64,000 nucleotides of DNA, taken from the NCBI GenBank assembly GCA_963514005.1, contig OY740817.1, positions 14,632,001 to 14,696,000 on the forward strand, in the 5' to 3' direction. The stretch is from Raja brachyura. Lineage: Eukaryota. Each line of letters opens with the position of its first letter. The stretch's first letter is position 1. Below the pieces are notes generated by a model. That model did not search any database and had not been told where the DNA came from. It saw only the letters and a program-made list of their open reading frames with translations. Shown here piece after piece: positions 1 to 64,000 of the stretch. A program made the translations under genes and the position numbers.

Positions 1-1590
1 CAGCACCTTCAAGAAGTCAGGCTTGAAGGTGAAGGGGACGGAAGATCTGTCGGGCCAGTTGCCAAAGAGCATGGCCTCGCTCTTCCTGCGGTTCACCCTG
101 GCTCCCGTGGCCGACTCAAACTGGTCGCAGATACTAATCAGTCTGCGGACCGACCCTGGATCCGAGCAGAAAACAGCGACATCGTCCATGTACAGGGAGG
201 TTTTTACTTGAATGCCCCCACTGCCGGGCAGTGTCACTCCTCTTATGTTCGCATCCTTCCTGATGGATTCGGCAAAGGGTTCAATACAGCAGACAAACAA
301 GACAGGAGAGAGAGGGCAACCCTGCCTGACTCCAGACCTTACAGGGAAACTGTCTGATTCCCACCCATAGATTTGGACTGCACTACGGATGTTGGTGTAG
401 AGCAGTTTGATCCAATTCCTGATTCCCTCCCCAAAGCCCATTAAGAGAGCACGTCCCTCATGTACGTGTGTGATATCCTGTCGAAGGCCTTCTCCTGGTC
501 CAAGCTTACTAGGCAGGCATCCACCTGTCTCTCCTGCACGTAGGCAATGGATCCAGGGTCACCAGGCTGTCTGAGATTTTCCTGCCAGGTACAGCACAGG
601 TTTAGTCCGGATGGATCAACTGTCCCAGAGCAGACTTGACCCGGTTGGCGATGGCCTTAGACAGGATCTTCTAATCGACATTCAACAATGTGATGGGTCT
701 TCAATTCCTTATATCATTCATCTCCCCCTTCTGCTTGTAGATTAGGGTGATGCTGCCCTTCCTCATGGAGTCTGACATGCTACCAGCTAGAAGCCAGTCA
801 GCTCCTCGAAAGTCAGTGGTTGGTCCAGACTCTCCCGCTTGCTGTCCTCCAAGACCTCCGTGATCAAGGACAGGAAGTTCTGGGAGGTGGTGCTGTCTGT
901 GGCCTTTTGGTCATACAAATCTGTGTAAAAGGATTTGCAGATCCTCAGCATGTCTGTGTGTGAGAATGCTACCGAGCCGTCCTCCTCCCTAAGGCTGTTC
1001 ATCTTATGGACAATTTGGAACCTTATGGAAGAAGAAGCGTGAGCACGTCTCATCCTGCTCCACATGGCGAACCCTGGATCGGAAGATGATCTTGGAGGAT
1101 TCAGAGGTAAAGAGCCGAGCTTGCCGGTCCTTCACCTCTCTAAGTTCCACCCTCACATCCACCCCTCTCGACTGCAGAAGGAGCAGTTGCTGTAAATCTA
1201 TCCGGAGTTGGCACAATTCCATCTGACTCTGTCTTGTTCTCTGAACCCCTTTAAATATGAAGAAGCTCTTAATGTTCTCCTTGGTTGCTTCCCACCAGAG
1301 TGTCGGGGAGTCAAAGAGGGGCCTCACCGCCTGCAGGGTCGCTGAAGACATTGTGCAGCTTTGCGTCTTTTACCGTCTCCATCAGGAACTTGGACGTGCT
1401 GTCCAGTCTGTTGTCGGCACTGCCGGATCGTCCAGCCGCATCAATGATGCAGTTTAAGTCACCGGCCAGAACGAGTGGCCGGGACGTGGCCAGCAGCGGT
1501 GGGAGCTGCTGGAGAACGGCCAGCCGCTCGCTCTGCGTGGGTGAGGCATACACATTAATCAGCCGGAGTGGAGAGCCCCGGTACATTACA
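1..1590 (-). mobile_element. Tx1/L1-clade LINE ORF2 relic (APE endonuclease + RT), frameshifted
   Basis: ORF 1311-1586 has APE motifs (LINVYA, LAGDLNC). Fragments WWEATKENIK and ICKSFYTDLY follow. RT motifs RQGCPLSP and YMDD are encoded near 180-330. Confidence 0.9.
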
Positions 1591-1639
1591 TCTCCTGGTG
1601 GTGCAATGTATCACGGATGCGAATTGTGGACACAGGCCA

Positions 1640-1995
1640 GACCAGCGCACAAACCAACCTCCCTTCCATTGACACCATTTATACCTCAGGCTGCCTCGGC
1701 AAAGCCAGCAGCATAATCAAGGACGAGTCGCACCCTGGTCACTCCCTATTCTCCCCTCAGGCCAAAAGGTTTGGTGTGTGAAAATGCACACCTCCAGATT
1801 CAGAGACAGTTTCTTCCCAGCTGTTATCAGGCAACTGAATCATCCTACCAAAACCTGAGAGCAGTGCTGAACTACTCTCTACTTCATTGGTGATTCTGGG
1901 ACTATCCTTGATCAGACTTTACTGGCTTTACCTTGCACTAAACGGTAATCATTAATCATGTATCCTCCACTGCAAATGGCCCAATTGTAATCATG
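1640..1995 (+). mobile_element. Rex1/Babar-type LINE 3' fragment
   Basis: Encodes LPSIDTIY...SIIKDESHPGHSLFSPL...RFRDSFFPAVIRQLN, the same C-terminus as the Rex1 copies at 37589 and 48443. Confidence 0.8.
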
Positions 1996-2524
1996 TTGAA
2001 GAGAGAACTGCAGATGTTGGAAAAATCGAAGGTAGACAAAAATGCTGGAGAAACTCAGCGGGTGAGGCAACGTCTATGGAGCAAAGGAATACGTGATGTT
2101 TCAGGTCGAGAGCCTTCTACAGATTGTAATCATGTATTGTCTTTGTGACTGGTTGGAACAGAACAAAAGCTTTTCCGTGTACGTCGATACACATGATAAA
2201 AAACTAAACTAAACAAAAAAATGCGTGGGAAAGATTTCCTGGTGCCCATCCCTGGGGAAGTCCCATCTTCCCTCCGATTCAACAAGCGATTTTTCACAAC
2301 CAATTTTTCTTTCCTGTTCCTGACGCAATTTTCTATCAGTCCTGCAACAGCTCTTTTTATTCCCTCACAGAGTTTGGTGTTTCCACTCCATTTTCCAGCC
2401 CCTGTTTTCACCCACACCCTCCCCTCAGCCCATCTGGCACATCTGCATCTTTACTTTTGCCTGGTGTGTTCACGTTCTTCCCCTCCCACACATTGCTCCA
2501 TTTGCCCAGCATCTGCCTGCTCAC

Positions 2525-2790
2525 TTTAGACTTCAGTGATACAGCACAGAAACAGGCCCTTCGGCCCACTGAGTACCTGCCAAGCAGCGATCTAGCACTA
2601 TCCTACACACACGAGGGACAATTCTACCCATGCAAATTAAACTACAAACCTGTACGTCTTTGGAGTACGGGAGGAAACCGGAGCACCTGGAGAATACCCA
2701 TGCGGTCACTGGGAGAATGTACAGGCCGTACAGACAGCACATGTAGTCAGGATCAAACACGGGTCTCTGGCGCTGTGAGGCAGCAGATCT
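2525..2790 (-). mobile_element. tRNA-derived V-SINE (HE1-like); one of more than 15 copies in the window
   Basis: Reverse complement carries the tRNA-like head CTGCTGCCTCACAGCGCCAGAGACCCGTGTTTGATCC, a conserved core and a CR1-like tail. Confidence 0.8.
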
Positions 2791-2894
2791 GATGCCGAGC
2801 CACCTTAAATGTGTCACTTGGTTCCACCTATGACATACCAGCCCCTGTCTCACCCCTCACCCTCATATCTTCTGTCTCACCCCTCACCCTCATA

Positions 2895-3290
2895 TAGAAA
2901 CATAAAAACATAGAAAATAGGTGCAGGAGGAGGGCATTCCTTGTGATCATTCCCTATCAATAACCCGTGCCTGCCTTCTCCCCATATCCCTTGACTCCAC
3001 TAGCCCCTAGAGCTCTATCTAACTCTCTCTTAAATCCATCCAGTGATTTGGCCTCCACTGCCTTCTGTGGCAGGGAATTCCATAAATTCACAACTCTCTG
3101 GGTGAAAAAGTTTTTCCTCATCTCAGTCTTAAAGTAATTCCCCCTTATCCTGAGACTGTGACCCCTTGTTCTGACCTCCCCAACATCGGGAACAATCTTC
3201 CTGCATCTAGCCTATCCAACCCCTTAAGAATTTTGTAAGTTTCGATAAGATCCCCCCCTCAGTCTTCTAAATTCTAGCGAGTACAAACCA
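2895..3290 (-). mobile_element. CR1 LINE 3' end, present only in duplication copy A
   Basis: (CATAGAAA)n tail at 2892-2917 and CR1 3' sequence. Absent at the equivalent position near 59975. Confidence 0.8.
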
Positions 3291-4115
3291 AAACAAGCGA
3301 GTCAGGGGATATGGGGAGAAGGAAGGAACAGGGTACTGATTGGGGATGATCAGCCATGATCACATTGAATGGCGGTGCTGGCTCAAAGGGCCGAATAGCC
3401 TACTCCTGCACCTGTTGTCTTTTGTCTATTGCAAGATCCTGACCCGAAACATCGATTGTCTGTTTGCCTCCCCAGATGCTGTCTGTCCCACAAGCCCTCA
3501 TCACTCAACGTGTACAAACACTAGCCGCCCCATCCTTTAAACTTTGCCCCCTCACCTGAACGCTACGGCCTCTGCTTCACCCTGATGATGCCTCATACAC
3601 AAGTAAGAATACATTTCAAACATGATGGACTTTTTCAGTGAAAGACCGACTCAGTAAAGACAGATACATAAGCAAGTAAACAAATTGTACCCACCCCATC
3701 ATTTCACACCAGCCACTCCCTCTTCTCCCTTCTCCCATCAGGTAATATAGAAGTGTGAAAATGCACACCACCAGAGATACAGCGCGGAAACAGGCCCTTC
3801 AGCCCACTGAGTTCGCACCGCACATTAACACTATCCTACAGAAGTCAATCCCGGGGAAAACCCGCGCAGGTCACAGGGAGAATAGAAACATAGAAAATAG
3901 GCGCAGCACGAGGCCATTTGGCCCTTCGAGCCAACACCGCCATTCAATGTGATCATGGCTGATCATCCACAATCAATAGCCCGTGCCTGCCTGCCTTCTC
4001 CTCATATCCCTTGATTCCCAATGTGCAAACTCCGTGCAGACAGCAGCTGAAGTCGGGATGGAATGCGGGTCTCTGGCGCTGCTGTCGACCTGCGCTTCTT
4101 CCCGGGTTATCCTAC

Positions 4116-4144
4116 CTTGCTGCTCGCCAAATCCCTGGATCCAT
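4116..4144 (-). CDS. Exon 1 (MDPGIWRAAR) of a neighbouring B7-like paralog that continues left of the window
   Basis: Identical to 61076-61104: ATG GAT CCA GGG ATT TGG CGA GCA GCA AG|gtagga, phase 2. Confidence 0.75.
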
Positions 4145-4259
4145 CCGTGCGAGACAGGTGCCCGACTCCGCTGCTGAAAGGCGCTTGTTAAAAAACCCCA
4201 ACAAAGTAGGCTTCTAAAGCAGAATAATAAATGTTTTAATGTTGATATTCTGTTACTAG

Positions 4260-4400
4260 CAGTCAGTCAGTTTCACTCTCTGCTCTGGAGACCGAAACTG
4301 TCTTCCTGGAGTGAAATTGTCAATTGAAAGTATTGAGAATGTTTTCTGAACTTTCAGTTCAGAGGAGGATAAAAGGCGGGGGCGGCGCCGCAAATTTACC
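4260..4400 (-). promoter_or_regulatory. Putative promoter of the paralog with ISRE/IRF-like motifs and a GC box
   Basis: CAGTTTCACTCTC at 4268-4280, GGAGACCGAAACTG at 4287-4300, and GGCGGGGGCGG at about 4376, upstream of exon 1. Confidence 0.5.
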
Positions 4401-5499
4401 GCCGAGCTTTCCGGACTTTTTTCTGGTGATCTGACTTTTCATGTGGCCGTTCGCTGGGAATTTGAAACGGGTGGTAAAGTCCCCGGTGATGTGTTCCCTA
4501 ATGTATGTAGGGTAGTGTTAATGTGCGGGGAATCGCTGGTCGGTGCGGGCTCGATGGGCCGAAGGGCCTGTTTCCGCTCTGTCTCTCTAAACGTCGAGGT
4601 CTGAAGCAATGGATATTGTGTAGTCTAATCAGGGTAGGACACATACCTCAAATGGAAGGGTCCAGGGGAGGACTGAGGAACCCGGGTACCTTGGTGGCCC
4701 GGAAGGTGGCAGGACATGTAGATCAGGTGGGGAAGAAAGCAGATGGAATACTAGTTTCATTTAGACATGGCATACTGTAGAACTGGCTCCTGCCCCTCCA
4801 CTCTTCAGCTTTCTTTCCCCCCACCCCTGCAATCAGTCTGAAGATGGGTCCCAACCCCAAATGTCACCCATCCATGTTTGGCACGTTCATATGTTCTAGG
4901 TGTAGAATTAGGCCCCATCAAGTCTACTCCGCCATTCAAGCACGGCTGACCTATCTTTCCCTCTCAATCCCATTCTCCTGCCTTCTCCCCATAACCCCTG
5001 ACACCCATACTAATGTTTTCCAGGGATGCTGAGCCACTGAGTTACTCCAGCATATCATATCTTTCCATAGCATGGAGGTCTTGCAACAGCTTTGTAAAAC
5101 ATTGGTTAGGCTGCACATGAACACAAGTCTAAACACAAAAACAATTTAAAACAGTAAGGACAGGCAGTTAATAGCATAAAAAGCACAGATTTATATAACT
5201 ATTTAAAATATAAAATTGGGAATGTAAAAGGACAAAAAACTGAAACACTGAGGTCAAATACAGAGTAAAGTCAGATTAAAAGCTTGATCAAGATTTTTAG
5301 CTGCCATTTAAAAATGTCAACTGTGTGAGTGACTCTCATAGCCCTGGGTCAAATATTCCACAGCTTGGGGACGTCATTGAAAAAGGCTGCTTCACCAATT
5401 GTTTTAATTGCTGCGGCACTGAGAGGCTAACAGGCCAGCATCAGAACACCTGAGCGCTCGAGTAGGGGTAAAGGGAGTCTGTAAAATATGGTGCTCCTC

Positions 5500-5900
5500 A
5501 TGGGCCTGTCCCACTTGGGTGATTTTGTTCGGCGACTGTCATAGTCATAGCAGGTCGCCGAAAAAACCGGCGACTGGACTAATGGGCCTGTCCCACTTAG
5601 GCGATTTTTTAGGCGACTGACGGCGACTACGACATTGTCAGCACCGGCGACAACCGACGTCACCTGTCAACAACCGATGACATCCTGGCGACTGCCTACA
5701 TTAACCTGGCGACAACCTACGACAGAATCTACGTCAACCTACGCTCATTTGGCTTCAAACCCAAGGTTATCACTGTCGCCAAAAATTGTTCAACACGTTG
5801 AAACATTTTCGGCGACCAGAAAGACGTTACGACTCTTTGGGCGACTGAGGAGACTACTCACGACCAGACAGGTGACACCACAGTGACGATGTTATGACCT
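5500..5900. mobile_element. Non-autonomous DNA transposon fragments (Harbinger-like terminus GGGCCTGTCCCACT)
   Basis: Terminal motif at 5501 and 5584; a related inverted motif AGTGGGACAGCCCC at about 9292-9305. Confidence 0.45.
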
Positions 5901-7613
5901 CCTGTCTGGGAATGTGATGGAGGGTGGATGATAAATGTGAATAGAAGGAGATAACAAAGCTTGTTTAACTTCTCTGAGAAGTTACAGTAGGTCACCCACG
6001 CCCCCTACCGATAGTAGCGGAAATACGAGGCTTACGATTGGCTTGGAATAATGTCAAGAGGCCTTTGTATTGTGTTTGAATTGTATTCATCATTTGTTGT
6101 TGAATAAGATTAACGTAAGCGAACAGTATGTTATGATGAATGGAATAATTGGGAGCCATGTAGTAGATAGTATATTTCCGTATAGCCGTATCTAACAAAA
6201 GCTATTTACTGCACAGTATAACTGTCAGCTAATTCTGCTGTGAAGTCAGAGAACTGGTGAGCAGGTTTCTGCCGCCATCTCTCCATGATGTTATGCAATA
6301 AAGCCTCTTGAAGCAAACCTGCGAAGTCTGTAACTTTACGTTTTTCCGTTTATTTGCATCGAAATTAATTTCTTCCTCAGAATTTGTCGCAGTGAGTAGG
6401 GTCCCAATTGTAATGGGATTCGAACGAATAAAAGGGGAAATAAAAGGGAATGATAAAATAGTCCGAACTGAAAAGGGGACGGGAGGGCGTCCCAGAGAAG
6501 GGAGGGCCCCCGGGCAACCTAGCTTACTGGCCGGTGACTCACGCTGAGCCAAGATACCTATTAGGGTTGAGGCAAGATGCGGGGAAGATAAATTTACTCA
6601 CGCTGGGCGTAGAAGATACATTGAAGCAGGTGCCGTAAAGCGCGCTATAGAAATTGAAACATGACTTCGAGGTTTTCAGACGGAGTAAAACCGGTGGGCA
6701 AACTGTGAATAGAATATTATACGACATTGTCCGCAGAAACCTAATTTTGGTTTACAGACTTGAGAGAAGGATATGGCAGGCAACAGTAGTTGATTGGAGA
6801 AATCTGATCCTACTGATAGAGGGAGGCCTGAAGATAAGAAACAGGTGGTCCAGAAGGGAAAGATGCAAATAAGAAAGAATATTGCCAAGGTGATGAGAAA
6901 GACCACAAGGCACCGGGAAGAGGTAGGAGATCCCATTGTTCCACTGGGATCACCAGCAAATGAGGTAATATAAAAGTACAGAGATAACCAATGTCCGGTA
7001 AATATTTATGGTAATCTAGCTGATCAATTAAATGGAAATTAAGTTATAAGCTATCTCTGTCCTACTCATCTCTAAAAAAGAAATGGGTTGGCGAGCTGGG
7101 AGCACAATTAATATTTGCCATGGAAGTGTTATTAGTGATAGTTGGAGTGGTAAGTGTAACTTTAAAATTGATGGAAATAATAAGAAGATGGTCAGGGATG
7201 GAGAAAAGACACCAGCCCCTAGAGGAGGAGAAAAGTGTTAAGTAGACAGAGGGAAATGAGGGACCTGCGCCTATTATACCAAAGTAAGTGGCAGCAAAAT
7301 GATGATCAGCAGGCTCAGGGAAATGAGTGCCTCGCTCACTGGTTGGCCCACAGAGTAAACGAGGCTATAATGGAGGGAGCGAGAAAACATAGTGATATAG
7401 GGGAGGTGGTGCGATGCTTGCAACACAAAGAAGAGACGATCCCAGATTTTATAACCCAATTTAAGAGCAAGTGGGAGGAACATGCCGGAGTGTCCGTAGC
7501 TGAAAATGGGCTTCTAGCTATTCACACTTTACTAAATTGTTTGCTGTCCCAACAGGCTCAAGCTTTTTTAATTGGTTAACCTAGATTGGCAAAATAAGCC
7601 GTGGGAAATGTAA

Positions 7614-8349
7614 GATGGTCACATCTTACAACATACTTGGTGTCACCCTTGAAGAATCCAAACAAACCAAGTATCTTGGCTCAAATTGCAGAATGATCTA
7701 CGATGGAATGGTCAGACTCATCATGTAACAGTGAAAGCAACAGGTGTCCTAAACTTCCTGAGGCGCAACTTCCATCATTGTTCAGCTTCTGTCAAGGAGA
7801 AGCTGTATTTCACCCTCGTTAGACCTCATCTGGACTACGCAGTTGCAGCTTGGGACCCATACACAGATAAAAACATTTCATCCATCGAACGTGTCCAAAG
7901 ACAGGCCGCTCGATTTGTTACTAACACCTACGAGAGAGAAGCGAGTGTCACCAAACTTCTGAATTCTCTGGGGTGGAACCCTCTCCAAGACAGACGTGAA
8001 GCTCACCGTTTGACCTGTTTTTACATAATGTTAAATGGTCAGCTAGACATAGATCACAAGACCTACACCAACCCCAACCCAATTAGGAGCAGACGAGGGC
8101 ATTCGATCCAATTTGTGGTCCCAGCCTCAAAGACAGATGTGTACAGCAATTCGTTCTTTCCACACACTATTAAAGCATGGAATAATCTCCACCAAACCAC
8201 GGTTGCCCAGCCAGATGCAACTAAATTTAAAGTGGCACTTTCTTCCCAATAACCCTCTCTGGCTAAACCCCTCCCTTCACCACCTCCAGTTTAAATTCCA
8301 GTTGGAATATTTTGGAGGACCAAGTAACCAAGAACCAACCAAGAACCAA
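7614..8349 (+). mobile_element. 5'-truncated CR1/L2-group LINE inserted in the ERV gag
   Basis: Open ORF 7686-8252 (LYFTLVRPHLDYAVAAWDP...IERVQRQAARF), (AAGAACC)n tail, 9-bp TSD GAAATGTAA at 7605-7613 and 8350-8358. Confidence 0.9.
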
Positions 8350-8719
8350 GAAATGTAATCACAGCGCTTGTGAACATGACAGAGGAAGGTGACAATGGCA
8401 ATTAAAAGATACAACACGAGGTATATGCTGGAGATGTGTTAAGGACGGGCATTGGACTCGAGATTGCAGATGTTCCCCACAGCGACAGCAAGGGAACGCC
8501 CAAGGGTGTCCAGTCCCTTACAGACATTTTTATAATCTCTAGAACGGTCCCACTCCTGTTGCTGGGAAGACAGGCTCTGTGCAAACTGGGAGCAGTCTTA
8601 CACTGTACTGTAGACGGTATGTTTATGGAACTCCCTCGTATGCAGACACATCAATCGCTGAATTTAATTAAGGAGGAAGAACAAGGGCAAAAGATGCCCA
8701 TCCAATATGACCTAATCCG

Positions 8720-9308
8720 CGAGTTAAGAAGAGTCTTCAACCTTCAAGCTCGAGGGCACTCGCCTGGAAAACCTCGACTGGATCGACCGACCGCACACAA
8801 ACACATTTTAAAGGTGGGGGGCAGGGAACGCGGGGGAGCGCTGTCTGAAATTCAGACCCGCGATGAAGAGGAAGGAAAGACGGCTGCACTGTACGTCCTT
8901 TAGAGAGCGCGGAGAGGGGGGGGGGTGGGGGGGAGAGAAGTGGAGACAGTTTTAAGAAGTATAATAAAGTTTAGCAGGCATTTAACCTACCGGTCGGTTT
9001 TCCCTGGTCCTGAAAACTCCAATGAGCCAATTAAAATGCCCGGTCAGCGAAGGAGATTGCCTACGGCTGCCCTTGACTGCCTATAACTACATAGCGACCC
9101 CACTCCACTGCATTACGAGTAAAAAAGAACCATGCCGACCAAATTTTCCTCGCGGAAAACTTTCCAATTTGAGGCCACGAGTGTGCGGGAACTTCCCTCG
9201 AGCATGAAGGAGAATTCCAGTGATCTCATAGGACCTCCTAGGACCACACGTTGACCATGCTGCGAGTTTGAGTCGCAGATTAGGTCGCTGCAGTGGGACA
9301 GCCCCTTT
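8720..9308. mobile_element. Non-autonomous DNA transposon fragment inside the ERV
   Basis: Ends in CAGTGGGACAGCCCCTTTAA, related to the termini at 5500-5600. Left boundary approximate. Confidence 0.45.
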
Positions 9309-9389
9309 AACCAAATCTACTAGACCTCCAGCAACAGCGAAAGAAATAGGAGAACTGATAAAAAAAAGACTGAAGGACAAACAGTCAAT

Positions 9390-10058
9390 TCATGTTTCAA
9401 CAATGGCTTTCTTCTTGCCACTCTTCCATAAAGGCCCGATTTGTGGAGTGCACGACTAATAGTTGTCCTGTGGACAGATTCTCCCACCTGAGCTGTGGAT
9501 CTCTGCAGCTCCTCCAGAGTTACCATGGGCCTCTTGGCTGCTTCTCTGATCAATGCTCTCCTTGCCCGACCTGTCAGTTTAGGTGGACGGCCATGTCTTG
9601 GTAGGTTTGCAGTTGTGCCATACTCTTTCCATTTTCGGATGATGGATTGAACAATGCTCCGTGAGATGTTCAAAGCTTGGGATATTTTGTTATAACCTAA
9701 CCCTGCTTTAAACTTCTCCACAACTTTATCCCTGACTGGTGTGTTCCTTGGGCTTCATGATGTTATTTGTTCACTAATGTTCTCGAACAAACCTTTGAGG
9801 CCTTCACAGAACAACTGTATTTATACTGAGATTAAATTACACACAAGTTGACTCTATTTACTAATTAGGTGACTTCTGAAGGCAATTGGTCGCAGTGGAT
9901 TTTATTTAGGGGTATCAGAGTAAAGGGGGCTGAATACTTTTGCATGCCACACTTTTCAGTTTTTTACATGTAATCCCAGTTTTTTATATGAAATTCCAAT
10001 AAAATACATTTATGTTTGTGGTTGTAACGTGACAAAATGTGGAAAAGTTCAAGGGGTA
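9390..10058 (-). mobile_element. Tc1-family transposon, 5' half (paired-like HTH of the transposase)
   Basis: ORF 9320-9721 GYNKISQALNISRSIVQSIIRKWK...GRPPKL...GLYGRVARRKPLL. Tc1-type TIR sequence (TACCCCTTGAACTTTTCCACATTTTG on the minus strand) runs into the gap. Confidence 0.9.
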
Positions 10059-10230
10059 NNNNNNNNNNNNNNNNNNNNNNNNNNNNNNNNNNNNNNNNNN
10101 NNNNNNNNNNNNNNNNNNNNNNNNNNNNNNNNNNNNNNNNNNNNNNNNNNNNNNNNNNNNNNNNNNNNNNNNNNNNNNNNNNNNNNNNNNNNNNNNNNNN
10201 NNNNNNNNNNNNNNNNNNNNNNNNNNNNNN
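10059..10230. other. Assembly gap (N run)
   Basis: Run of N. Other gaps are at 28101-28391, 30867-31011 and 42522-42721. Confidence 1.
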
Positions 10231-10569
10231 NAAGTTCTATCGTATAGTATCGTGTGTGTAGGAAGAAACTGCAGATGCTGGTTTAAACTGAAGATAGACA
10301 CAAAAAGCTGGAGTAACTCAACAGGTCAGACAGTATCTCTGAATAAAAGGAAAATATGATGTTTTGGGTTGAGTTTGAAATAGGTTCCTGCACACCTTTG
10401 GAATGTGGAAGGAACCAAGAGCACCCGGAGAAAATCCATGTGATCGAAGGGAAAAGGAGCAAACTCCATACAGACAGCACCCATATTCAGGATCAATTCC
10501 GGGTCTCTGGCACTTTTAGGCAGCAACTTTATGGCCAATGTACTGCCCGATAGCCTTGAACTTGGTGAC

Positions 10570-11747
10570 TAAAATTAGAGCACATGGCTGGTGACTAAAT
10601 TTAGAGCACATGGTATTGGGGGTAGGGTGTTGACATGGATAGAAAATTGGTTGGCAGACCGGAAGCAAAGAGTAGGAGTGAACGGGTCCTTTTCAGAATG
10701 GCAGGCAGTAGCGAGTGGAGTGCCGCAAGGCTTGGTGTTGGGGCCGCAACTGTTTACCATATATATAAATGATTTGGAAGGGGGAATTAGGGATTTAGGA
10801 GCAACACTAGCAAGTTTACGGATGACACAAAGCTGGGTGGCAGTGTGAACTGTGAAGCGGATGTTAAGAGGTTACAGGGGGATCTGGACAGGTTGAGTGA
10901 GTGGGCAGATGCATGGCAGATGCAGTATAATATAGATAAATGTGAGGTTATCCACTTTGGAGGCATAAACAAGGGGGCAGATTATTATCTCAATGGGGTT
11001 AGGTTAGGGAAGGGGGAGGTACAGCGAGACCTGCATGTCCTTGTACACCAGTCACTGAAAGTTGGCGTGCGGGTACAGCAGGGAGTGAAGAATTCTAATG
11101 GAATGTTGGCCTTCATAACAAGAGGATTTCAGTATAGGAATAAAGAGGTTCTTCTGCAGTTGTATAGGGGTCTGGTGAGACCACATCTGGAGTATTGCGT
11201 ACAGTTTTGGTCTCCTAATTTTGAGGAAGGACATCCTTGTGATTGAGGCAGTGCAGCGCAGGTTCACGAGATTGATCCCTGGGATGACGGGACTGTCATA
11301 TGAGGAAAGATTGAAAAGACTAGGCTTGTATTCACTGGAGTTTAGAAGGATGAGGGGTTTCTTATAGAAACATATAAAATTATAAAAGGACTGGACAAGC
11401 TAGATGCAGGAAAAATGTTCCCAGTGTTGGGCGAGTCCAGAACCAGGGGCCACAGTCTTTGAATAAAGGGGAGGTCATTTAAGACTGAGGTGAGAAAAAA
11501 CTTTTTTACCCAGAGAGTTGTGAATTTATGGAATTCCCTGACACAGAGGGCAATGGAGGCCAAATCACATTGGTGGTTTTAAGAGAGAGTTGGATAGAGC
11601 TGTAGAGGCTAGTGGAATCAAGGGATATGGGGAGAAGACAGGCACGGGTTATTGATACGGACAATCAGCCATGATCACAATGAATGGCTGTGCTGGCTCG
11701 AAGGGTCGAATGGCCTCCTCCTGCACCTATTTTCTATGTTTCTATGT
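10570..11747 (+). mobile_element. CR1 LINE 3' portion (RT C-terminus + tail), frameshifted
   Basis: [26 protein letters not shown] and a (TTTCTATG)n tail at about 11730. Confidence 0.95.
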
Positions 11748-12107
11748 TAATTAAAACATACAGTAGATGTAAAGGGGGGCATAGCGTCACTTTGAGGTTT
11801 TAAACTGAAAATGGACATTTTCATTTTTTTAGTAGCCAAAGTTATCAACGTATAATTTTTTGTGTGTTGGAAAACAAAATATAGTGGCACAGCTGGTAGA
11901 CTTGCTGCCTCACACACCAGAGATCTGTGTTCAATCCTGTCCTTGGGCACTGTATGTGTTGAATTTGCACATTCTCCCTGCAAGCGTGTGGGTTTCCTCC
12001 CACATCCTAAAGACGCATTGGCTTTGTAGGTTAACTTGCCTCTTTAAAATTGCCCCTAAAGTGTAGGGAGTGGGTGAGGAAAATGGGATAACAGAACTTG
12101 TGTGAAT

Positions 12108-12830
12108 GGGTAGACAAAAATGCTGGAGAAACTCAGCGGGTGAGGCAGCATCTATGGAGCGAAGGATTAGGCGACGTTTCGGGTCGAGCCTTCTTCAGAC
12201 TGATGTCGCGGCGGGGGGGGGGCGGGAAAAAGAAATGATGAGGTGGAGACAGTGGGCTGTGGGAGAGCTGGGAATGGGAGGGGAAGGAGGGAGAAAGCAA
12301 GGACTACCTGAAATTAGGGAAGCCAATGTTCATACCGCTGGGGTGTTATTGCGGAGCGAGCGGAGGTGTTGGGCGAAGCAATCGCCAAGCCTACGCTTGG
12401 TCTCACCGATGTAGAGCAGCTGACACCTAGAGCAGTGGATGCAATAGATGAGGTTGGAGTAGATGCAAGTGAACCTCTGCCTCACCTGGAAAGACTGCTT
12501 GGGTGAATGGAGTCAAGGGGGGAGGTAAAGCGACAAGTGTAGCATTTCCTGCAGTTGCAAGGGAAAAGTGCCAGGAGAGGAGGTGGGAAGGGACGAATTG
12601 ACCAGGGAGTTACGGAGGGAGCGGTCTCTGCGGAAAGCCAACAGGGGAGGAGATGGGAAGATGTGGCCAGTGGTGGGATAAAAAAGTTGGAGAAAATCAG
12701 CAGGTAAGGCAGCATATGTGGAGCGAAGGAATAGGTGACGTTTCGCGTCGAGACACTTCTTCAGATTGATGTCAGGGGGAGGGGAGGTGTTATTCGAAGC
12801 GATCGCCAAGCCTGCGCTTGGTCTCACCGA
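12108..12830 (-). mobile_element. Penelope-like element fragments with two hammerhead motifs
   Basis: Linker peptide PPLLAFRRDRSLRNSLV...FPCNxRKCYTC and the GIY-YIG C-terminal region. Hammerhead cores at 12173-12198 and 12737-12764. Confidence 0.8.
12737..12764 (-). ncRNA. Minimal type I hammerhead ribozyme motif
   Basis: Minus strand CUGAAGA-A-GUGUC-UC-GACGC-GAAAC-GUC: complete catalytic core, 5-bp stem II, palindromic ACGU in place of stem III. Confidence 0.65.
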
Positions 12831-13546
12831 GGTTGATCATACGCTGAATAATCCAACCACATTTTTGTTTGGAAGTGGAAAGAAATAATAGAAATTGCAT
12901 TCATTGCAATGTGTAAAAAGAGTTGTGATACTGTATTATAGTTTTGCTGTATGTCTTTGTGGTATATATCATGTCTTGATTGGTGAATATGTTTAGTTTG
13001 TGACTTTATTTGAAACAGAAATAATATGTGAATACTTCATTGAGCATAATTCTGACTGGTAACTACGCACTTCATCCGAGCACATTATCGCACGCGTCAT
13101 GCAAGCCATCTTAAGTGACCACCTAAACTGTCATTTGGCAACTTAAAAAGCTGCCAAGGTTGCCCGGCTGACAACAGAGAAAAAAAATTAAGTGAGAGCC
13201 CTGCAAGGTGTATAATATTTTTGACACTGTTATAGGTCTTTCTAACATATGCTGTCACAGCGCACTGTAGTCTCCAAACAACCCTTCAGTAATTTTCCTT
13301 GCCCTCCATTTCAGAATAATAATGTTTTAAGCCAATAACTCGACACTAGCACTGGCAATAAATAAATAAATAAATAGCTAGGCTTTCCAGCCCCTTATCT
13401 CATTGGCCACGCTTGGCTGCAAATCGGTGTCAATCTGCTGGTAGTTTACATAACAGAAACTTATCCAGTAAAATAACCCCCAAAAGATAAATATTTCATG
13501 CAATAAATGACTTCATACAGCCAAAAGAGAGTCTCATGAGTTTGTA

Positions 13547-15172
13547 TTGAACATTTTCACTAAACATAAAAAAGACGGCGGATGCCGCATCATTATTGAT
13601 TTGACAGAACTGAATACTTTCGTGCAGTATGCCCACTTCAAAATGGAAACCTTTGTCACTGCCAAACAACTAGTTTCCAAGAGGTACTTCATGGCTTTCA
13701 TCGACCTAAAGGATGCATACTATTCAGTACCAATAGACAAGGATCATTGCAGATATTTGAAATTTGTCAGGATGGGGCAGCTCTGGCAGTATCAAGCGCT
13801 GCCTAATGGATTATCATCAGCACCCAGACTGTTTACCAAATTATTAAAACCAGCTTTAGCATGTCTCAGAAAACAAAAACATATTGTTATGGCGTACCTC
13901 GATGACATTTTAATCGTGGGGAAAACCTTGGAGTTGGCCAAATTGGCTGTCTCAGCCACTGAGCACTTATTTCAAAAACTGGGGTTTATCATCTATCGAG
14001 ATATATCAAAATTGATGCCTTCTACCACTATGGACTATTTGGAATTCACAATTGACTCTGTTCATATGTCTGTCACTTTGCCACCAAACAAAGCATCAGA
14101 CTTGATAGAAGCATGCAACAGCCTTACTGGCATCAGGAAACCGTCTATTCGGCAAGTAGCCAGGGTGATTGGGAAGCTTGTGGCTGCTTTCCCAGCCACA
14201 CAATTTGGGCCACTGCATTATCAAAACCTACAAAAATTGCAGCACTCAAAACACCATGAGGGCCATTTTGACAGGCCAATGCAATTACCAGGGAAAGCAA
14301 AATTGGAATTACAATGGTGGATGGACAATGCTCGACATTGCTCTAACCCCATCACAACCACAAATCCCTCAGTTATACTACAAACTGATGCCAGCGCACA
14401 AGGCTGGGGAGCAACTAATACCACCTCCAGTTGCGGTGGTAGATGGAATGCACATGAGTTAACCCTACTCCCGGCACTGGGAATTAATTATCTAGAAATG
14501 CTGGGAGCATTTCATGGACTCCGGGCTTACTGTTCGGACATGCACCATCTGCACGTACGCTTACAAATTGATAATACCATTGTGGTAGTTTATATCAAAC
14601 ATATGGGTGGAATACAGTCGATATCCTGTGACGAATTGGTCAACACAATCGGTTACTGGTGCATAGAAAGGAGCATTTGGATATCAGCCATTTACCTTCC
14701 AGGTAGGCTAAATACAGTGGCGGACACCAGGTCACGCAAGTTTAATGACAACACCAAATGGATGTTGGACAGCAAAGTGTTTGCCGATTTTATAGATCGG
14801 TATGGAACACCAGATATCGATCTTTTTGCATCCAGACTTAATCACCAAATATCAACATATGTTGCATGGGAACCAGACCCTGGGGCAGTAGCGATGGACG
14901 CTTTCTCGCTACACTGGGGGGATTTGTTTTTCTATGCATTTCCCCCCTTCTGCCTCATCAATCAGGTCTTGCAAAAAATTCGACAAGACTCTGCATCGGG
15001 TGTTCTGGTTGTGCCCGACTGGCCTACTCAACCATAGTTCCCTGTGGTACAGGACATGGTCCCAGAACCATGCATTCCAATACCTAAACGTCCGAGTTTA
15101 TTGGTACATCCTGTGACAGGGGAGAGTCACCCGTGCCATGACCGGATGAACCTATTGGTTTGCAGGGTTTGA
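13547..15172 (+). pseudogene. DIRS pol (RT YLDD, RNase H TDAS, methyltransferase-like DLFAS...FPPF), premature stop at 15035
   Basis: ORF 13547-15037 motifs; homologous to ORF 23953-25962. Confidence 0.9.
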
Positions 15173-16143
15173 AAAGGCCACTTCTGGATTATGGACTCTT
15201 GGACCGAACAATCAATATCATCACAGCATCGTGCAGGGAGTCCACCAGGAGACAGTGCCTCACTTACGTGAAGAAATGGGCGGTATTCTGTACCAAAACA
15301 AACACCACATATGACACAGCCACCGTCACGGAAGTGCTGGAGTTCCTGGCAAGCCTTCATTTCGATGAAGGTTTGAGCTACAGTGCCATCAACTGTGCCA
15401 GAAGTGCCCTATCCAATTATCTCTGGCGAGGTTGTGATCACCTTACAGTGGGGTCTCACCCTTTGGTGTTGAAACTAATGAGGGGAATATTTAATTCAAA
15501 TCCCCCCAGGCCTAGATATTCCCAGACCTGGGATATCGGCATTGTACTAACCATGCTCCGAGGGTGAGCACCAATAACGTCCCTTTCATTGGACAAATTG
15601 ACCTACAAAATGGTCATGCTGATGGCACTCGTGACGGCGCAACGGGTACAGTCCCTACACAAGCTAAGTATGGACGCCATGGTTATAACCAACAAAAAGG
15701 TAACTTTCTTTATACAGGGGTTACTCAAACAAGACAGGCCTGAATCATCTGGCCGAAAGTTGAATTTCCTGGCTTACCCCGTAGACAACCGTTTATGCCT
15801 AGTGACCCACCTTTTACACTATATGGAGGTCACCAAGTGTCTCAGGGGCACAGAAAGGGCTTTACTTATAACTCACAAACGTCCTCATCACAGAGTCACC
15901 GTGCAAACCATTTCAAGATGGTTAAGGGTGGTATTGAGTGCAGCGGGGGTGGACACTAATGTGTTTAAATCTCACTCCACCAGGGCTGCATCCACATCGG
16001 CGGCAAGGATGATGGAAGTTCCTATGGACCACATCCTTGCAATGGCGGGTTGGACAAATGAGAAAACCTTTCAGCGATGTTTTAATAAACCCATGGCCGC
16101 ACCTGAGACGTTTGCCGACAGAATATTAAGTTCTGTATTATAA
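15160..16143 (+). pseudogene. DIRS tyrosine recombinase, inactivated
   Basis: In-frame TGA at 15565 splits ORFs 15160-15567 and 15589-16143. R...HSTR...AGW are retained, but the catalytic Y region reads QRCF. Confidence 0.9.
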
Positions 16144-17151
16144 TTTCCCCGATGTAGGGGTATTATTATTTGGTATTGTTAAATAAATACCCTTTTGTTT
16201 TTCAGCACAATTTCATGTCTGAAATACGTTAACATACTTCCTCCATTTTTCATTATGGCAGTGTATGAGCATGGACTCATTCCAGGGCATGAAATCACAG
16301 AGCTTTGAAATCTTCATGTAGTCACTCACGTGACTCCGAAGTAAAATGGTAAGATTAAATGAGAACTTACCAGTTTGAAGTTTGATCTTTATTTTATGAA
16401 GAGTTACGATGAGGGATTACGTGCCCTCAGCTCCCAAACTCTCTATTATAAGGTCAACTGGTATGCTAGTTCTCTTATCTTACTATGTTAGTCAACTCTG
16501 TTATCTGTGATTTCACACCGCTGCTTTGAAGAATGTTGCGCATGCGTGCTGTCGGGGTCGTTTCGTAATCCCTCATCATAACTCCTCATAAAATAAAGAT
16601 CAAACTTCAAACTGGTAAATTCTCATTTAATCTTACTAGTAACATTACCTAAACTCTAGTTTGACTTCCTCTTTGGCTGACACTTTCTTTTTGTATTAAG
16701 CAAAACACAAACTGCTGCAGGAACTCAGCAAGTCAGGAAGCATCTCTGGAAGGAATGGACTGATGCCATGTCCGATTATGATCCTTCAACTGACCAATTA
16801 TCAATTTCCTCCACAGATGCTGCCTGAAAGACAATGGAGACACAAAGAATGTTGAGAAAATGTGTTGCTGAAATGTTGAGAAAAACACAAAGTGTTTCCA
16901 AAATCAGCAGTTCTTTGTCTCTCCATTGCATCACTCTCATTGATCATGTACTTTGGTTTTTGTACCATGATCTAGCTTACTTAGAATAACCAATAATTTA
17001 CAGCATATGTGTCGCTGTTGCTTCTCCTACAGCAAGTTAAAAAAAATTGTTCCATGTCAGATGACAATTAAGCACTCTTGAGAATTAAAATTCAGTCCAG
17101 AATCATTCCAGTTCTTGGCAGGATTCATTGGGTTGCATTCCAATAAATCCA

Positions 17152-18255
17152 TCTATATACTATTAAAAGTCAAGTCAAGTCAAGTTTTATTCGTCACTTG
17201 CACATAAAGTGCAGTGAAATGAATTTGCCAGCAGCGGTACAATTTTAAAAAAAGAACACACAATATACAATAAAAATTTAACACTAACATCCACCACAGC
17301 ATTCCTCAATGTGGTGGAAGGCACAATGTTTGGTCAGTCCTCCTCCATTTTCCCCCATGGTCGGGACCACAACACTCCGCAGTCGCCGCTGCGGGCGTCC
17401 AGATGTGCAGACAGATAAGTCTAGGTAAGTCCTGAATCGGTGCCTCCCCACGCAGCTTCAAGATGGTGTAGGCCTCAGGCCGGCGGTTGAAGATCGAAAG
17501 TTCTCACCGCGCCGCAGCCAGAAGCACCGCAAACCGCAGGGCCAGCGGTCAGAGCTCCTCTCCAGGGATCCCCGGCGAGGAATCCCGCTCCAGATGGTAA
17601 GTCCCCGCCGCACCAGCTGGAAGCAGCATAGTCCGTGGCTTCTAGATGGTGTAGGCCGTGGGCCGTCACAACTTGCTTGTCTGTCTGTCTGTCTGTCTGT
17701 CTGTGATCTCAGGAGCTATGCCAAAACGGTACACAATAGCGTGAAAACCTTTTGCAGAATCTTACTCAGCTTTTTCCCATGGTCGTTTGTATCAATTTTC
17801 TTCACATTGATGTTATATTTGAAAAGATTGACATTTCAAGGTTTAAAAAAAACAACTTCAACAAGATTTAAAATCGTTCGTGCCAGCTTCCAACAAACTT
17901 TGATACAAAGTTGCAATACAGGAACACTCTGTGCTTCCACCAACTTTTCACCTGAATGGGATATCACAGTCCTCCACCTGACAATTGCAAAAATGTTGCC
18001 ATCATACAACACTTACTCCAGCTCCAGGCAGGACAGGAGGGGGAGGGTGAATTGATATTGCAATTGGGGAAGTGCAATTGGAATTTTATTTTAATCCAAT
18101 GCTGGGAAGGCAGGGGAGTGCTGGAATCTTACGTTCAGCAACGGGTTGAGTTGGGGACCACGGGTTAGTGGTACAATGTTGCATTGGGGAACGGGTTGTG
18201 TCGGGCGACTAGTCCTCCCGTGTGACAGGGACCTAACGGGTCCCAGTCGGTCTAG
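17152..18255 (+). mobile_element. Non-autonomous Helitron, with a nested minus-strand retroelement fragment at about 17170-17670
   Basis: A|TCTATATA start, subterminal hairpin GGGACCTAACGGGTCCC at 18228-18244, CTAG|T end. Confidence 0.7.
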
Positions 18256-18475
18256 TAAGCATTAAAATTCAGCCCATAGACATTCCAACCCAAGGTTTAT
18301 TTACACTGCAAACACTGCAAGTGTGGCACCATCCTCTCATCCCAAACAAAATCCATATCAATGCACCGTTCTGTCTGCCAGCCTTCCCCAGAGCAGGTAG
18401 TCCGGTTAGTGCTTCTGTCTGGCTGTAGACATCACTGCAGCCAGAAGCCATCCCTAGCCCTGCGCCATCAGCCAC

Positions 18476-18544
18476 CGTGTTCTTCCTCGACACCATCTTA
18501 TCCATCTTCTTGGTGATGCGCACAATCTCCTCCAACTTCACCAT
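18476..18544 (-). pseudogene. Orphan first coding exon of a TFIIS/TCEA (TCEA2/3-like) gene
   Basis: MVKLEEIVRITKKMDKMVSRKNT (23 codons) followed by GT. Matches the TCEA N-terminus pattern (EEI/LxRIAKKLDKMVxRKNT). No further TCEA exons seen. Confidence 0.7.
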
Positions 18545-19004
18545 TACGTCGTGGTTTTGTTTTGTTGTTGAGGGTGAGGGAGAGGGGAGGGGGTAGTTGC
18601 AGAAGGAGAACAGGACGCAATGGCCGCTCACATCAACACCAGGAGAGAGCGCGGACTTCCCCTCTCCTCTTGTATAGGGCGCTGGCATATACCACCGCAA
18701 GCACTGCTGGGAGCTGTAGTCCTAACCCTTCAGAAGGGTCTCGACCCAAAATGTCACCCATTCCTTCGCTCCATAGATGCTGCCTCACCCGCAGAATTTC
18801 TCCAGCTTTTCGTCAACCTACTGATTCTGGATGATCAGTCATGAATATATTGTGGTGAGGGCTCGAAGGGCCGAATGGCCAACTCCTGCACCTATTTTCT
18901 GAGTTTCTATGCTTCAGGGAGCAGCAGTAATCCTCGTCTGGGAACAAGGCTCTCTCCAACTATGTTGCCTGCTCAGCGTAGTTTTCGAATCTCAAGCAAA
19001 ACAC

Positions 19005-20918
19005 AGCGATATTACAAAACCTACCTTCAGCGGCGCTCCAGATATTCCACGGGCCGTGTGTGTCACTACACCCCCTTTGAGGGGGGGGAGGGGGGGGCGG
19101 GATTAAAATGCAGGTTTGTATCGCTTGTCGGAAAGGGATTTCCTTGGGCTGCTAGTCGATGAAGAAAAATAGATCGGACTTCCGTTCCCGTTTTTTTTTC
19201 AATTGCTGGACAATTTAATAGTTGGATTAAAGTAAAATGTGACTTCAAATGCCCTCAACGCCTTCAATGTGATGGATCGTAATATCAGGACAAAACATAG
19301 GGTAAGTCATGTATTTCACATATAATCTTGCTTCTTGGGGTGGCTTTAGTCTAATTTTACGACGCAAAAATGTTATTTAGTCTCCAAACGATTCGGCCAT
19401 GTCTTTGCCTGCCGATATGGGGTTAAAATTCACGGCAACGGCAACGTTCCAATCGATCGCATTCCAGAAACACCCACTCGCAAGATGATTAAAATTCTCT
19501 ATTTTTTGGACAATCATTTCATAAACCATCTATATTTTGTGTAATTGCCTATCCATAATCAATATGTTTATACTAAATATCCACAACAGTTTTAGTCACA
19601 TGTATTGTGCAAAAAATAATAATTTTGATTATATTGAGAGTGGATGTTTCTAGATTAATTTATGGGAATTAAACATTAAATTCCTTCCATTTGGCATATA
19701 AGTTCATGACAGAGATTTGAAAATCATGTTATATTGTGAATTCTTGTGTGAATGGGATTAGTTTGTTATTTGGATACTTAGGCTATTTTTAAAAATTAGC
19801 CTTTTTTAAGAAATGGATAGATGTTTAGATCTAGTAATTGAATTTAGATTAATTTAATTGATTAGATGATTTGGAGGGAGCCTTGTCAACAAATCAATAA
19901 TTGATTTGATGAAACTGATGCATATGATTTTTTTGTTGCGTCTTTACTATTTGTTTTAGCGTTTAACTTTATCATTTCTACCTTTTTTCTAAAACTGCAA
20001 ATAATAACTTGTTTCTGTTAATGCTGTTCAATGTTTTTTTTTTCCTTCACATTTTAAACAGATGTCTCCGAAGAAGAAATGCAAAATTGTCGATCCGAAT
20101 GCTCAGCAAAAGAGACTGATTTAAACAGCATTCGCAGAGATTATCCAAATTTGGACTACTCCAAATGTGATGATCTACAGGACATTCTTAATGGGGAAGT
20201 AGTGGGCAGAAAGGCATGCCTTGCGTGGTTTGAAGAGCAAAAACTTGTAGTTTACAATGCCAACATTGAAAAGTTGAGGACAAACAAGGTGTACAGAGTT
20301 GCTTATTGGTTACAATCTGAGGAGTATGATGATGCTACTGGTTATGATATGCCAATGTACCAGCTAGCAACTGATCTTCTCCATAAAGACTTGGTCTATT
20401 GCTAGAAATTGTAATTTATTTACCTATCTGTTACGGACTTGCAGCATATAACACAATAATATTAAAGTTCTGATCTTGAGAATATCACATTTTTGAATTT
20501 TCAAGGCAGTCTGGGTGTTTATTACATATTTCCATCACAACAGTCAATTTTGTAATTAGCTACAATTAGTTAACTAACTAATTATATGCTTTAATTTCAG
20601 GTCATCCAAGTAAGCTGTTTTATATTTGTTTCAGAATGCTTCAATCTATAATAGCTGAAAATGTCATTCAGTTCTCTTAATTTTTAAGAAGGTTATGGGC
20701 TTTTGACTGTCCTCGATCACAGCTTCTGTGTTAAGTCAATGGAAAAGCAATAGGGAACAAGATGCTAATTTCCGAGTATGAAAATGGCCATAACTTTTTT
20801 TAATACTGAAGATATGAAAGTGAATTGAGTATCAAATTAAACTTCTTTTTATGCTTTATCTGATGGGGTAAATTACAGACTTGATTTTTTTAATCTGAAA
20901 ATTTTTGTAACATTCCTA
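19005..20918 (+). mobile_element. Non-autonomous TIR DNA transposon (TAG...CTA termini, possibly Academ-like), related to 54717-55746
   Basis: Ends TTTTGTAACATTCCTA. Internal sequence is the reverse complement of 54717-55746 apart from an insert at 19846-20545. Confidence 0.6.
20062..20405 (+). other. Unidentified terminal exon-like coding fragment inside a 700-bp insert
   Basis: Acceptor TTTTAAACAG at 20061. ORF 20079-20405 has normal protein composition (VYRVAYWLQSEEYDD...LATDLLHKDLVYC*). Confidence 0.35.
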
Positions 20919-20919
20919 A

Positions 20920-21085
20920 AGTGCTGGAGGAACTCAGCGGGTCAGGCATCATCTGTGGAGGGAATGGACAGACGACGCTTCTGGTTGGGTCTCTTCTTCG
21001 GTCTGAAGAAGGGTTCCGATCAAAAACACCTTCTGTCCATTCCCTCCACAGACGCTGCCTGAACCAGCTCAGTTCCTCCAGTACC
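20920..21085. repeat. Palindromic Penelope-derived repeat (two inverted arms, degenerate hammerhead cores)
   Basis: GTGCTGGAGGAACTCAGC...TTCTTCGGTCTGAAGAA...GCTCAGTTCCTCCAGTAC. Confidence 0.75.
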
Positions 21086-21099
21086 TTTTAATGTGCACA

Positions 21100-21386
21100 G
21101 TATAGGAACATCCCCAGAGGAGCATGGGTGAAGCTCAACAGACTTTGTACTGGAGTTGGGTGTTTCAATGCCAGCGTGTGGAGATGGGGACTCTGGCAGA
21201 GCCCAGCCTGTGGATGCGGATCAGAACAACAGACCATGTCATTTCTGGGTGCCCGCTCTACCACCCACCAAATGGAGCTCAGGGCCTGGCAGACATTGGC
21301 ACAGAGATAACAACCTGGCTGCTCAACACCCGGCTTGAGATCAAACTATTCCTTTGATTTATTTATGTTTCATTCGCAAGAAGAAG
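21100..21386 (+). mobile_element. Ingi/Vingi-like LINE 3' end
   Basis: WVKLNRLCTGVG...CGCG...HVISGCP zinc knuckle and (AAG)n tail. The clade call is tentative. Confidence 0.6.
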
Positions 21387-21744
21387 TATCGGAATGGTGT
21401 TAGAGCATCAGAAATACATATTTTTTAATGTTAATATCTTTCTAATGTCAAGAAAATGAATGTACCAACTGCTGAAGGACATTCATACCTGAGTACAGAA
21501 TTTGAGGTAAATGTAGAACGTTATCTTTTCTTTGTCTTTTGTCCATTGCTACCAGGTTTAATTATGGTTGAATAGTGCACCTGCCTTTCTTCTGCCAGCC
21601 TGTACGTCCATGGTGACCTCACCTGCGACTCCAACATTGCTTGGGTGACAGGTTTACATCTCCAGGCAGTGCTTTCTCTCTGGGTGACCACTGATGTTAT
21701 CCAGATGTTGCAAGGCATGGAGCATCTTCTCTATGCCACATCTA

Positions 21745-21936
21745 GTCCCATGGCAACCATTGAACCTATGACAATCACTGGTCCCATGGCAACTATTGGT
21801 CCCATAGCAACCATTGGTCCCATGGCAACTGTTGGTCTCGTGGCAACCGCTGGTCCCATGGCAACCGTTGAGCCCATGGTAATGTTGGTCTCTTGGCAAC
21901 CACTAATCCCATGGCAACCACTAGGTCCTTGGTAAC
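21745..21936. repeat. 18-bp minisatellite (consensus GGTCCCATGGCAACCACT, about 10 copies)
   Basis: Direct tandem units with period 18, giving 6-aa repeats in several frames. Confidence 0.9.
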
Positions 21937-22161
21937 TGGTCCGAAGTCTCCGTTTGAGGAGCATTTGGGAAGTGATCACAACTCTACAAATGTTAAGACA
22001 GTTGTGAATAAGGACAAGTGTGGACATTGGGCGAAGGCACTAAAGTGGGGGTAAGGCAGACTAGAACATTATTAGGCTGGAACGAGAGAGAGTAACCTGG
22101 GAACAGTTGGTATTGGGTAAGTCCTCATCCTACATATGGGAGTCATTTAGAGGCCATGAAG

Positions 22162-22462
22162 AGGCCGCACGGTGGCGCAGAGGTAGAGTTGCTGCCTCAC
22201 AGCACCAGAGACCCAGGCCCGATCCTGACTGCGGGTGCTGTCTGTACGGAGTTTGTACGTTCTCCCCGTGACCGCGTGGGTTTTCACCATGTGTTCCGAT
22301 TTCCTCCTACACTCCAAAGACGTACAGGTTTGTAGGTTAATTGGCTTCGATAAGGTTGTAAATTGTCCCAAGTGTGTAGGATAGTGCAAGTGTACATGGA
22401 TTGCTGGCCGGTGGGGGCTCGATGGGCAGAAGGGCCTTTTTCCGCACTAAAATAAACTAAAC
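22162..22462 (+). mobile_element. HE1-like V-SINE, near full length
   Basis: A box TGGCGCAGAGG, B-box-like GCCCGATCC, V core and (TAAAC)n tail. A similar copy lies at about 40980-41250. Confidence 0.85.
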
Positions 22463-22718
22463 TATATATTACGTTTTTTATGATAATTTTAATAGTAAGA
22501 TTAAACGAGAACTTACCAGTTTGAAGTTTGATCTTTATTTTATGAGGAGTTGCGATGAGGGATTTCGTGAAGAACCCGCCAGCACGCATGCGCGACATAC
22601 TTCAAAGCCGCGGTGTGGAATCACAGAAAAACCAAGCCAAGAAATGACTTGTTATAGTAAGATTAAAGAGACTCTAGTTACCAGTTGACTTTATGATCGA
22701 GGGTTGGGAGCGGAGGGC

Positions 22719-22830
22719 ACGAAATCCCTCATCGCAACTCCTCATAAAATAAAGATCAAACTTCAAACTGGTAAGTTCTCGTTTAATCTTACTATTTCAT
22801 TTCGGAGTCACGTGAGTGACTTCGTGAAGA
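22719..22830. other. DIRS internal complementary region (ICR)
   Basis: 22719-22795 is the reverse complement of 22492-22568. 22792-22830 is the reverse complement of about 27815-27852. Together they mirror the circle junction. Confidence 0.9.
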
Positions 22831-22975
22831 CTTCAAAGCTTCTGTGATTTCACGCCCTGGACAACGTCCATGCTATCACACACGCTACTGAAAAGGTGGA
22901 CAGCAGTAATCAATTTCCGTCACTGTTTCTCTGAAAAAATAATAATATTTATTAATAACAACAAGAAAGGACCCC

Positions 22976-23965
22976 TCACTGAGGGGGAACTGTATGTTCT
23001 CGGCCTGCATCCAGCACGGCTCCTGCGAACATTCCAGGTACGGTGACGGGTTTATTGTAAAACCGTTGAAAAGTGGCTTCACTGGCCCATCCCGCTGTGG
23101 CAAGTATCTGGTCCATGGGCACCTCCATGGCCTTTGCCGCCGATGTTGATGCTGCCCTGGTGGAATGGGATTTAAAAACATCAGTGTCAATACCTGCTTT
23201 GTTCAAGACGATCCTGAGCCATCGGGATATCGTCTGCACCGTCACTCTATGGTGAGATTTTTTGTGACTGATGAACAGGTATTGCTCCATTCCCCTTATT
23301 TTCCTCGTCACTTTGATATAGTGGCGGATATGGGTGGCTATGCATAGCCTAGCATCAGCGGGGTATGCTGGAAACTCCAGCTGCAGCCCTGTAAATCCAG
23401 GTCTATGCTGCTTGAGCAATTCATCAATGAAGAAAGTGACCCGTTCAGGGGTAGAGATCATTCTGTCGATCTTGGCCTTGTGAAGCGTTTGCACCCTTTG
23501 TGCTGAAGTAAGTGCCATCAACATCACCACCTTCAGGGTGAGTTTGTCCAATTCGAGCCCCGTCATGGGTGACCATGTTCTCAGCAGGGTCAGCACTTTG
23601 CCAATATCCCATGTGACGTTGTAACGGGGCCTCGGCGGGTTGGAATTAAATATCCCCCGCATAAGTTTGGAGACCAATTTATTGGATCCTACCTCAATAT
23701 TGAGGTAGGACGAGAGCGCACTCCTGGCGCTATTGATGGCACTATAGCTGAGATGTTGATCATGGTGTAGCCCCGCAAGAAATTCCAGCACATCTGTGAT
23801 GGAGACGGAGTCATATGCAACGTCCATGCGGCCACAATAGGATTCCCATTTCCTGATGTACGATAAGTACTGCCGTCTTGAGGACTCCCTGCATGATGCT
23901 CCCATGGTATCCATTGTCCTTGAAGATAGACCATACTGAAGTAGTGGCCTGTTCAGATCCTGCAA
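22976..23965 (-). CDS. DIRS ORF3 tyrosine recombinase
   Basis: 329 aa, open. SAQR, HSTR, AGW and RFY catalytic residues present. The ORF begins at TTG at a splice-acceptor-like site. Confidence 0.95.
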   Translation of the reverse strand: MQDLNRPLLQYGLSSRTMDTMGASCRESSRRQYLSYIRKWESYCGRMDVAYDSVSITDVLEFLAGLHHDQHLSYSAINSARSALSSYLNIEVGSNKLVSKLMRGIFNSNPPRPRYNVTWDIGKVLTLLRTWSPMTGLELDKLTLKVVMLMALTSAQRVQTLHKAKIDRMISTPERVTFFIDELLKQHRPGFTGLQLEFPAYPADARLCIATHIRHYIKVTRKIRGMEQYLFISHKKSHHRVTVQTISRWLRIVLNKAGIDTDVFKSHSTRAASTSAAKAMEVPMDQILATAGWASEATFQRFYNKPVTVPGMFAGAVLDAGREHTVPPQ

Positions 23966-25962
23966 GCCAATAGATTCAAATGACTATGGCAGGGGTGTGG
24001 TTCCCCTGTGGCAGGGTTCGTCACCAATTGTGGGCAACCCTCCAAGAGGACCCATGGTTGACTTATCATTCCAAGGACCACCGGATACCATGATTGCGTA
24101 GGCCAGTCGGGTATAATGAGGATGCCCTTGGCAGCATCGAGCTGGATTTTCCGCAATACCCGACTGATGAGGCAGAATGGAGGAAAGGCATAGAAGAACC
24201 ATTTCCCCCAGTCTAGCGAGAATGCGTCCATCGCCATTGCCCCAGGATCTGGCTCCCATGATACGTATGTTGGTACCTGATGGTTCAACCGTGACGCAAA
24301 AAGGTCAATATCCGGTTTACCAAATTTGGCTGTAATTTTGGTGAATATTTGGGGGTTCAACATCCACTCGATGTTGTCATTGAACTTCCGTGACCTGGTG
24401 TCCGCCACTGTATTGAGCTCACCTGGCAAGTAGGTAGCTGAGATCCAAATATTCCGTTGAATACACCAGAGCCAAATTGTGTTTGCCAATTCATTGCATG
24501 AAATTGACCTGGTACCGCCCATATGATTCAGATAAGCCACCGCAGTGGTATTGTCTATTTGGAGACAGACATGAGTGTTAGTCATGTTTGAACAATAGGC
24601 TCTAAGTCCGTGGAATGCTCCTAGCATCTCCAAATAGTTTATCCCTTGTGCTAACAACAAAGTAGCTTCAAGTGAATCCCATCTACCTCCACAACTGTTA
24701 TTGTTGTCTGTAGCTCCCCAGCCATGGGAGCTTGCATCTGTTTGCAAGTATACCTTTGGACGAGGCACAATGATGGGTTTAAATGAGTTATGGATATTGC
24801 CAATCCACCATAGTAACTCAAGTTTTGCCTTAACCGGCAACTGCATGGGTCTATCATAATGTCCAGCATTTAATTTTAATGCTGTTATTTTTGACCTTTG
24901 TAAATTCTGATAGTGTAAAGGTCCATATTGAGCAGCTGGAAATACTGCTACAATTTTGCCAATTACCCTGGCAGTTAATCTGATAGACGGTATACTGGCG
25001 CAGACCAGGTTCTTGCATGCTTGAAACACATCACCAACTTTGTTAGTTGGGATGGTGGTGATCATGCGATTGGAGTCTATTGTGAACCCCAAGTAGTCCA
25101 TGATCTGTGCGGGGAGGAACTTTGATTTGTCTGGATGGATTATAAACCCCATTTGTTGAAAAATTTCCACTGTGGCTGAAACCGCCAACTCTGCGGATTC
25201 CAGAGTGTGCCCAATTATCAGAATGTCATCCAAATAGGCCATGACCGTATGATTTTGTCTCCGCAGTGTAGATAACACTGGCTTGAGTAGTTTGGTGAAC
25301 AGTCTGGGGGCTGTAGTAAGCCCATTGGGCAATGCTTTGTATTGCCAAAGCTGATCCATCCAGGTAAACTTCAAGAACTTTCTATGATGTTTCCGAATGG
25401 ATACTGAATAGTATGCATCTTTTAAATCAATGCATGCCATGAAGCAGCCCTCCGAAATCAAAGATTTGGCTGTTTCAAATGTGTCCATTTTGAAATGGGT
25501 GTATTTTACAAAGGTATTCAAGTGAGTTAAATCTATAATGACCCGGCATCCACCGTCTTTTTTAGTTTTAGTAAATATATTAGACACAAATTCAACTGGT
25601 TCATGTGTGGTTCGTTCTATCACACCTTTGTCTTGTAAACTCAAGATTTCAGCATAGCCTTCTGCCAATTCTTTTTTGGAAAGTGCAAATTTGCGATTCG
25701 GCATATGCTGGGGTGGAGGCAATTGGCCATGAATAAACTCAATTTCATAACCCTGAATACTTTGCAAGATAAACTCATCTGAAGTGATGGTTTCCCAAGC
25801 CTCCTTAAATCCCCGTAATCTGCCCCCAATTCGTGAGGTTAGACATGCAAGTGCATGGAACCCAGACCCCCTTACCTTCATGGTTATCGGCGGTCCCTGG
25901 GATTTTTGGTGGGACGTGGAGGCGCTGGGTTTCGTGGTTGGTGCGGAATCCGCATCTTCCAT
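23953..25962 (-). CDS. DIRS ORF2 pol: RT - RNase H - DNA adenine methyltransferase-like domain
   Basis: 669 aa, open. IDLKDAY, LPNG, YLDD, TDAS, INYLE, DNTTA, DLFAS, YAFPPF. Confidence 0.95.
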   Translation of the reverse strand: MEDADSAPTTKPSASTSHQKSQGPPITMKVRGSGFHALACLTSRIGGRLRGFKEAWETITSDEFILQSIQGYEIEFIHGQLPPPQHMPNRKFALSKKELAEGYAEILSLQDKGVIERTTHEPVEFVSNIFTKTKKDGGCRVIIDLTHLNTFVKYTHFKMDTFETAKSLISEGCFMACIDLKDAYYSVSIRKHHRKFLKFTWMDQLWQYKALPNGLTTAPRLFTKLLKPVLSTLRRQNHTVMAYLDDILIIGHTLESAELAVSATVEIFQQMGFIIHPDKSKFLPAQIMDYLGFTIDSNRMITTIPTNKVGDVFQACKNLVCASIPSIRLTARVIGKIVAVFPAAQYGPLHYQNLQRSKITALKLNAGHYDRPMQLPVKAKLELLWWIGNIHNSFKPIIVPRPKVYLQTDASSHGWGATDNNNSCGGRWDSLEATLLLAQGINYLEMLGAFHGLRAYCSNMTNTHVCLQIDNTTAVAYLNHMGGTRSISCNELANTIWLWCIQRNIWISATYLPGELNTVADTRSRKFNDNIEWMLNPQIFTKITAKFGKPDIDLFASRLNHQVPTYVSWEPDPGAMAMDAFSLDWGKWFFYAFPPFCLISRVLRKIQLDAAKGILIIPDWPTQSWYPVVLGMISQPWVLLEGCPQLVTNPATGEPHPCHSHLNLLACRI

Positions 25963-27650
25963 GCTGGCCGCTGAGGGCCTAGTCCTAAAAAAGGCCTGGG
26001 CTGATGAGGCTGTTGATATTGAGGAGGTGCCGGAACGTAGGTCCTTGTTGGCCTGTCGGTTTGACCTCGTGGCCTGAAGTAAGGTGTCTTCTTGGCCGAA
26101 GGTCTGGCCACAAAATGTGGTCTCATCAGACCTATGGTTTTCGCATGGTCATCGAGCTCTTTGACCTGCTTTGGGAGGTCTTCCCCGAACAGCTGTCTAG
26201 GTGGGGGGGTAGGAGGTGCTCTGCATAGTCCCGCAAATTTGGGATTCAAGGAAGGTTTGATAATGCTCTTCCGGAAAGCGTTGATCTCGTACTGCGTATT
26301 GCAGAGCAGAGCTAGAGCATCCTCCTGTTCGGTGCTTAGATCAACCCCATCTACCGACTTTGCAAAAGCGGTGATCCCAGACGTAAGCAGTTTTAAAATC
26401 CTCTGCAGTTTCACTTCCTGCGCTCTGATGCCCGGGCTGATATTACCCCAGATTGGCATGTTCACAATCGGCACGTGGAGTGAATTGCAGTTCCCTGGAG
26501 CCTTGTGTCTCTCCATGGCCTTCGCAAGGACCTCCTCCTGCAATTGATGGTTGGTAAGATAATCTATGGTTGCGGCCAGTTTGATGTTGAGGGGTTGTCC
26601 TGATGATACGGGTAACCCGAATTTGGCTGCCACATCCAGCAGATCTTCCTGAGGGACCTCAGGTGCTGCTGGGGCATGTACCAGGATATCCTCCTCATCT
26701 GGTCTTATGTTGTCCATAGATGGGGACGGGGATATATCCATGAGTCCCCTGGAGCTGTGTGTGTCCTGTTTCTGATTGAGTAGAACTTGCTCCAATATCC
26801 TCTCCATACGATCCAAGCGCCCTTCATCGGGCGGGTGTGGGAGGTAAGAGGCCTCGTGCCCGAAGGAACTCCTGAGGCTTCGATCATCAGTCCGTACCTC
26901 GTCGAGGTAATATCGGTACTGTGATGATGTGTCGCTACCAGCCGCCTCGGCGAAGCTGAGCGATTCCCGCGCGGACCTGCTCGAGCGCCTCCTCTTCGCT
27001 GAGCTGGACCCGGCTGCCTCAAAGGGCATGGGTGGGGAGAGGTCGGCACCTGACGCCGCAGCGTGGTGACCCGACGTCCGCACGGGCTTGCCGACTGTCC
27101 TAAATCTGGACCCAGACGGCGTACGGTCCCGACCTGCCCCCAGCGGGGGAAGCGGTGACCTAGGCGAGGCTCCACCCTTGTGACTCCTCCTGGTCCCTCT
27201 GGGTGGTGAGTCGACACTGGCCCTTCTTGGTCTGCCAGTGGACTCGGGCCTGCCTGATTCACCAGACCACTTCCTAGTGGCTCCTGGTGAGACCTCAACC
27301 CGCGAAGGGCTAGGTAGTGGAATTGTATCCCTGCCTCCTTCAAGAGGGCTCAGGGAGAAGGGCCGTGCATCAGCACGCGAATCCCTTTTACTTGTCTCTG
27401 CAAACGACCCAGTGGGTGAGAGAGAGATGGAGTCAGGATGCACCTGCTCCGGCGCTGTACCGACTGATTGTTCTGCAGGTACCCCGCTAGGGCATAGCTG
27501 CGTCGGTAAACCGGATCCTGTGAATACAGGGCTCCCCGGCTTGCGCGCCTTCTTCCCGGCCCGTCCTCCTGCCGTGGAGGGGGGCTCCGGGTTGGGTTGC
27601 CGACAACTCCTTGCAGAAGTTTTACGGCCTTTACTTTTCCTACTGTCCAT
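25884..27650 (-). CDS. DIRS ORF1 gag-like protein
   Basis: Open frame 25884-27698 with first ATG at 27650 (MDSRKSK). Disordered N-terminus, helical core (PGNCNSLHVPIVNMPIW...LFGEDL), basic Pro-rich tail. Confidence 0.85.
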   Translation of the reverse strand: MDSRKSKGRKTSARSCRQPNPEPPSTAGGRAGKKARKPGSPVFTGSGLPTQLCPSGVPAEQSVGTAPEQVHPDSISLSPTGSFAETSKRDSRADARPFSLSPLEGGRDTIPLPSPSRVEVSPGATRKWSGESGRPESTGRPRRASVDSPPRGTRRSHKGGASPRSPLPPLGAGRDRTPSGSRFRTVGKPVRTSGHHAAASGADLSPPMPFEAAGSSSAKRRRSSRSARESLSFAEAAGSDTSSQYRYYLDEVRTDDRSLRSSFGHEASYLPHPPDEGRLDRMERILEQVLLNQKQDTHSSRGLMDISPSPSMDNIRPDEEDILVHAPAAPEVPQEDLLDVAAKFGLPVSSGQPLNIKLAATIDYLTNHQLQEEVLAKAMERHKAPGNCNSLHVPIVNMPIWGNISPGIRAQEVKLQRILKLLTSGITAFAKSVDGVDLSTEQEDALALLCNTQYEINAFRKSIIKPSLNPKFAGLCRAPPTPPPRQLFGEDLPKQVKELDDHAKTIGLMRPHFVARPSAKKTPYFRPRGQTDRPTRTYVPAPPQYQQPHQPRPFLGLGPQRPAWKMRIPHQPRNPAPPRPTKNPRDRR

Positions 27651-27883
27651 GTCTCTGTGGAAGAAAACACAATTATTCACACAGAACAACCAACTCAAGG
27701 TTGTTAGTACTTACCTGAGTGGCCCTTATGAAGGGCTGGTGATGAGCCGCGCTCCTCTCCAGCCGTCGACTGCAATGCGAGCGACGATATGCCGCGCATG
27801 CGTGCTGGCGGGTTCTTCACGAAGTCACTCACGTGACTCCGAAATGAAATAGAAGTATTTTAATTTGACATCCTTCCCCACAA

Positions 27884-28090
27884 GTGTGTGTGTGTGTGTG
27901 TGTACATGTGTGTGTGAGTGTGTGTTTGTGTGCGCGTGTGTGTGAGTGTGTGTGTGAGCGCTGTGAGTGTTGTGTGAGTGTGAGTGTGGGTGTGTGAGTG
28001 TGTGTGTGAGAGTATGTATGTGTGAGAGTTGTGTGTGTCGGTGTGTGTGTGTGAGTATATCTGAGTGTATGTGAGTGTGTGATGTGCAGA
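27884..28090. repeat. Imperfect (TG)n microsatellite
   Basis: TG/AG dinucleotide run next to a gap. Confidence 0.95.
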
Positions 28091-28537
28091 TGGGGGATTA
28101 NNNNNNNNNNNNNNNNNNNNNNNNNNNNNNNNNNNNNNNNNNNNNNNNNNNNNNNNNNNNNNNNNNNNNNNNNNNNNNNNNNNNNNNNNNNNNNNNNNNN
28201 NNNNNNNNNNNNNNNNNNNNNNNNNNNNNNNNNNNNNNNNNNNNNNNNNNNNNNNNNNNNNNNNNNNNNNNNNNNNNNNNNNNNNNNNNNNNNNNNNNNN
28301 NNNNNNNNNNNNNNNNNNNNNNNNNNNNNNNNNNNNNNNNNNNNNNNNNNNNNNNNNNNNNNNNNNNNNNNNNNNNNNNNNNNNNNNNNNNACGCAGTCA
28401 CAGGCAGAAGGTGCAAACGTGCAAACTCCACATAGACAGCACCCGAGGTCAGGATCAAAGCCAGGTCTCTAGTGCTGTGAGACAGCGGCTCTACCCGCTG
28501 CGCCATGGTGTGCCGCCCTGTGCCTCACCGTACTTGA

Positions 28538-28565
28538 CTGAAGAAGGATCTCGACCCGAAACGTC
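28538..28565 (+). ncRNA. Minimal hammerhead ribozyme motif in a Penelope-derived repeat
   Basis: CUGAAGA-A-GGAUC-UC-GACCC-GAAAC-GUC: core intact, one stem II mismatch. Confidence 0.6.
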
Positions 28566-29019
28566 ACCCATTCCCTCTCCAGAGATGCTGCCTGTCCCGC
28601 TGAGTTACGCCAGCTTTTTGTGTCCATCACATACTTGTGTATAAACACGGCTTCATCCAACTTGAATTAAAGATGGCCAATAAATACTGGCTTTGCCAGT
28701 TTTGCCCAAATCCTGAAAATGCAGAAACAAAAGCATTCGCTTACGCTGTGTGATTTTATGCAGAAAGCTTTGGGAAAACAATGCATTAATTTAAATTGTT
28801 TTCTTTACCACATCACTTCACTGCTCATCTAACCGGGCAGAACATAGAACAGTACAGCACAGGAACAGGCTCTTCAGCCCACAATGTTTATGCACAACAT
28901 GATGCCTAGCTGACCTGATCTGCTCTGCCTGCCCATGATCCATATCCCTCTGTGCCCTGCACTGCTATGTTCCTATCTAAAAGCCTCTTGAACCCCACTA
29001 TTGCAGTTCTGGTCGCCCC

Positions 29020-30802
29020 ATTACAGTTCTTCATTAGGATGGAGAGTGACATAATTAGTTCAGAAACAAGGGTTCTGAACTTAAAGAAAGGTAACTTTGA
29101 GGGTATGAGATGTGAATTGGCCAAGATAGACTGACAATTGATTCTTAAAGGGTTGACGGTGGATATGCAATGGAAGGCATTTAAAGACTGCATGGATGAA
29201 CTACAACAATTGTTCATCCCAGTTTGGCAAAAGAATAAATCAGGGAAGGTGGTGCATCCGTGGATAACAAGGGAAATCAGGAATAGTATCAAAACAAAAG
29301 ATGAAGCATACAAATTAGCCAGAAAAAGCAACCTACCAGAGGACTGGGAGAAATTCAGAGTCCAGCAGAGGAGGTCGAAGGGCTTAATTAGGAAAGGGAA
29401 AATAGATTATGAAAGAAAACTGGCAGGGAACATAAAAACTGACTGGAAAAGTTTTTATAGATATGTGAAGAAAAAGAGACTAGTTAAAACAAATGTTGGT
29501 CCCTTGCAGTCAGAAAGAGTTGAATTTATCATGGGGAACAAGGACATGGCAGACCAATTGAATAACTACTTTGGTTCTGTCTTCACTAAGGAAGACATAA
29601 ATAATCTGCCGGAAATAGCAGGGGACCGGGGGTCAAATGAGATGGAGGAACTGAGTGAAAACCAGTTAAGCCAGGAAGTGGTGTTAGGTAAATTGAATGG
29701 AGTAAAGGCCGATAAATTCCCAGGGCCAGATAGGCTGCATCCCAGAGTACTCAAGGAAGTAGCCCCAGAAATAGTGGATGCATTAGTGATAATTTTTCAA
29801 AACTCTTTATATTCTGGAATAGTTCCTGTGGATTGGAGGATAGCTAATGTAACCCCACTTTTTTTAAAGTGAGCGAGAGACAAAACGGGGAATTACAGAC
29901 CAGTTAGTCTAACATCGGTAGTGGGGGAACTGTTAGAGTCAGTTATTAAAGATGGGATAGCAGCACATTTGGAAAGTGGTGAAATCATTGGACAAAGTCA
30001 GCATGGATTTACGAAAGGTAAATCATGTCTGACGAATCGTATAGAATTTTTCGAGGATGTAACTAATAGAGTGGATAAGGGAAAACCAGTGGGTGTGTTA
30101 TATCTAGACTTTCAGATGGCTTTCGACAAGGTCCCACATAAGAGATTAGTATACAAACTTAAAGCACACGGTATTGGGGGTAGAGAACTGGCTAGCAGAC
30201 AGGAAGCAAAGAGTAGGAGTAAACAGGTCCTTTTCAGAATGGCAGGCAGTGACTAGTGGGGTACCGCAAGGCTCAGTGCTGGGACCCCAGCTATTTACAG
30301 TATATATTAATGATTTGGACGAGGGAATTGAGTGCAACATCTCCAAGTTTGCGGATGACACAAAGCTGGGGGGCAGTGTTAGCCATGAGGAGGATGCTAG
30401 GAGGCACAAGGTGATTTGGATAGGCTGAGTGAATGGGCAAAATGCATTGCAAATGCAGTATAATGTGGATAAATGTGAGGTTATCCACTTTGGTGGCAAA
30501 AACAGGAAAGTAGACTATAATCTGAATGGTGGCCGATTAGGAAAAGGGGAGATGCAACGAGACCTGGGTGTCATGGTACACCAGTCATTGAAAGTAGGCA
30601 TGCAGGTGCAGCAGCCAGTGAAGAAAGCAAATGGTATGTTAGCATTCATAGCAAAAGGATTTGAGTATAGGAGCAGAGAGGTTCTACTGCAGTTGTACAG
30701 GGTCTTGGTGAGACCACACCTGGAGTATTGTGTACAGTTTTGGTCTCTAAATCTGAGGAAAGACATTCTTGCCATAGAGGGAGTACAGAGAAGGTTCACC
30801 AG
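29020..30802 (+). mobile_element. CR1 LINE ORF2 relic
   Basis: PGPDRLHPRVLKE, QHGFTKGKSCLTN, FADDTK and LVRPHLEYC in frameshifted ORFs. Confidence 0.95.
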
Positions 30803-31011
30803 ACACGGGGGGGGGAGGTGTGGAGGGGGAAGTGGTTTAGGTGAGGGCAGGGGGTTTGGGGAGAGGNNNNNNNNNNNNNNNNNNNNNNNNNNNNNNNNNN
30901 NNNNNNNNNNNNNNNNNNNNNNNNNNNNNNNNNNNNNNNNNNNNNNNNNNNNNNNNNNNNNNNNNNNNNNNNNNNNNNNNNNNNNNNNNNNNNNNNNNNN
31001 NNNNNNNNNNN

Positions 31012-31029
31012 NGAGAGAGGAGAGGGGGG

Positions 31030-31068
<39 letters not shown>

Positions 31069-32990
31069 AGAGAGAAAGAGAGAGAGAGAGGAGAGGGGCG
31101 GGATGGTAGCCCGAGATACGGAGTGATCTGAAGACGGTGAAAAGCAGCGGGGGGACCAGCCGATCGTGGCTTCCGCCAGTGTGACAGAGCCGGGCCGTGG
31201 AGGACAAACGATTGTGTATAGGATCATGTATAGTAGAGAGGAGAGGGGAGAGAGGGAGGAAGGAGAGGGGATGAGGTGAGAAGAAGTGTGCCGGGGGGGG
31301 GGAGGGTAGAGGGGAGCCTTGCTGCCAAATGAAGAGAGAGAGAGAAGCAGCTTCAGACTCTGGAAACCCACAGCTGGAATGGGCGCGCAGGGCTTCACGA
31401 GCTGCACCAACAGTGATGAGATAACTCAGCACGTGGTCCTATAGCGGAATGGAGCGGTATGAGGAGAACTTATGAGTAGATTCAGCGCGTGAGGAGTTGC
31501 TGCCCCGAGATCTGTAGAACAAAGAAGCTATAGCGGAATGCAGCTGTAGAATGATTATTCTGCAGAACTTTCTCGATCTTTCTGCGCCTTTAATCCACAG
31601 CGGCGGGGGGCGGGGCCTGGTGGCAGGTGGGCATGTAATGGTGGGCATGTGGGCATTGTGACGTCAGTAGCTGGTGAGCAGCATTTATATTTTTTTAATT
31701 GAGTTTTGTGATCAATTTTATTCAAAATTTGGGAAATAATTGACCAAGGATTTCTGAACTCATAACTTAATTCCCCACCGAATTTGTAAAAATCTCTGCG
31801 TTTTTGCGTCTGGTTTTCGAGGAGATACGTTTCACATGCAAAATAACACACACACATCCACACACACACACACAAACACAGGTTTAATAGATACTAGACC
31901 AAGTGCAGACCCGTTGGGTCTGTTCCCCCAACGTGTGGTTGCGTGGGAGAGGGGGAGGGCTGGGGGGGGGGGGGGGCATGCACGTCACACACACTAACTA
32001 TCCCCCTGCACACACGCTAACTACCCCCTTGATAATTAATTTGCTCCGCCTACCCCAAAACCGCCCTATCCACTGACGCATAGCCCCAACTCACGGGCGC
32101 GTCTAGAGAGGGGGTGGGGGTAGAGAATGAGAGCAGAGAGAAAATGGGGCGAGACAGAGAGAAAGGGGCAGACACAGAAGGGCAAGAGACAGAGGGAGAT
32201 GGGGTGTACGGGAGGAGGAGAGGGAGGGTGGGGGAGGAGGGGTGAGAGAGATGGTAGGAGAGAGAGAGGGGAGGAGAGAGGGGGGAGAGAGGGTGCTGAG
32301 AGAGGGGGAAGGGAAGGGGTGAGGGGGGTAGGGAGGGGGAGGGAGGGGGAGAGGTGGGGGGAAGGAAGGGGGAGGAGGGGGAGGGGGGGTGAGGAGGGGA
32401 TTGTGTGGAGGGAAGGGGGTAGGGGAGGGGTGGAGGGAAGGAGGGAGGGTAGGAGGGACATGGGCTAGGGCAGAGATGGGGAAGAGTGTGGAGGGTGGGA
32501 GAGAGAGGGGGAAGAGTGGGGAGGGAGGGGGAGGGGGGATGGAGAGCGGTGGGTGCAGTCCATCTATTCCCCACTCCCTATCACCCTCACTCCTCTCCCT
32601 CTATTGCCATACTCTCCCTCCCTACTCTTTCCTCTCCCTCAATCCCCCCACTCCCCCTCTTCACCTCCCCAGGATCTCACCTGTCCACCGGATCTGCAGA
32701 ACTTGCTCGTTCGAAAAGGAGTCGGAGAGCCAAATGCCAGCGCTCGTCGGGGGGGGGTGTTGACATAACTCGGCATCGTGACGCCCGCAGCCGTTGATAA
32801 CCGCCAGCTGACAACAGCCCTTTAAAGCCACTAAGGCAAGATGCGTTCGCCCAGGAGCAAGCGTTCACAGCAAAGAAGCACCGGCTGATATTATAAAAAT
32901 CTCTGCGTTTTTGTGTCTGGTTTTCGAGGAGATACGTTTCACATGCAATGTGAGACACACACACACACAGTTTTTAAAGTATATAGAAGA
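31012..32990 (-). mobile_element. Two adjacent non-autonomous Helitron-like elements with purine-rich low-complexity interiors
   Basis: A|CTAG at 31894 followed by hairpin CAGACCCGTTGGGTCTG. Ends TATAGA at about 32987 and ATAGAT at about 31892. Shared subterminal block AAAATCTCTGCGTTTTTG...TTTCACATGCAA at about 31790 and 32896. Confidence 0.6.
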
Positions 32991-34077
32991 TGTGATATAT
33001 GATATATGATGATGTGAACGGTTAAATAAAAATGATAAATAACAAATGTAGAGTTAGGGGGTTATAGTGGATGGTGAGAGTGGTCGGCCCGTCGGTGGGT
33101 GCTGCGAGAGGTCGGGCGGGCTGTCGGACGGCCGGTGTTGCAGCGAGCGAGCGGGCAGTCTGATGGAGCTGGCGTTATGGTGGTGTTGAAGGCGGCCCGG
33201 GCAGCGTGCAGGGCAATGCTGCTCCCCACCATCATCACCACGATGATCGAGAAGGGCACGCTAGCCGAGGTGGACGCGCTGCGGGGCCACACGCACGGAG
33301 CCGGTGCCAAAGCGGCTCCAGCTCCAGCTCCAGCCCTGGGCAGCTATGGAAAGGGGGAGAGATAGGGTTAGGGTTAAGGTTAGGCATTTTCCTGTCAGTG
33401 GAAGATGCCTTAGCCTATCCCCAGCCTGGCACTGCCCCTGTCCCCCACTCTGCCCACTGGCAGTCAGTAGGGTTCAGTAAATGGGGGGAACCCACAGGAA
33501 CTGCCCTCACCCATTAATTAGGCTGGTTCAGGAGCCGGGCTCTGCAGCAGTCTCATTCAGAAAACTCTCACAATTATATTAATTATATTATTTTATATAA
33601 TTTAATTATACAAAATTATCAGTCATATTCGCGTCATATATATATATGACATATTAATACATGGTTAAAATAGACTGCAACCCGGAAATAGGCTCCCCAA
33701 GGCATGTAATATGGGCAATGGACACTGGATGGCACTTACTTTTTCTATCTCATTTTCTAATTAGTTTAATTAATTAATGTGCAACTTTTGGCACTGACGA
33801 GTTATGACTTCTTTCTCAATTATATATTATCTAAATCTGTGCAAAATTTCATGTAGTTCCGAGACATGGGTCACGAAAGCTGAGACACATTTCTGATGCT
33901 CGGCGCACAGCCTCTAGGCAGTACACAAAGTGTGGCCACGTTTCTGCTGCCGACAAAGATAGTCCGGTCTTATTTTCTCCTGGCAGCCCGTTCTCTGGGT
34001 CCTTCTTTGATCTCGGCGGTCCCAGCCGGGTCCTTCTTTGCTCTCGGCAGCCCCCACCAGAGGAAGTAACGTAACAT

Positions 34078-34302
34078 GTGAAGGAAAGAACTACAGATGC
34101 TGGTTTAATTTGAAGATAGAAACAAAATGCTGGAGTAACTCAGCAGGACAGGCAGCATCTCGAGAGAAAGAATGGGTGACGTTTCAGGTCGAGACCCGTC
34201 TGAAGATGTCTGAAGAAGTGTTTTGACGTGAAACATCACCCATTCCCTCTGTCCAGAGATGCTGCCTGTCACGCTGAGTTACTCCAGCATTTTGTGTCTA
34301 CC
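34078..34302. repeat. Palindromic Penelope-derived repeat with back-to-back hammerhead-like cores
   Basis: Arms AAAATGCTGGAGTAACTCAGC...GACGTTTCAGGTCGAGACC and CTGAAGAAG...GAAACATCACC...GCTGAGTTACTCCAGCATTTT. Confidence 0.8.
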
Positions 34303-35120
34303 TCCCAGTCTTTTTAGTTTGTTTAGCTTTTAATTTTAGAGATACAAAGCAGAAACAGACCCTTCGGCCCACCAGGTCCATGCCAACCAGCGATCACCCC
34401 GTACACTTGCACTATCAAACACACTAGGGACAATTTACAATTTTTACCAAAGACAATTAACCTACAAACATTCACGTCTTTGGAGTGTGGGAGGAAACAG
34501 GAGGACCCGGAGAAAACCCACAGGGTTAAGGGGAGAAAGTACAAACACCACACAGACAGCACCCATAGTCAGGATCGAACCCGGGTCTCTGGCGCTGGAA
34601 GGCAGCAACTCTACCGCTGCACCACCATGCTGTCTTCAGTTTTACTCAGATTTACCATGGATTCCTGTAACTGCGATTGTGAGCTAAAACCACTAGAGGG
34701 GGTATGTTACCCAGCCCTCAATATCTCCAATCATTGGTTCCATTTTACGCTCTCAAACTATCCTGAATAAAATCAGTAATCCCAATTGTATGTTGGCAAT
34801 CATCATTTGAATGATGCCTCATCAATAATGTTAATGGATTCAATGATTGCATTTCAATTATATCAATGATTTGGATGAGAACATACAGGGCAAGATTCGC
34901 AAGTTTGCAGATGATGGAAAAGAAGGTGGTTTTGCAGTGAAGATGGTTGTGAAAAATTGCAGCAGGAACTTGATGGATTGGCCAGGTGGGCGGAGGAATG
35001 GTTGATGCAATTTAAAGCAGAGAAATGTGATGTCGTGCATTTTGGGAAGTTTAACGTGGGCAGGACCTACACAGTGAATGGTCGGGCTGTGGGTAGTGTT
35101 GTGGAGCAGAGGGATCTAGG

Positions 35121-37178
35121 CAGGGCCGGCCTTAGGAGGTGTGGGGCCCAATTGGGAACAATTTTGGTGAGCCCCAGGTCTGTGGAATCATAGAAATATT
35201 AAAATCAGCCAAGGTCTGTAGCATCATAGAAATATAAATATAGTCTATTATAGATTTTATATCTCTATGGTAGAATAGAAAGAAATCAAAAAGTGCATGC
35301 GAGTAAATGGACCAAACAGATCTAAGCTACATTTTAATGTAAAATTGAAAACACGTAAGCCTACAAGTAACAAACAAAATGTGTAGATCACCTCTGAAAA
35401 GTACATAGTTACAATAAAACGTATTTTTGTGACTGCGAAATGAAAAAAAAAAAAAATTTAATTAACTAGATCCTGGAAAACCAATAACCATTGGTGAAAA
35501 ACCAGTCCAGGCATTAAATTTTGGGCTTCAGCCCCACCGTACCCTTTTGGGTTTGATTACTGCAGACCTCTTTGAGTGGAAGACTTGCATAAAACCACGG
35601 ATTTTACGATTTATCTACTTGGTTTCCCCTCCCAAGTTGACTCTCTCCAACTTTCCCCACGAGAGCTCCGTTAACTAAATATATTTTCTTAATTACATTT
35701 GGTCGCTTCTCTCCAGAAGCTGGTAAATTCAAATCCAGGCATGTATTGAAAGTTGAGCGGTGTTTTCCACATATAGATGCGGTGTCTATACTCAAAAACA
35801 TCATTACAGCATAATATGTTGCTCAGTTTCAACTGTATGGTGCCCTCCAATCCTCTCATACTGTGAATTGATTTATTAATTTTTTTTTCAGAAAGAAACA
35901 TTTCAGAATTTAAGTGCAATGTTGGAAACAAATTATGTTTTTTGGATTGCTATTAACAATCATAAATTATAAATGGGTCATATTATTATTACCTTTTATT
36001 ATGAGAAAGTTATCTTTCTTGCTTTTTTCTCTGCAAAGTCGTTTAGAATTTTGTCTAAGTTTAAACTCCTGCTAATTTCAGATTCAATGGACATAATTGC
36101 CAAACTGTTCAAATGTTCGTGCTGAATTGATGATCTCAAGTAAATTTTCATCAGTTTCAGCTTGGAAAAAACCTTTCTCCAGGTGCCACAGTCACTGGGA
36201 TTGTCAAGAAAATCCAAAGAGTAATAAATACATTTGGAAATGCGGTAGATCTGTTGTTGCAGGCAAGGAATTCAAGCATTTTCAGCAGATAATCTTTGCT
36301 GCAGTTCACAACAACTGAGCATAGCCTGCAAATGCTTTCTGGAGGTCTCATGCTCAGCTAGCCTTGTATGAATGTTCAGCCAGTTATTAAAAACCACAAC
36401 TTGCAAGTGCACTTGCTGCGTTACCATCAAAAAGCTTGCGGTAGTAACAGAAGGTTTTATCACTTGATACAGAGTATATTAGCCATGGACCATCTACAAT
36501 TTCACCATTTGGCAGTTTTCTTTTGCAGTGAAAGTTTGAAAAAAGGGATCCACTCTCATTCTTGGGGAAAAATTCTACTATAATTGTAGGTGGTCCTTTT
36601 TTCACTGAATAGTCCCCAACACTCTGACTGATCATTTCTGCCATGTTGCAGGATCATCTATTAATTCTACAAAACTGGCAGATTTTGAATTCCCGTTCTC
36701 CCTTGCCTCAGAGGCACCAGCAGCCATGTCAACAGGGAAATGTCCTAGTTTGTCAATTTAACTTTCGAAATGGCCGATCTCACTTTCAGTACATAACTTC
36801 TTCAGACTGGCTTCCTTCTGTGTCATTGTCTTCACTGTGTTGTGGCTCCACTTGCTAGTCTGCATTTTCTGAGATCGTTTTGCTGAAATACTTATCTAAT
36901 GTACCTTTCTCCTTTTCTGCTTCGGCCTTCTTTGCCTTGGCTACATCCCTCTTCTTACTGCCACTCAAATATGTTCAGCCGATGACCCTTATCTTTTACT
37001 CATATTTACAGAAACCACAGAAATCTCTGTAGAACCTGCAATGTGGTGTTATATATATATTGCAATAAGTTGTTGTGTGTACTTGACGAGCCAAGAATAC
37101 ATTACTCTAGCGTGGGGCCCCCTTAGGCGTGGGGCCCAATTGGGAGCAATTGGCCCAATTGGCTTAAGGCCGGCCCTG
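35121..37178 (-). mobile_element. hAT transposon with internally deleted transposase, inserted in a CR1
   Basis: TIR CAGGGCCGGCCTTA / TAAGGCCGGCCCTG and 8-bp TSD GATCTAGG. TTF-type zinc finger (WLIYSVSSDKTFC) and hATC dimerisation remnants (IPVTVAPGERFFSKLK...LAIMSIE). Confidence 0.95.
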
Positions 37179-37437
37179 GATCTAGGAATACAGGTGCATG
37201 GTTCCTTGAAGGAGCCACAGGTAGATGGGGAGGACAAAAAGGCTTTTGGCACATTGGCCTTCATCAGTCAGAGTATTGAGTATAAAGGTTAGGAGATTAT
37301 GTTCATAAGGTCATGTGATAGGAGTAGAATTAGGTCATTTGGCCCAACATCTACTCTGCCATTCAATCTTGGCTGATCTATCTCGGCCTCCTAACCTCAT
37401 TTCCTGCTTTCTCTCCATAACTCCTGACACCCGTACT

Positions 37438-38680
37438 ATTCAATTCAATTCAATTCAACTTTAATGTCATTGCACAAATACAAGTGTAGGTACAACGAAA
37501 TGCAGTTTAGCGTCGTTCGTAGTGATAGCAATATGGAAAAATAAATACAGAATGCAGACAATGTGGACGGAGAGACTGGAGAAATCTATCAGCGGGACTC
37601 CGAGTTCAGCAGTGTGATGGTGTTATTGTAGAAGCTGTTCCTCATCCTACTAGTGCGGGACATGAGGCTCCTGTACCGCCTCCCTGATGGTAGGAGGGCA
37701 AACAGTCCATGGTTAGGGTGTGAGGGGTCCTTGATGATCTTCCCGGCCCATTTCAGACACCGTTTATGGTGGAGGGCATCCATGGGAGGGAGTGGGGCAC
37801 CGATGATGTACTGGGCGGTTTTCACCACCCGTTGTAGTGCCTTCCTATCTGCCACGGTGCAACTGCTGTACCATACCGTAAAGCAGGTGGTCAGGATGCT
37901 TTCGATGGTACAGCGGTAAAGGTTGGTCAGGATCTGGGGGGACAGGTGGGCTTTTTTGAGCCTCCTCAGAAAGTAAAGGCGCTGCTGTGCCTTTTTGATC
38001 AGCTTTGAGGTGTTGAGGGACCAGGACAGATCCTCCGAGATGTGTACCCCGAGGAATTTGTAGTTGGAGACCCGCTCCACCTCAGTCCCGTTTATATGGA
38101 TGGGGGTGTGTCTGCCCCCTCTCTTCTTCCTAAAGTCAACAATGATTTCCTTCGTCTTCTGGGAGTTGAGGACGAGGTTATTGTTGGCACACCAGGTCAG
38201 GTGCTGGACCTCCTCCCTGTAGGCTGATTCGTCGTTGTCACTGATCAGTCCTACCACCGTGGTGTCGTCGGCAAATTTTATGATGGTGTTGGAGCCATAC
38301 TTAGGGATGCAGTCATGCGTGAAGAGGGAGTAGAGGAGAGGGCTGAGCACACAGCCCTGTGGCACGCCGGTGTTCAGTGTTATAGTGGAGGAGGTGAGGT
38401 TGTTGACCCTAACAGACTGTGGTCTGTTAGTGAGGAAATCCAGTGTCCAATTGCAGAGGGAGGTGGAGATGCCAAGACCGCTGAGTTTGGTGATCAAGCT
38501 CGCGGGTATGACAGTGTTAAAGGCGGAGCTGAAGTCAATAAACAGCAGCCTGATGTAGGTGTTGTTGCTGTCCAGGTGGGTCAGGGCAGAGTGTAGGGCC
38601 GCCGATATGGCGTCCTCTGTAGACCTGTTTGTCCAGTAGGCAAATTGGTGGGAGTCCAGTGTGGGGGGGAGGCTGGCTTT
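37438..38680 (-). mobile_element. Rex1/Babar LINE, 5'-truncated, open RT ORF
   Basis: ORF 37589-38722 with [18 protein letters not shown] and KFADD; (ATTGA)n tail; nested in a CR1 3' end. Confidence 0.95.
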
Positions 38681-38914
38681 GAGAATCAAGAATCTATCTA
38701 TCTCTGTGGCAAAGAATTTCACAGATTCACCACCCTCTGACTAAATAAATTCCTTCTCATCTCCTTCCTAAAGGAATGTCCTTTAATTCTGAGGCTTTGA
38801 CCTCTTGTCCTAGATTCACCCACTGGTGGAAACATCCTCTCCACATCCACTCTATCCAGGCCTTTCACCATTCTGTACGTTTCTGTATGATTCTGTGCTT
38901 TTCACCATTCTGTA

Positions 38915-40005
38915 CGGAGGTTGCAGTTGGATAAGACGTTGGTGAGGCCGCATTTAGAATATTGTGTCCTGTTCTGGGCACCATGTTATAGAAAAGATAT
39001 TGTCAAACTGGAAAAGGTACAGGGAAGATTTAAGAGTATGTTGCCAGGACTCGAGGGAGAGGTTGAGTAGGCTGGGACTCTATTCCTTGGAGAGCAGTAG
39101 CTGAGGGGTGATCTTGTAGATATGTATAAAATCATGAGATGTAGATGCACAGAGTAGGGGAATCGAGAACAAGAGGACATAGGTTTAAATTGAAGGGGAA
39201 TATATTTAATAGGAATCTGAGGGGTACCTTTTTCACACAAAGGGTGGTGGGTGTATGGAACGAGCTGCCAGAGGAGGTAGTTGAGGCAGGGACTATCCCA
39301 ACGTTAAGAAACAGTTAGACAGGTACATAGATAGGACAGGTTTAGAGGGATATGGGCCAAACGCAGGCAGGTGGGACTCGTGTAGCTGGGACATCGTGGC
39401 CGCTGTGGGCAAGTTGGGCCAAAGCATAACAGTGCCTCTACTTCCTGAGAAGATTACGGAGATTCGGTATGTCAAAGAGGAGTCTCTTGAACTTCTACAG
39501 GTGCACAGTAGAGAGCATGCTGACCGGTTGCATTGTGGCTTGGTTTGGCAACATGAACGTCCAGCAGCGGAAAAAACTGCAAAAACTTGTAAACACTGCC
39601 CAAGCCATCAATGGCTCTGACCTCCCCACCATTGAAGGGATCTATTGTAGTCGCTTTCTCAAAAAGGCAGCCAACATCATCAAAGACCCACACCATCCTG
39701 GCCACACACTCATCTCACCATTGCCGTCGGGAAGAAGGTGCAGGAGTCTGAGAACTGTAACGTCCAGGTTCAGGAATAGCTGCTTCCCTACAGCCATCAG
39801 GCTATTAAACACGGCAACCTCATATGCAATGAACTACAATAGACTTTTGTTATTATTATTATTGCACTGTTATTGTTTGTCTTTTTTTTCCTGAGTTTTT
39901 GTTATTATTTATTATGATTACATATTCTGTGGTGCTGCAGCAAGTAAGAATGTCATTGTTCTATCTGGGACATATGACAATAAAACGCTCTTGACTTGAT
40001 TGAAT
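38915..40005 (+). mobile_element. CR1 3' fragment followed by a Rex1 3' fragment
   Basis: VRPHLEYC at about 38940. ORF 39469-39894 encodes the Rex1 C-terminus, followed by a (CTTGA)n tail. Confidence 0.8.
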
Positions 40006-41347
40006 AATTGAATAAGTTTATTGGCCAAGTATGTTCACATACAAGGAATTTGTCTTGGTGCTCCGCTCGCTCAGCACTGTATTTTAGAGATACAGAGCAG
40101 AAACAAGCCCTTCGGCCCACCAGGTCTGTGCTAACCAGCGATCACCCCGTACACTTGCACTATCAAACACATCAGGGACAATTTACAATTTTTACCAAAG
40201 ACAATTAACTTACAAACATTCACGTCTTTGGAGTGTGGGAGGAAACCGGAGGACCCAGAGAAAACCCACACGGTCACGGAGAGAAATATACAGCATGGAA
40301 ACAGGCCCTTCAGACCACCGAGTCCGCGTCGACAAGCGATCACCCTGTACCCTAGTTTTATCCTACACACTAGGGACAATTTACATTTTACAGAAGCCAA
40401 TTAACCTGTATGCCTTTCTGATGTGGGTGAAAAACCGGAGCACCCAGAGAAAACCCACTTGGTCACAAGGAGAAGGTACAAATTCAGTTGTAGTCAGGAT
40501 GGAACCCAGGTCTCTGGGCAGTCAGTTGAAAACCCACCCACTCCCCTCAGCAAGAGGCAACAGTTCCCTTTGAAAACCTACATGGAACTAATATTTGGTG
40601 TGAGAAAACAAAACATGTTGGAAAAAAACCGACAACATTTCACCTGAGAATGTAAATTTTAAGAGGTTTTTAAAATTAAATTACTTGTGCAAACCCAGAT
40701 GTTCCATCTATATATTTTATAACATTTCAGAAAGATATTTTGGCTAATTTAAGGCAGACTTGAATGGGATGTATAAGTTGTGTAGGAAGGAACTGTAGAT
40801 GTTGGTAGACATGCCAAATGCTGGAGTAACTCAGCAGGTCAGACAGCATCCCTGGAGAAAAGGAATGGGTGATGTTTCAGGTCGACACCTTTCTTTAGTC
40901 TGGGGTGTATAATTTTACACAGTTTAAGAAATTGCACAATCAAATGAGATGTGATATTTAAAAATAGGCACGTGTTGGAGGCACGGTGGCGCAGCGGTAG
41001 AGCTGCTGCCTCACAGCGCCAGAGACCCGGGTTCAATCCTGACTACGGGTGCCGTCTGTACGGAGTTTGTGCGTTCTCCCCGTGACCTGCGTGGGTTTCC
41101 CTCCCACTCTGCAAAAACGTGCAGGTTTGTAGGTTAATTGACTTGGTGTACGTGTAAATTGTCGTTAGTGCGTGTTGGATAGTGCTGGTGTGCGGGGATC
41201 GCTGGTCGGAGCAGACTCGGTGGGCCGGTGCATGTCCAGACTAAACTAAAGCAAACAAATGAAACGTATACACATTAATTCTCGGACAGCTCCACAGGAC
41301 GTGCACTCCATAAATCTCAGCTTCCATCGCCTCCAGCTTTGTTGTTG

Positions 41348-41400
41348 CTACAGATTAACAGCGGAGTCTACAGATGTCCTCGACGTTCTGTGCGTGGCCT
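41348..41400 (-). other. Candidate terminal (cytoplasmic or 3' UTR) exon of the B7-like gene
   Basis: Unique sequence with acceptor TTGTTTGTCCACTTTCAG at 41401. Direct splicing from the TM exon creates a TG|A stop; the phase-1 frame reads ATHRTSRTSVDSAVNL*. Confidence 0.3.
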
Positions 41401-42774
41401 CTGAAAGTGGACAAACAACTATCATCGCAAAGGCGCTCCAGCTCAGAGAATGAATATTTTTAAGGGAGAGAGAGATAGATTTTTGATTAGTACGGATGTC
41501 AGAGGTTACGGAGAGAAGGCAAGAGGGTGGGGTTAGGAGGGGGAGATAGATCAGCCATGATTGAATGGCGGAGTAGACTTGATGGGCCGAATGGCCTAAT
41601 TTTACTCCTATTCCTTATGACATGAAAGGAATCAAAACAATGTGGGGGACAAACAGAACCGTAACATCAGAGCAATAAACTTTAAAAAGTCCCTGTCAGT
41701 GACATTGCGTGTACGTTATTGTCTAGTTTAATTTAGTTTTTCATCGTACAAGGTTCAACTTAATATTAGTTTTGGTTTAGTTTAGTTTAGAGATACAGAA
41801 TGGAAACAGGCCCTTCAGCCCACCGAGTCCGTGCCAACCATCGATCTCCCTTCACACTAGTTCCACTTTCGCATCCACTCCTCACACATTCGGGACAATT
41901 TACAGAGGCCAATTGACCTACGACCCCCACGTCTTTGGGGGCTGTCTATGTGGAGTTTGCATGTTTCCCCTGCAACCGCGTGAGTTTCCTCCTAGTGCTC
42001 CGGTTTCCTCCCACATCCCAAACACTTGTGGGTTTGTAGGTTAATTGGCCCTCTGTAAATTACCCCCAAGAGAGTGGATGGGAGAGTGGGACATGATTGA
42101 ACTAGTGGGAACGGGTGATGGAAGGTCGGCGTGGACTGTGGGCCTGTTTCTAGTGCCAAACACTTGCTCTCACCGAGTCCCATCTACCTGCACTCAGACC
42201 ATAACCCTCCATTCCTTTCCCGTCCATATACCTATCCAATTTATTTTTAAATGATAACATCGAACCTGCCTCCACCACTTCCACTGGAAGCTCATTCCAC
42301 ACAGCTACCACTCTGAGTAATGAAGTTCCCCCTCATGTTACCCCTAAACTTTTGTCCCTTAATTCTCAAATCATGTCCTCTTGCATGAATCTTCCCTACT
42401 CCCAATGGAAAAAGCTTATCCACGTCAACTCTGTCTATCCCTCTCATAATGTTAAAGACCTCTATCGTCCCCCTTAACCTTCTGCACTCCAAAGAATAAA
42501 GACCTATCTTGTTCAACCTTTNNNNNNNNNNNNNNNNNNNNNNNNNNNNNNNNNNNNNNNNNNNNNNNNNNNNNNNNNNNNNNNNNNNNNNNNNNNNNNN
42601 NNNNNNNNNNNNNNNNNNNNNNNNNNNNNNNNNNNNNNNNNNNNNNNNNNNNNNNNNNNNNNNNNNNNNNNNNNNNNNNNNNNNNNNNNNNNNNNNNNNN
42701 NNNNNNNNNNNNNNNNNNNNNGAGTTGATTGCATTAGTCGAAACAGGGCGGACCACGTGAAGGTTGCAATCTTC

Positions 42775-43910
42775 CAACCCAGCTCATCCACCTTTCTTAC
42801 AATGCTCCTAGCATTAAAATATACACATTTAAGAAACCCACCACCTCTTATTCTCCGTTTATTATCTTTTTCTTCTTTCTCCCCTACATGTTGGGTCTGA
42901 ATGCTTCCCTTCTCTGCCTCCTGCCTCACACACTGTCTACTAGCTTTCTCTATTTGAGTCCCTCCCCCCAACCGTTCTAGTTTAAAGTCTCCCCAGTAGC
43001 CTTTGCAAATCTCCCCGCCAGGATATTGGTTCCCCTCGGGTTCAAGTGCAACCCGTCCTTTTTGTGCAGGTCACACCTTCCCCAAAAGAGGTCTCAATGA
43101 TCCAGAAACTTGAATCCCTGCCCTCTGCACCAGTCCCTCAGCCACGCATTTATCCTCCACCTCACTCCATTCCTACTCTCACTGTCGCGTGGCACAGGCA
43201 GTAATCCTGAGATTGTTACTTTTGCAGTCCTTCTCTTTAACTCTCTTCCTAACTCCCTAAATCAGGACCTCTTCTCTTTTTTTACCTATGTCGTTGGTAC
43301 CTATATGTACCACGACCTCTGGCTCCTCTCCCTCTCATTTCAGGATATCTTGGACACGTTCAGACACATCCCAGACCCTGGCACCAGGGAGGCAAACTAC
43401 CACCCCGGTCTCCTGACTGCGTCCACAGAATCGCCTATCTGACCCCCTAAATATAGTCCCCTATTATTATTGCCCTCCTCTTCCTTTCCCTACCCTTCTG
43501 AGCAACAGGGCCGGTCTCTGTACCGTAGGCCCAGCCGCTGTTGCTACCCCCAGGTAGGCTGTCCCCCCCAACAGCACTCAAACAGGAGTACTTCTGGCCA
43601 AGGTGTACAGCCACCGGGGTACTCTCTAGTCCCTGCCTCCGCCCCTTGCCCCTCCTAACCGTGACCCACTTGGCTGCCTCCCGTGGTCTTGGAGTGACCA
43701 CCTCTCTATAACTCTTCTCTATGACCTCCTCACTCTCCCTGACCAGACAGAGGTCATCGAGCTGCTGCTCCAGGTTCCTAATACGGTCCCTTAGGAGCCC
43801 CATCTCGACGCACCTGGGGCAGATGTGGACCTCTGGAAGGCTATCAGACTCCATGACTTCCCACATCTGACATCCAGAACAATAAAATGCCCTGGGCCTC
43901 ATACTCCCCC
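42775..43910 (-). mobile_element. CR1 5' region: ORF1 (zinc finger + esterase-like) and start of ORF2
   Basis: ORF 43447-43902 has CSGC...CPRC, a coiled coil and RAIIIGD. ORF2 starts LKCVYFNARSI. Confidence 0.85.
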
Positions 43911-44046
43911 CTTACCCTGGATACAATGCAAAGTGCAGGAAGAAATCAGCAGGGCCGGCAGTATCTAGGGTTATTCTCAATCAGCTGTTTCCTCTAGTCC
44001 GCAATTATGTAAAATTTCGCTAAACTATAGAGGTTAAAACACTCAC

Positions 44047-44188
44047 CATTTACTAGGGACGTGGAAATGTCGCAGTAAGAGGTAGAGCAGCAGCAGCAAC
44101 AGTGTGATAGCAGCGATGGAGGCCGGCACAATCCACCGGTGATCTGTGGCTCTCACCATTTCCTTCGGATTCTCTTGCGGGAAAGACA
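44047..44188 (-). CDS. B7-like gene exon 6: stalk + transmembrane + short cytoplasmic segment
   Basis: tttctgtgtcag| ... |gtgagt, phase 1 to 2. Reads SFPQENPKEMVRATDHRWIVPASIAAITLLLLLLYLLLRHFHVPSK. Confidence 0.85.
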
Positions 44189-44837
44189 CTGACACAGAAA
44201 CATCCGCTCAATATTGATGCAAATATTAAAAATCAGAAACCAAAAAAACTTTTGTGCAATTTTCCACAGAATCCTTGGAGGTATGAGGAATACAATGTAG
44301 TTTAGAGGTTTAGAGATACAGTGCGTAAACAGGCCCATGGGCCCACCGAGTCTGCACCGACCAGCGATCCCCACACATTAGCACTATCCCACACTACGGA
44401 CAATTTACATTTATACCAAGCCAATTAACCTGTACGTCTTTGGAGTGTGGGAGGAAACTGGAAATCTCTGAAAACACCCACGTGCGGTCAGGGGGCGAAC
44501 GTACAAACGCTGTACAGACAGCACCCGTAGTCAGGATTGAACCTGGATCTCTGTAAGCGCTGTATGCCAGCAACTCTACCACTGCGCCACTGTAGCACCC
44601 CGCTGTTTCCCAACTACGCTGTATCACTAAACTAAACTTCCGAAGTATGCTTACATTTTACAACTTCCACTTCACCACCATTGTGTAGGAAGGAACTGCA
44701 GATGCTGGTTTACACAGAACACAGACACAAAATGCTGGAGTAACTCAGTGGGACAGGCAGCATCTCTGGAGAGAAGGAATGGTTGAGACCTTTCTCCAGA
44801 CACCACAAGCTTAAAAACAAAGATCATGAATCTTTAC

Positions 44838-45176
44838 CTGCTACTTGTAGTGTGACTGTAACTCGTAGAACCACGCTGTAGCCCCCAGTGGGGTGTTTCC
44901 ACTGAATGAAGCATGTGTACATGGCTGCATCGCTCACTCGGAGGTCGGTGATAAGAAGGGAGAAGTTGCCGCGTTTGAACTCTGTGGTGAACAGCCTTGC
45001 CCTGGTGCCCAGGCCCGATGTGTGGTCCTCTCTGCCCATATGGAAGGAATGGATTAACTGCTTGCCCACCTGCCAGTAAACGCGAATATCATTGTTGGCT
45101 TGTTTCCACACGTTGGTGTCCAGACAGGGCAGGAGGGCACTTTCACCCACAAAACCCGTGAGGTTAGACAGCGACA
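44838..45176 (-). CDS. B7-like gene exon 5: second IgV domain (recent duplicate)
   Basis: 339 nt, phase 1-1, intact AG/GT. LPC...RVYWQ...GNFSLLITDLRVSDAAMYTC...VTLQVA. Confidence 0.75.
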
Positions 45177-46707
45177 CTGGGGATAAAATAAGGACAAAAT
45201 AAGCCAGGGTCTCGTCCACTCATTCATTCTCCCCACAGATGCTGCATGTCCCGCTGAGTTACTCCAGCATTTTATGACTATCTTCGGCTGAAACCAGCAT
45301 CTGTAGTTCCTTCCTACACATTTTTTTTAGTTTAGAGATACAGCGCGGAAACAGGCCCTTTGGCCCACTGAGTTCACGCCAACTAGTGATCCCCGCACAC
45401 TAACACACTAGGGACAATTTACAATCATACCAAGCCATTTAGCCTACAAACCTGTACGTCTTTGGAGTGTGGGAGGAAACTGGGGATCCCGGAGAAAACC
45501 AACACAGGTCACACAGAGAGAACGTGCAAACTCCGTACAGACAGCACCCGTAGTCAGGATCGTCCCCGGGTCTCTGGCGCTGTGAGGCAGCGACTCTACC
45601 GCTGCGCTACCGTGCCACCCCGGTGTTTCCCAACTGCGCTGAATGCCATTTTAAATTCTCAATGGCCCTTTCACTACTTCCAATTGTTCTACTACCCTCG
45701 ATTGCCCAAAATAGGTGCGAGGGGGAAAGTTTAAAGGAGAAGTGAGAGGGCAGTTTTTTTACAGAGTGTGGTGGGTGCCTGGAATGCAGTGCCAGGGGTG
45801 GTGGTGGAGGCTGATACGATAGTGGTGTTTAAGAGGCTTTTAGTTAGGCACACGGATAGGCAGGGAACGGAGGGATATGGATCATGAGAAGGCAAGGGAG
45901 ATCAGTTTTACTTTGCTTCATGCTTGGCACAGACATTGTGGGCCGAAGGGCCTGTTCTGTTCTGAATCCTCATAAGTTCATAAGTGATAGGAGCAGAATT
46001 AGGCCATTCGGCCCATCAAGTCTACTCCACCACTCAATCGTGGCTGATCTATCTCTCCCTCCTAAACCCATTCTCCTGCCTTCTCCCCATAACCCCCAAC
46101 ATCTTCTACAACTTTGCCACCAGCTACAGCCGGTGATGGCATAGTTATGGGGCGTGAAATAGGAGCTCAACAAATCAAAGAATGAAGACAGAACGGAATC
46201 GTCATCTCAGTGAAAGACAATACAAGTTTCTTTTATTCTATGGATCCCAGAAATGACAAACAGAAAATACTTATCAGGTCAGGCAGCATCTATGGGAAGA
46301 GAAGTATTCAACGTTGTAGGTTGAAGAGCCAAGAGACATTTAGTTTAGTTTATTGTCACGTGTACCGAGGTACATTGGAAAGCTGTTTTTGTTGCGTGAT
46401 ATCCAGCCAGCGGAAAGACTATACATGATTACAATCGAAGAAAGCTCTCAATCCGAAACGTCACTTATCCCTATTCTCAGAGATGCTGCCTGACCCGCTG
46501 AGTTACTCCAGCAATTTGTGTCTATCTTCAGTGTAAACCAGCATCTGCAGTTCCTTCCCACAACATGATTACAATGTACAGATACAGGATAAAGGAAATA
46601 ACCTTTAGTGCAAGATAAAGTCCAGTAAAGTCAACTTGAAATGTTACGGTTGTTGTCTATATTGAGGGAGTTTTTCCAAGGAGAAATTATTTTTTTCCCC
46701 CACTTAC

Positions 46708-47004
46708 TTGCAGTAAAGGTTTCAGTTTGTTTCTCCTTCAGCCTGGTGTTGTAAATGCTACAGGTGATGCAGTGTACTCCAGCGGACACCCACAGGACCG
46801 AGGTTACGTTGCACAGTCTCTCCGGGGAGCAGTCGGTGTGGGTTGTGGCCGTGTTGTTCGGATCCAGGTTCAGGGACCCGCAGGTCCAGCCCACCGCTGG
46901 GGCTGGATACCCTCCCCAGGAGGAGCAGGTCAGCCTCAGCACCCCTCCTGCACCTTGCTGCCCCTCCGACAGATCCGTACTCAGGGTCGGCTTGGCAAAG
47001 TGGG
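46708..47004 (-). CDS. B7-like gene exon 4: IgC domain
   Basis: ttccattccag| ... |gtaagt, 297 nt, phase 1-1. AHFAKP...LTCSSWGGYPAPAVGW...NVTSVL...ITCSIYN. Confidence 0.9.
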
Positions 47005-47309
47005 CTGGAATGGAACAGCAGCGTTAACATTAACAACAGCGCTGACTGGCTGGCACCCAACAAACGCTTTTCACTGTTCCTCGATAGACTTTTATTTTAA
47101 ATTTCAAAATATACTTTCTTCGAGAAATAAATATATCCAACACATGATCCTTACATCCAACATTCTCGGATGCTATACATACATTCAATACTGTTTACGC
47201 AAATCACACAATGTTACCCCACACCCTTGCCACTCATGTGGCCCACTTGCATGGAATCCCTTCCCTTATTTAGAGGGGCGTCTCCACCACACCACAGACC
47301 AGACACCGG

Positions 47310-49180
47310 GCATTCATGTCTGATGATACAGTGGTCTACAAGAAGTCCAGATACGACCTTGGTAAGGCAATCAAAAAGGCCAAAAGGCAGTTCTGCTCCA
47401 AGCTGGAGGATGAGAGCAGATGCTCGGCAGCTATGGCGGGGCCTGAATGCAATCACCTCCCACAAGGCGAAATCAGGAGGCAGCTCGAATGTCGGCGAAA
47501 CAACACTCCCTGATGAGCTCAATGTATTTTACGCACGTTTTGATAGGGAGAACACCGATGTGCCTTCCCGAGCCCCGATTCGCTGTGATGGTATTTCAGT
47601 CTCAGTCACAGAGGCCAACGTCAGGAAATCGTTCAGAGGGGTGAACCCTCGAAAAGCGCCTGGACCTGATGGTATACCAGGTCGTGTTCTAAAAACCTGT
47701 GCGGACCAACTGGCTTGAGTTTATACGGACATTTTCAACCTCTCGCTTCTGAGGTCTGAGGTTCCCACCTGCTTCAAAAGGGCATCAATTATACCAGTGC
47801 CCAAGAAGAACAAGGTGACGTGCCTCAATGACTATCGACCTGTGGCACTAACGCCTGTGGTGATGAAGTGCTTCGAGAGGTTGATCATGGCGCAAATCAA
47901 CTCCTACCTCGACAAAAACCTGGACCCACTGCAGTTCGCTTACCGCCACAACAGACCAACGGTGGACGCGATCTCGCTGGCCCTCCACTCCGTTCTGGAC
48001 CACTTGGACAACAAAAACTCATATGTCAGGCTGTTATTCATCGATTACAGCTCGGCATTTAATACTATCATCCCCTCCAAGCTGGTTACCAAACTCGCAG
48101 AACTGGGTCTCTGCGCATCCCTCTGCAATTGGATCCTCGACTTCCTCATTGACAGACCACAGTCTGTTCGTATTGGTGGAAATGTGTCAGACTCGATAAC
48201 AATCAGCACGGGGGCACCTCAAGGCTGCGTGCTCAGCCCCCTGCTGTACTCACTCTATACTTATGACTGCGTTGCCGGTCATAGTGCAAACTCCATCATC
48301 AAGTTCGCGTGACGACACCACTGTTGCGGGATGTATCAGTGATGGGGATGAGTCAGAGTACAGAAGAGAGATCGAGCAACTGTCCATATGATGCCAGCAC
48401 AATAACCTGGCCCTCAACACCAGCAAAACCAAGGAACTGATTGTGGACTTTGGAAGGAGGAGGATGGGGACCCACAGTCCCGTTTATATCAACGGGTCAA
48501 TGGATGAAAGGGTCAAGAGCGTCAAATTCCTGGGCGTGCACATCTCTGAAGATCTTTCCTGGTCCAAGAACACCGATGCAATTATCAAGAAAGCTTATCA
48601 GCGCCTCTACTTCCTGAGAAGATTACGGAGAGTCGGTTTGTCAAGGAGGACTCTCTCTAACTTCTACAGGTACACAGTAGAGAGCTTGCTGACCGGTTGT
48701 ATCGTGGCTTGGTTTGGCAACTTGAGTGCCCTGGAGAGGAAAAGACTACAAAAAGCAGTAAGCACTGCCCAGTCCATCATCGGCTCTGACCTTCCTTCCA
48801 TTGAGGGGATTTATCGCGGTTGCCGCCTCAAAAAGGCTGGCAGCATCATCAAGGACCCACACCATCCTGGCCACACACTCATCTCCCTGCTACCTTCAGG
48901 TAGAAGGTACAGGAGCCTGAAGACTGCAACGACCAGGTTCAGGAATAGCTACTTCCCCACAGCCACCAGGCTATTAAACCAGGCACGGACAAAACTCTGA
49001 ACATTAATAATCCATTGTCTGTTATTTGCACTTGATCAGTTTATTTATTCATGTGTGTATTTACGTATATAATGGTATATGGACACACTGATCTGTTTTG
49101 TAGTCAATGCCTACTATGTTCTGTTGTGCTGAATTCATTGTCCTATCAGGGACACATGACAATAAACTACGTGAACTTGA
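47310..49180 (+). mobile_element. Rex1/Babar LINE, 5'-truncated, in the IgV1-IgC intron
   Basis: [23 protein letters not shown] and KFA/DD across frameshifts; AATAAA and (GAACTT)n tail. Confidence 0.95.
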
Positions 49181-49293
49181 ACTCAGCGGGACATTCAGCA
49201 TCTCTGGAGAGAAGGAATGGGTGAGACCTTTCCCCGGACACCACCGCTGTTAATACAAAGAAAAGCTTAAAACCAAAGATCATGAATCTTTAC

Positions 49294-49632
49294 CTGCTAC
49301 TTGTAGTGTGACTGGAACTTGTAGAACCACGCTGTAGCCCCCAGTGGGGTGTTTCAACTGAATGAGGCATGTGTACGTGGCTGCGTCGCTCACTCGGAGG
49401 TCGGTGAGAAGAAGGGAGAAGTTGCCGTGTTTGAACTCTGCGGTGAACAGCCTTGCCCTGGTGCCCAGGCCCGAAGTGTGGTCCTCTCTGCCCATATGGA
49501 AGGAATGGATTAACCGCTTGTCCACCTGCCAGTAAACGCGAATATCATTGTTGGCTTGTTTCCCCACGTTGGTGTCCAGACAGGGCAGGAGGGCACTTTC
49601 ACCCACAAAACCCGTGAGGTTAGACGGCGACA
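49294..49632 (-). CDS. B7-like gene exon 3: first IgV domain
   Basis: ttttatccccag| ... |gtaaag, 339 nt, phase 1-1. V-set C, W and DxxxYxC motifs; B7-type RVYWQ and GNFSL. Confidence 0.92.
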
Positions 49633-50734
49633 CTGGGGATAAAATAAGTACAAAATAAGCCAGGGTCTCGTCCACTCATTCATTCTCCCCACAGATGCTG
49701 CCTGTCCCGCTGAGTTACTCCAGCATTTTATGACTATCTTCGGCTGAAACCAGCATCTGGATCTGAAACCAGTTCCTTCCTACACATTTTTTTTAGTTTA
49801 GAGATACAGCGAGGAAACAGGCCCTTTGACCCACCCAGTCCACGTCGACCAGTGATCCCCGCACACTAACACTATCCTACATACGCTAGGGACAATCTAC
49901 AATTGTTACCGAAGCCAATTAACCTGCTAACATGTACGTCTTTGGAGTGTGGGAGGAAACCGGAGCACCCGGAGAAAACCCACATGGGTCATGAGGGGAT
50001 CATACAAACTCCATACAAACAGCACCCATAGTCAGGCTTGAACACAGGTCTCTGGCACTGGGAGGCAGCAACTCTACTGTGGCGCCACCCTCTTTTTCTG
50101 AAGAAAAAGTATAACATACAATATTTCTAAGGATCGCAACTATTGTGTTATGGCAGCACTGCAGCTCAAAGTCATCCCTCTTCATCTCCCAGGGTTATTG
50201 CTGGTCCGTCTCCCTAGAGTCGAGAACCTTCTGGCCACTGGCAATCCCTGTGGACTGGGATCTGAAACTATAACTTTATCACTCACATGGAGGAAGGCTG
50301 AAATAACAGAGGCTTGGATGGAGTTCTCTCCGGACGTACTTCCCACAGGCTGGGGTTGCCCCACCACTGGTGTATGTGTGGGACAGGCTGTCGACAGACA
50401 GATGAAGCATAACTGTCTTTTCTCAGACACAACAGAGGTGATCCGTGCATCTTTTAGAGTTACAGAGGGTGGTGCAGCGGTAGAGTTGCTGCCTCACAGC
50501 GCCAGAGACCCGGGTTTGGACCGGACTATGGGTGTTGCCTGTACAGAGTTTGCACGTTCTCCCCGTGACCACGTGGATTTTCTCTGGGTGCTCCGGTCTC
50601 CTCCCACACTCCAAAGACATTCGGGTTTGTATTTGGTTGATTATTAGGACTGGATGTTACAATCCCTAAGATTTCACTACAATTGACATTCTTGGGGATG
50701 ACCACCAGGTGAATTTTGCTAACAATCAGACACA

Positions 50735-52232
50735 TCTTCAATTGTGTAGCTCAACGTCACTGGGTGTTTCGGCCTTTTATCACAAGACACCCTCAGTCAA
50801 GGCAGGCCCACCACAGGTTGATCAGACCATCAGATGCGTGTCTTATTGCTAGCCTCTAGATGGTCACGTGGCAGCCCAGACAGCATCTTTCCTCTTCAGC
50901 CACAGCCAGTGACTGCTCAGTTCGGCGGCATTGGCAAGTTCTTTTATTGCCCTCCTTTGTGCCTGCCCTTTGACTCCCTCAGGAGCGTTACGATGGAACT
51001 GGCTACAAAGCCTCTGCACCCCACCTCCACTGGACACACCCTTACCCTCCAACCTCTCTCCTCTGCCTCTGCTGCAAGGTTTGAATATCGAAGCTTTTCC
51101 TTTCATAAGCCTCGTCCACAGCCTCCTCCCAGGGGACCGTCAGCTCAATGATGAAAACACGCCGACAGGAGTTGGACCAGAGAAAGAAGTCTGGTCGCAT
51201 GTTGGTAGCTGCGATTTCAACTGGGAACGAAAGCCTCTGGCCTAGGTCAACACGCATTTCCCAGTTCCTGGATGCGTTCAGTGGCATGAGTTGAGAGGCG
51301 AGGGGTTAGTCCTCCGTTTCTCTCCTTCCCGGATGAAGGATGGTATTTGCGGGAATGTTATCTGGACATTGATAGGCATGGCGTTGGTGGTAACTCTCTT
51401 GCACTCGAGTTCAGCTGCCAAACACCTCAGCACCTGGTTGTGTCGCCAGGTGCATCTGCCTTGTGTTAGGCTGGTCTTACAACCGACCAGGATGTGCTTG
51501 AGGTTTGCTGGAACTGCAAACCGGGGGCAGGCTGGATCCTCTCCCAGCCAAAGATTTAGGTTTGTGGGAGAGGAAAGACGTCATATGTGGCTCTGATAAT
51601 GAAGCTCAACTTATTTAACTCCTTGGTCCACAGCTCTCTCCATGTGATCTTCCTCCTTTCAACGCCATCCCACCTCATCCAGCGGCCTTGTTTGGCTTGG
51701 GATACGGCTTTGGCACACCTGGCCTCTTCTTCCTGGTGGCGCACCTCCTCCACCACCAGGTGCCGACGTTCAGCTGGAGTAGCCTTTTGCCAGGTAGGTT
51801 TGATTGCTCCCAGGCCAAAGCCCCCTCTGCCTTGTTGGACATGGCCCACTATGTCCCGGTGTTGGAGGGCGGATTTTGCGTCCAGTACCACTGCTGCTGG
51901 AGTCCATTTCCTACCTGTTGCTAGGGTTGGAGCGACACCTCTTATTATTGGGTCCCGGGATTCTGTTAGTGTCATGTCCAGCCTCACTTTGGCACATTTG
52001 TACTCCTCCACCAGGCTTGAGACTGGCAGTGAGAGAGCTCCATTTCCATAGAACCCTATGCTGCTGAGGCATCTCGGTAACCCAAGCCACTTCCTCACTT
52101 GTGAGTTCACCAGTCTCTCCAGCTTGTTGGCATGGGATAAAGTGACCTCGTAGATGGTAATTGGCCACATGAGTCGGGGCCGTAGACCGAATTGCAGGCA
52201 CCAAAGCTTCAGCTTCCCTGGGAGAATTGACG
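50735..52232 (-). mobile_element. R2/Hero-type non-LTR element 3' half (RT C-terminus, CCHC, restriction-like endonuclease)
   Basis: VRKWLGLPRCLSSIGFYG...TGRKW; RPDFFLW...IIELTVPWEE (PD-(D/E)xK). Confidence 0.9.
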
Positions 52233-52676
52233 TCTATAAAGTATAAATTGTCCCTAGTATGTAGGTTGGTGCTAGTATGCGGGGTGATCGCTGGTCTGTG
52301 TGGACTCGGTGGGCCAAAACATACACTGTATCTCTAAACCAAGCATGAAATCAAGCCCCTTGGCCCACCGAGCCCACACCGTCCATCGATCGCCTGTTCA
52401 CATTAGTTCTGTGTTATCCCACTTTCTCATCCACTCCGTACACACTCGGGGTAATTTTACAGAAGGCTAATTAACCTACAAACCCGCACATCTTTGGGAT
52501 GTGGGAGGAAACCGGAGCACCTGGAGAAAATCCACATGGTTACAGAGAGAACGTGCAAACTCCACACAGGCAACACCGGAGGTCAGGTTCCAACCCGGGT
52601 CTCTGGTGCTGTGAGGCAGTGGCTTTAGTTCATGAAACTAATGGACCTATTCAGAGAAGTGGAAATGAATTCTTAC

Positions 52677-52738
52677 CTGTTCTGCAACACAAAAGCAGCA
52701 AAGCACATTGGAGCAGCGCAGCCACCCGTCTGGTCACC
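52677..52738 (-). CDS. B7-like gene exon 2: signal peptide
   Basis: gtgttacag| G GTG ACC...AGA ACA G |gtaaga, phase 2 to 1. VTRRVAALLQCALLLLCCRT joins exon 1 and IgV1 in frame. Confidence 0.88.
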
Positions 52739-52789
52739 CTGTAACACAGTGAATGCATTGATATTTCAAAGGTGAATCCGTTTACAAGT

Positions 52790-53215
52790 TACTGACAATA
52801 GCCACACGCAAATTGGAGGAATAGCATCTCATATTTCGCTTCGGCAGCTTACAACCAGTGGTATAAATATTGATTTCTCTAATTTCAAGTAACCCTTGCA
52901 TCCCCTCTCTCTCTCTCCATCCCTCCCCTGCCCTAGTTATCCTGCTAGTTTTACTGTTTGTATCCCTTCATTATCACCCCCTCCACAGCCAACAATGGAC
53001 CATTGTGGGCTCTTTGGCTGACGGTCCCAGCTCAGATTTCTTCTGTACCTTAACATACCGCTAGTTTCCCTCTCCCCTGACTCTCAGTCTGAAGAAGGGT
53101 CCCCACCTGAAACGTCACCCATTCCTTCTCTCCAGAGATGCTGCCTGACCCGCTGAGTTTTTGTGTCTGTCTTCGGTTTAAACCAGCATTTGTAGTTCTG
53201 TCCAGCACATCACAA
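52790..53215 (+). mobile_element. Penelope-like element 3' end with hammerhead motif
   Basis: GIY-YIG C-terminus (HLIFRFGSLQP...NIDFSNFK*), pyrimidine tract, then CTGAAGA-AGGGTCCCCACCT-GAAACGTC at 53089-53116. Confidence 0.85.
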
Positions 53216-53485
53216 CTTCCTGATCTTTAGTCAGACTTTAATGGACTTTATCTTTTACTAAACATTATTCCCTTTATCCTGTATCTGCATCTGACGGCTT
53301 GGTTGTAATCACATATAGACTTCCTGCTGATGGAATAACAAAAACCGTTTGCGTTATATCTTGGTACACGTGACAGTAATAAACTAAATCAAAGTTATTT
53401 TTTAGTTTAGTTTAGTGATTCAGCATATAAACATTTCCTTCAGCCCACCGAGTCCATGTGACCAGTGATCCCCGCACACTAACAC

Positions 53486-53522
<37 letters not shown>

Positions 53523-54716
53523 GATAATTTCCGCGCTGTATCTCTAAACTAAACACCGTACAGACAGCACCCGTAATCAGGATCGAACCTGGGTCTCTGG
53601 TGCTGTGAGGCAGCAACTCAAATTGAATACAGAAAATGCTGCAGAGACACATCAGGTGAGGCTGGGAGTGAAGCGGTTAATGATTCAGGTTGACGGCTTT
53701 TCAACAAAACCGAAAGATGACTTCATCTCCTGGAAACTTTCCCAGCAGTTTCAGCACAGCTCGAACCACAGGAGCCACACACGGCCTTCCCTCGGCCCAG
53801 CCACTGCCCGACTCCATCACACTCACTCACTCTCCTGGATCCACTAACACTTACTTTACTTCAGTTTAGCACAGCACAGAATCGTGCCCTTCGGCCCATC
53901 AAGTTTGCGCCAACCAGCGATCCCCGCACATTAATTGGCTTGGTATTAATGTAAATTGTCCCTAGTGTGCGTGTAGGATAGTGTTAGTGTGCAGGGATTG
54001 CTGGTCACTGTGGACTCAGTGGGCCGAAGGGCCTGTTTCCGTGCTGTATCTCCAAACTAAAAATTAATGATCAACACACACTAGGGACAATTTGCCTTTT
54101 TTTATACCAAGCCAATGAACTGAAAAACCAGTACGTCTTTGGAGTGTGGGAGGAAAGCGAAGATCTCGGAAAAAACCCATGCAGGTCATGGGGAGAACGT
54201 AAAACTATCTCTCTTCTGCTCTCTTCTATGTTCGGTCACAGATAGAGCATGCAAACTCCACACAGACAGCGCCAGAGATCCCAATCGAATCCTGCCCACA
54301 ACAGCGCCACCTGCAGAATCACTGCACCACCCAGTGGTCGGAGGACTGTTCACCGGTGAGCTCAGCTTTGAGACATTCAGCAGAAATAAAATGTGCCCAT
54401 TGCGAAACAAATCCCTGATCCTCTAATAATAAACTTGTTGACACAAATCTACCAAGAAAGTTATACTTATTTTCACGAAAGAGTCCAGGGGTAATACCCT
54501 GAATGAAAAATGGCGCTAGGTGGAAAATAAAAGTCATTTATTGCAGGGGGATTTTCTGATGGTCACTAGGAATGAGAAAAGAAAATTAGTTCCCTAACCC
54601 CTAACTACTTATTTTCCTTCCTCCGGCTCTTCCAATTCACTTCTGAATTGTGAGCAGTACAGCATACTTTTTGCAGAAGTGCTCAGGGCAGTGCGTGTCA
54701 GCATTAGAACATAGAG

Positions 54717-55746
54717 TAGCAATGTTACAAAATTTTGAGATTTAGAAAAATCAAGTCTGCAATTTATCCCATCAGATAAAGCATAAAAAGAAGTTTAATT
54801 TGACACCTAATTTACTTTCATATCTTCAGTATTAAGAAAGTTATGGCCATTTTCATACTCGGAAATTAGCATCTTGCCCCCCATTGCCTTCAATTAACTC
54901 AAAAGCTGTGATCTGGAAAAGTTAAAAGTCCATAACTTTCTTAAAAATTAAGAGAACTCAATGAAATTTTCAGTTATTATAGATTGAAGCATTCTGAAAC
55001 AAATATGAAACAATCTTACTTGGATGACCTGAAATTAAAGCATATAATTAGTTAGTTATCTAATTGTAGCTAATTACAAAATTCAATGAGTAGATCTAAA
55101 CATCTATCCATTTCTTAAAAAAAGATAAAAACAATTGAAATTGCCTAAGTATCCAAATAACATTCACACAATAATCCACAATATAACATAATTTTTAAAT
55201 CTCATTTTCATGAATTTTTGGGCCAAATGGAAGGAATTTAGTGTTTCATGCTTGTAAATTAATGGCCATTTAAATCAACTAGCGAGTGGGTTTTAGTGGA
55301 ATGCGGTGGATTGGAACGTTGCGGTTAGCGGTGAAGTCGGGTGGAAAAATAGTGTTTGTTCATACATTTTTTGGGAGCCCATTTCGCAACATAAAAATAT
55401 TATTAAAGCCTCCCGAAAAACCAACGTTTAATATAAAAAAAAACTATTTACCTTTTCTTCTCCCCTACGCTAAATCCTTCCGGTTGTCGGTGCTCACGGC
55501 TTTTGAAGGTGATTTTTAAATGACTCTAGTTAATAAATAATTTAGAGTAATTTAAAAATACCTTCATTGATGAAATGTCGGAGCGATTGTTCTTCCGCAA
55601 CCAAATCACCCGACATTCATCGATTTGTCCTGCCTGTTGAAAAACGGCACTTTAAGCCCGCCCCCCTCTGAAAGGCGCCAAAGTCGCGCACACGGGGAGC
55701 GGCAGAAGTGCAGCGCTGCGCAAGGTAAGTTTTGCAACATACCTAC
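54717..55746 (-). mobile_element. Non-autonomous TIR DNA transposon (possibly Academ-like)
   Basis: Imperfect TIR TAGCAATGTTACAAAA / TTTTGCAACATACCTA; homologous to 19005-20918. Confidence 0.65.
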
Positions 55747-56099
55747 TGTTTCCACGCTGTATCTCTCAACTAAAATGAAATCAGATAATACACTACATAA
55801 ATACAATCACGCCAAACTCAAGTACAACAGGTAGAGCAAAGGGTAAGGTACAGAGTGCAGAATATAGTTCTCGGCATTGTAGCGCATCAGTTCCAGAGAC
55901 AAAGTCTAGTGTCTGCAATGGAGCAGAGGTGAATCGAACAGTACCATAGATTATGGATGGACCGTTCAAAGCCTGATATCAGAGGGGAAGAAGCTGTTCC
56001 TGAGTCTGATGGGTGCGCTTTGAAGCTTCTGTACCTTGTGCCAGACGGGAGATGTTGGATTAACCTGGGCGGGACACGTCTTTAATTATGTTGGCTGCT

Positions 56100-58695
56100 C
56101 TCCACAGGGCAGCGTGCGCTGGTAATGAGGTTCCGACGGTGCAGGAAATAACTGACTGGGAGGGCTCCCCTCACCGCCAGCCAAGCCAGGTCTTGGTTCT
56201 TGTTGGTGAGCTCTGGCGATGAAGCATTTTGCCAGACACGCTGGGTAGTCTGCTCTGGAAACCATGCCACCAGATCCATCGAGTCCTTTCCCTGCAGTGC
56301 CTGCAGGACATTCCGTGCTGACCACTGCCCGATGGACATGTGGTCAAAGGTGTTGGTCCGGAAGAACCATTCCACAAACGACAGATGGGGCAGCAATGTG
56401 TGGCATCTGCGCCAGGCCCATCCTTCGCAACACCGGGGACAGGTAGAACCTCAGCAGGTAGTGACACTTGGTGCCCACGTGCCTTGGCTCTACACTCCGC
56501 CTGATGCAGCCACACACGAAGGTGGTCATCAGGATGAGAGCGACGTTGGGCACGCTTTTACCCCCGTTGTCTGCTGACTTGTACATTGTGGCCCGTCGCA
56601 CCCGGTCTATCCTCGACCCCCAGATGAACTGGAAGACGGCCCGGGTGATCCCTGTGGCGTAGGAGGTAGGGACAGGCCACACTTGCACCAAGTACAGCAG
56701 CCCCGAGAACACCTCACACCTGATGACCAAATTTTTCCCGGTTTTAAGGTTGCTTTCACAGCTCCAGTTTCATCCCCCCCTTGGCTATCCGCTCCAGCCA
56801 ATTCTTGTTACATGCCTCAGCCCCCCCGAACCAGATCCCCAGCACCTTCAAGAACTCAGGCTTGATGGTGAAAGGGACGGAAGATCTGTCGGGCCAGTTG
56901 CCAAAGAGCATGGCCTCGCTCTTTCTGCGGTTCACCCTGGGCCCGTGGCCGACTCAAACTGGTCGCAGATGCTGATCAATCTGCGGACCAACCCTGGATC
57001 CGAGCAGAAGACAACGACATCGTCCATGTACAGGGATGTTTTGACTTGAATGCCCCCACTGCCTGGCAATGTCTCTCCTCTTATGCTTGCGTCCTTCCTG
57101 ATGGACTCAGCAAAATGTTCAATACAACAGGCGAACAAGACAGGGGAGAGAGGGCAACCCTGCCTGACTCCAGACCTTACAGGGAAACTGTCTGATTCCC
57201 ACCCATTGATTTGCACTGCACTACGGATATTGGTGTAGGGCAGTTTGATCCAATTCCTGATTCATGTGCAATATCCTGTCGAAGGCCTTCTCCTGGTCCA
57301 AGCTGAATAGGCAGGCATCCACCCGTCTGTCCTGCACGTAGGCAATGGATCCAGGGTCGCCAGGCTGTCTGAGATATTCCTGCCAGGTACAGCACAGGTT
57401 TGGTCCGGATGGATCACCTGTCCCAGAGCAGACTTGACCCAGTTGGCGATGGCCTTAGACAGGATCTTGTAATCGACATTCAACAATGTGATGGGTCTCC
57501 AATTCCTTATATCATTCATCTCCCCCTTCTGCTTGTAGATTAGGGTGATGCTGCCCTTCCTCATGCAGTCTGACATGCTGCCGACTAGAATTCAGTAAGC
57601 TCCTCTAAAGTCAGTGGTTGGTCCAGACTCTCCCGCTTGCTGTCCTCCAAGACCTCCGTGATAGAGGACAGGAAGCTCTGGGAGGCGGTGCTGTCTGTGG
57701 CCTTTCTGTCTTACAAATCTGCGTAAAAGGATTTGCAGATCCTCAGCATGTCCGTCTGCGAGGATGTTACCGAGCCGTCCTCCTCCCTAAGGCTGTTCAT
57801 CACAGAGCTCCCCCTGTGAACCTTATGGAAGAAGAAGCGTGAGCACGTCTCATCCTGCTCCACATGGCGGACCCTAGATCGGAAGATGATCTTGGAGGAT
57901 TCAGAGGTTAAGAGCCGAGCTTGCCGGTCCTACACCTCTCTAAGTTTCACCCTCACATCCACCCCTCTCGACTGCAGAAGGAGCAGTTGCTGTAAATCTA
58001 TCTGGAGTAGACACAATTCCATCTGACTCTGTCTTGCTCTCTGAACCCCTTTAAATATGAAGAACCTCTTAATGTTCTCCTTGGTTGCTTCCCACCAGAG
58101 TGTCGGGGAGTCAAAGAGGGGCCTCACCGCCTGCAGGGTCGCTGAAGACGTTGTGTCACTTTGCATCTTTTACCGTCTCCATCAGGAACTATGATTATGG
58201 AACTCACTGCCAGATCACGTGAAATGTATCCCTACATATGTCACATTCAAAAGAAAACACAAAATTGTGGCTAATTCAACAACAATCTTGGTCTCATATT
58301 TAGTTTTTACACTGTGCTCTCTCTGTATGTCTTTTTCTCTTTTCCATTTTTTATCTCATTTTCATTTTCCTATTTTTTATAATTTTAATCTGTATTATCA
58401 TTTTTAACCAAAAGCCCTACTAGGGACAAGTGTTGCGAATTAGCTTTGGCTAAAACACTATGATGCATACATCAGATGACTGTTTCAAGTGTATCTATGT
58501 TTTTGTATCTGTCCCTATTTAAATAAACCTTAATCAATCAACTTGGACGTGCTGTCCAGTCTGTTGTCGGCACTGCCAGATCGTCCAGCCGCATCAATGA
58601 TGCAGTTTAAGTCACCGGCCTGGCCGGGATGTGGCCAGCAGCGGTGAGGCATACACATTAATCAGCCAGAGTGGAGAGCCCCGGTACATTACATC
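56100..58695 (-). mobile_element. Tx1/L1-clade LINE ORF2 relic in intron 1
   Basis: NWRPITLLNVDYKI, RQGCPLSP, YMDD, GGKSVPN and a C-terminal CP motif. Confidence 0.92.
58191..58539 (+). mobile_element. Short L2/Crack-group LINE 3' end, specific to copy B
   Basis: WNSLPDHVK motif, AATAAA and (ATCA)n tail, TSD AACT. The empty site is at 1387-1390. Confidence 0.8.
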
Positions 58696-61075
58696 TCCTG
58701 GTGGTGCAATGTATCACGGATGCGAATTGTGGACACAGACCAGCGCACAAACCAACCTCCCTTCCATTGACACCATTTATACCTCACACTGCCTCAGCAA
58801 AACCAGCAGCATAATCAAGGACGAGTCGCACCCTGGTCACTCCCTATTCTCCCCTCTCCCATTAGGCCAAAAGGTTTGGTGTGTGAAAATGCACACCTCC
58901 AGATTCAGAGACAGTTTCTTCCCAGCTGTTATCAGGCAACTGAATCATCCTACCAAAACCTGAGAGCAGTGCTGAACTACTCTCTACTTCATTGGTGATT
59001 CTGGGACTATCCTTGATCAGACTTTACTGGCTTTACCTTGCACTAAACGGTAATCATTAATCATGTATCCTCCACTGCAAATGGACCAATTGTAATCATG
59101 TTGAAGAGAGAACTGCAGATGTTGGAAAAATCGAAGGTAGACAAAAATGCTGGAGAAACTCAGCGGGTGAGGCAACGTCTATGGAGCAAAGGAATATGTG
59201 ACGTTTCAGGTCGAGAGCCTTCTACAGATTGTAATCATGTATTGTCTTTGTGACTGGTTGGAACGGAACAAAAGCTTTTCCGTGTACGTCGATACACATG
59301 ATAAAAAACTAAACTAAACAAAAAAATGCGTGGGAAAGATTTCCTGGTGCCCATCCCTGGGGAAGTCCCATCTTCCCTCCGATTCAACAAGTGATTTTTC
59401 ACAACCAATTTTTCTTTCCTGTTCCTGACGCAATTTTCTATCAGTCCTGCGACAGCTCTTTTTATTCCCTCACAGAGTTTGGTGTTTCCACTCCATTTTC
59501 CAGCCCCTGTTTTCACCCACACCCTCCCCTCAGCCCATCTGCATCTTTACTTTTGCCTAGTGTGTTCACGTTCTTCCCCTCGCACACATTGCTCCATTTG
59601 CCCAGCATCTGCCTGCTCACTTTAGACTTCAGTGATACAGCGCAGAAACAGGCCCTTCGGCCCACTGAGTACCTGCCAAGCAGCGATCTAGCACTATCCT
59701 ACACACACGAGGGACAATTCTACCCATGCAAATTAACCTACAAACCTGTACGTCTTTGGAGTACGGGAGGAAACCGGAGCACCTGGAGAAAACCCATGCG
59801 GTCACTGGGAGAATGTACAGGCCGTACAGACAGCACATGTAGTCAGGATCAAACACGGGTCTCTGGCGCTGTGAGGCAGCAGATCTGATGCCGAGCCACC
59901 TTAAATGTGTCACTTGGTTCCACCTATGACATACCAGCCCGTCTCACCCTCATATCTTCTGTCTCACCCTCATATCTTTACACTACCTTACGCTGATTAA
60001 AGTAAAAATGTCATTGTTCCGTTTCGGGACATATGACATTAAAACTCTCTTGAATCCCTCCATCTAAACTCTCAGTCCTGTTTCCGATGTTGGGGGAGTC
60101 CAGAACCAGGGGCCACAGTTTAAGAATAAGGGATAAGCCTTTTAGAAAGGAGAGGAGGAAACACTTTTTCTCACAGAGAGTTGTGAGTGTGTGGAATTCT
60201 CTGCCTCAGAGGGCGGTGGAGGCCGGTTCTCAAGAAAGAGCTAGATAGGGCACTTAATGATAGTGGAGTCAGGGGATATGGGGAGAAGGAAGGAACAGGG
60301 TACTGATTGGGGATGATCAGCCATGATCACATTGAATGGCGGTGCTGGCTCAAAGGGCCGAATAGCCTACTCCTGCACCTGTTGTCTTTTGTCTATTGCA
60401 AGATCCTGATCCGAAACATCGATTGTCTGTTTGCCTCCACAGATGCTGTCTGTCCCACAAGCCCTCATCACTCAACGTGTACAAACACTAGCCGCCCCAT
60501 CCTTTAAACTTTGCCCCCTCACCTGAACGCTACGGCCTCTGCTTCACCCTGATGATGCCTCATACACTAGTAAGAATACATTTCAAACATGATGGACTTT
60601 TTCAGTGAAAGACCGACTCAGTAAAGACAGATACATAAGCAAGTAAACAAATTGTACCCACCCCATCATTTCACACCAGCCACTCCCTCTTCTCCCATCA
60701 GGTAATATAGAAGTGTGAAAATGCACACCACCAGAGATACAGCGCGGAAACAGGCCCTTCAGCCCACTGAGTTCGCACCGCACATTAACACTATCCTACA
60801 GAAGTCAATCCCGGGGAAAACCCGCGCAGGTCACAGGGAGAATAGAAACATAGAAAATAGGCGCAGCACGAGGCCATTTGGCCCTTCGAGCCAGCACCGC
60901 CATTCAATGTGATCATGGCTGATCATCCACAATCAATAGCCCGTGCCTGCCTGCCTTCTCCTCATATCCCTTGATTCCCAATGTGCAAACTCCGTGCAGA
61001 CAGCAGCTGAAGTCGGGATGGAATGCGGGTCTCTGGCGCTGCTGTCGACCTGCGCTTCTTCCCGGGTTATCCTAC

Positions 61076-61104
61076 CTTGCTGCTCGCCAAATCCCTGGAT
61101 CCAT
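61076..61104 (-). CDS. B7-like (CD80/CD86/ICOSL-like) gene exon 1, MDPGIWRAAR
   Basis: ATG...GCA AG|gtagga, phase 2, compatible with exon 2. A split leader with a phase-2 first exon is also seen in CD86 and ICOSLG. Confidence 0.8.
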
Positions 61105-61219
61105 CCGTGCGAGACAGGTGCCCGACTCCGCTGCTGAAAGGCGCTTGTTAAAAAACCCCAACAAAGTAGGCTTCTAAAGCAGAATAATAAATGTTTTAAT
61201 GTTGATATTCTGTTACTAG

Positions 61220-61360
61220 CAGTCAGTCAGTTTCACTCTCTGCTCTGGAGACCGAAACTGTCTTCCTGGAGTGAAATTGTCAATTGAAAGTATTGAGAAT
61301 GTTTTCTGAACTTTCAGTTCAGAGGAGGATAAAAGGCGGGGGCGGCGCCGCAAATTTACC
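61220..61360 (-). promoter_or_regulatory. Putative interferon-responsive promoter of the B7-like gene
   Basis: ISRE-like CAGTTTCACTCTC at 61228-61240, CAGTTTCGGTCTCC on the minus strand at 61247-61260, further GAAA half sites, and a GC box at about 61336. Confidence 0.5.
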
Positions 61361-61867
61361 GCCGAGCTTTCCGGACTTTTTTCTGGTGATCTGACTTTTC
61401 ATGTGGCCGTTCGCTGGGAATTTGAAACGGGTGGTAAAGTCCCCGGTGATGTGTTCCCTAATGTATGTAGGGTAGTGTTAATGTGCGGGGAATCGCTGGT
61501 CGGTGCGGGCTCGATGGGCCGAAGGGCCCGTTTCCGCGCTGTCTCTCTAAACGTCGAGGTCTGGAGCAATGGATATTGTGTAGTCTAATCAGGGTAGGAC
61601 ACATACCTCAAATGGAAGGGTCCAGGGGAGGACTGAGGAACACGGGTACCTTGGTGTCCCGGAAGGTGGCAGGACATGTAGATCAGGTGGGGAAGAAAGC
61701 AGATGGAATACTAGTTTCATTTAGACATGGCATACTGTAGAACTGGCTCCTGCCCCTCCACTCTTCAGCTTTCTTTCCCCCCACCCCTGCAATCAGTCTG
61801 AAGATGGGTCCCAACCCCAAATGTCACCCATCCATGTTTGGCACGTTCATATGTTCTAGGTGTAGAA

Positions 61868-63117
61868 CAGGCACGTGCCGTCAGGGTAGGCAAGGTAGGC
61901 ACTGCCTACCCTGACTAAAATTATAACATAGTAATAACTAAATATGAATAATAAAGGCATGGGGAATTATGCCTATGTAATGATCGATCTCTTAGGTAGG
62001 CATAATTCTCCGTGCCTTTCATCCGCAGCGCTTGTAACACGGGAAGCTCTGTGCAGCCCACGTGCCGTCAGCACTGCCTGAAGCCGTCAGTTTCAAGCAG
62101 GGCTGAAGGCAGCAGAAATTCTGCCTTTGCTGCACTGCGCATGCGCAGTAGACTGATGCGCATGCGCAGCGCATGTTTCTTGGCGGGGTTTTCATCTATG
62201 GTTTGTCGTGTACCAATAATGTGGTAAGTACATTTTGTGTTTATGTTTTTAAATACCGTATTTTCCGGGGTGTGTGGGTGGGGGGAGCGCTCCTTTCACA
62301 GCGTTTGGGGAGTCTGGCCCGGGGTAAAGTTGCGGGGAGGGCACGAATGTTATGAATGAGGGGTCGGGAGCATCCACTTGCGATGCTCCTTGCACGGAGG
62401 CGTGGGATGCCACCGCTCTGAGGCCGGGGAGGGGGGGGGGGGAAAGAGAGAGAAGTAGCTCGGGTGGCTGAGCGGCCACCGGGCCGGACAGCGGAACCAG
62501 CCGCCACCTTAGCTCCTTCTGCCGGTCGCTCACCTCAGGCAGCTCTCCGTCTAAAAACCTCTCTCCTGCCGCTCGCTGGCCTCACTCATGTCCTTAAATT
62601 CCGACAGCGCGATTGAGGTTACTGGGCTGTGCGAATTTAAGGATTTGCAGGAAGCCGCTGACATGAGCGAAGTCGGCAAACGGCAGGTGGCAAGTGTTCC
62701 GACGGAGAGCACTGCCAAAGGTGAGCGGGCCGGCAGAAGGCGCTGAAGTGGCGGCCAGTTCTGCTGTCAGGTCCCGGTGGCCGCTCGTAGCTCCCCGAGC
62801 TGCTTCTATCCCCAGCTACAGTGCGTGGCTTCGCGCCCGGAGAGCTGCGGTGGCGGTGAGTGAGTTACAGGCAGTATCCCCGACACCCTCCTTCTCAACA
62901 CTCGTGCCCTCCCCACAACTTTACCCCTGACACAGACTCTCCACACGCTGTGAAAGGAACTGTTCCCCAATTGGTCTAGGACTAAGAAGCCTTGGGCAAA
63001 TTGAAATGTCACTGTTTTTATTTATTTAACGGGGAGAACAAACTGCGCATGCGCGGTTTAATTTTTTTTTTTAAAGCGGAGTGCCTACCCTGAGTAATTA
63101 CTCACGGCACGTGCCTG
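61868..63117. mobile_element. Non-autonomous hAT element (1250 bp), specific to copy B
   Basis: Perfect 14-bp TIR CAGGCACGTGCCGT and 8-bp TSD GTGTAGAA (61860-61867, 63118-63125). A single GTGTAGAA marks the empty site at about 4900. Confidence 0.95.
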
Positions 63118-63419
63118 GTGTAGAATTAGGCCCCATCAAGTCTACTCCGCCATTCAAGCATAGCTGACCTATCTTTCCCTCTCAATCCCATTCTCCTGCC
63201 TTCTCCCCATAACCCCTGACACCCGTACTAATGTTTTCCAGGGATGCTGAGCCACCGAGTTACTCCAGCATATCATATCTTTCCATAGCATGGAGGTCTT
63301 GCAACAACTTTGTAAAACATTGGTTAGGCTGCACATGAACACAAGTCTAAACAAAAATACAATTTAAAACAGTAAGGACAGGCAGTTAATAGCATAAAAA
63401 GCACAGATTTATATAACTA

Positions 63420-63899
63420 CTAGACTAGGTGGGACCCGATGGGCAAGGCAATTTTAATTAGCATTTCCAAACCAAAGGCAACACAGCTTTATCATTTCCA
63501 GACCAAAGGCAACACAGCTCTAGCATTTCCAAACTATATTTTCAAACCACATTAAGGGCACTGGCACTTCAGGAAAACCACTCACAATTTAGTAGACATG
63601 TGTTCAGTGTTATTCGCAGCTCAGACTGAAAGACGTGACCCTCTCGCTCCCCCATCTTGCAGAGACTGACTGAGGCATTCAACACTTCCGGGTTTTATAT
63701 TCCATCTGGAAGGGGCGTGGCCTTCAGGAGAGAGAATCTCAACATTTTTTAATCGATGGGAAAAATCCTCGTCCTGCGCAGCGGAGGGGGACTCTGAGTA
63801 AGATCGCCAAAAATCACAGCCGTAAGTGGCAGCATTTTTTCTAAAATCAATATGCAGAACAACAGGAAGTGGTCAAGATCAGACATTTAGTTATATAGA
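63420..63899 (-). mobile_element. Non-autonomous Helitron (480 bp), specific to copy B
   Basis: Minus-strand TC...CTAG termini with a CCCATCGGG hairpin remnant. Inserted between A and T with no TSD; the empty site is ATAACTA|TTTAAAATA at about 5200. Confidence 0.9.
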
Positions 63900-64000
63900 T
63901 TTATAATATAAAATTGGGAATGTAAAAGGACAAAAAACTGAAACACTGAGGTCAAATACAGAGTAAAGTCAGATTAAAAGCTTGATCAAGATTTTTATCT

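Follow-up and report, generated by a model that had tools for sequence, protein, structure and literature searches.

A predicted phase-0 intron spanning pol and a candidate -1 frameshift site in a DIRS1-like retrotransposon of Raja brachyura

The window analysed here, a stretch of 64,000 nucleotides from Raja brachyura, contains an intact DIRS1-like retrotransposon with reverse transcriptase, methyltransferase, recombinase, inverted termini and ATT ends. The element is read on the minus strand, and all coordinates given are positions in this window. The following parts were determined:

22491..27850, minus strand: DIRS1-like retrotransposon of 5360 bp with three intact frames and ATT at both ends
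27788..27850, minus strand: left terminus with the left inverted repeat, from inverted-repeat comparison
25884..27650, minus strand: gag-like ORF of 588 codons, with a 3' half resembling ORF 1 in related elements
23953..25881, minus strand: pol frame from ATG to stop (RVT_1, E 5.7e-22; Dam, E 7.7e-4)
22976..23959, minus strand: tyrosine recombinase exon of 327 codons (Phage_integrase, 1.2e-7; Phage_int_SAM_4, 5.7e-6)
22948..22953, minus strand: AATAAA, candidate polyA signal 3' of the recombinase stop
22718..22830, minus strand: internal complementary region, complementary to both termini
22491..22599, minus strand: right terminus, from inverted-repeat comparison
13511..16636, plus strand: second DIRS copy, 5'-truncated and decayed, about 69% identical, with an acceptor ending at 15165 and without gag or donor

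Among the termini and the internal complementary region, inverted arms of 79, 46 and 44 nt were found, while no long direct repeat of the kind forming the split direct repeats of Ngaro and PAT elements was found in the element. The Dam match of 7.7e-4 is weaker than the Pfam cut-off and sits at the place expected for the methyltransferase, at the end of pol. For the region after the reverse transcriptase (RT), a Pfam search up to an E of 5 gave no RNase H match; a TDAS...LE...DN motif, which we take to be that of RNase H, is visible there in the pol translation. The Pfam search with the gag-like ORF was without any match. For the element, the nearest named protein (54%) comes from a skate, in line with a cartilaginous fish as the probable host. 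Since the 30 genomic copies fetched (L001-L030) are 99.1-100% identical over 3.4 kb, the family is regarded as young. The exact donor context described below occurs at 817 genomic sites with GT and at 1 with GC. Elsewhere in the window, a stop-free frame of 383 codons lies at 37589-38740 on the minus strand. Near-identical recombinase copies about 70-100 kb apart at G000:C14:44580567-45054757 suggest a large tandem duplication.

The sites that bear on the expression of pol and recombinase are as follows (a slash marks the exon-intron boundary):

27655..27714, minus strand: predicted GT-AG intron-like segment of 60 nt in the 5' leader; the gag ATG follows after 4 nt
25986..25992, minus strand: heptamer U_UUU_UUA, in phase with gag; predicted site of a -1 shift to the pol frame
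25966..25979, minus strand: small hairpin 6 nt past the heptamer, which may act as a stimulator but is weak in this copy (z -0.8)
25876..25985, minus strand: pol-frame linker overlapping the gag end, with ATGs at 25962 and 25881
25870..25878, minus strand: predicted splice donor AAG/GTAAGG, phase 0 in the pol frame, 8 nt past the gag stop (7.5 bits)
23960..25875, minus strand: predicted optional intron of 1916 nt, comprising the RT, putative RNase H and methyltransferase coding region
23960..23975, minus strand: predicted splice acceptor (4.1 bits) with a modest pyrimidine tract, the top score within 360 nt
23903..23914, minus strand: two in-frame recombinase ATGs in the sequence, exon codons 16 and 19, rival starts

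A first-pass annotation had proposed a donor at 25875 and an acceptor at 23960, by whose use M-K is fused in frame to DLNRPLLQYG, and every coordinate of this proposal holds, with 1916 nt in between. On the minus strand, the gag stop (25886-25884) is followed by CC, the ATG at 25881, AAG and GTAAGG. The first intron base would be 25875 and the last 23960 (…TTGCAG), leaving 23959 as the first exon base, and the GT...AG ends stand in U2 consensus context. With the ATG at 25881 shared with the pol frame, the predicted intron extends from pol codon 3 to 3 codons before the pol stop, and the acceptor falls within the last codons of pol (L-A-C-R). The second copy was likewise described correctly as having an acceptor at 15165 in the same phase and no ATG for more than 100 codons: its TTGCAG ends at 15165 and the first in-frame ATG is codon 105. 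Since this copy is decayed, with a stop at codon 134 and no donor motif upstream within the window, it informs on the acceptor only. The leader segment at 27655-27714 shows strong signals, which are kept in the genomic copies inspected, and similar signals are present in sister subfamilies.

Conservation of the two sites was checked across DIRS families, where the donor was found to be enriched and phase-locked and the acceptor to be biased in its phase. For the sample, 22 copies were taken from this genome and, of 168 metagenome loci, the best 80. Loci with too little sequence upstream of pol were left out, as were 7 copies with a rearrangement at the site; the 61 loci that were kept fall into 35 families at below 80% identity (median 49% nucleotide identity), with one family, L058 and L072, counted as two. 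When scores of 4 bits or more within 120 nt upstream of the GGRL motif of pol were counted, a donor was present in 26 of the 35 families, in phase 0 in 23 of these 26, and below that score in 9 of the 35. In the controls the same score was reached in 17 of 452 windows from the pol body and 38 of 452 windows from the reverse strand (Fisher p 2e-24, for phylogenetically non-independent families and with generic splice matrices). The enrichment of the donor is about 20-fold. The three families with an out-of-phase donor each have an in-phase GT nearby. The donor lies 9-90 nt from GGRL, inside an otherwise unconserved linker, and in 29 of 33 families it follows the gag stop by 2-41 nt, a stop-to-donor distance that usually escapes nonsense-mediated decay. 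Counts of codon choice at donor and acceptor were set aside as partly circular, the sites having been picked by score; one locus (L139) was also offset by one codon.

Two further observations concern the donor region. An intact subfamily with 83% identity to that of this element (L031/L042, G000:C26:7154316) carries a GC donor, AAG/GCAAGC, in the same place. Furthermore, some elements (L151, L152 and the proteins P0131-P0136, P0141 and P0142) have very long recombinase frames with an overlap of 220-700 codons; these are without a donor or a clear slippery site and may take another route.

For the acceptor, 51 rows were compared, 6 having been dropped as duplicates or as deleted or long-overlap copies, and short loci having been added without dereplication. 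Sites of at least 3 bits near the recombinase start fell 57 times into the recombinase phase and 11 times into each of the others, compared to 14, 22 and 33 by phase for the same score in the RT body. At the site of this element an acceptor was found in 14 of the 51 rows, in which the recombinase frame closes 5-14 codons upstream. Of the remaining 37 rows, 24 have a recombinase frame open for 60-121 codons, most of them with an in-phase acceptor at -201 to -216; in the clades with this site the frame is open for 67-106 codons, and in other clades an in-phase site at -42 goes along with a frame closing 14-23 codons upstream. As judged from these predicted sites, the open length of the recombinase frame tracks the acceptor position. 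Because the acceptor sits in pol codons, pol coding contributes to its conservation, and some rows (L131, L140, L154) are without a clear acceptor. A second in-phase acceptor-like site about 330 nt before the recombinase start was noticed in nine loci (L061, L066, L079, L082, L091, L099, L103, L134 and L135); it lies in the methyltransferase region with recombinase-frame stops downstream and is perhaps driven by coding.

Two protein models of the sea urchin Diadema antillarum (XP_071483612.1 and XP_071502116.1), both automatic NCBI models, combine gag pieces, an AFFR linker and the recombinase. Their linker is free of methionine, and the join is at the residue homologous to the first one after the acceptor described here. 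Of the 129 homologous proteins that are extended at the N-terminus, these two sea-urchin models alone show the linker join.

In the genome itself, the junction pattern gave 130 matches compared to 11 for the control. Of the 45 distinct loci inspected, 26 are gag-recombinase copies without pol, joined at the exact predicted bases, and the other 19 are chance matches. The right ends of four pol-less copies were inspected, and the terminus is kept in all four. Two types of exon ends occur among the 26 copies (24 of one, 2 of another), and each type has pol-bearing relatives of its own, which it matches up to the junction from either side. A single clade for both types was rejected for the gag and recombinase segments (p-AU 6e-6, 1e-51 and 2e-4) in a test that left out 3 rearranged rows. 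Since a foreign 5' part, in which L228 retains a predicted leader intron, is common to both, the two pol-less lineages are not fully independent. All belong to sister subfamilies with 71-83% identity to this copy; the genomic pattern search found no pol-less copies of this element's exact subfamily.

Several other candidates were rejected. A loss of a second 5' intron in the pol-less copies turned out to be a different 5' gag part. Of the matches in which a letter other than G follows the exon end, 30 of 168 proved without exception to be old copies with a mutated donor, five of five acceptor-side matches were point changes, and two pol-deleted metagenome loci (L080, L100) were ordinary internal deletions. 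A search of viral contigs gave one match, which was unrelated. Contigs from seven sequencing runs that look like DNA were aligned, four runs to this element and four to a related family with one run used for both; the predicted join was not among the joints listed, a comparison that does not bear on splicing. Some pol-less copies (L228, L234-L240, L248) are chimeras, with a 5' gag part containing internal repeats like those of the L246 family and a 3' part from other subfamilies. One metagenome contig (L112) carries two head-to-head copies of one element, which may be an assembly artefact.

With the conservation in distant families, the exact pol-less copies and the two NCBI models, the proposal that the recombinase is made from a spliced mRNA gained support, and the phase-0 removal of pol as an intron is very probably real. 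The second part of the proposal, a start codon supplied by the splice, is weaker than the splice itself and did not stand as a general rule. A pol-frame ATG before the donor is absent in 21 of 30 families from outside this genome, so that in those families such a start is available neither to pol nor to a spliced recombinase. All five family groups of this genome retain the ATG that follows the gag stop, and therefore the M-K start may be an additional route here.

A more general entry into the linker is suggested by the end of gag. Relative to gag, pol is in the -1 frame, and the two overlap at the gag end; within this overlap a slippery heptamer in gag phase is present in 30 of 33 families, at a rate of 41 per 1749 overlap codons compared to 28 per 8985 elsewhere in gag, i.e. 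7.5 times as often. In this element's family, U_UUU_UUA is found in 30 of 30 young copies. Across families the heptamer types interchange (20 UUUUUUA, 6 UUUAAAC and 3 AAAAAAC), all of which are known from HIV-1, coronaviruses and other elements. This interchange favours slippage over the assumption that the U-rich run is an acceptor. A fold downstream of the heptamer with z below -1.5 was obtained in 11 of 29 families compared to 5 of 29 controls, using a fold model without pseudoknots, and hairpins after a short spacer occur in several families.

Another explanation takes the splice as real and makes the ATG at 25881 the start codon of both recombinase and pol, reached either by re-initiation past the gag stop or by a gag-skipping splice from 27714 to the AG at 25985. 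It would account for the motif TAA-CC-ATG-RAG/GT, which the five family groups of this genome have all retained although their pol identity is about 55-67%, and which offers a good start context. In addition, the U-rich heptamer with its AG can also be read as an acceptor, and a strong leader donor is present. However, the 21 outside families lack such an ATG, nine families with UUUAAAC or AAAAAAC offer no AG, and re-initiation after an ORF of 588 codons is inefficient. A start at 25881 can consequently hold for this clade only, and we consider it rather unlikely.

A further explanation dispenses with a regulated splice. The recombinase would start at its own ATG (23914 or 23905) or at a near-cognate codon, the apparent sites would be by-products of pol coding, and the pol-less copies would be deletions caused by template switching at short homology. 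Indeed, codons 16 and 19 of the recombinase exon are in-frame ATGs in this copy, an ATG stands two codons ahead of the site in many invertebrate families, the acceptor is part of the L-A-C-R codons, and plain internal deletions do exist, as the two rejected metagenome loci demonstrate. The junction ends share the four letters AG/GT, with 7 of 9 letters alike, and because of this short homology a template switch of the reverse transcriptase could mimic the join. Of 25 relatives of the larger type that carry pol, 24 have an altered acceptor, with which even 7 letters would be shared; these 24 relatives are also altered 6 nt downstream, a change that the pol-less copies are without, and the sole examined relative with an intact acceptor (L299) matches the pol-less copies downstream. 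Counting pairs at least 1 kb apart, a full copy contains about 38,600 perfect 4-letter, 13,700 7-of-9 and 690 perfect 7-letter homologies. Given thousands of equal short homologies, two joins at this place can hardly be put down to template switching alone, and the same numbers make a chance use of this pair in two lineages unlikely. Moreover, the donor is enriched and phase-locked though it lies in an unconserved linker at variable distance, and in intact young relatives (L061-L065, L079) no ATG occurs before codon 105. Expression of the recombinase without any regulated splice is thus judged improbable.

The pol-bearing subfamily with the altered acceptor (L266-L301) deserves mention of its own, as the change also puts a stop into pol in 24 of the 25 copies examined; it is probably a non-autonomous lineage that went on spreading.

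For Ngaro, Poulter and Butler 2015 (via the available sections of PMC13003380) proposed that a frameshift where the pol and recombinase frames overlap appends the recombinase to the C-terminus of Pol. This would be compatible with the short overlap of about 10 codons here, but it is highly improbable for the present element, since it leaves the donor, the acceptor phase and the exact pol-less copies unexplained and by-eye inspection only revealed no slippery heptamer in that overlap.

Altogether, the sequence comparisons make it fairly probable that an optional in-phase pol intron is combined with a -1 frameshift, giving Gag-Pol from unspliced and Gag-recombinase from spliced RNA. Within this model, -1 slippage near the gag end would lead ribosomes into the pol-frame linker. 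The unspliced RNA would yield Gag and Gag-Pol and would also serve as the template for full-length copies, which need an RNA retaining pol, while the spliced RNA would yield Gag and a Gag-linker-recombinase protein. Non-slipping ribosomes would end at the gag stop and produce Gag from either RNA. The fusion of Gag and recombinase by frameshifting is probably the main route; a second, Gag-free start may be provided, in the families of this genome, by the ATG that follows the gag stop. At times the spliced RNA would be reverse-transcribed and thereby found pol-less families. We also lean slightly towards a common two-switch plan of animal DIRS1-like elements, in which a frameshift into the linker is combined with pol splicing, the acceptor has moved between clades while its phase was kept, and spliced RNAs have founded pol-less families.

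If this model is true, the integration enzyme would be packaged while fused to Gag, and the balance between copying and integration would be set by the splicing of the host. For these elements, which are abundant in animals, intron-marker assays, repeat libraries and gene models would then misplace the start of the recombinase, and a candidate origin would be at hand for one type of non-autonomous DIRS. The model names exact sites that can be tested.

Compared with known systems, the element resembles the DIRS1-like elements of PMC3266345, PMC9210276 and PMC7192593, as far as covered by the sections available, in its gag-like ORF, pol (RT, putative RH and MT) and recombinase, the short pol/recombinase overlap, the inverted termini, the internal complementary region and the ATT ends. 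The available part of PMC3266345 defines this class by inverted termini, an internal complementary region and NTT ends. In the same sections of the three papers no description of the translation mode of the three DIRS frames was found; by word counts, 'splic' and 'intron' are absent from PMC3266345, and 'splic', 'intron' and 'frameshift' from PMC9210276. A literature search covering titles and the starts of abstracts, with Repbase reports and the two main reviews outside its scope, found no statement of pol splicing. The finding is a conserved feature of an already known class, the DIRS1-like elements, and it may have been mentioned before. The recombinase frame of Ngaro likewise overlaps the end of pol (available sections of PMC13003380, quoting Poulter and Butler 2015), but Ngaro differs, according to the same sections, by split direct repeats, the lack of an MT domain and a proposed pol-to-recombinase frameshift instead of splicing. 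With Ty1/Copia, the element would share alternative splicing within a retroelement that sets a protein ratio (available sections of PMC5580714). Unlike in Ty1/Copia, the predicted intron here is pol, and its removal would bring the downstream recombinase into frame. In Ty1/Copia, a spliced subgenomic RNA reportedly makes Gag alone. Retroviruses combine a U_UUU_UUA-type slippery site and a pol gene in the -1 frame with an env gene that is reached by splicing out pol, using a leader donor and env's own start. Unlike for retroviral env, the predicted donor of the present element lies 3' of the frameshift site and the gag stop, and the 3' gene encodes the integration enzyme, which would be made as a Gag fusion.

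Follow-up and report, generated by a model that had tools for sequence, protein, structure and literature searches.

HHLA2 (B7-H7) is a protein of 414 amino acid residues, in which the domains IgV1-IgC-IgV2 are followed by a transmembrane (TM) segment and whose receptor TMIGD2 binds IgV1 (PMC10173190). A domain duplication is also known from CD276 (B7-H3), where it was found across many mammals (PMC3172298). As described for the 2Ig and 4Ig forms of B7-H3, the length and domain number of a B7 ectodomain affect receptor engagement and shedding (PMC3172298). Ig-exon duplication in B7 genes is already known as a type of event, and the gene of the skate Raja brachyura described here, gene A, is a convergent variant of it.

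Similar to HHLA2, gene A has the layout V-C-V-TM and a comparable length (402 versus 414 residues) (PMC10173190). Different from HHLA2, however, gene A has a V2 that copies V1 with 96% identity, and the orthologues of gene A are V-C. The two V domains of HHLA2 diverged anciently. Judged from the sequences, the likeness to HHLA2 is one of layout only, and convergent. Gene A resembles 4Ig CD276 in the tandem exon duplication, in the near identity of the copies and, as predicted for gene A, in a short isoform that stays in frame (PMC3172298), but its layout is V-C-V rather than V-C-V-C, and the two are separate genes. We found no published description of a V-C-V layout from skates in the literature searched, subscription journals lying outside the search, and the supplementary file of PMC3964593 gave 0 matches for five B7 names. 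The V-C-V layout is already implicit in RefSeq models that were made automatically for Leucoraja and named "CD276-like."

Exon Structure and Predicted Product of Gene A

The window, which is the whole stretch of 64,000 nucleotides analyzed, corresponds to G000:C55:14632001-14696000, and gene A is read on its minus strand. The exons of gene A are:

61076..61104, minus strand: exon 1, with ATG and leader part 1 (29 nt, phase 2); the N-terminus matches Amblyraja model P0019 and shark orthologues
52677..52738, minus strand: exon 2, leader part 2 (62 nt); hydrophobic window of 1.74 at residue 15
49294..49632, minus strand: V1 exon, IgV (339 nt, phase 1-1); Pfam V-set, E 6.5e-11
46708..47004, minus strand: C exon, B7-type IgC (297 nt, phase 1-1); Pfam C2-set_3, E 2e-7, and CD80-like C2-set_2, E 3e-6
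44838..45176, minus strand: V2 exon, a duplicate of V1 including acceptor and donor; Pfam V-set, E 1.4e-11
44047..44188, minus strand: stalk/TM exon (142 nt, phase-2 end); hydrophobic peak of 2.58 at residue 375

These six exons, whose boundaries were checked by script, formed a stop-free frame of 1208 nt and 402 residues in the order leader-V-C-V-TM, with AG at all five internal acceptors and GT at all six donors, which bears out the six-exon gene of about 402 residues proposed in the initial annotation. Gene A has one domain per phase-1 exon, a leader and a single TM segment, as B7-family genes do. The product contains six N-glycan sequons and is, we infer, a type I membrane protein. Between V1 and V2 there were 14 differences in 339 nt, 12 nonsynonymous and two synonymous, a likeness not due to chance; the initial annotation had counted the same number. 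The homology extended about 170 nt upstream and 110–210 nt downstream of the exons, and the high identity between 45360-44740 and 49830-49180 that had been claimed for the introns was also found.

In gene A as well as in its paralogue B, V2 was stop-free, had its AG and GT intact and retained the Cys, the Trp and the D-x-A-x-Y-x-C motif. Moreover, the splice signals of V2 were identical to those of V1, and, as copies of them, make inclusion of V2 in the mRNA likely. A direct C-TM splice is also in frame; it reproduces the junction of the Leucoraja and Amblyraja models, and the V2-skipped product is V-C-TM with 289 residues. A search for short V2-like proteins possibly spanning a splice junction found none (four candidates, of which 0 scored). 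The structure predictions were of low confidence (pLDDT 47 for P0001 and 54 for V1), and no conclusion was drawn from them.

Downstream of the TM exon lies the exon of a former cytoplasmic tail:

41348..41400, minus strand: ancestral tail exon, an intact 17-codon frame like the tails of Leucoraja and Rhinoraja, out of frame here

Joined to this next exon (at 41400), the phase-2 end of the TM exon reads TG/A, a stop, in both paralogues; thus, the 402 residues are probably the entire protein. A and B had the same sequence for the 17-residue tail of the Leucoraja and Rhinoraja models, and it was intact, with its frame lost. The ancestral tail appears to have been lost by frameshift in both paralogues, and that of gene A would have been shortened to about nine residues. 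Compared at the protein level with Rhinoraja, the end of the TM exon would have lost 2 nt in A and gained 1 nt in B. The TM-exon ends of A (window 44047-44063) and B (near G000:C55:14604360) were of locally different sequence. In addition, a weak GT donor at 44054 in gene A would restore the frame of the old tail.

The Tandem Paralogue and Its Genomic Surroundings

Only the first exon of paralogue B lies within the window:

4116..4144, minus strand: exon 1 of paralogue B, whose other exons (L2, V1', C', V2' and TM') are outside the window on the left, at G000:C55:14604.4-14625.0 kb

Similar to gene A, paralogue B was L-L-V-C-V-TM, its six exons were in the same order and its V and C exons were open. 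Thus, comparison with the adjacent gene, which the initial annotation had suggested, gave the same V-C-V content, and the V duplication predates the A/B gene pair. The TM exon of B (G000:C55:14604503) has GG instead of AG at its acceptor; an in-frame AG 15 nt downstream matches the shorter junction of the Leucoraja models P0001 and P0013. At least four matches were found in the genome with the V exon at the DNA level and at least two close matches with the C exon at the protein level, all of them at the A/B locus. The divergence between A and B introns ranged from 0.6 to 3.4% in all eight blocks measured, and several repeat insertions differed; both speak against an error of assembly. The identity of the exon-1 regions (60266-61867 in A and 3299-4907 in B) was 99.4% (9 of 1602 positions differed), that elsewhere 97–99%; conversion between A and B in the promoter region is possible on this pattern.

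That the V duplication or that of the whole gene is an assembly artefact is scarcely credible. The locus is indeed repeat-rich, with 67% of 374 kb self-matching, and so high an identity of the exon-1 regions would also suit an artefact. However, the four V copies were all distinct (7–19 nt), had their own flanks and were accompanied by different repeat insertions, and the upstream flank of V2 was its own and common to A and B.

The neighbors of the locus were a septin-3-like (SEPT3-like) gene on the left and, on the right, a weak TDP2-like exon (E 0.02; 150 of 1343 candidate ORFs scanned). They are unlike PWP2 and TRAPPC10, which are the neighbors of human ICOSLG at 21q22. Utp12 matches, which we take to mark PWP2, were on C12, not on C55, and a search for TRAPPC10 gave no match anywhere in the genome and so no guide to synteny.

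Several other elements were observed around the two genes. A BCL7-like first-exon sequence (L010:2267-2362, plus strand; Pfam BCL_N, E 2e-12) is found about 58 kb left of the window, adjoining a 7.9-kb tandem repeat; a motif search of the 374 kb found no subsequent exon of it. Within the window, a tyrosine-recombinase retroelement, presumably DIRS-like, with RT and phage-integrase ORFs in long open frames occupies 22976-27710 (minus strand), and a second, inverted copy of it with 69% identity is at 13511-16647 (plus strand). About 22 kb right of the window, an LTR-retroelement pol frame (protease, RT, RNase H, integrase) is open over 1380 residues (L014:2620-6759, plus strand).

Placement in the B7 Family

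Pfam identified V-set in both V exons and C2-set_3/C2-set_2 in the C exon, which is the CD80/butyrophilin-type C domain after an IgV. A butyrophilin B30.2 domain was absent: the frame stops at the junction of the TM exon and the next exon, and non-Ig Pfam domains were found in 0 of 11 representatives. The top PDB matches of a profile built from ten orthologues were CD276, ICOSL, CD80, PD-L1 and CD86, and its scores per V-C were 113 bits for CD276, 107 for ICOSL, 79 for CD80, 69 for PD-L1 and 63 for CD86. The named tetrapod matches of the profile search were mostly ICOSL.

The B7 tree was built from 46 rows chosen from 116, with no row named HHLA2. The lineage of gene A was recovered with 100/100 and fell within a 36-row group (98/96) that also contained CD80, the tetrapod ICOSL sequences and a second ICOSL-like clade, from sharks; the base of this group was unresolved. 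The CD276 clade (100/99) excluded the gene A lineage. Gene A as CD276 was rejected, as a V exon on C41 scored 108 bits to CD276 versus 38 for V of gene A, and CD276 formed a separate clade. This better match on C41 also renders the RefSeq name "CD276-like" misleading. Gene A is probably not HHLA2 either: it is V-C-V, but its orthologues are V-C and V2 is a near copy of V1.

Similar to ICOSL (ICOSLG, B7-H2) and the elasmobranch RefSeq group named "CD276-like/ICOS ligand-like," gene A has a V-C core, a YWQ C strand and a long FG loop and belongs to the same tree group; different from ICOSL, it has an extra membrane-proximal V domain and a tail of about nine residues. The motif IRVYWQ was invariant in all 13 aligned rows. 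Human ICOSL aligned along the long FG loop, where CD276 had a seven-residue gap. CD80 and CD86 were in the same tree group and the C-strand motif R-x-Y-W-Q was also found in turtle CD80, but their profile scores (79 and 63 bits) were lower than that of ICOSL. Gene A belongs to an ICOSL-like elasmobranch lineage of the B7 family, for which the tree resolved no one-to-one ICOSL orthologue. The Pfam matches, the V-C relatives, the profile and the tree support the initial annotation of a V-C-V gene of the B7 family that arose by V-exon duplication from a V-C ancestor. Of the "CD86/ICOSL-like" ancestry proposed there, the profile favors the ICOSL-like part over the CD86-like part (107 versus 63 bits), and the phylogeny it had called for groups the gene with ICOSL and CD80, apart from CD276.

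Domain Layouts of the Relatives

The protein search with V1 returned 11 clusters, all from elasmobranchs. The skates were closest, and the V identity was 87% to the Leucoraja and Amblyraja models. Nine of the 11 cluster representatives were V-C and two had two V domains. Overall, the orthologues were V-C in sequences from 11 other elasmobranch species, V-C-V in models of Leucoraja and V-V-C in models of Heterodontus. In Leucoraja erinacea, the RefSeq models were V-C-V at two loci (P0001/P0012 and P0014) and V-C at a third; these V-C-V models are automatic annotations on contigs of 76–518 kb. Three of the four members of one Leucoraja cluster were V-C-V, and their V1 and V2 differed at 0–2 of 114 residues. 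The models P0002, P0016 and P0018 of Heterodontus francisci had identical V domains in the order V-V-C, which is either another V duplication or an assembly artefact. The Amblyraja model (P0019) was V-C, and a Logan-derived full-length relative (P0021, from a 1344-nt contig) was V-C-TM. All four V domains of A and B lacked two residues (residues 3–5) that were found in Leucoraja, Amblyraja, Rhinoraja and Pristis, a deletion by which a new sequon for N-glycosylation arises close to the N-terminus.

Breakpoints of the Duplicated V Cassette

The V exons are flanked by repeats that we take to be SINEs. The elements of the rearrangement are:

44626..45360, minus strand: duplicated V cassette around V2, about 0.7 kb
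49180..49830, minus strand: matching cassette around V1, its 3' part broken by an unrelated repeat at 49180
45330..45615, minus strand: SINE upstream of V2
49796..50089, minus strand: SINE upstream of V1
44308..44600, minus strand: SINE between V2 and the TM exon, at the right end of the rearrangement
45616..45641, minus strand: 26-nt tag before the SINE upstream of V2
44596..44621, minus strand: the 26-nt tag again, on the downstream side of V2

Rfam gave no match in window positions 40000-64000. The identity of the SINEs upstream of V1 and V2 was about 80% at first and climbed to 97% in their last 60 nt, which places the left breakpoint in the SINE tail. The 26-nt tag had four matches in the genome, three of which were at the A/B locus, and its copy downstream of V2 was fused to V-intron sequence at a 4-nt microhomology. 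A third close copy of tag and SINE was found 430 kb distant, with no B7 exon within 30 kb of it. At G000:C55:14247821-14248211, a 390-nt stretch (the SINE and a 90-nt flank) was 81% identical to window 45320-45703, and about 90–95% in its first half; it may be the source or a sister of this piece of the C-V2 intron. That the two SINEs flanking V2 are one duplicated copy was rejected, as they had 1 of 18 derived sites in common; for the same reason, the tag is no proof of one simple crossover.

The tag and the breakpoint fit either an unequal crossover guided by SINEs, after which a second C exon was deleted, or one template switch. The initial annotation had raised the loss of the second C from a V-C-V-C intermediate. 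This route, with V and C doubled jointly by a crossover between SINEs, is a serious possibility that falls short of being probable: the C-V2 intron's tag is found again immediately after V2, at the microhomology, and CD276 offers a precedent (PMC3172298), but the V2-TM intron of neither gene contained a C-exon remnant, the close C matches in the genome were two, a one-step template switch leaves the same pattern, and the third close copy of tag and SINE is 430 kb distant.

Age of the Duplication and Exchange Between V Copies

The V domains grouped by species and not by position, with the four rows of A and B at 97/95 and the eight Leucoraja rows at 90/92. Among the four V copies, six of 505 columns were informative, of which three grouped the copies by position, two by gene and one crosswise. 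Three of the six conflicted with a tree without exchange, the simulated P ranging from 0.003 under even rates to 0.10 under strong rate variation; thus, exchange between the V copies is moderately supported. Moreover, A_V1 differed from B_V2 at 7 nt and from B_V1 at 12 nt. Together, the grouping by species and the conflicting sites mean that the 96% identity of V1 and V2 may reflect gene conversion and not recent origin. The V1-V2 divergence was 2–6%, only about twice that of the A and B introns, which speaks against an old origin, as does the V-C layout of the Amblyraja model. Private changes were most numerous in A_V2 (12 of 505 columns, including G23W and L92W), ranged from 2 to 8 in the others and were lowest in B_V2 (2); eight of the nine private exon changes of A_V2 were nonsynonymous. 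Positive selection on V was rejected: dN/dS was 1.9 with p = 0.30, and 12 nonsynonymous against 2 synonymous changes are compatible with neutrality.

The initial annotation called the duplication recent and independent, neither of which is established, given that it predates the paralogues, that Leucoraja is alike and that the V copies show signs of exchange. On the sequences at hand, the chances of a single origin in common with Leucoraja appear evenly balanced, and it is improbable that the Leucoraja V-C-V models are artefacts. A tentative alternative is that separate recent duplications of V took place here, in Leucoraja and in Heterodontus (there as V-V-C), or that the Heterodontus models are artefacts, in either case with little conversion needed. 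The clustering of the V copies by species, the V-C layout of the Amblyraja model and the different order and identical V copies in Heterodontus are consistent with this, and the divergence levels suit a V duplication followed by a gene duplication, as they also suit a simple duplication after the split from Leucoraja. On the other hand, one event is more parsimonious for an identical unusual order in two skates, and the conflicting sites in the four copies indicate exchange. In addition, the two V domains of human CD276 are only three residues apart in the aligned stretch despite a duplication found across many mammals (PMC3172298), so that similarity of V1 and V2 is no proof of recency.

It is also conceivable, though rather unlikely, that V2 is a passenger, mostly skipped or tolerated under neutral drift, with the ancestral V-C-TM form as the functional protein. 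The in-frame C-TM splice with its Leucoraja/Amblyraja junction, the V-C-TM layout of P0021 and the mostly nonsynonymous, neutrality-compatible private changes of A_V2 point this way. However, the open frames, intact splice sites and conserved Ig residues of both V2 exons, the sharing of splice signals with V1 and the presence of only two private changes in B_V2 argue against it.

Proposed Origin, Candidate Receptors and Implications

We consider it somewhat probable that the open leader-V-C-V-TM frame arose by copying of the V exon within a V-C, ICOSL-like gene, and that its product is likely a membrane ligand with V1 as the binding domain and V2 as a spacer. Under this preferred reading, the C-TM intron of a B7 gene that was ICOSL-like and originally V-C would have received a copy of the V exon, as a cassette of about 0.7 kb, when SINEs in the introns took part in recombination assisted by repeats or in template switching. 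A tandem duplication of 36–52 kb would next have produced genes A and B, and gene conversion would since have mixed the four V copies. The V duplication may be common to Leucoraja and so older than the 96% identity suggests. As its signals copy those of V1, V2 would be spliced in by default, adding a membrane-proximal Ig domain, and its skipping would restore the ancestral V-C-TM form of 289 residues in frame. With the extra V domain, the protein would be longer, similar to the situation in human B7-H3 and HHLA2. The outer V1 with its IRVYWQ strand is predicted to bind a CD28/CTLA4/ICOS-like receptor at its proline-rich loop; V2 would mainly provide spacing, with a possible influence on shedding like that described for 4Ig B7-H3 (PMC3172298).

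Two CD28/CTLA4/ICOS-like V exons with a proline-rich CDR3, 33 kb apart, were observed at G000:C7:54.46-54.49 Mb (L061 and L063). In the binding mode of CD80 and CTLA4, the V domain contacts the proline-rich loop of the receptor. The complex prediction of V1 with the CTLA4-like V on C7, one of the two candidate receptors, scored 0.29 against a mark of 0.34, too low for a verdict. Chondrichthyan genomes were described to have two or three CD28/CTLA4-like receptors each, with no clear one-to-one orthology, and the receptor exons on C7 agree with this description (PMC11599192).

A bolder reading, which we regard as speculative and unlikely, is that the V-C-V layout of HHLA2 type was re-invented in skates from an ICOSL-like gene, with V1 and V2 kept alike by conversion, both tails separately frameshifted away, and an expressed V2 that alters reach or valency in the T-cell synapse. 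If true, the gene, together with the V-V-C models of Heterodontus, would be a hot spot showing the first step of B7 domain gain. The V-C-V layout of HHLA2 is too old to reveal how it was made. Gene A, whose copies are 96% alike, whose breakpoints can be seen and whose relatives are V-C, offers a natural model of V-C-V origin and makes it testable which skate CD28/CTLA4-like receptor the ligand serves.
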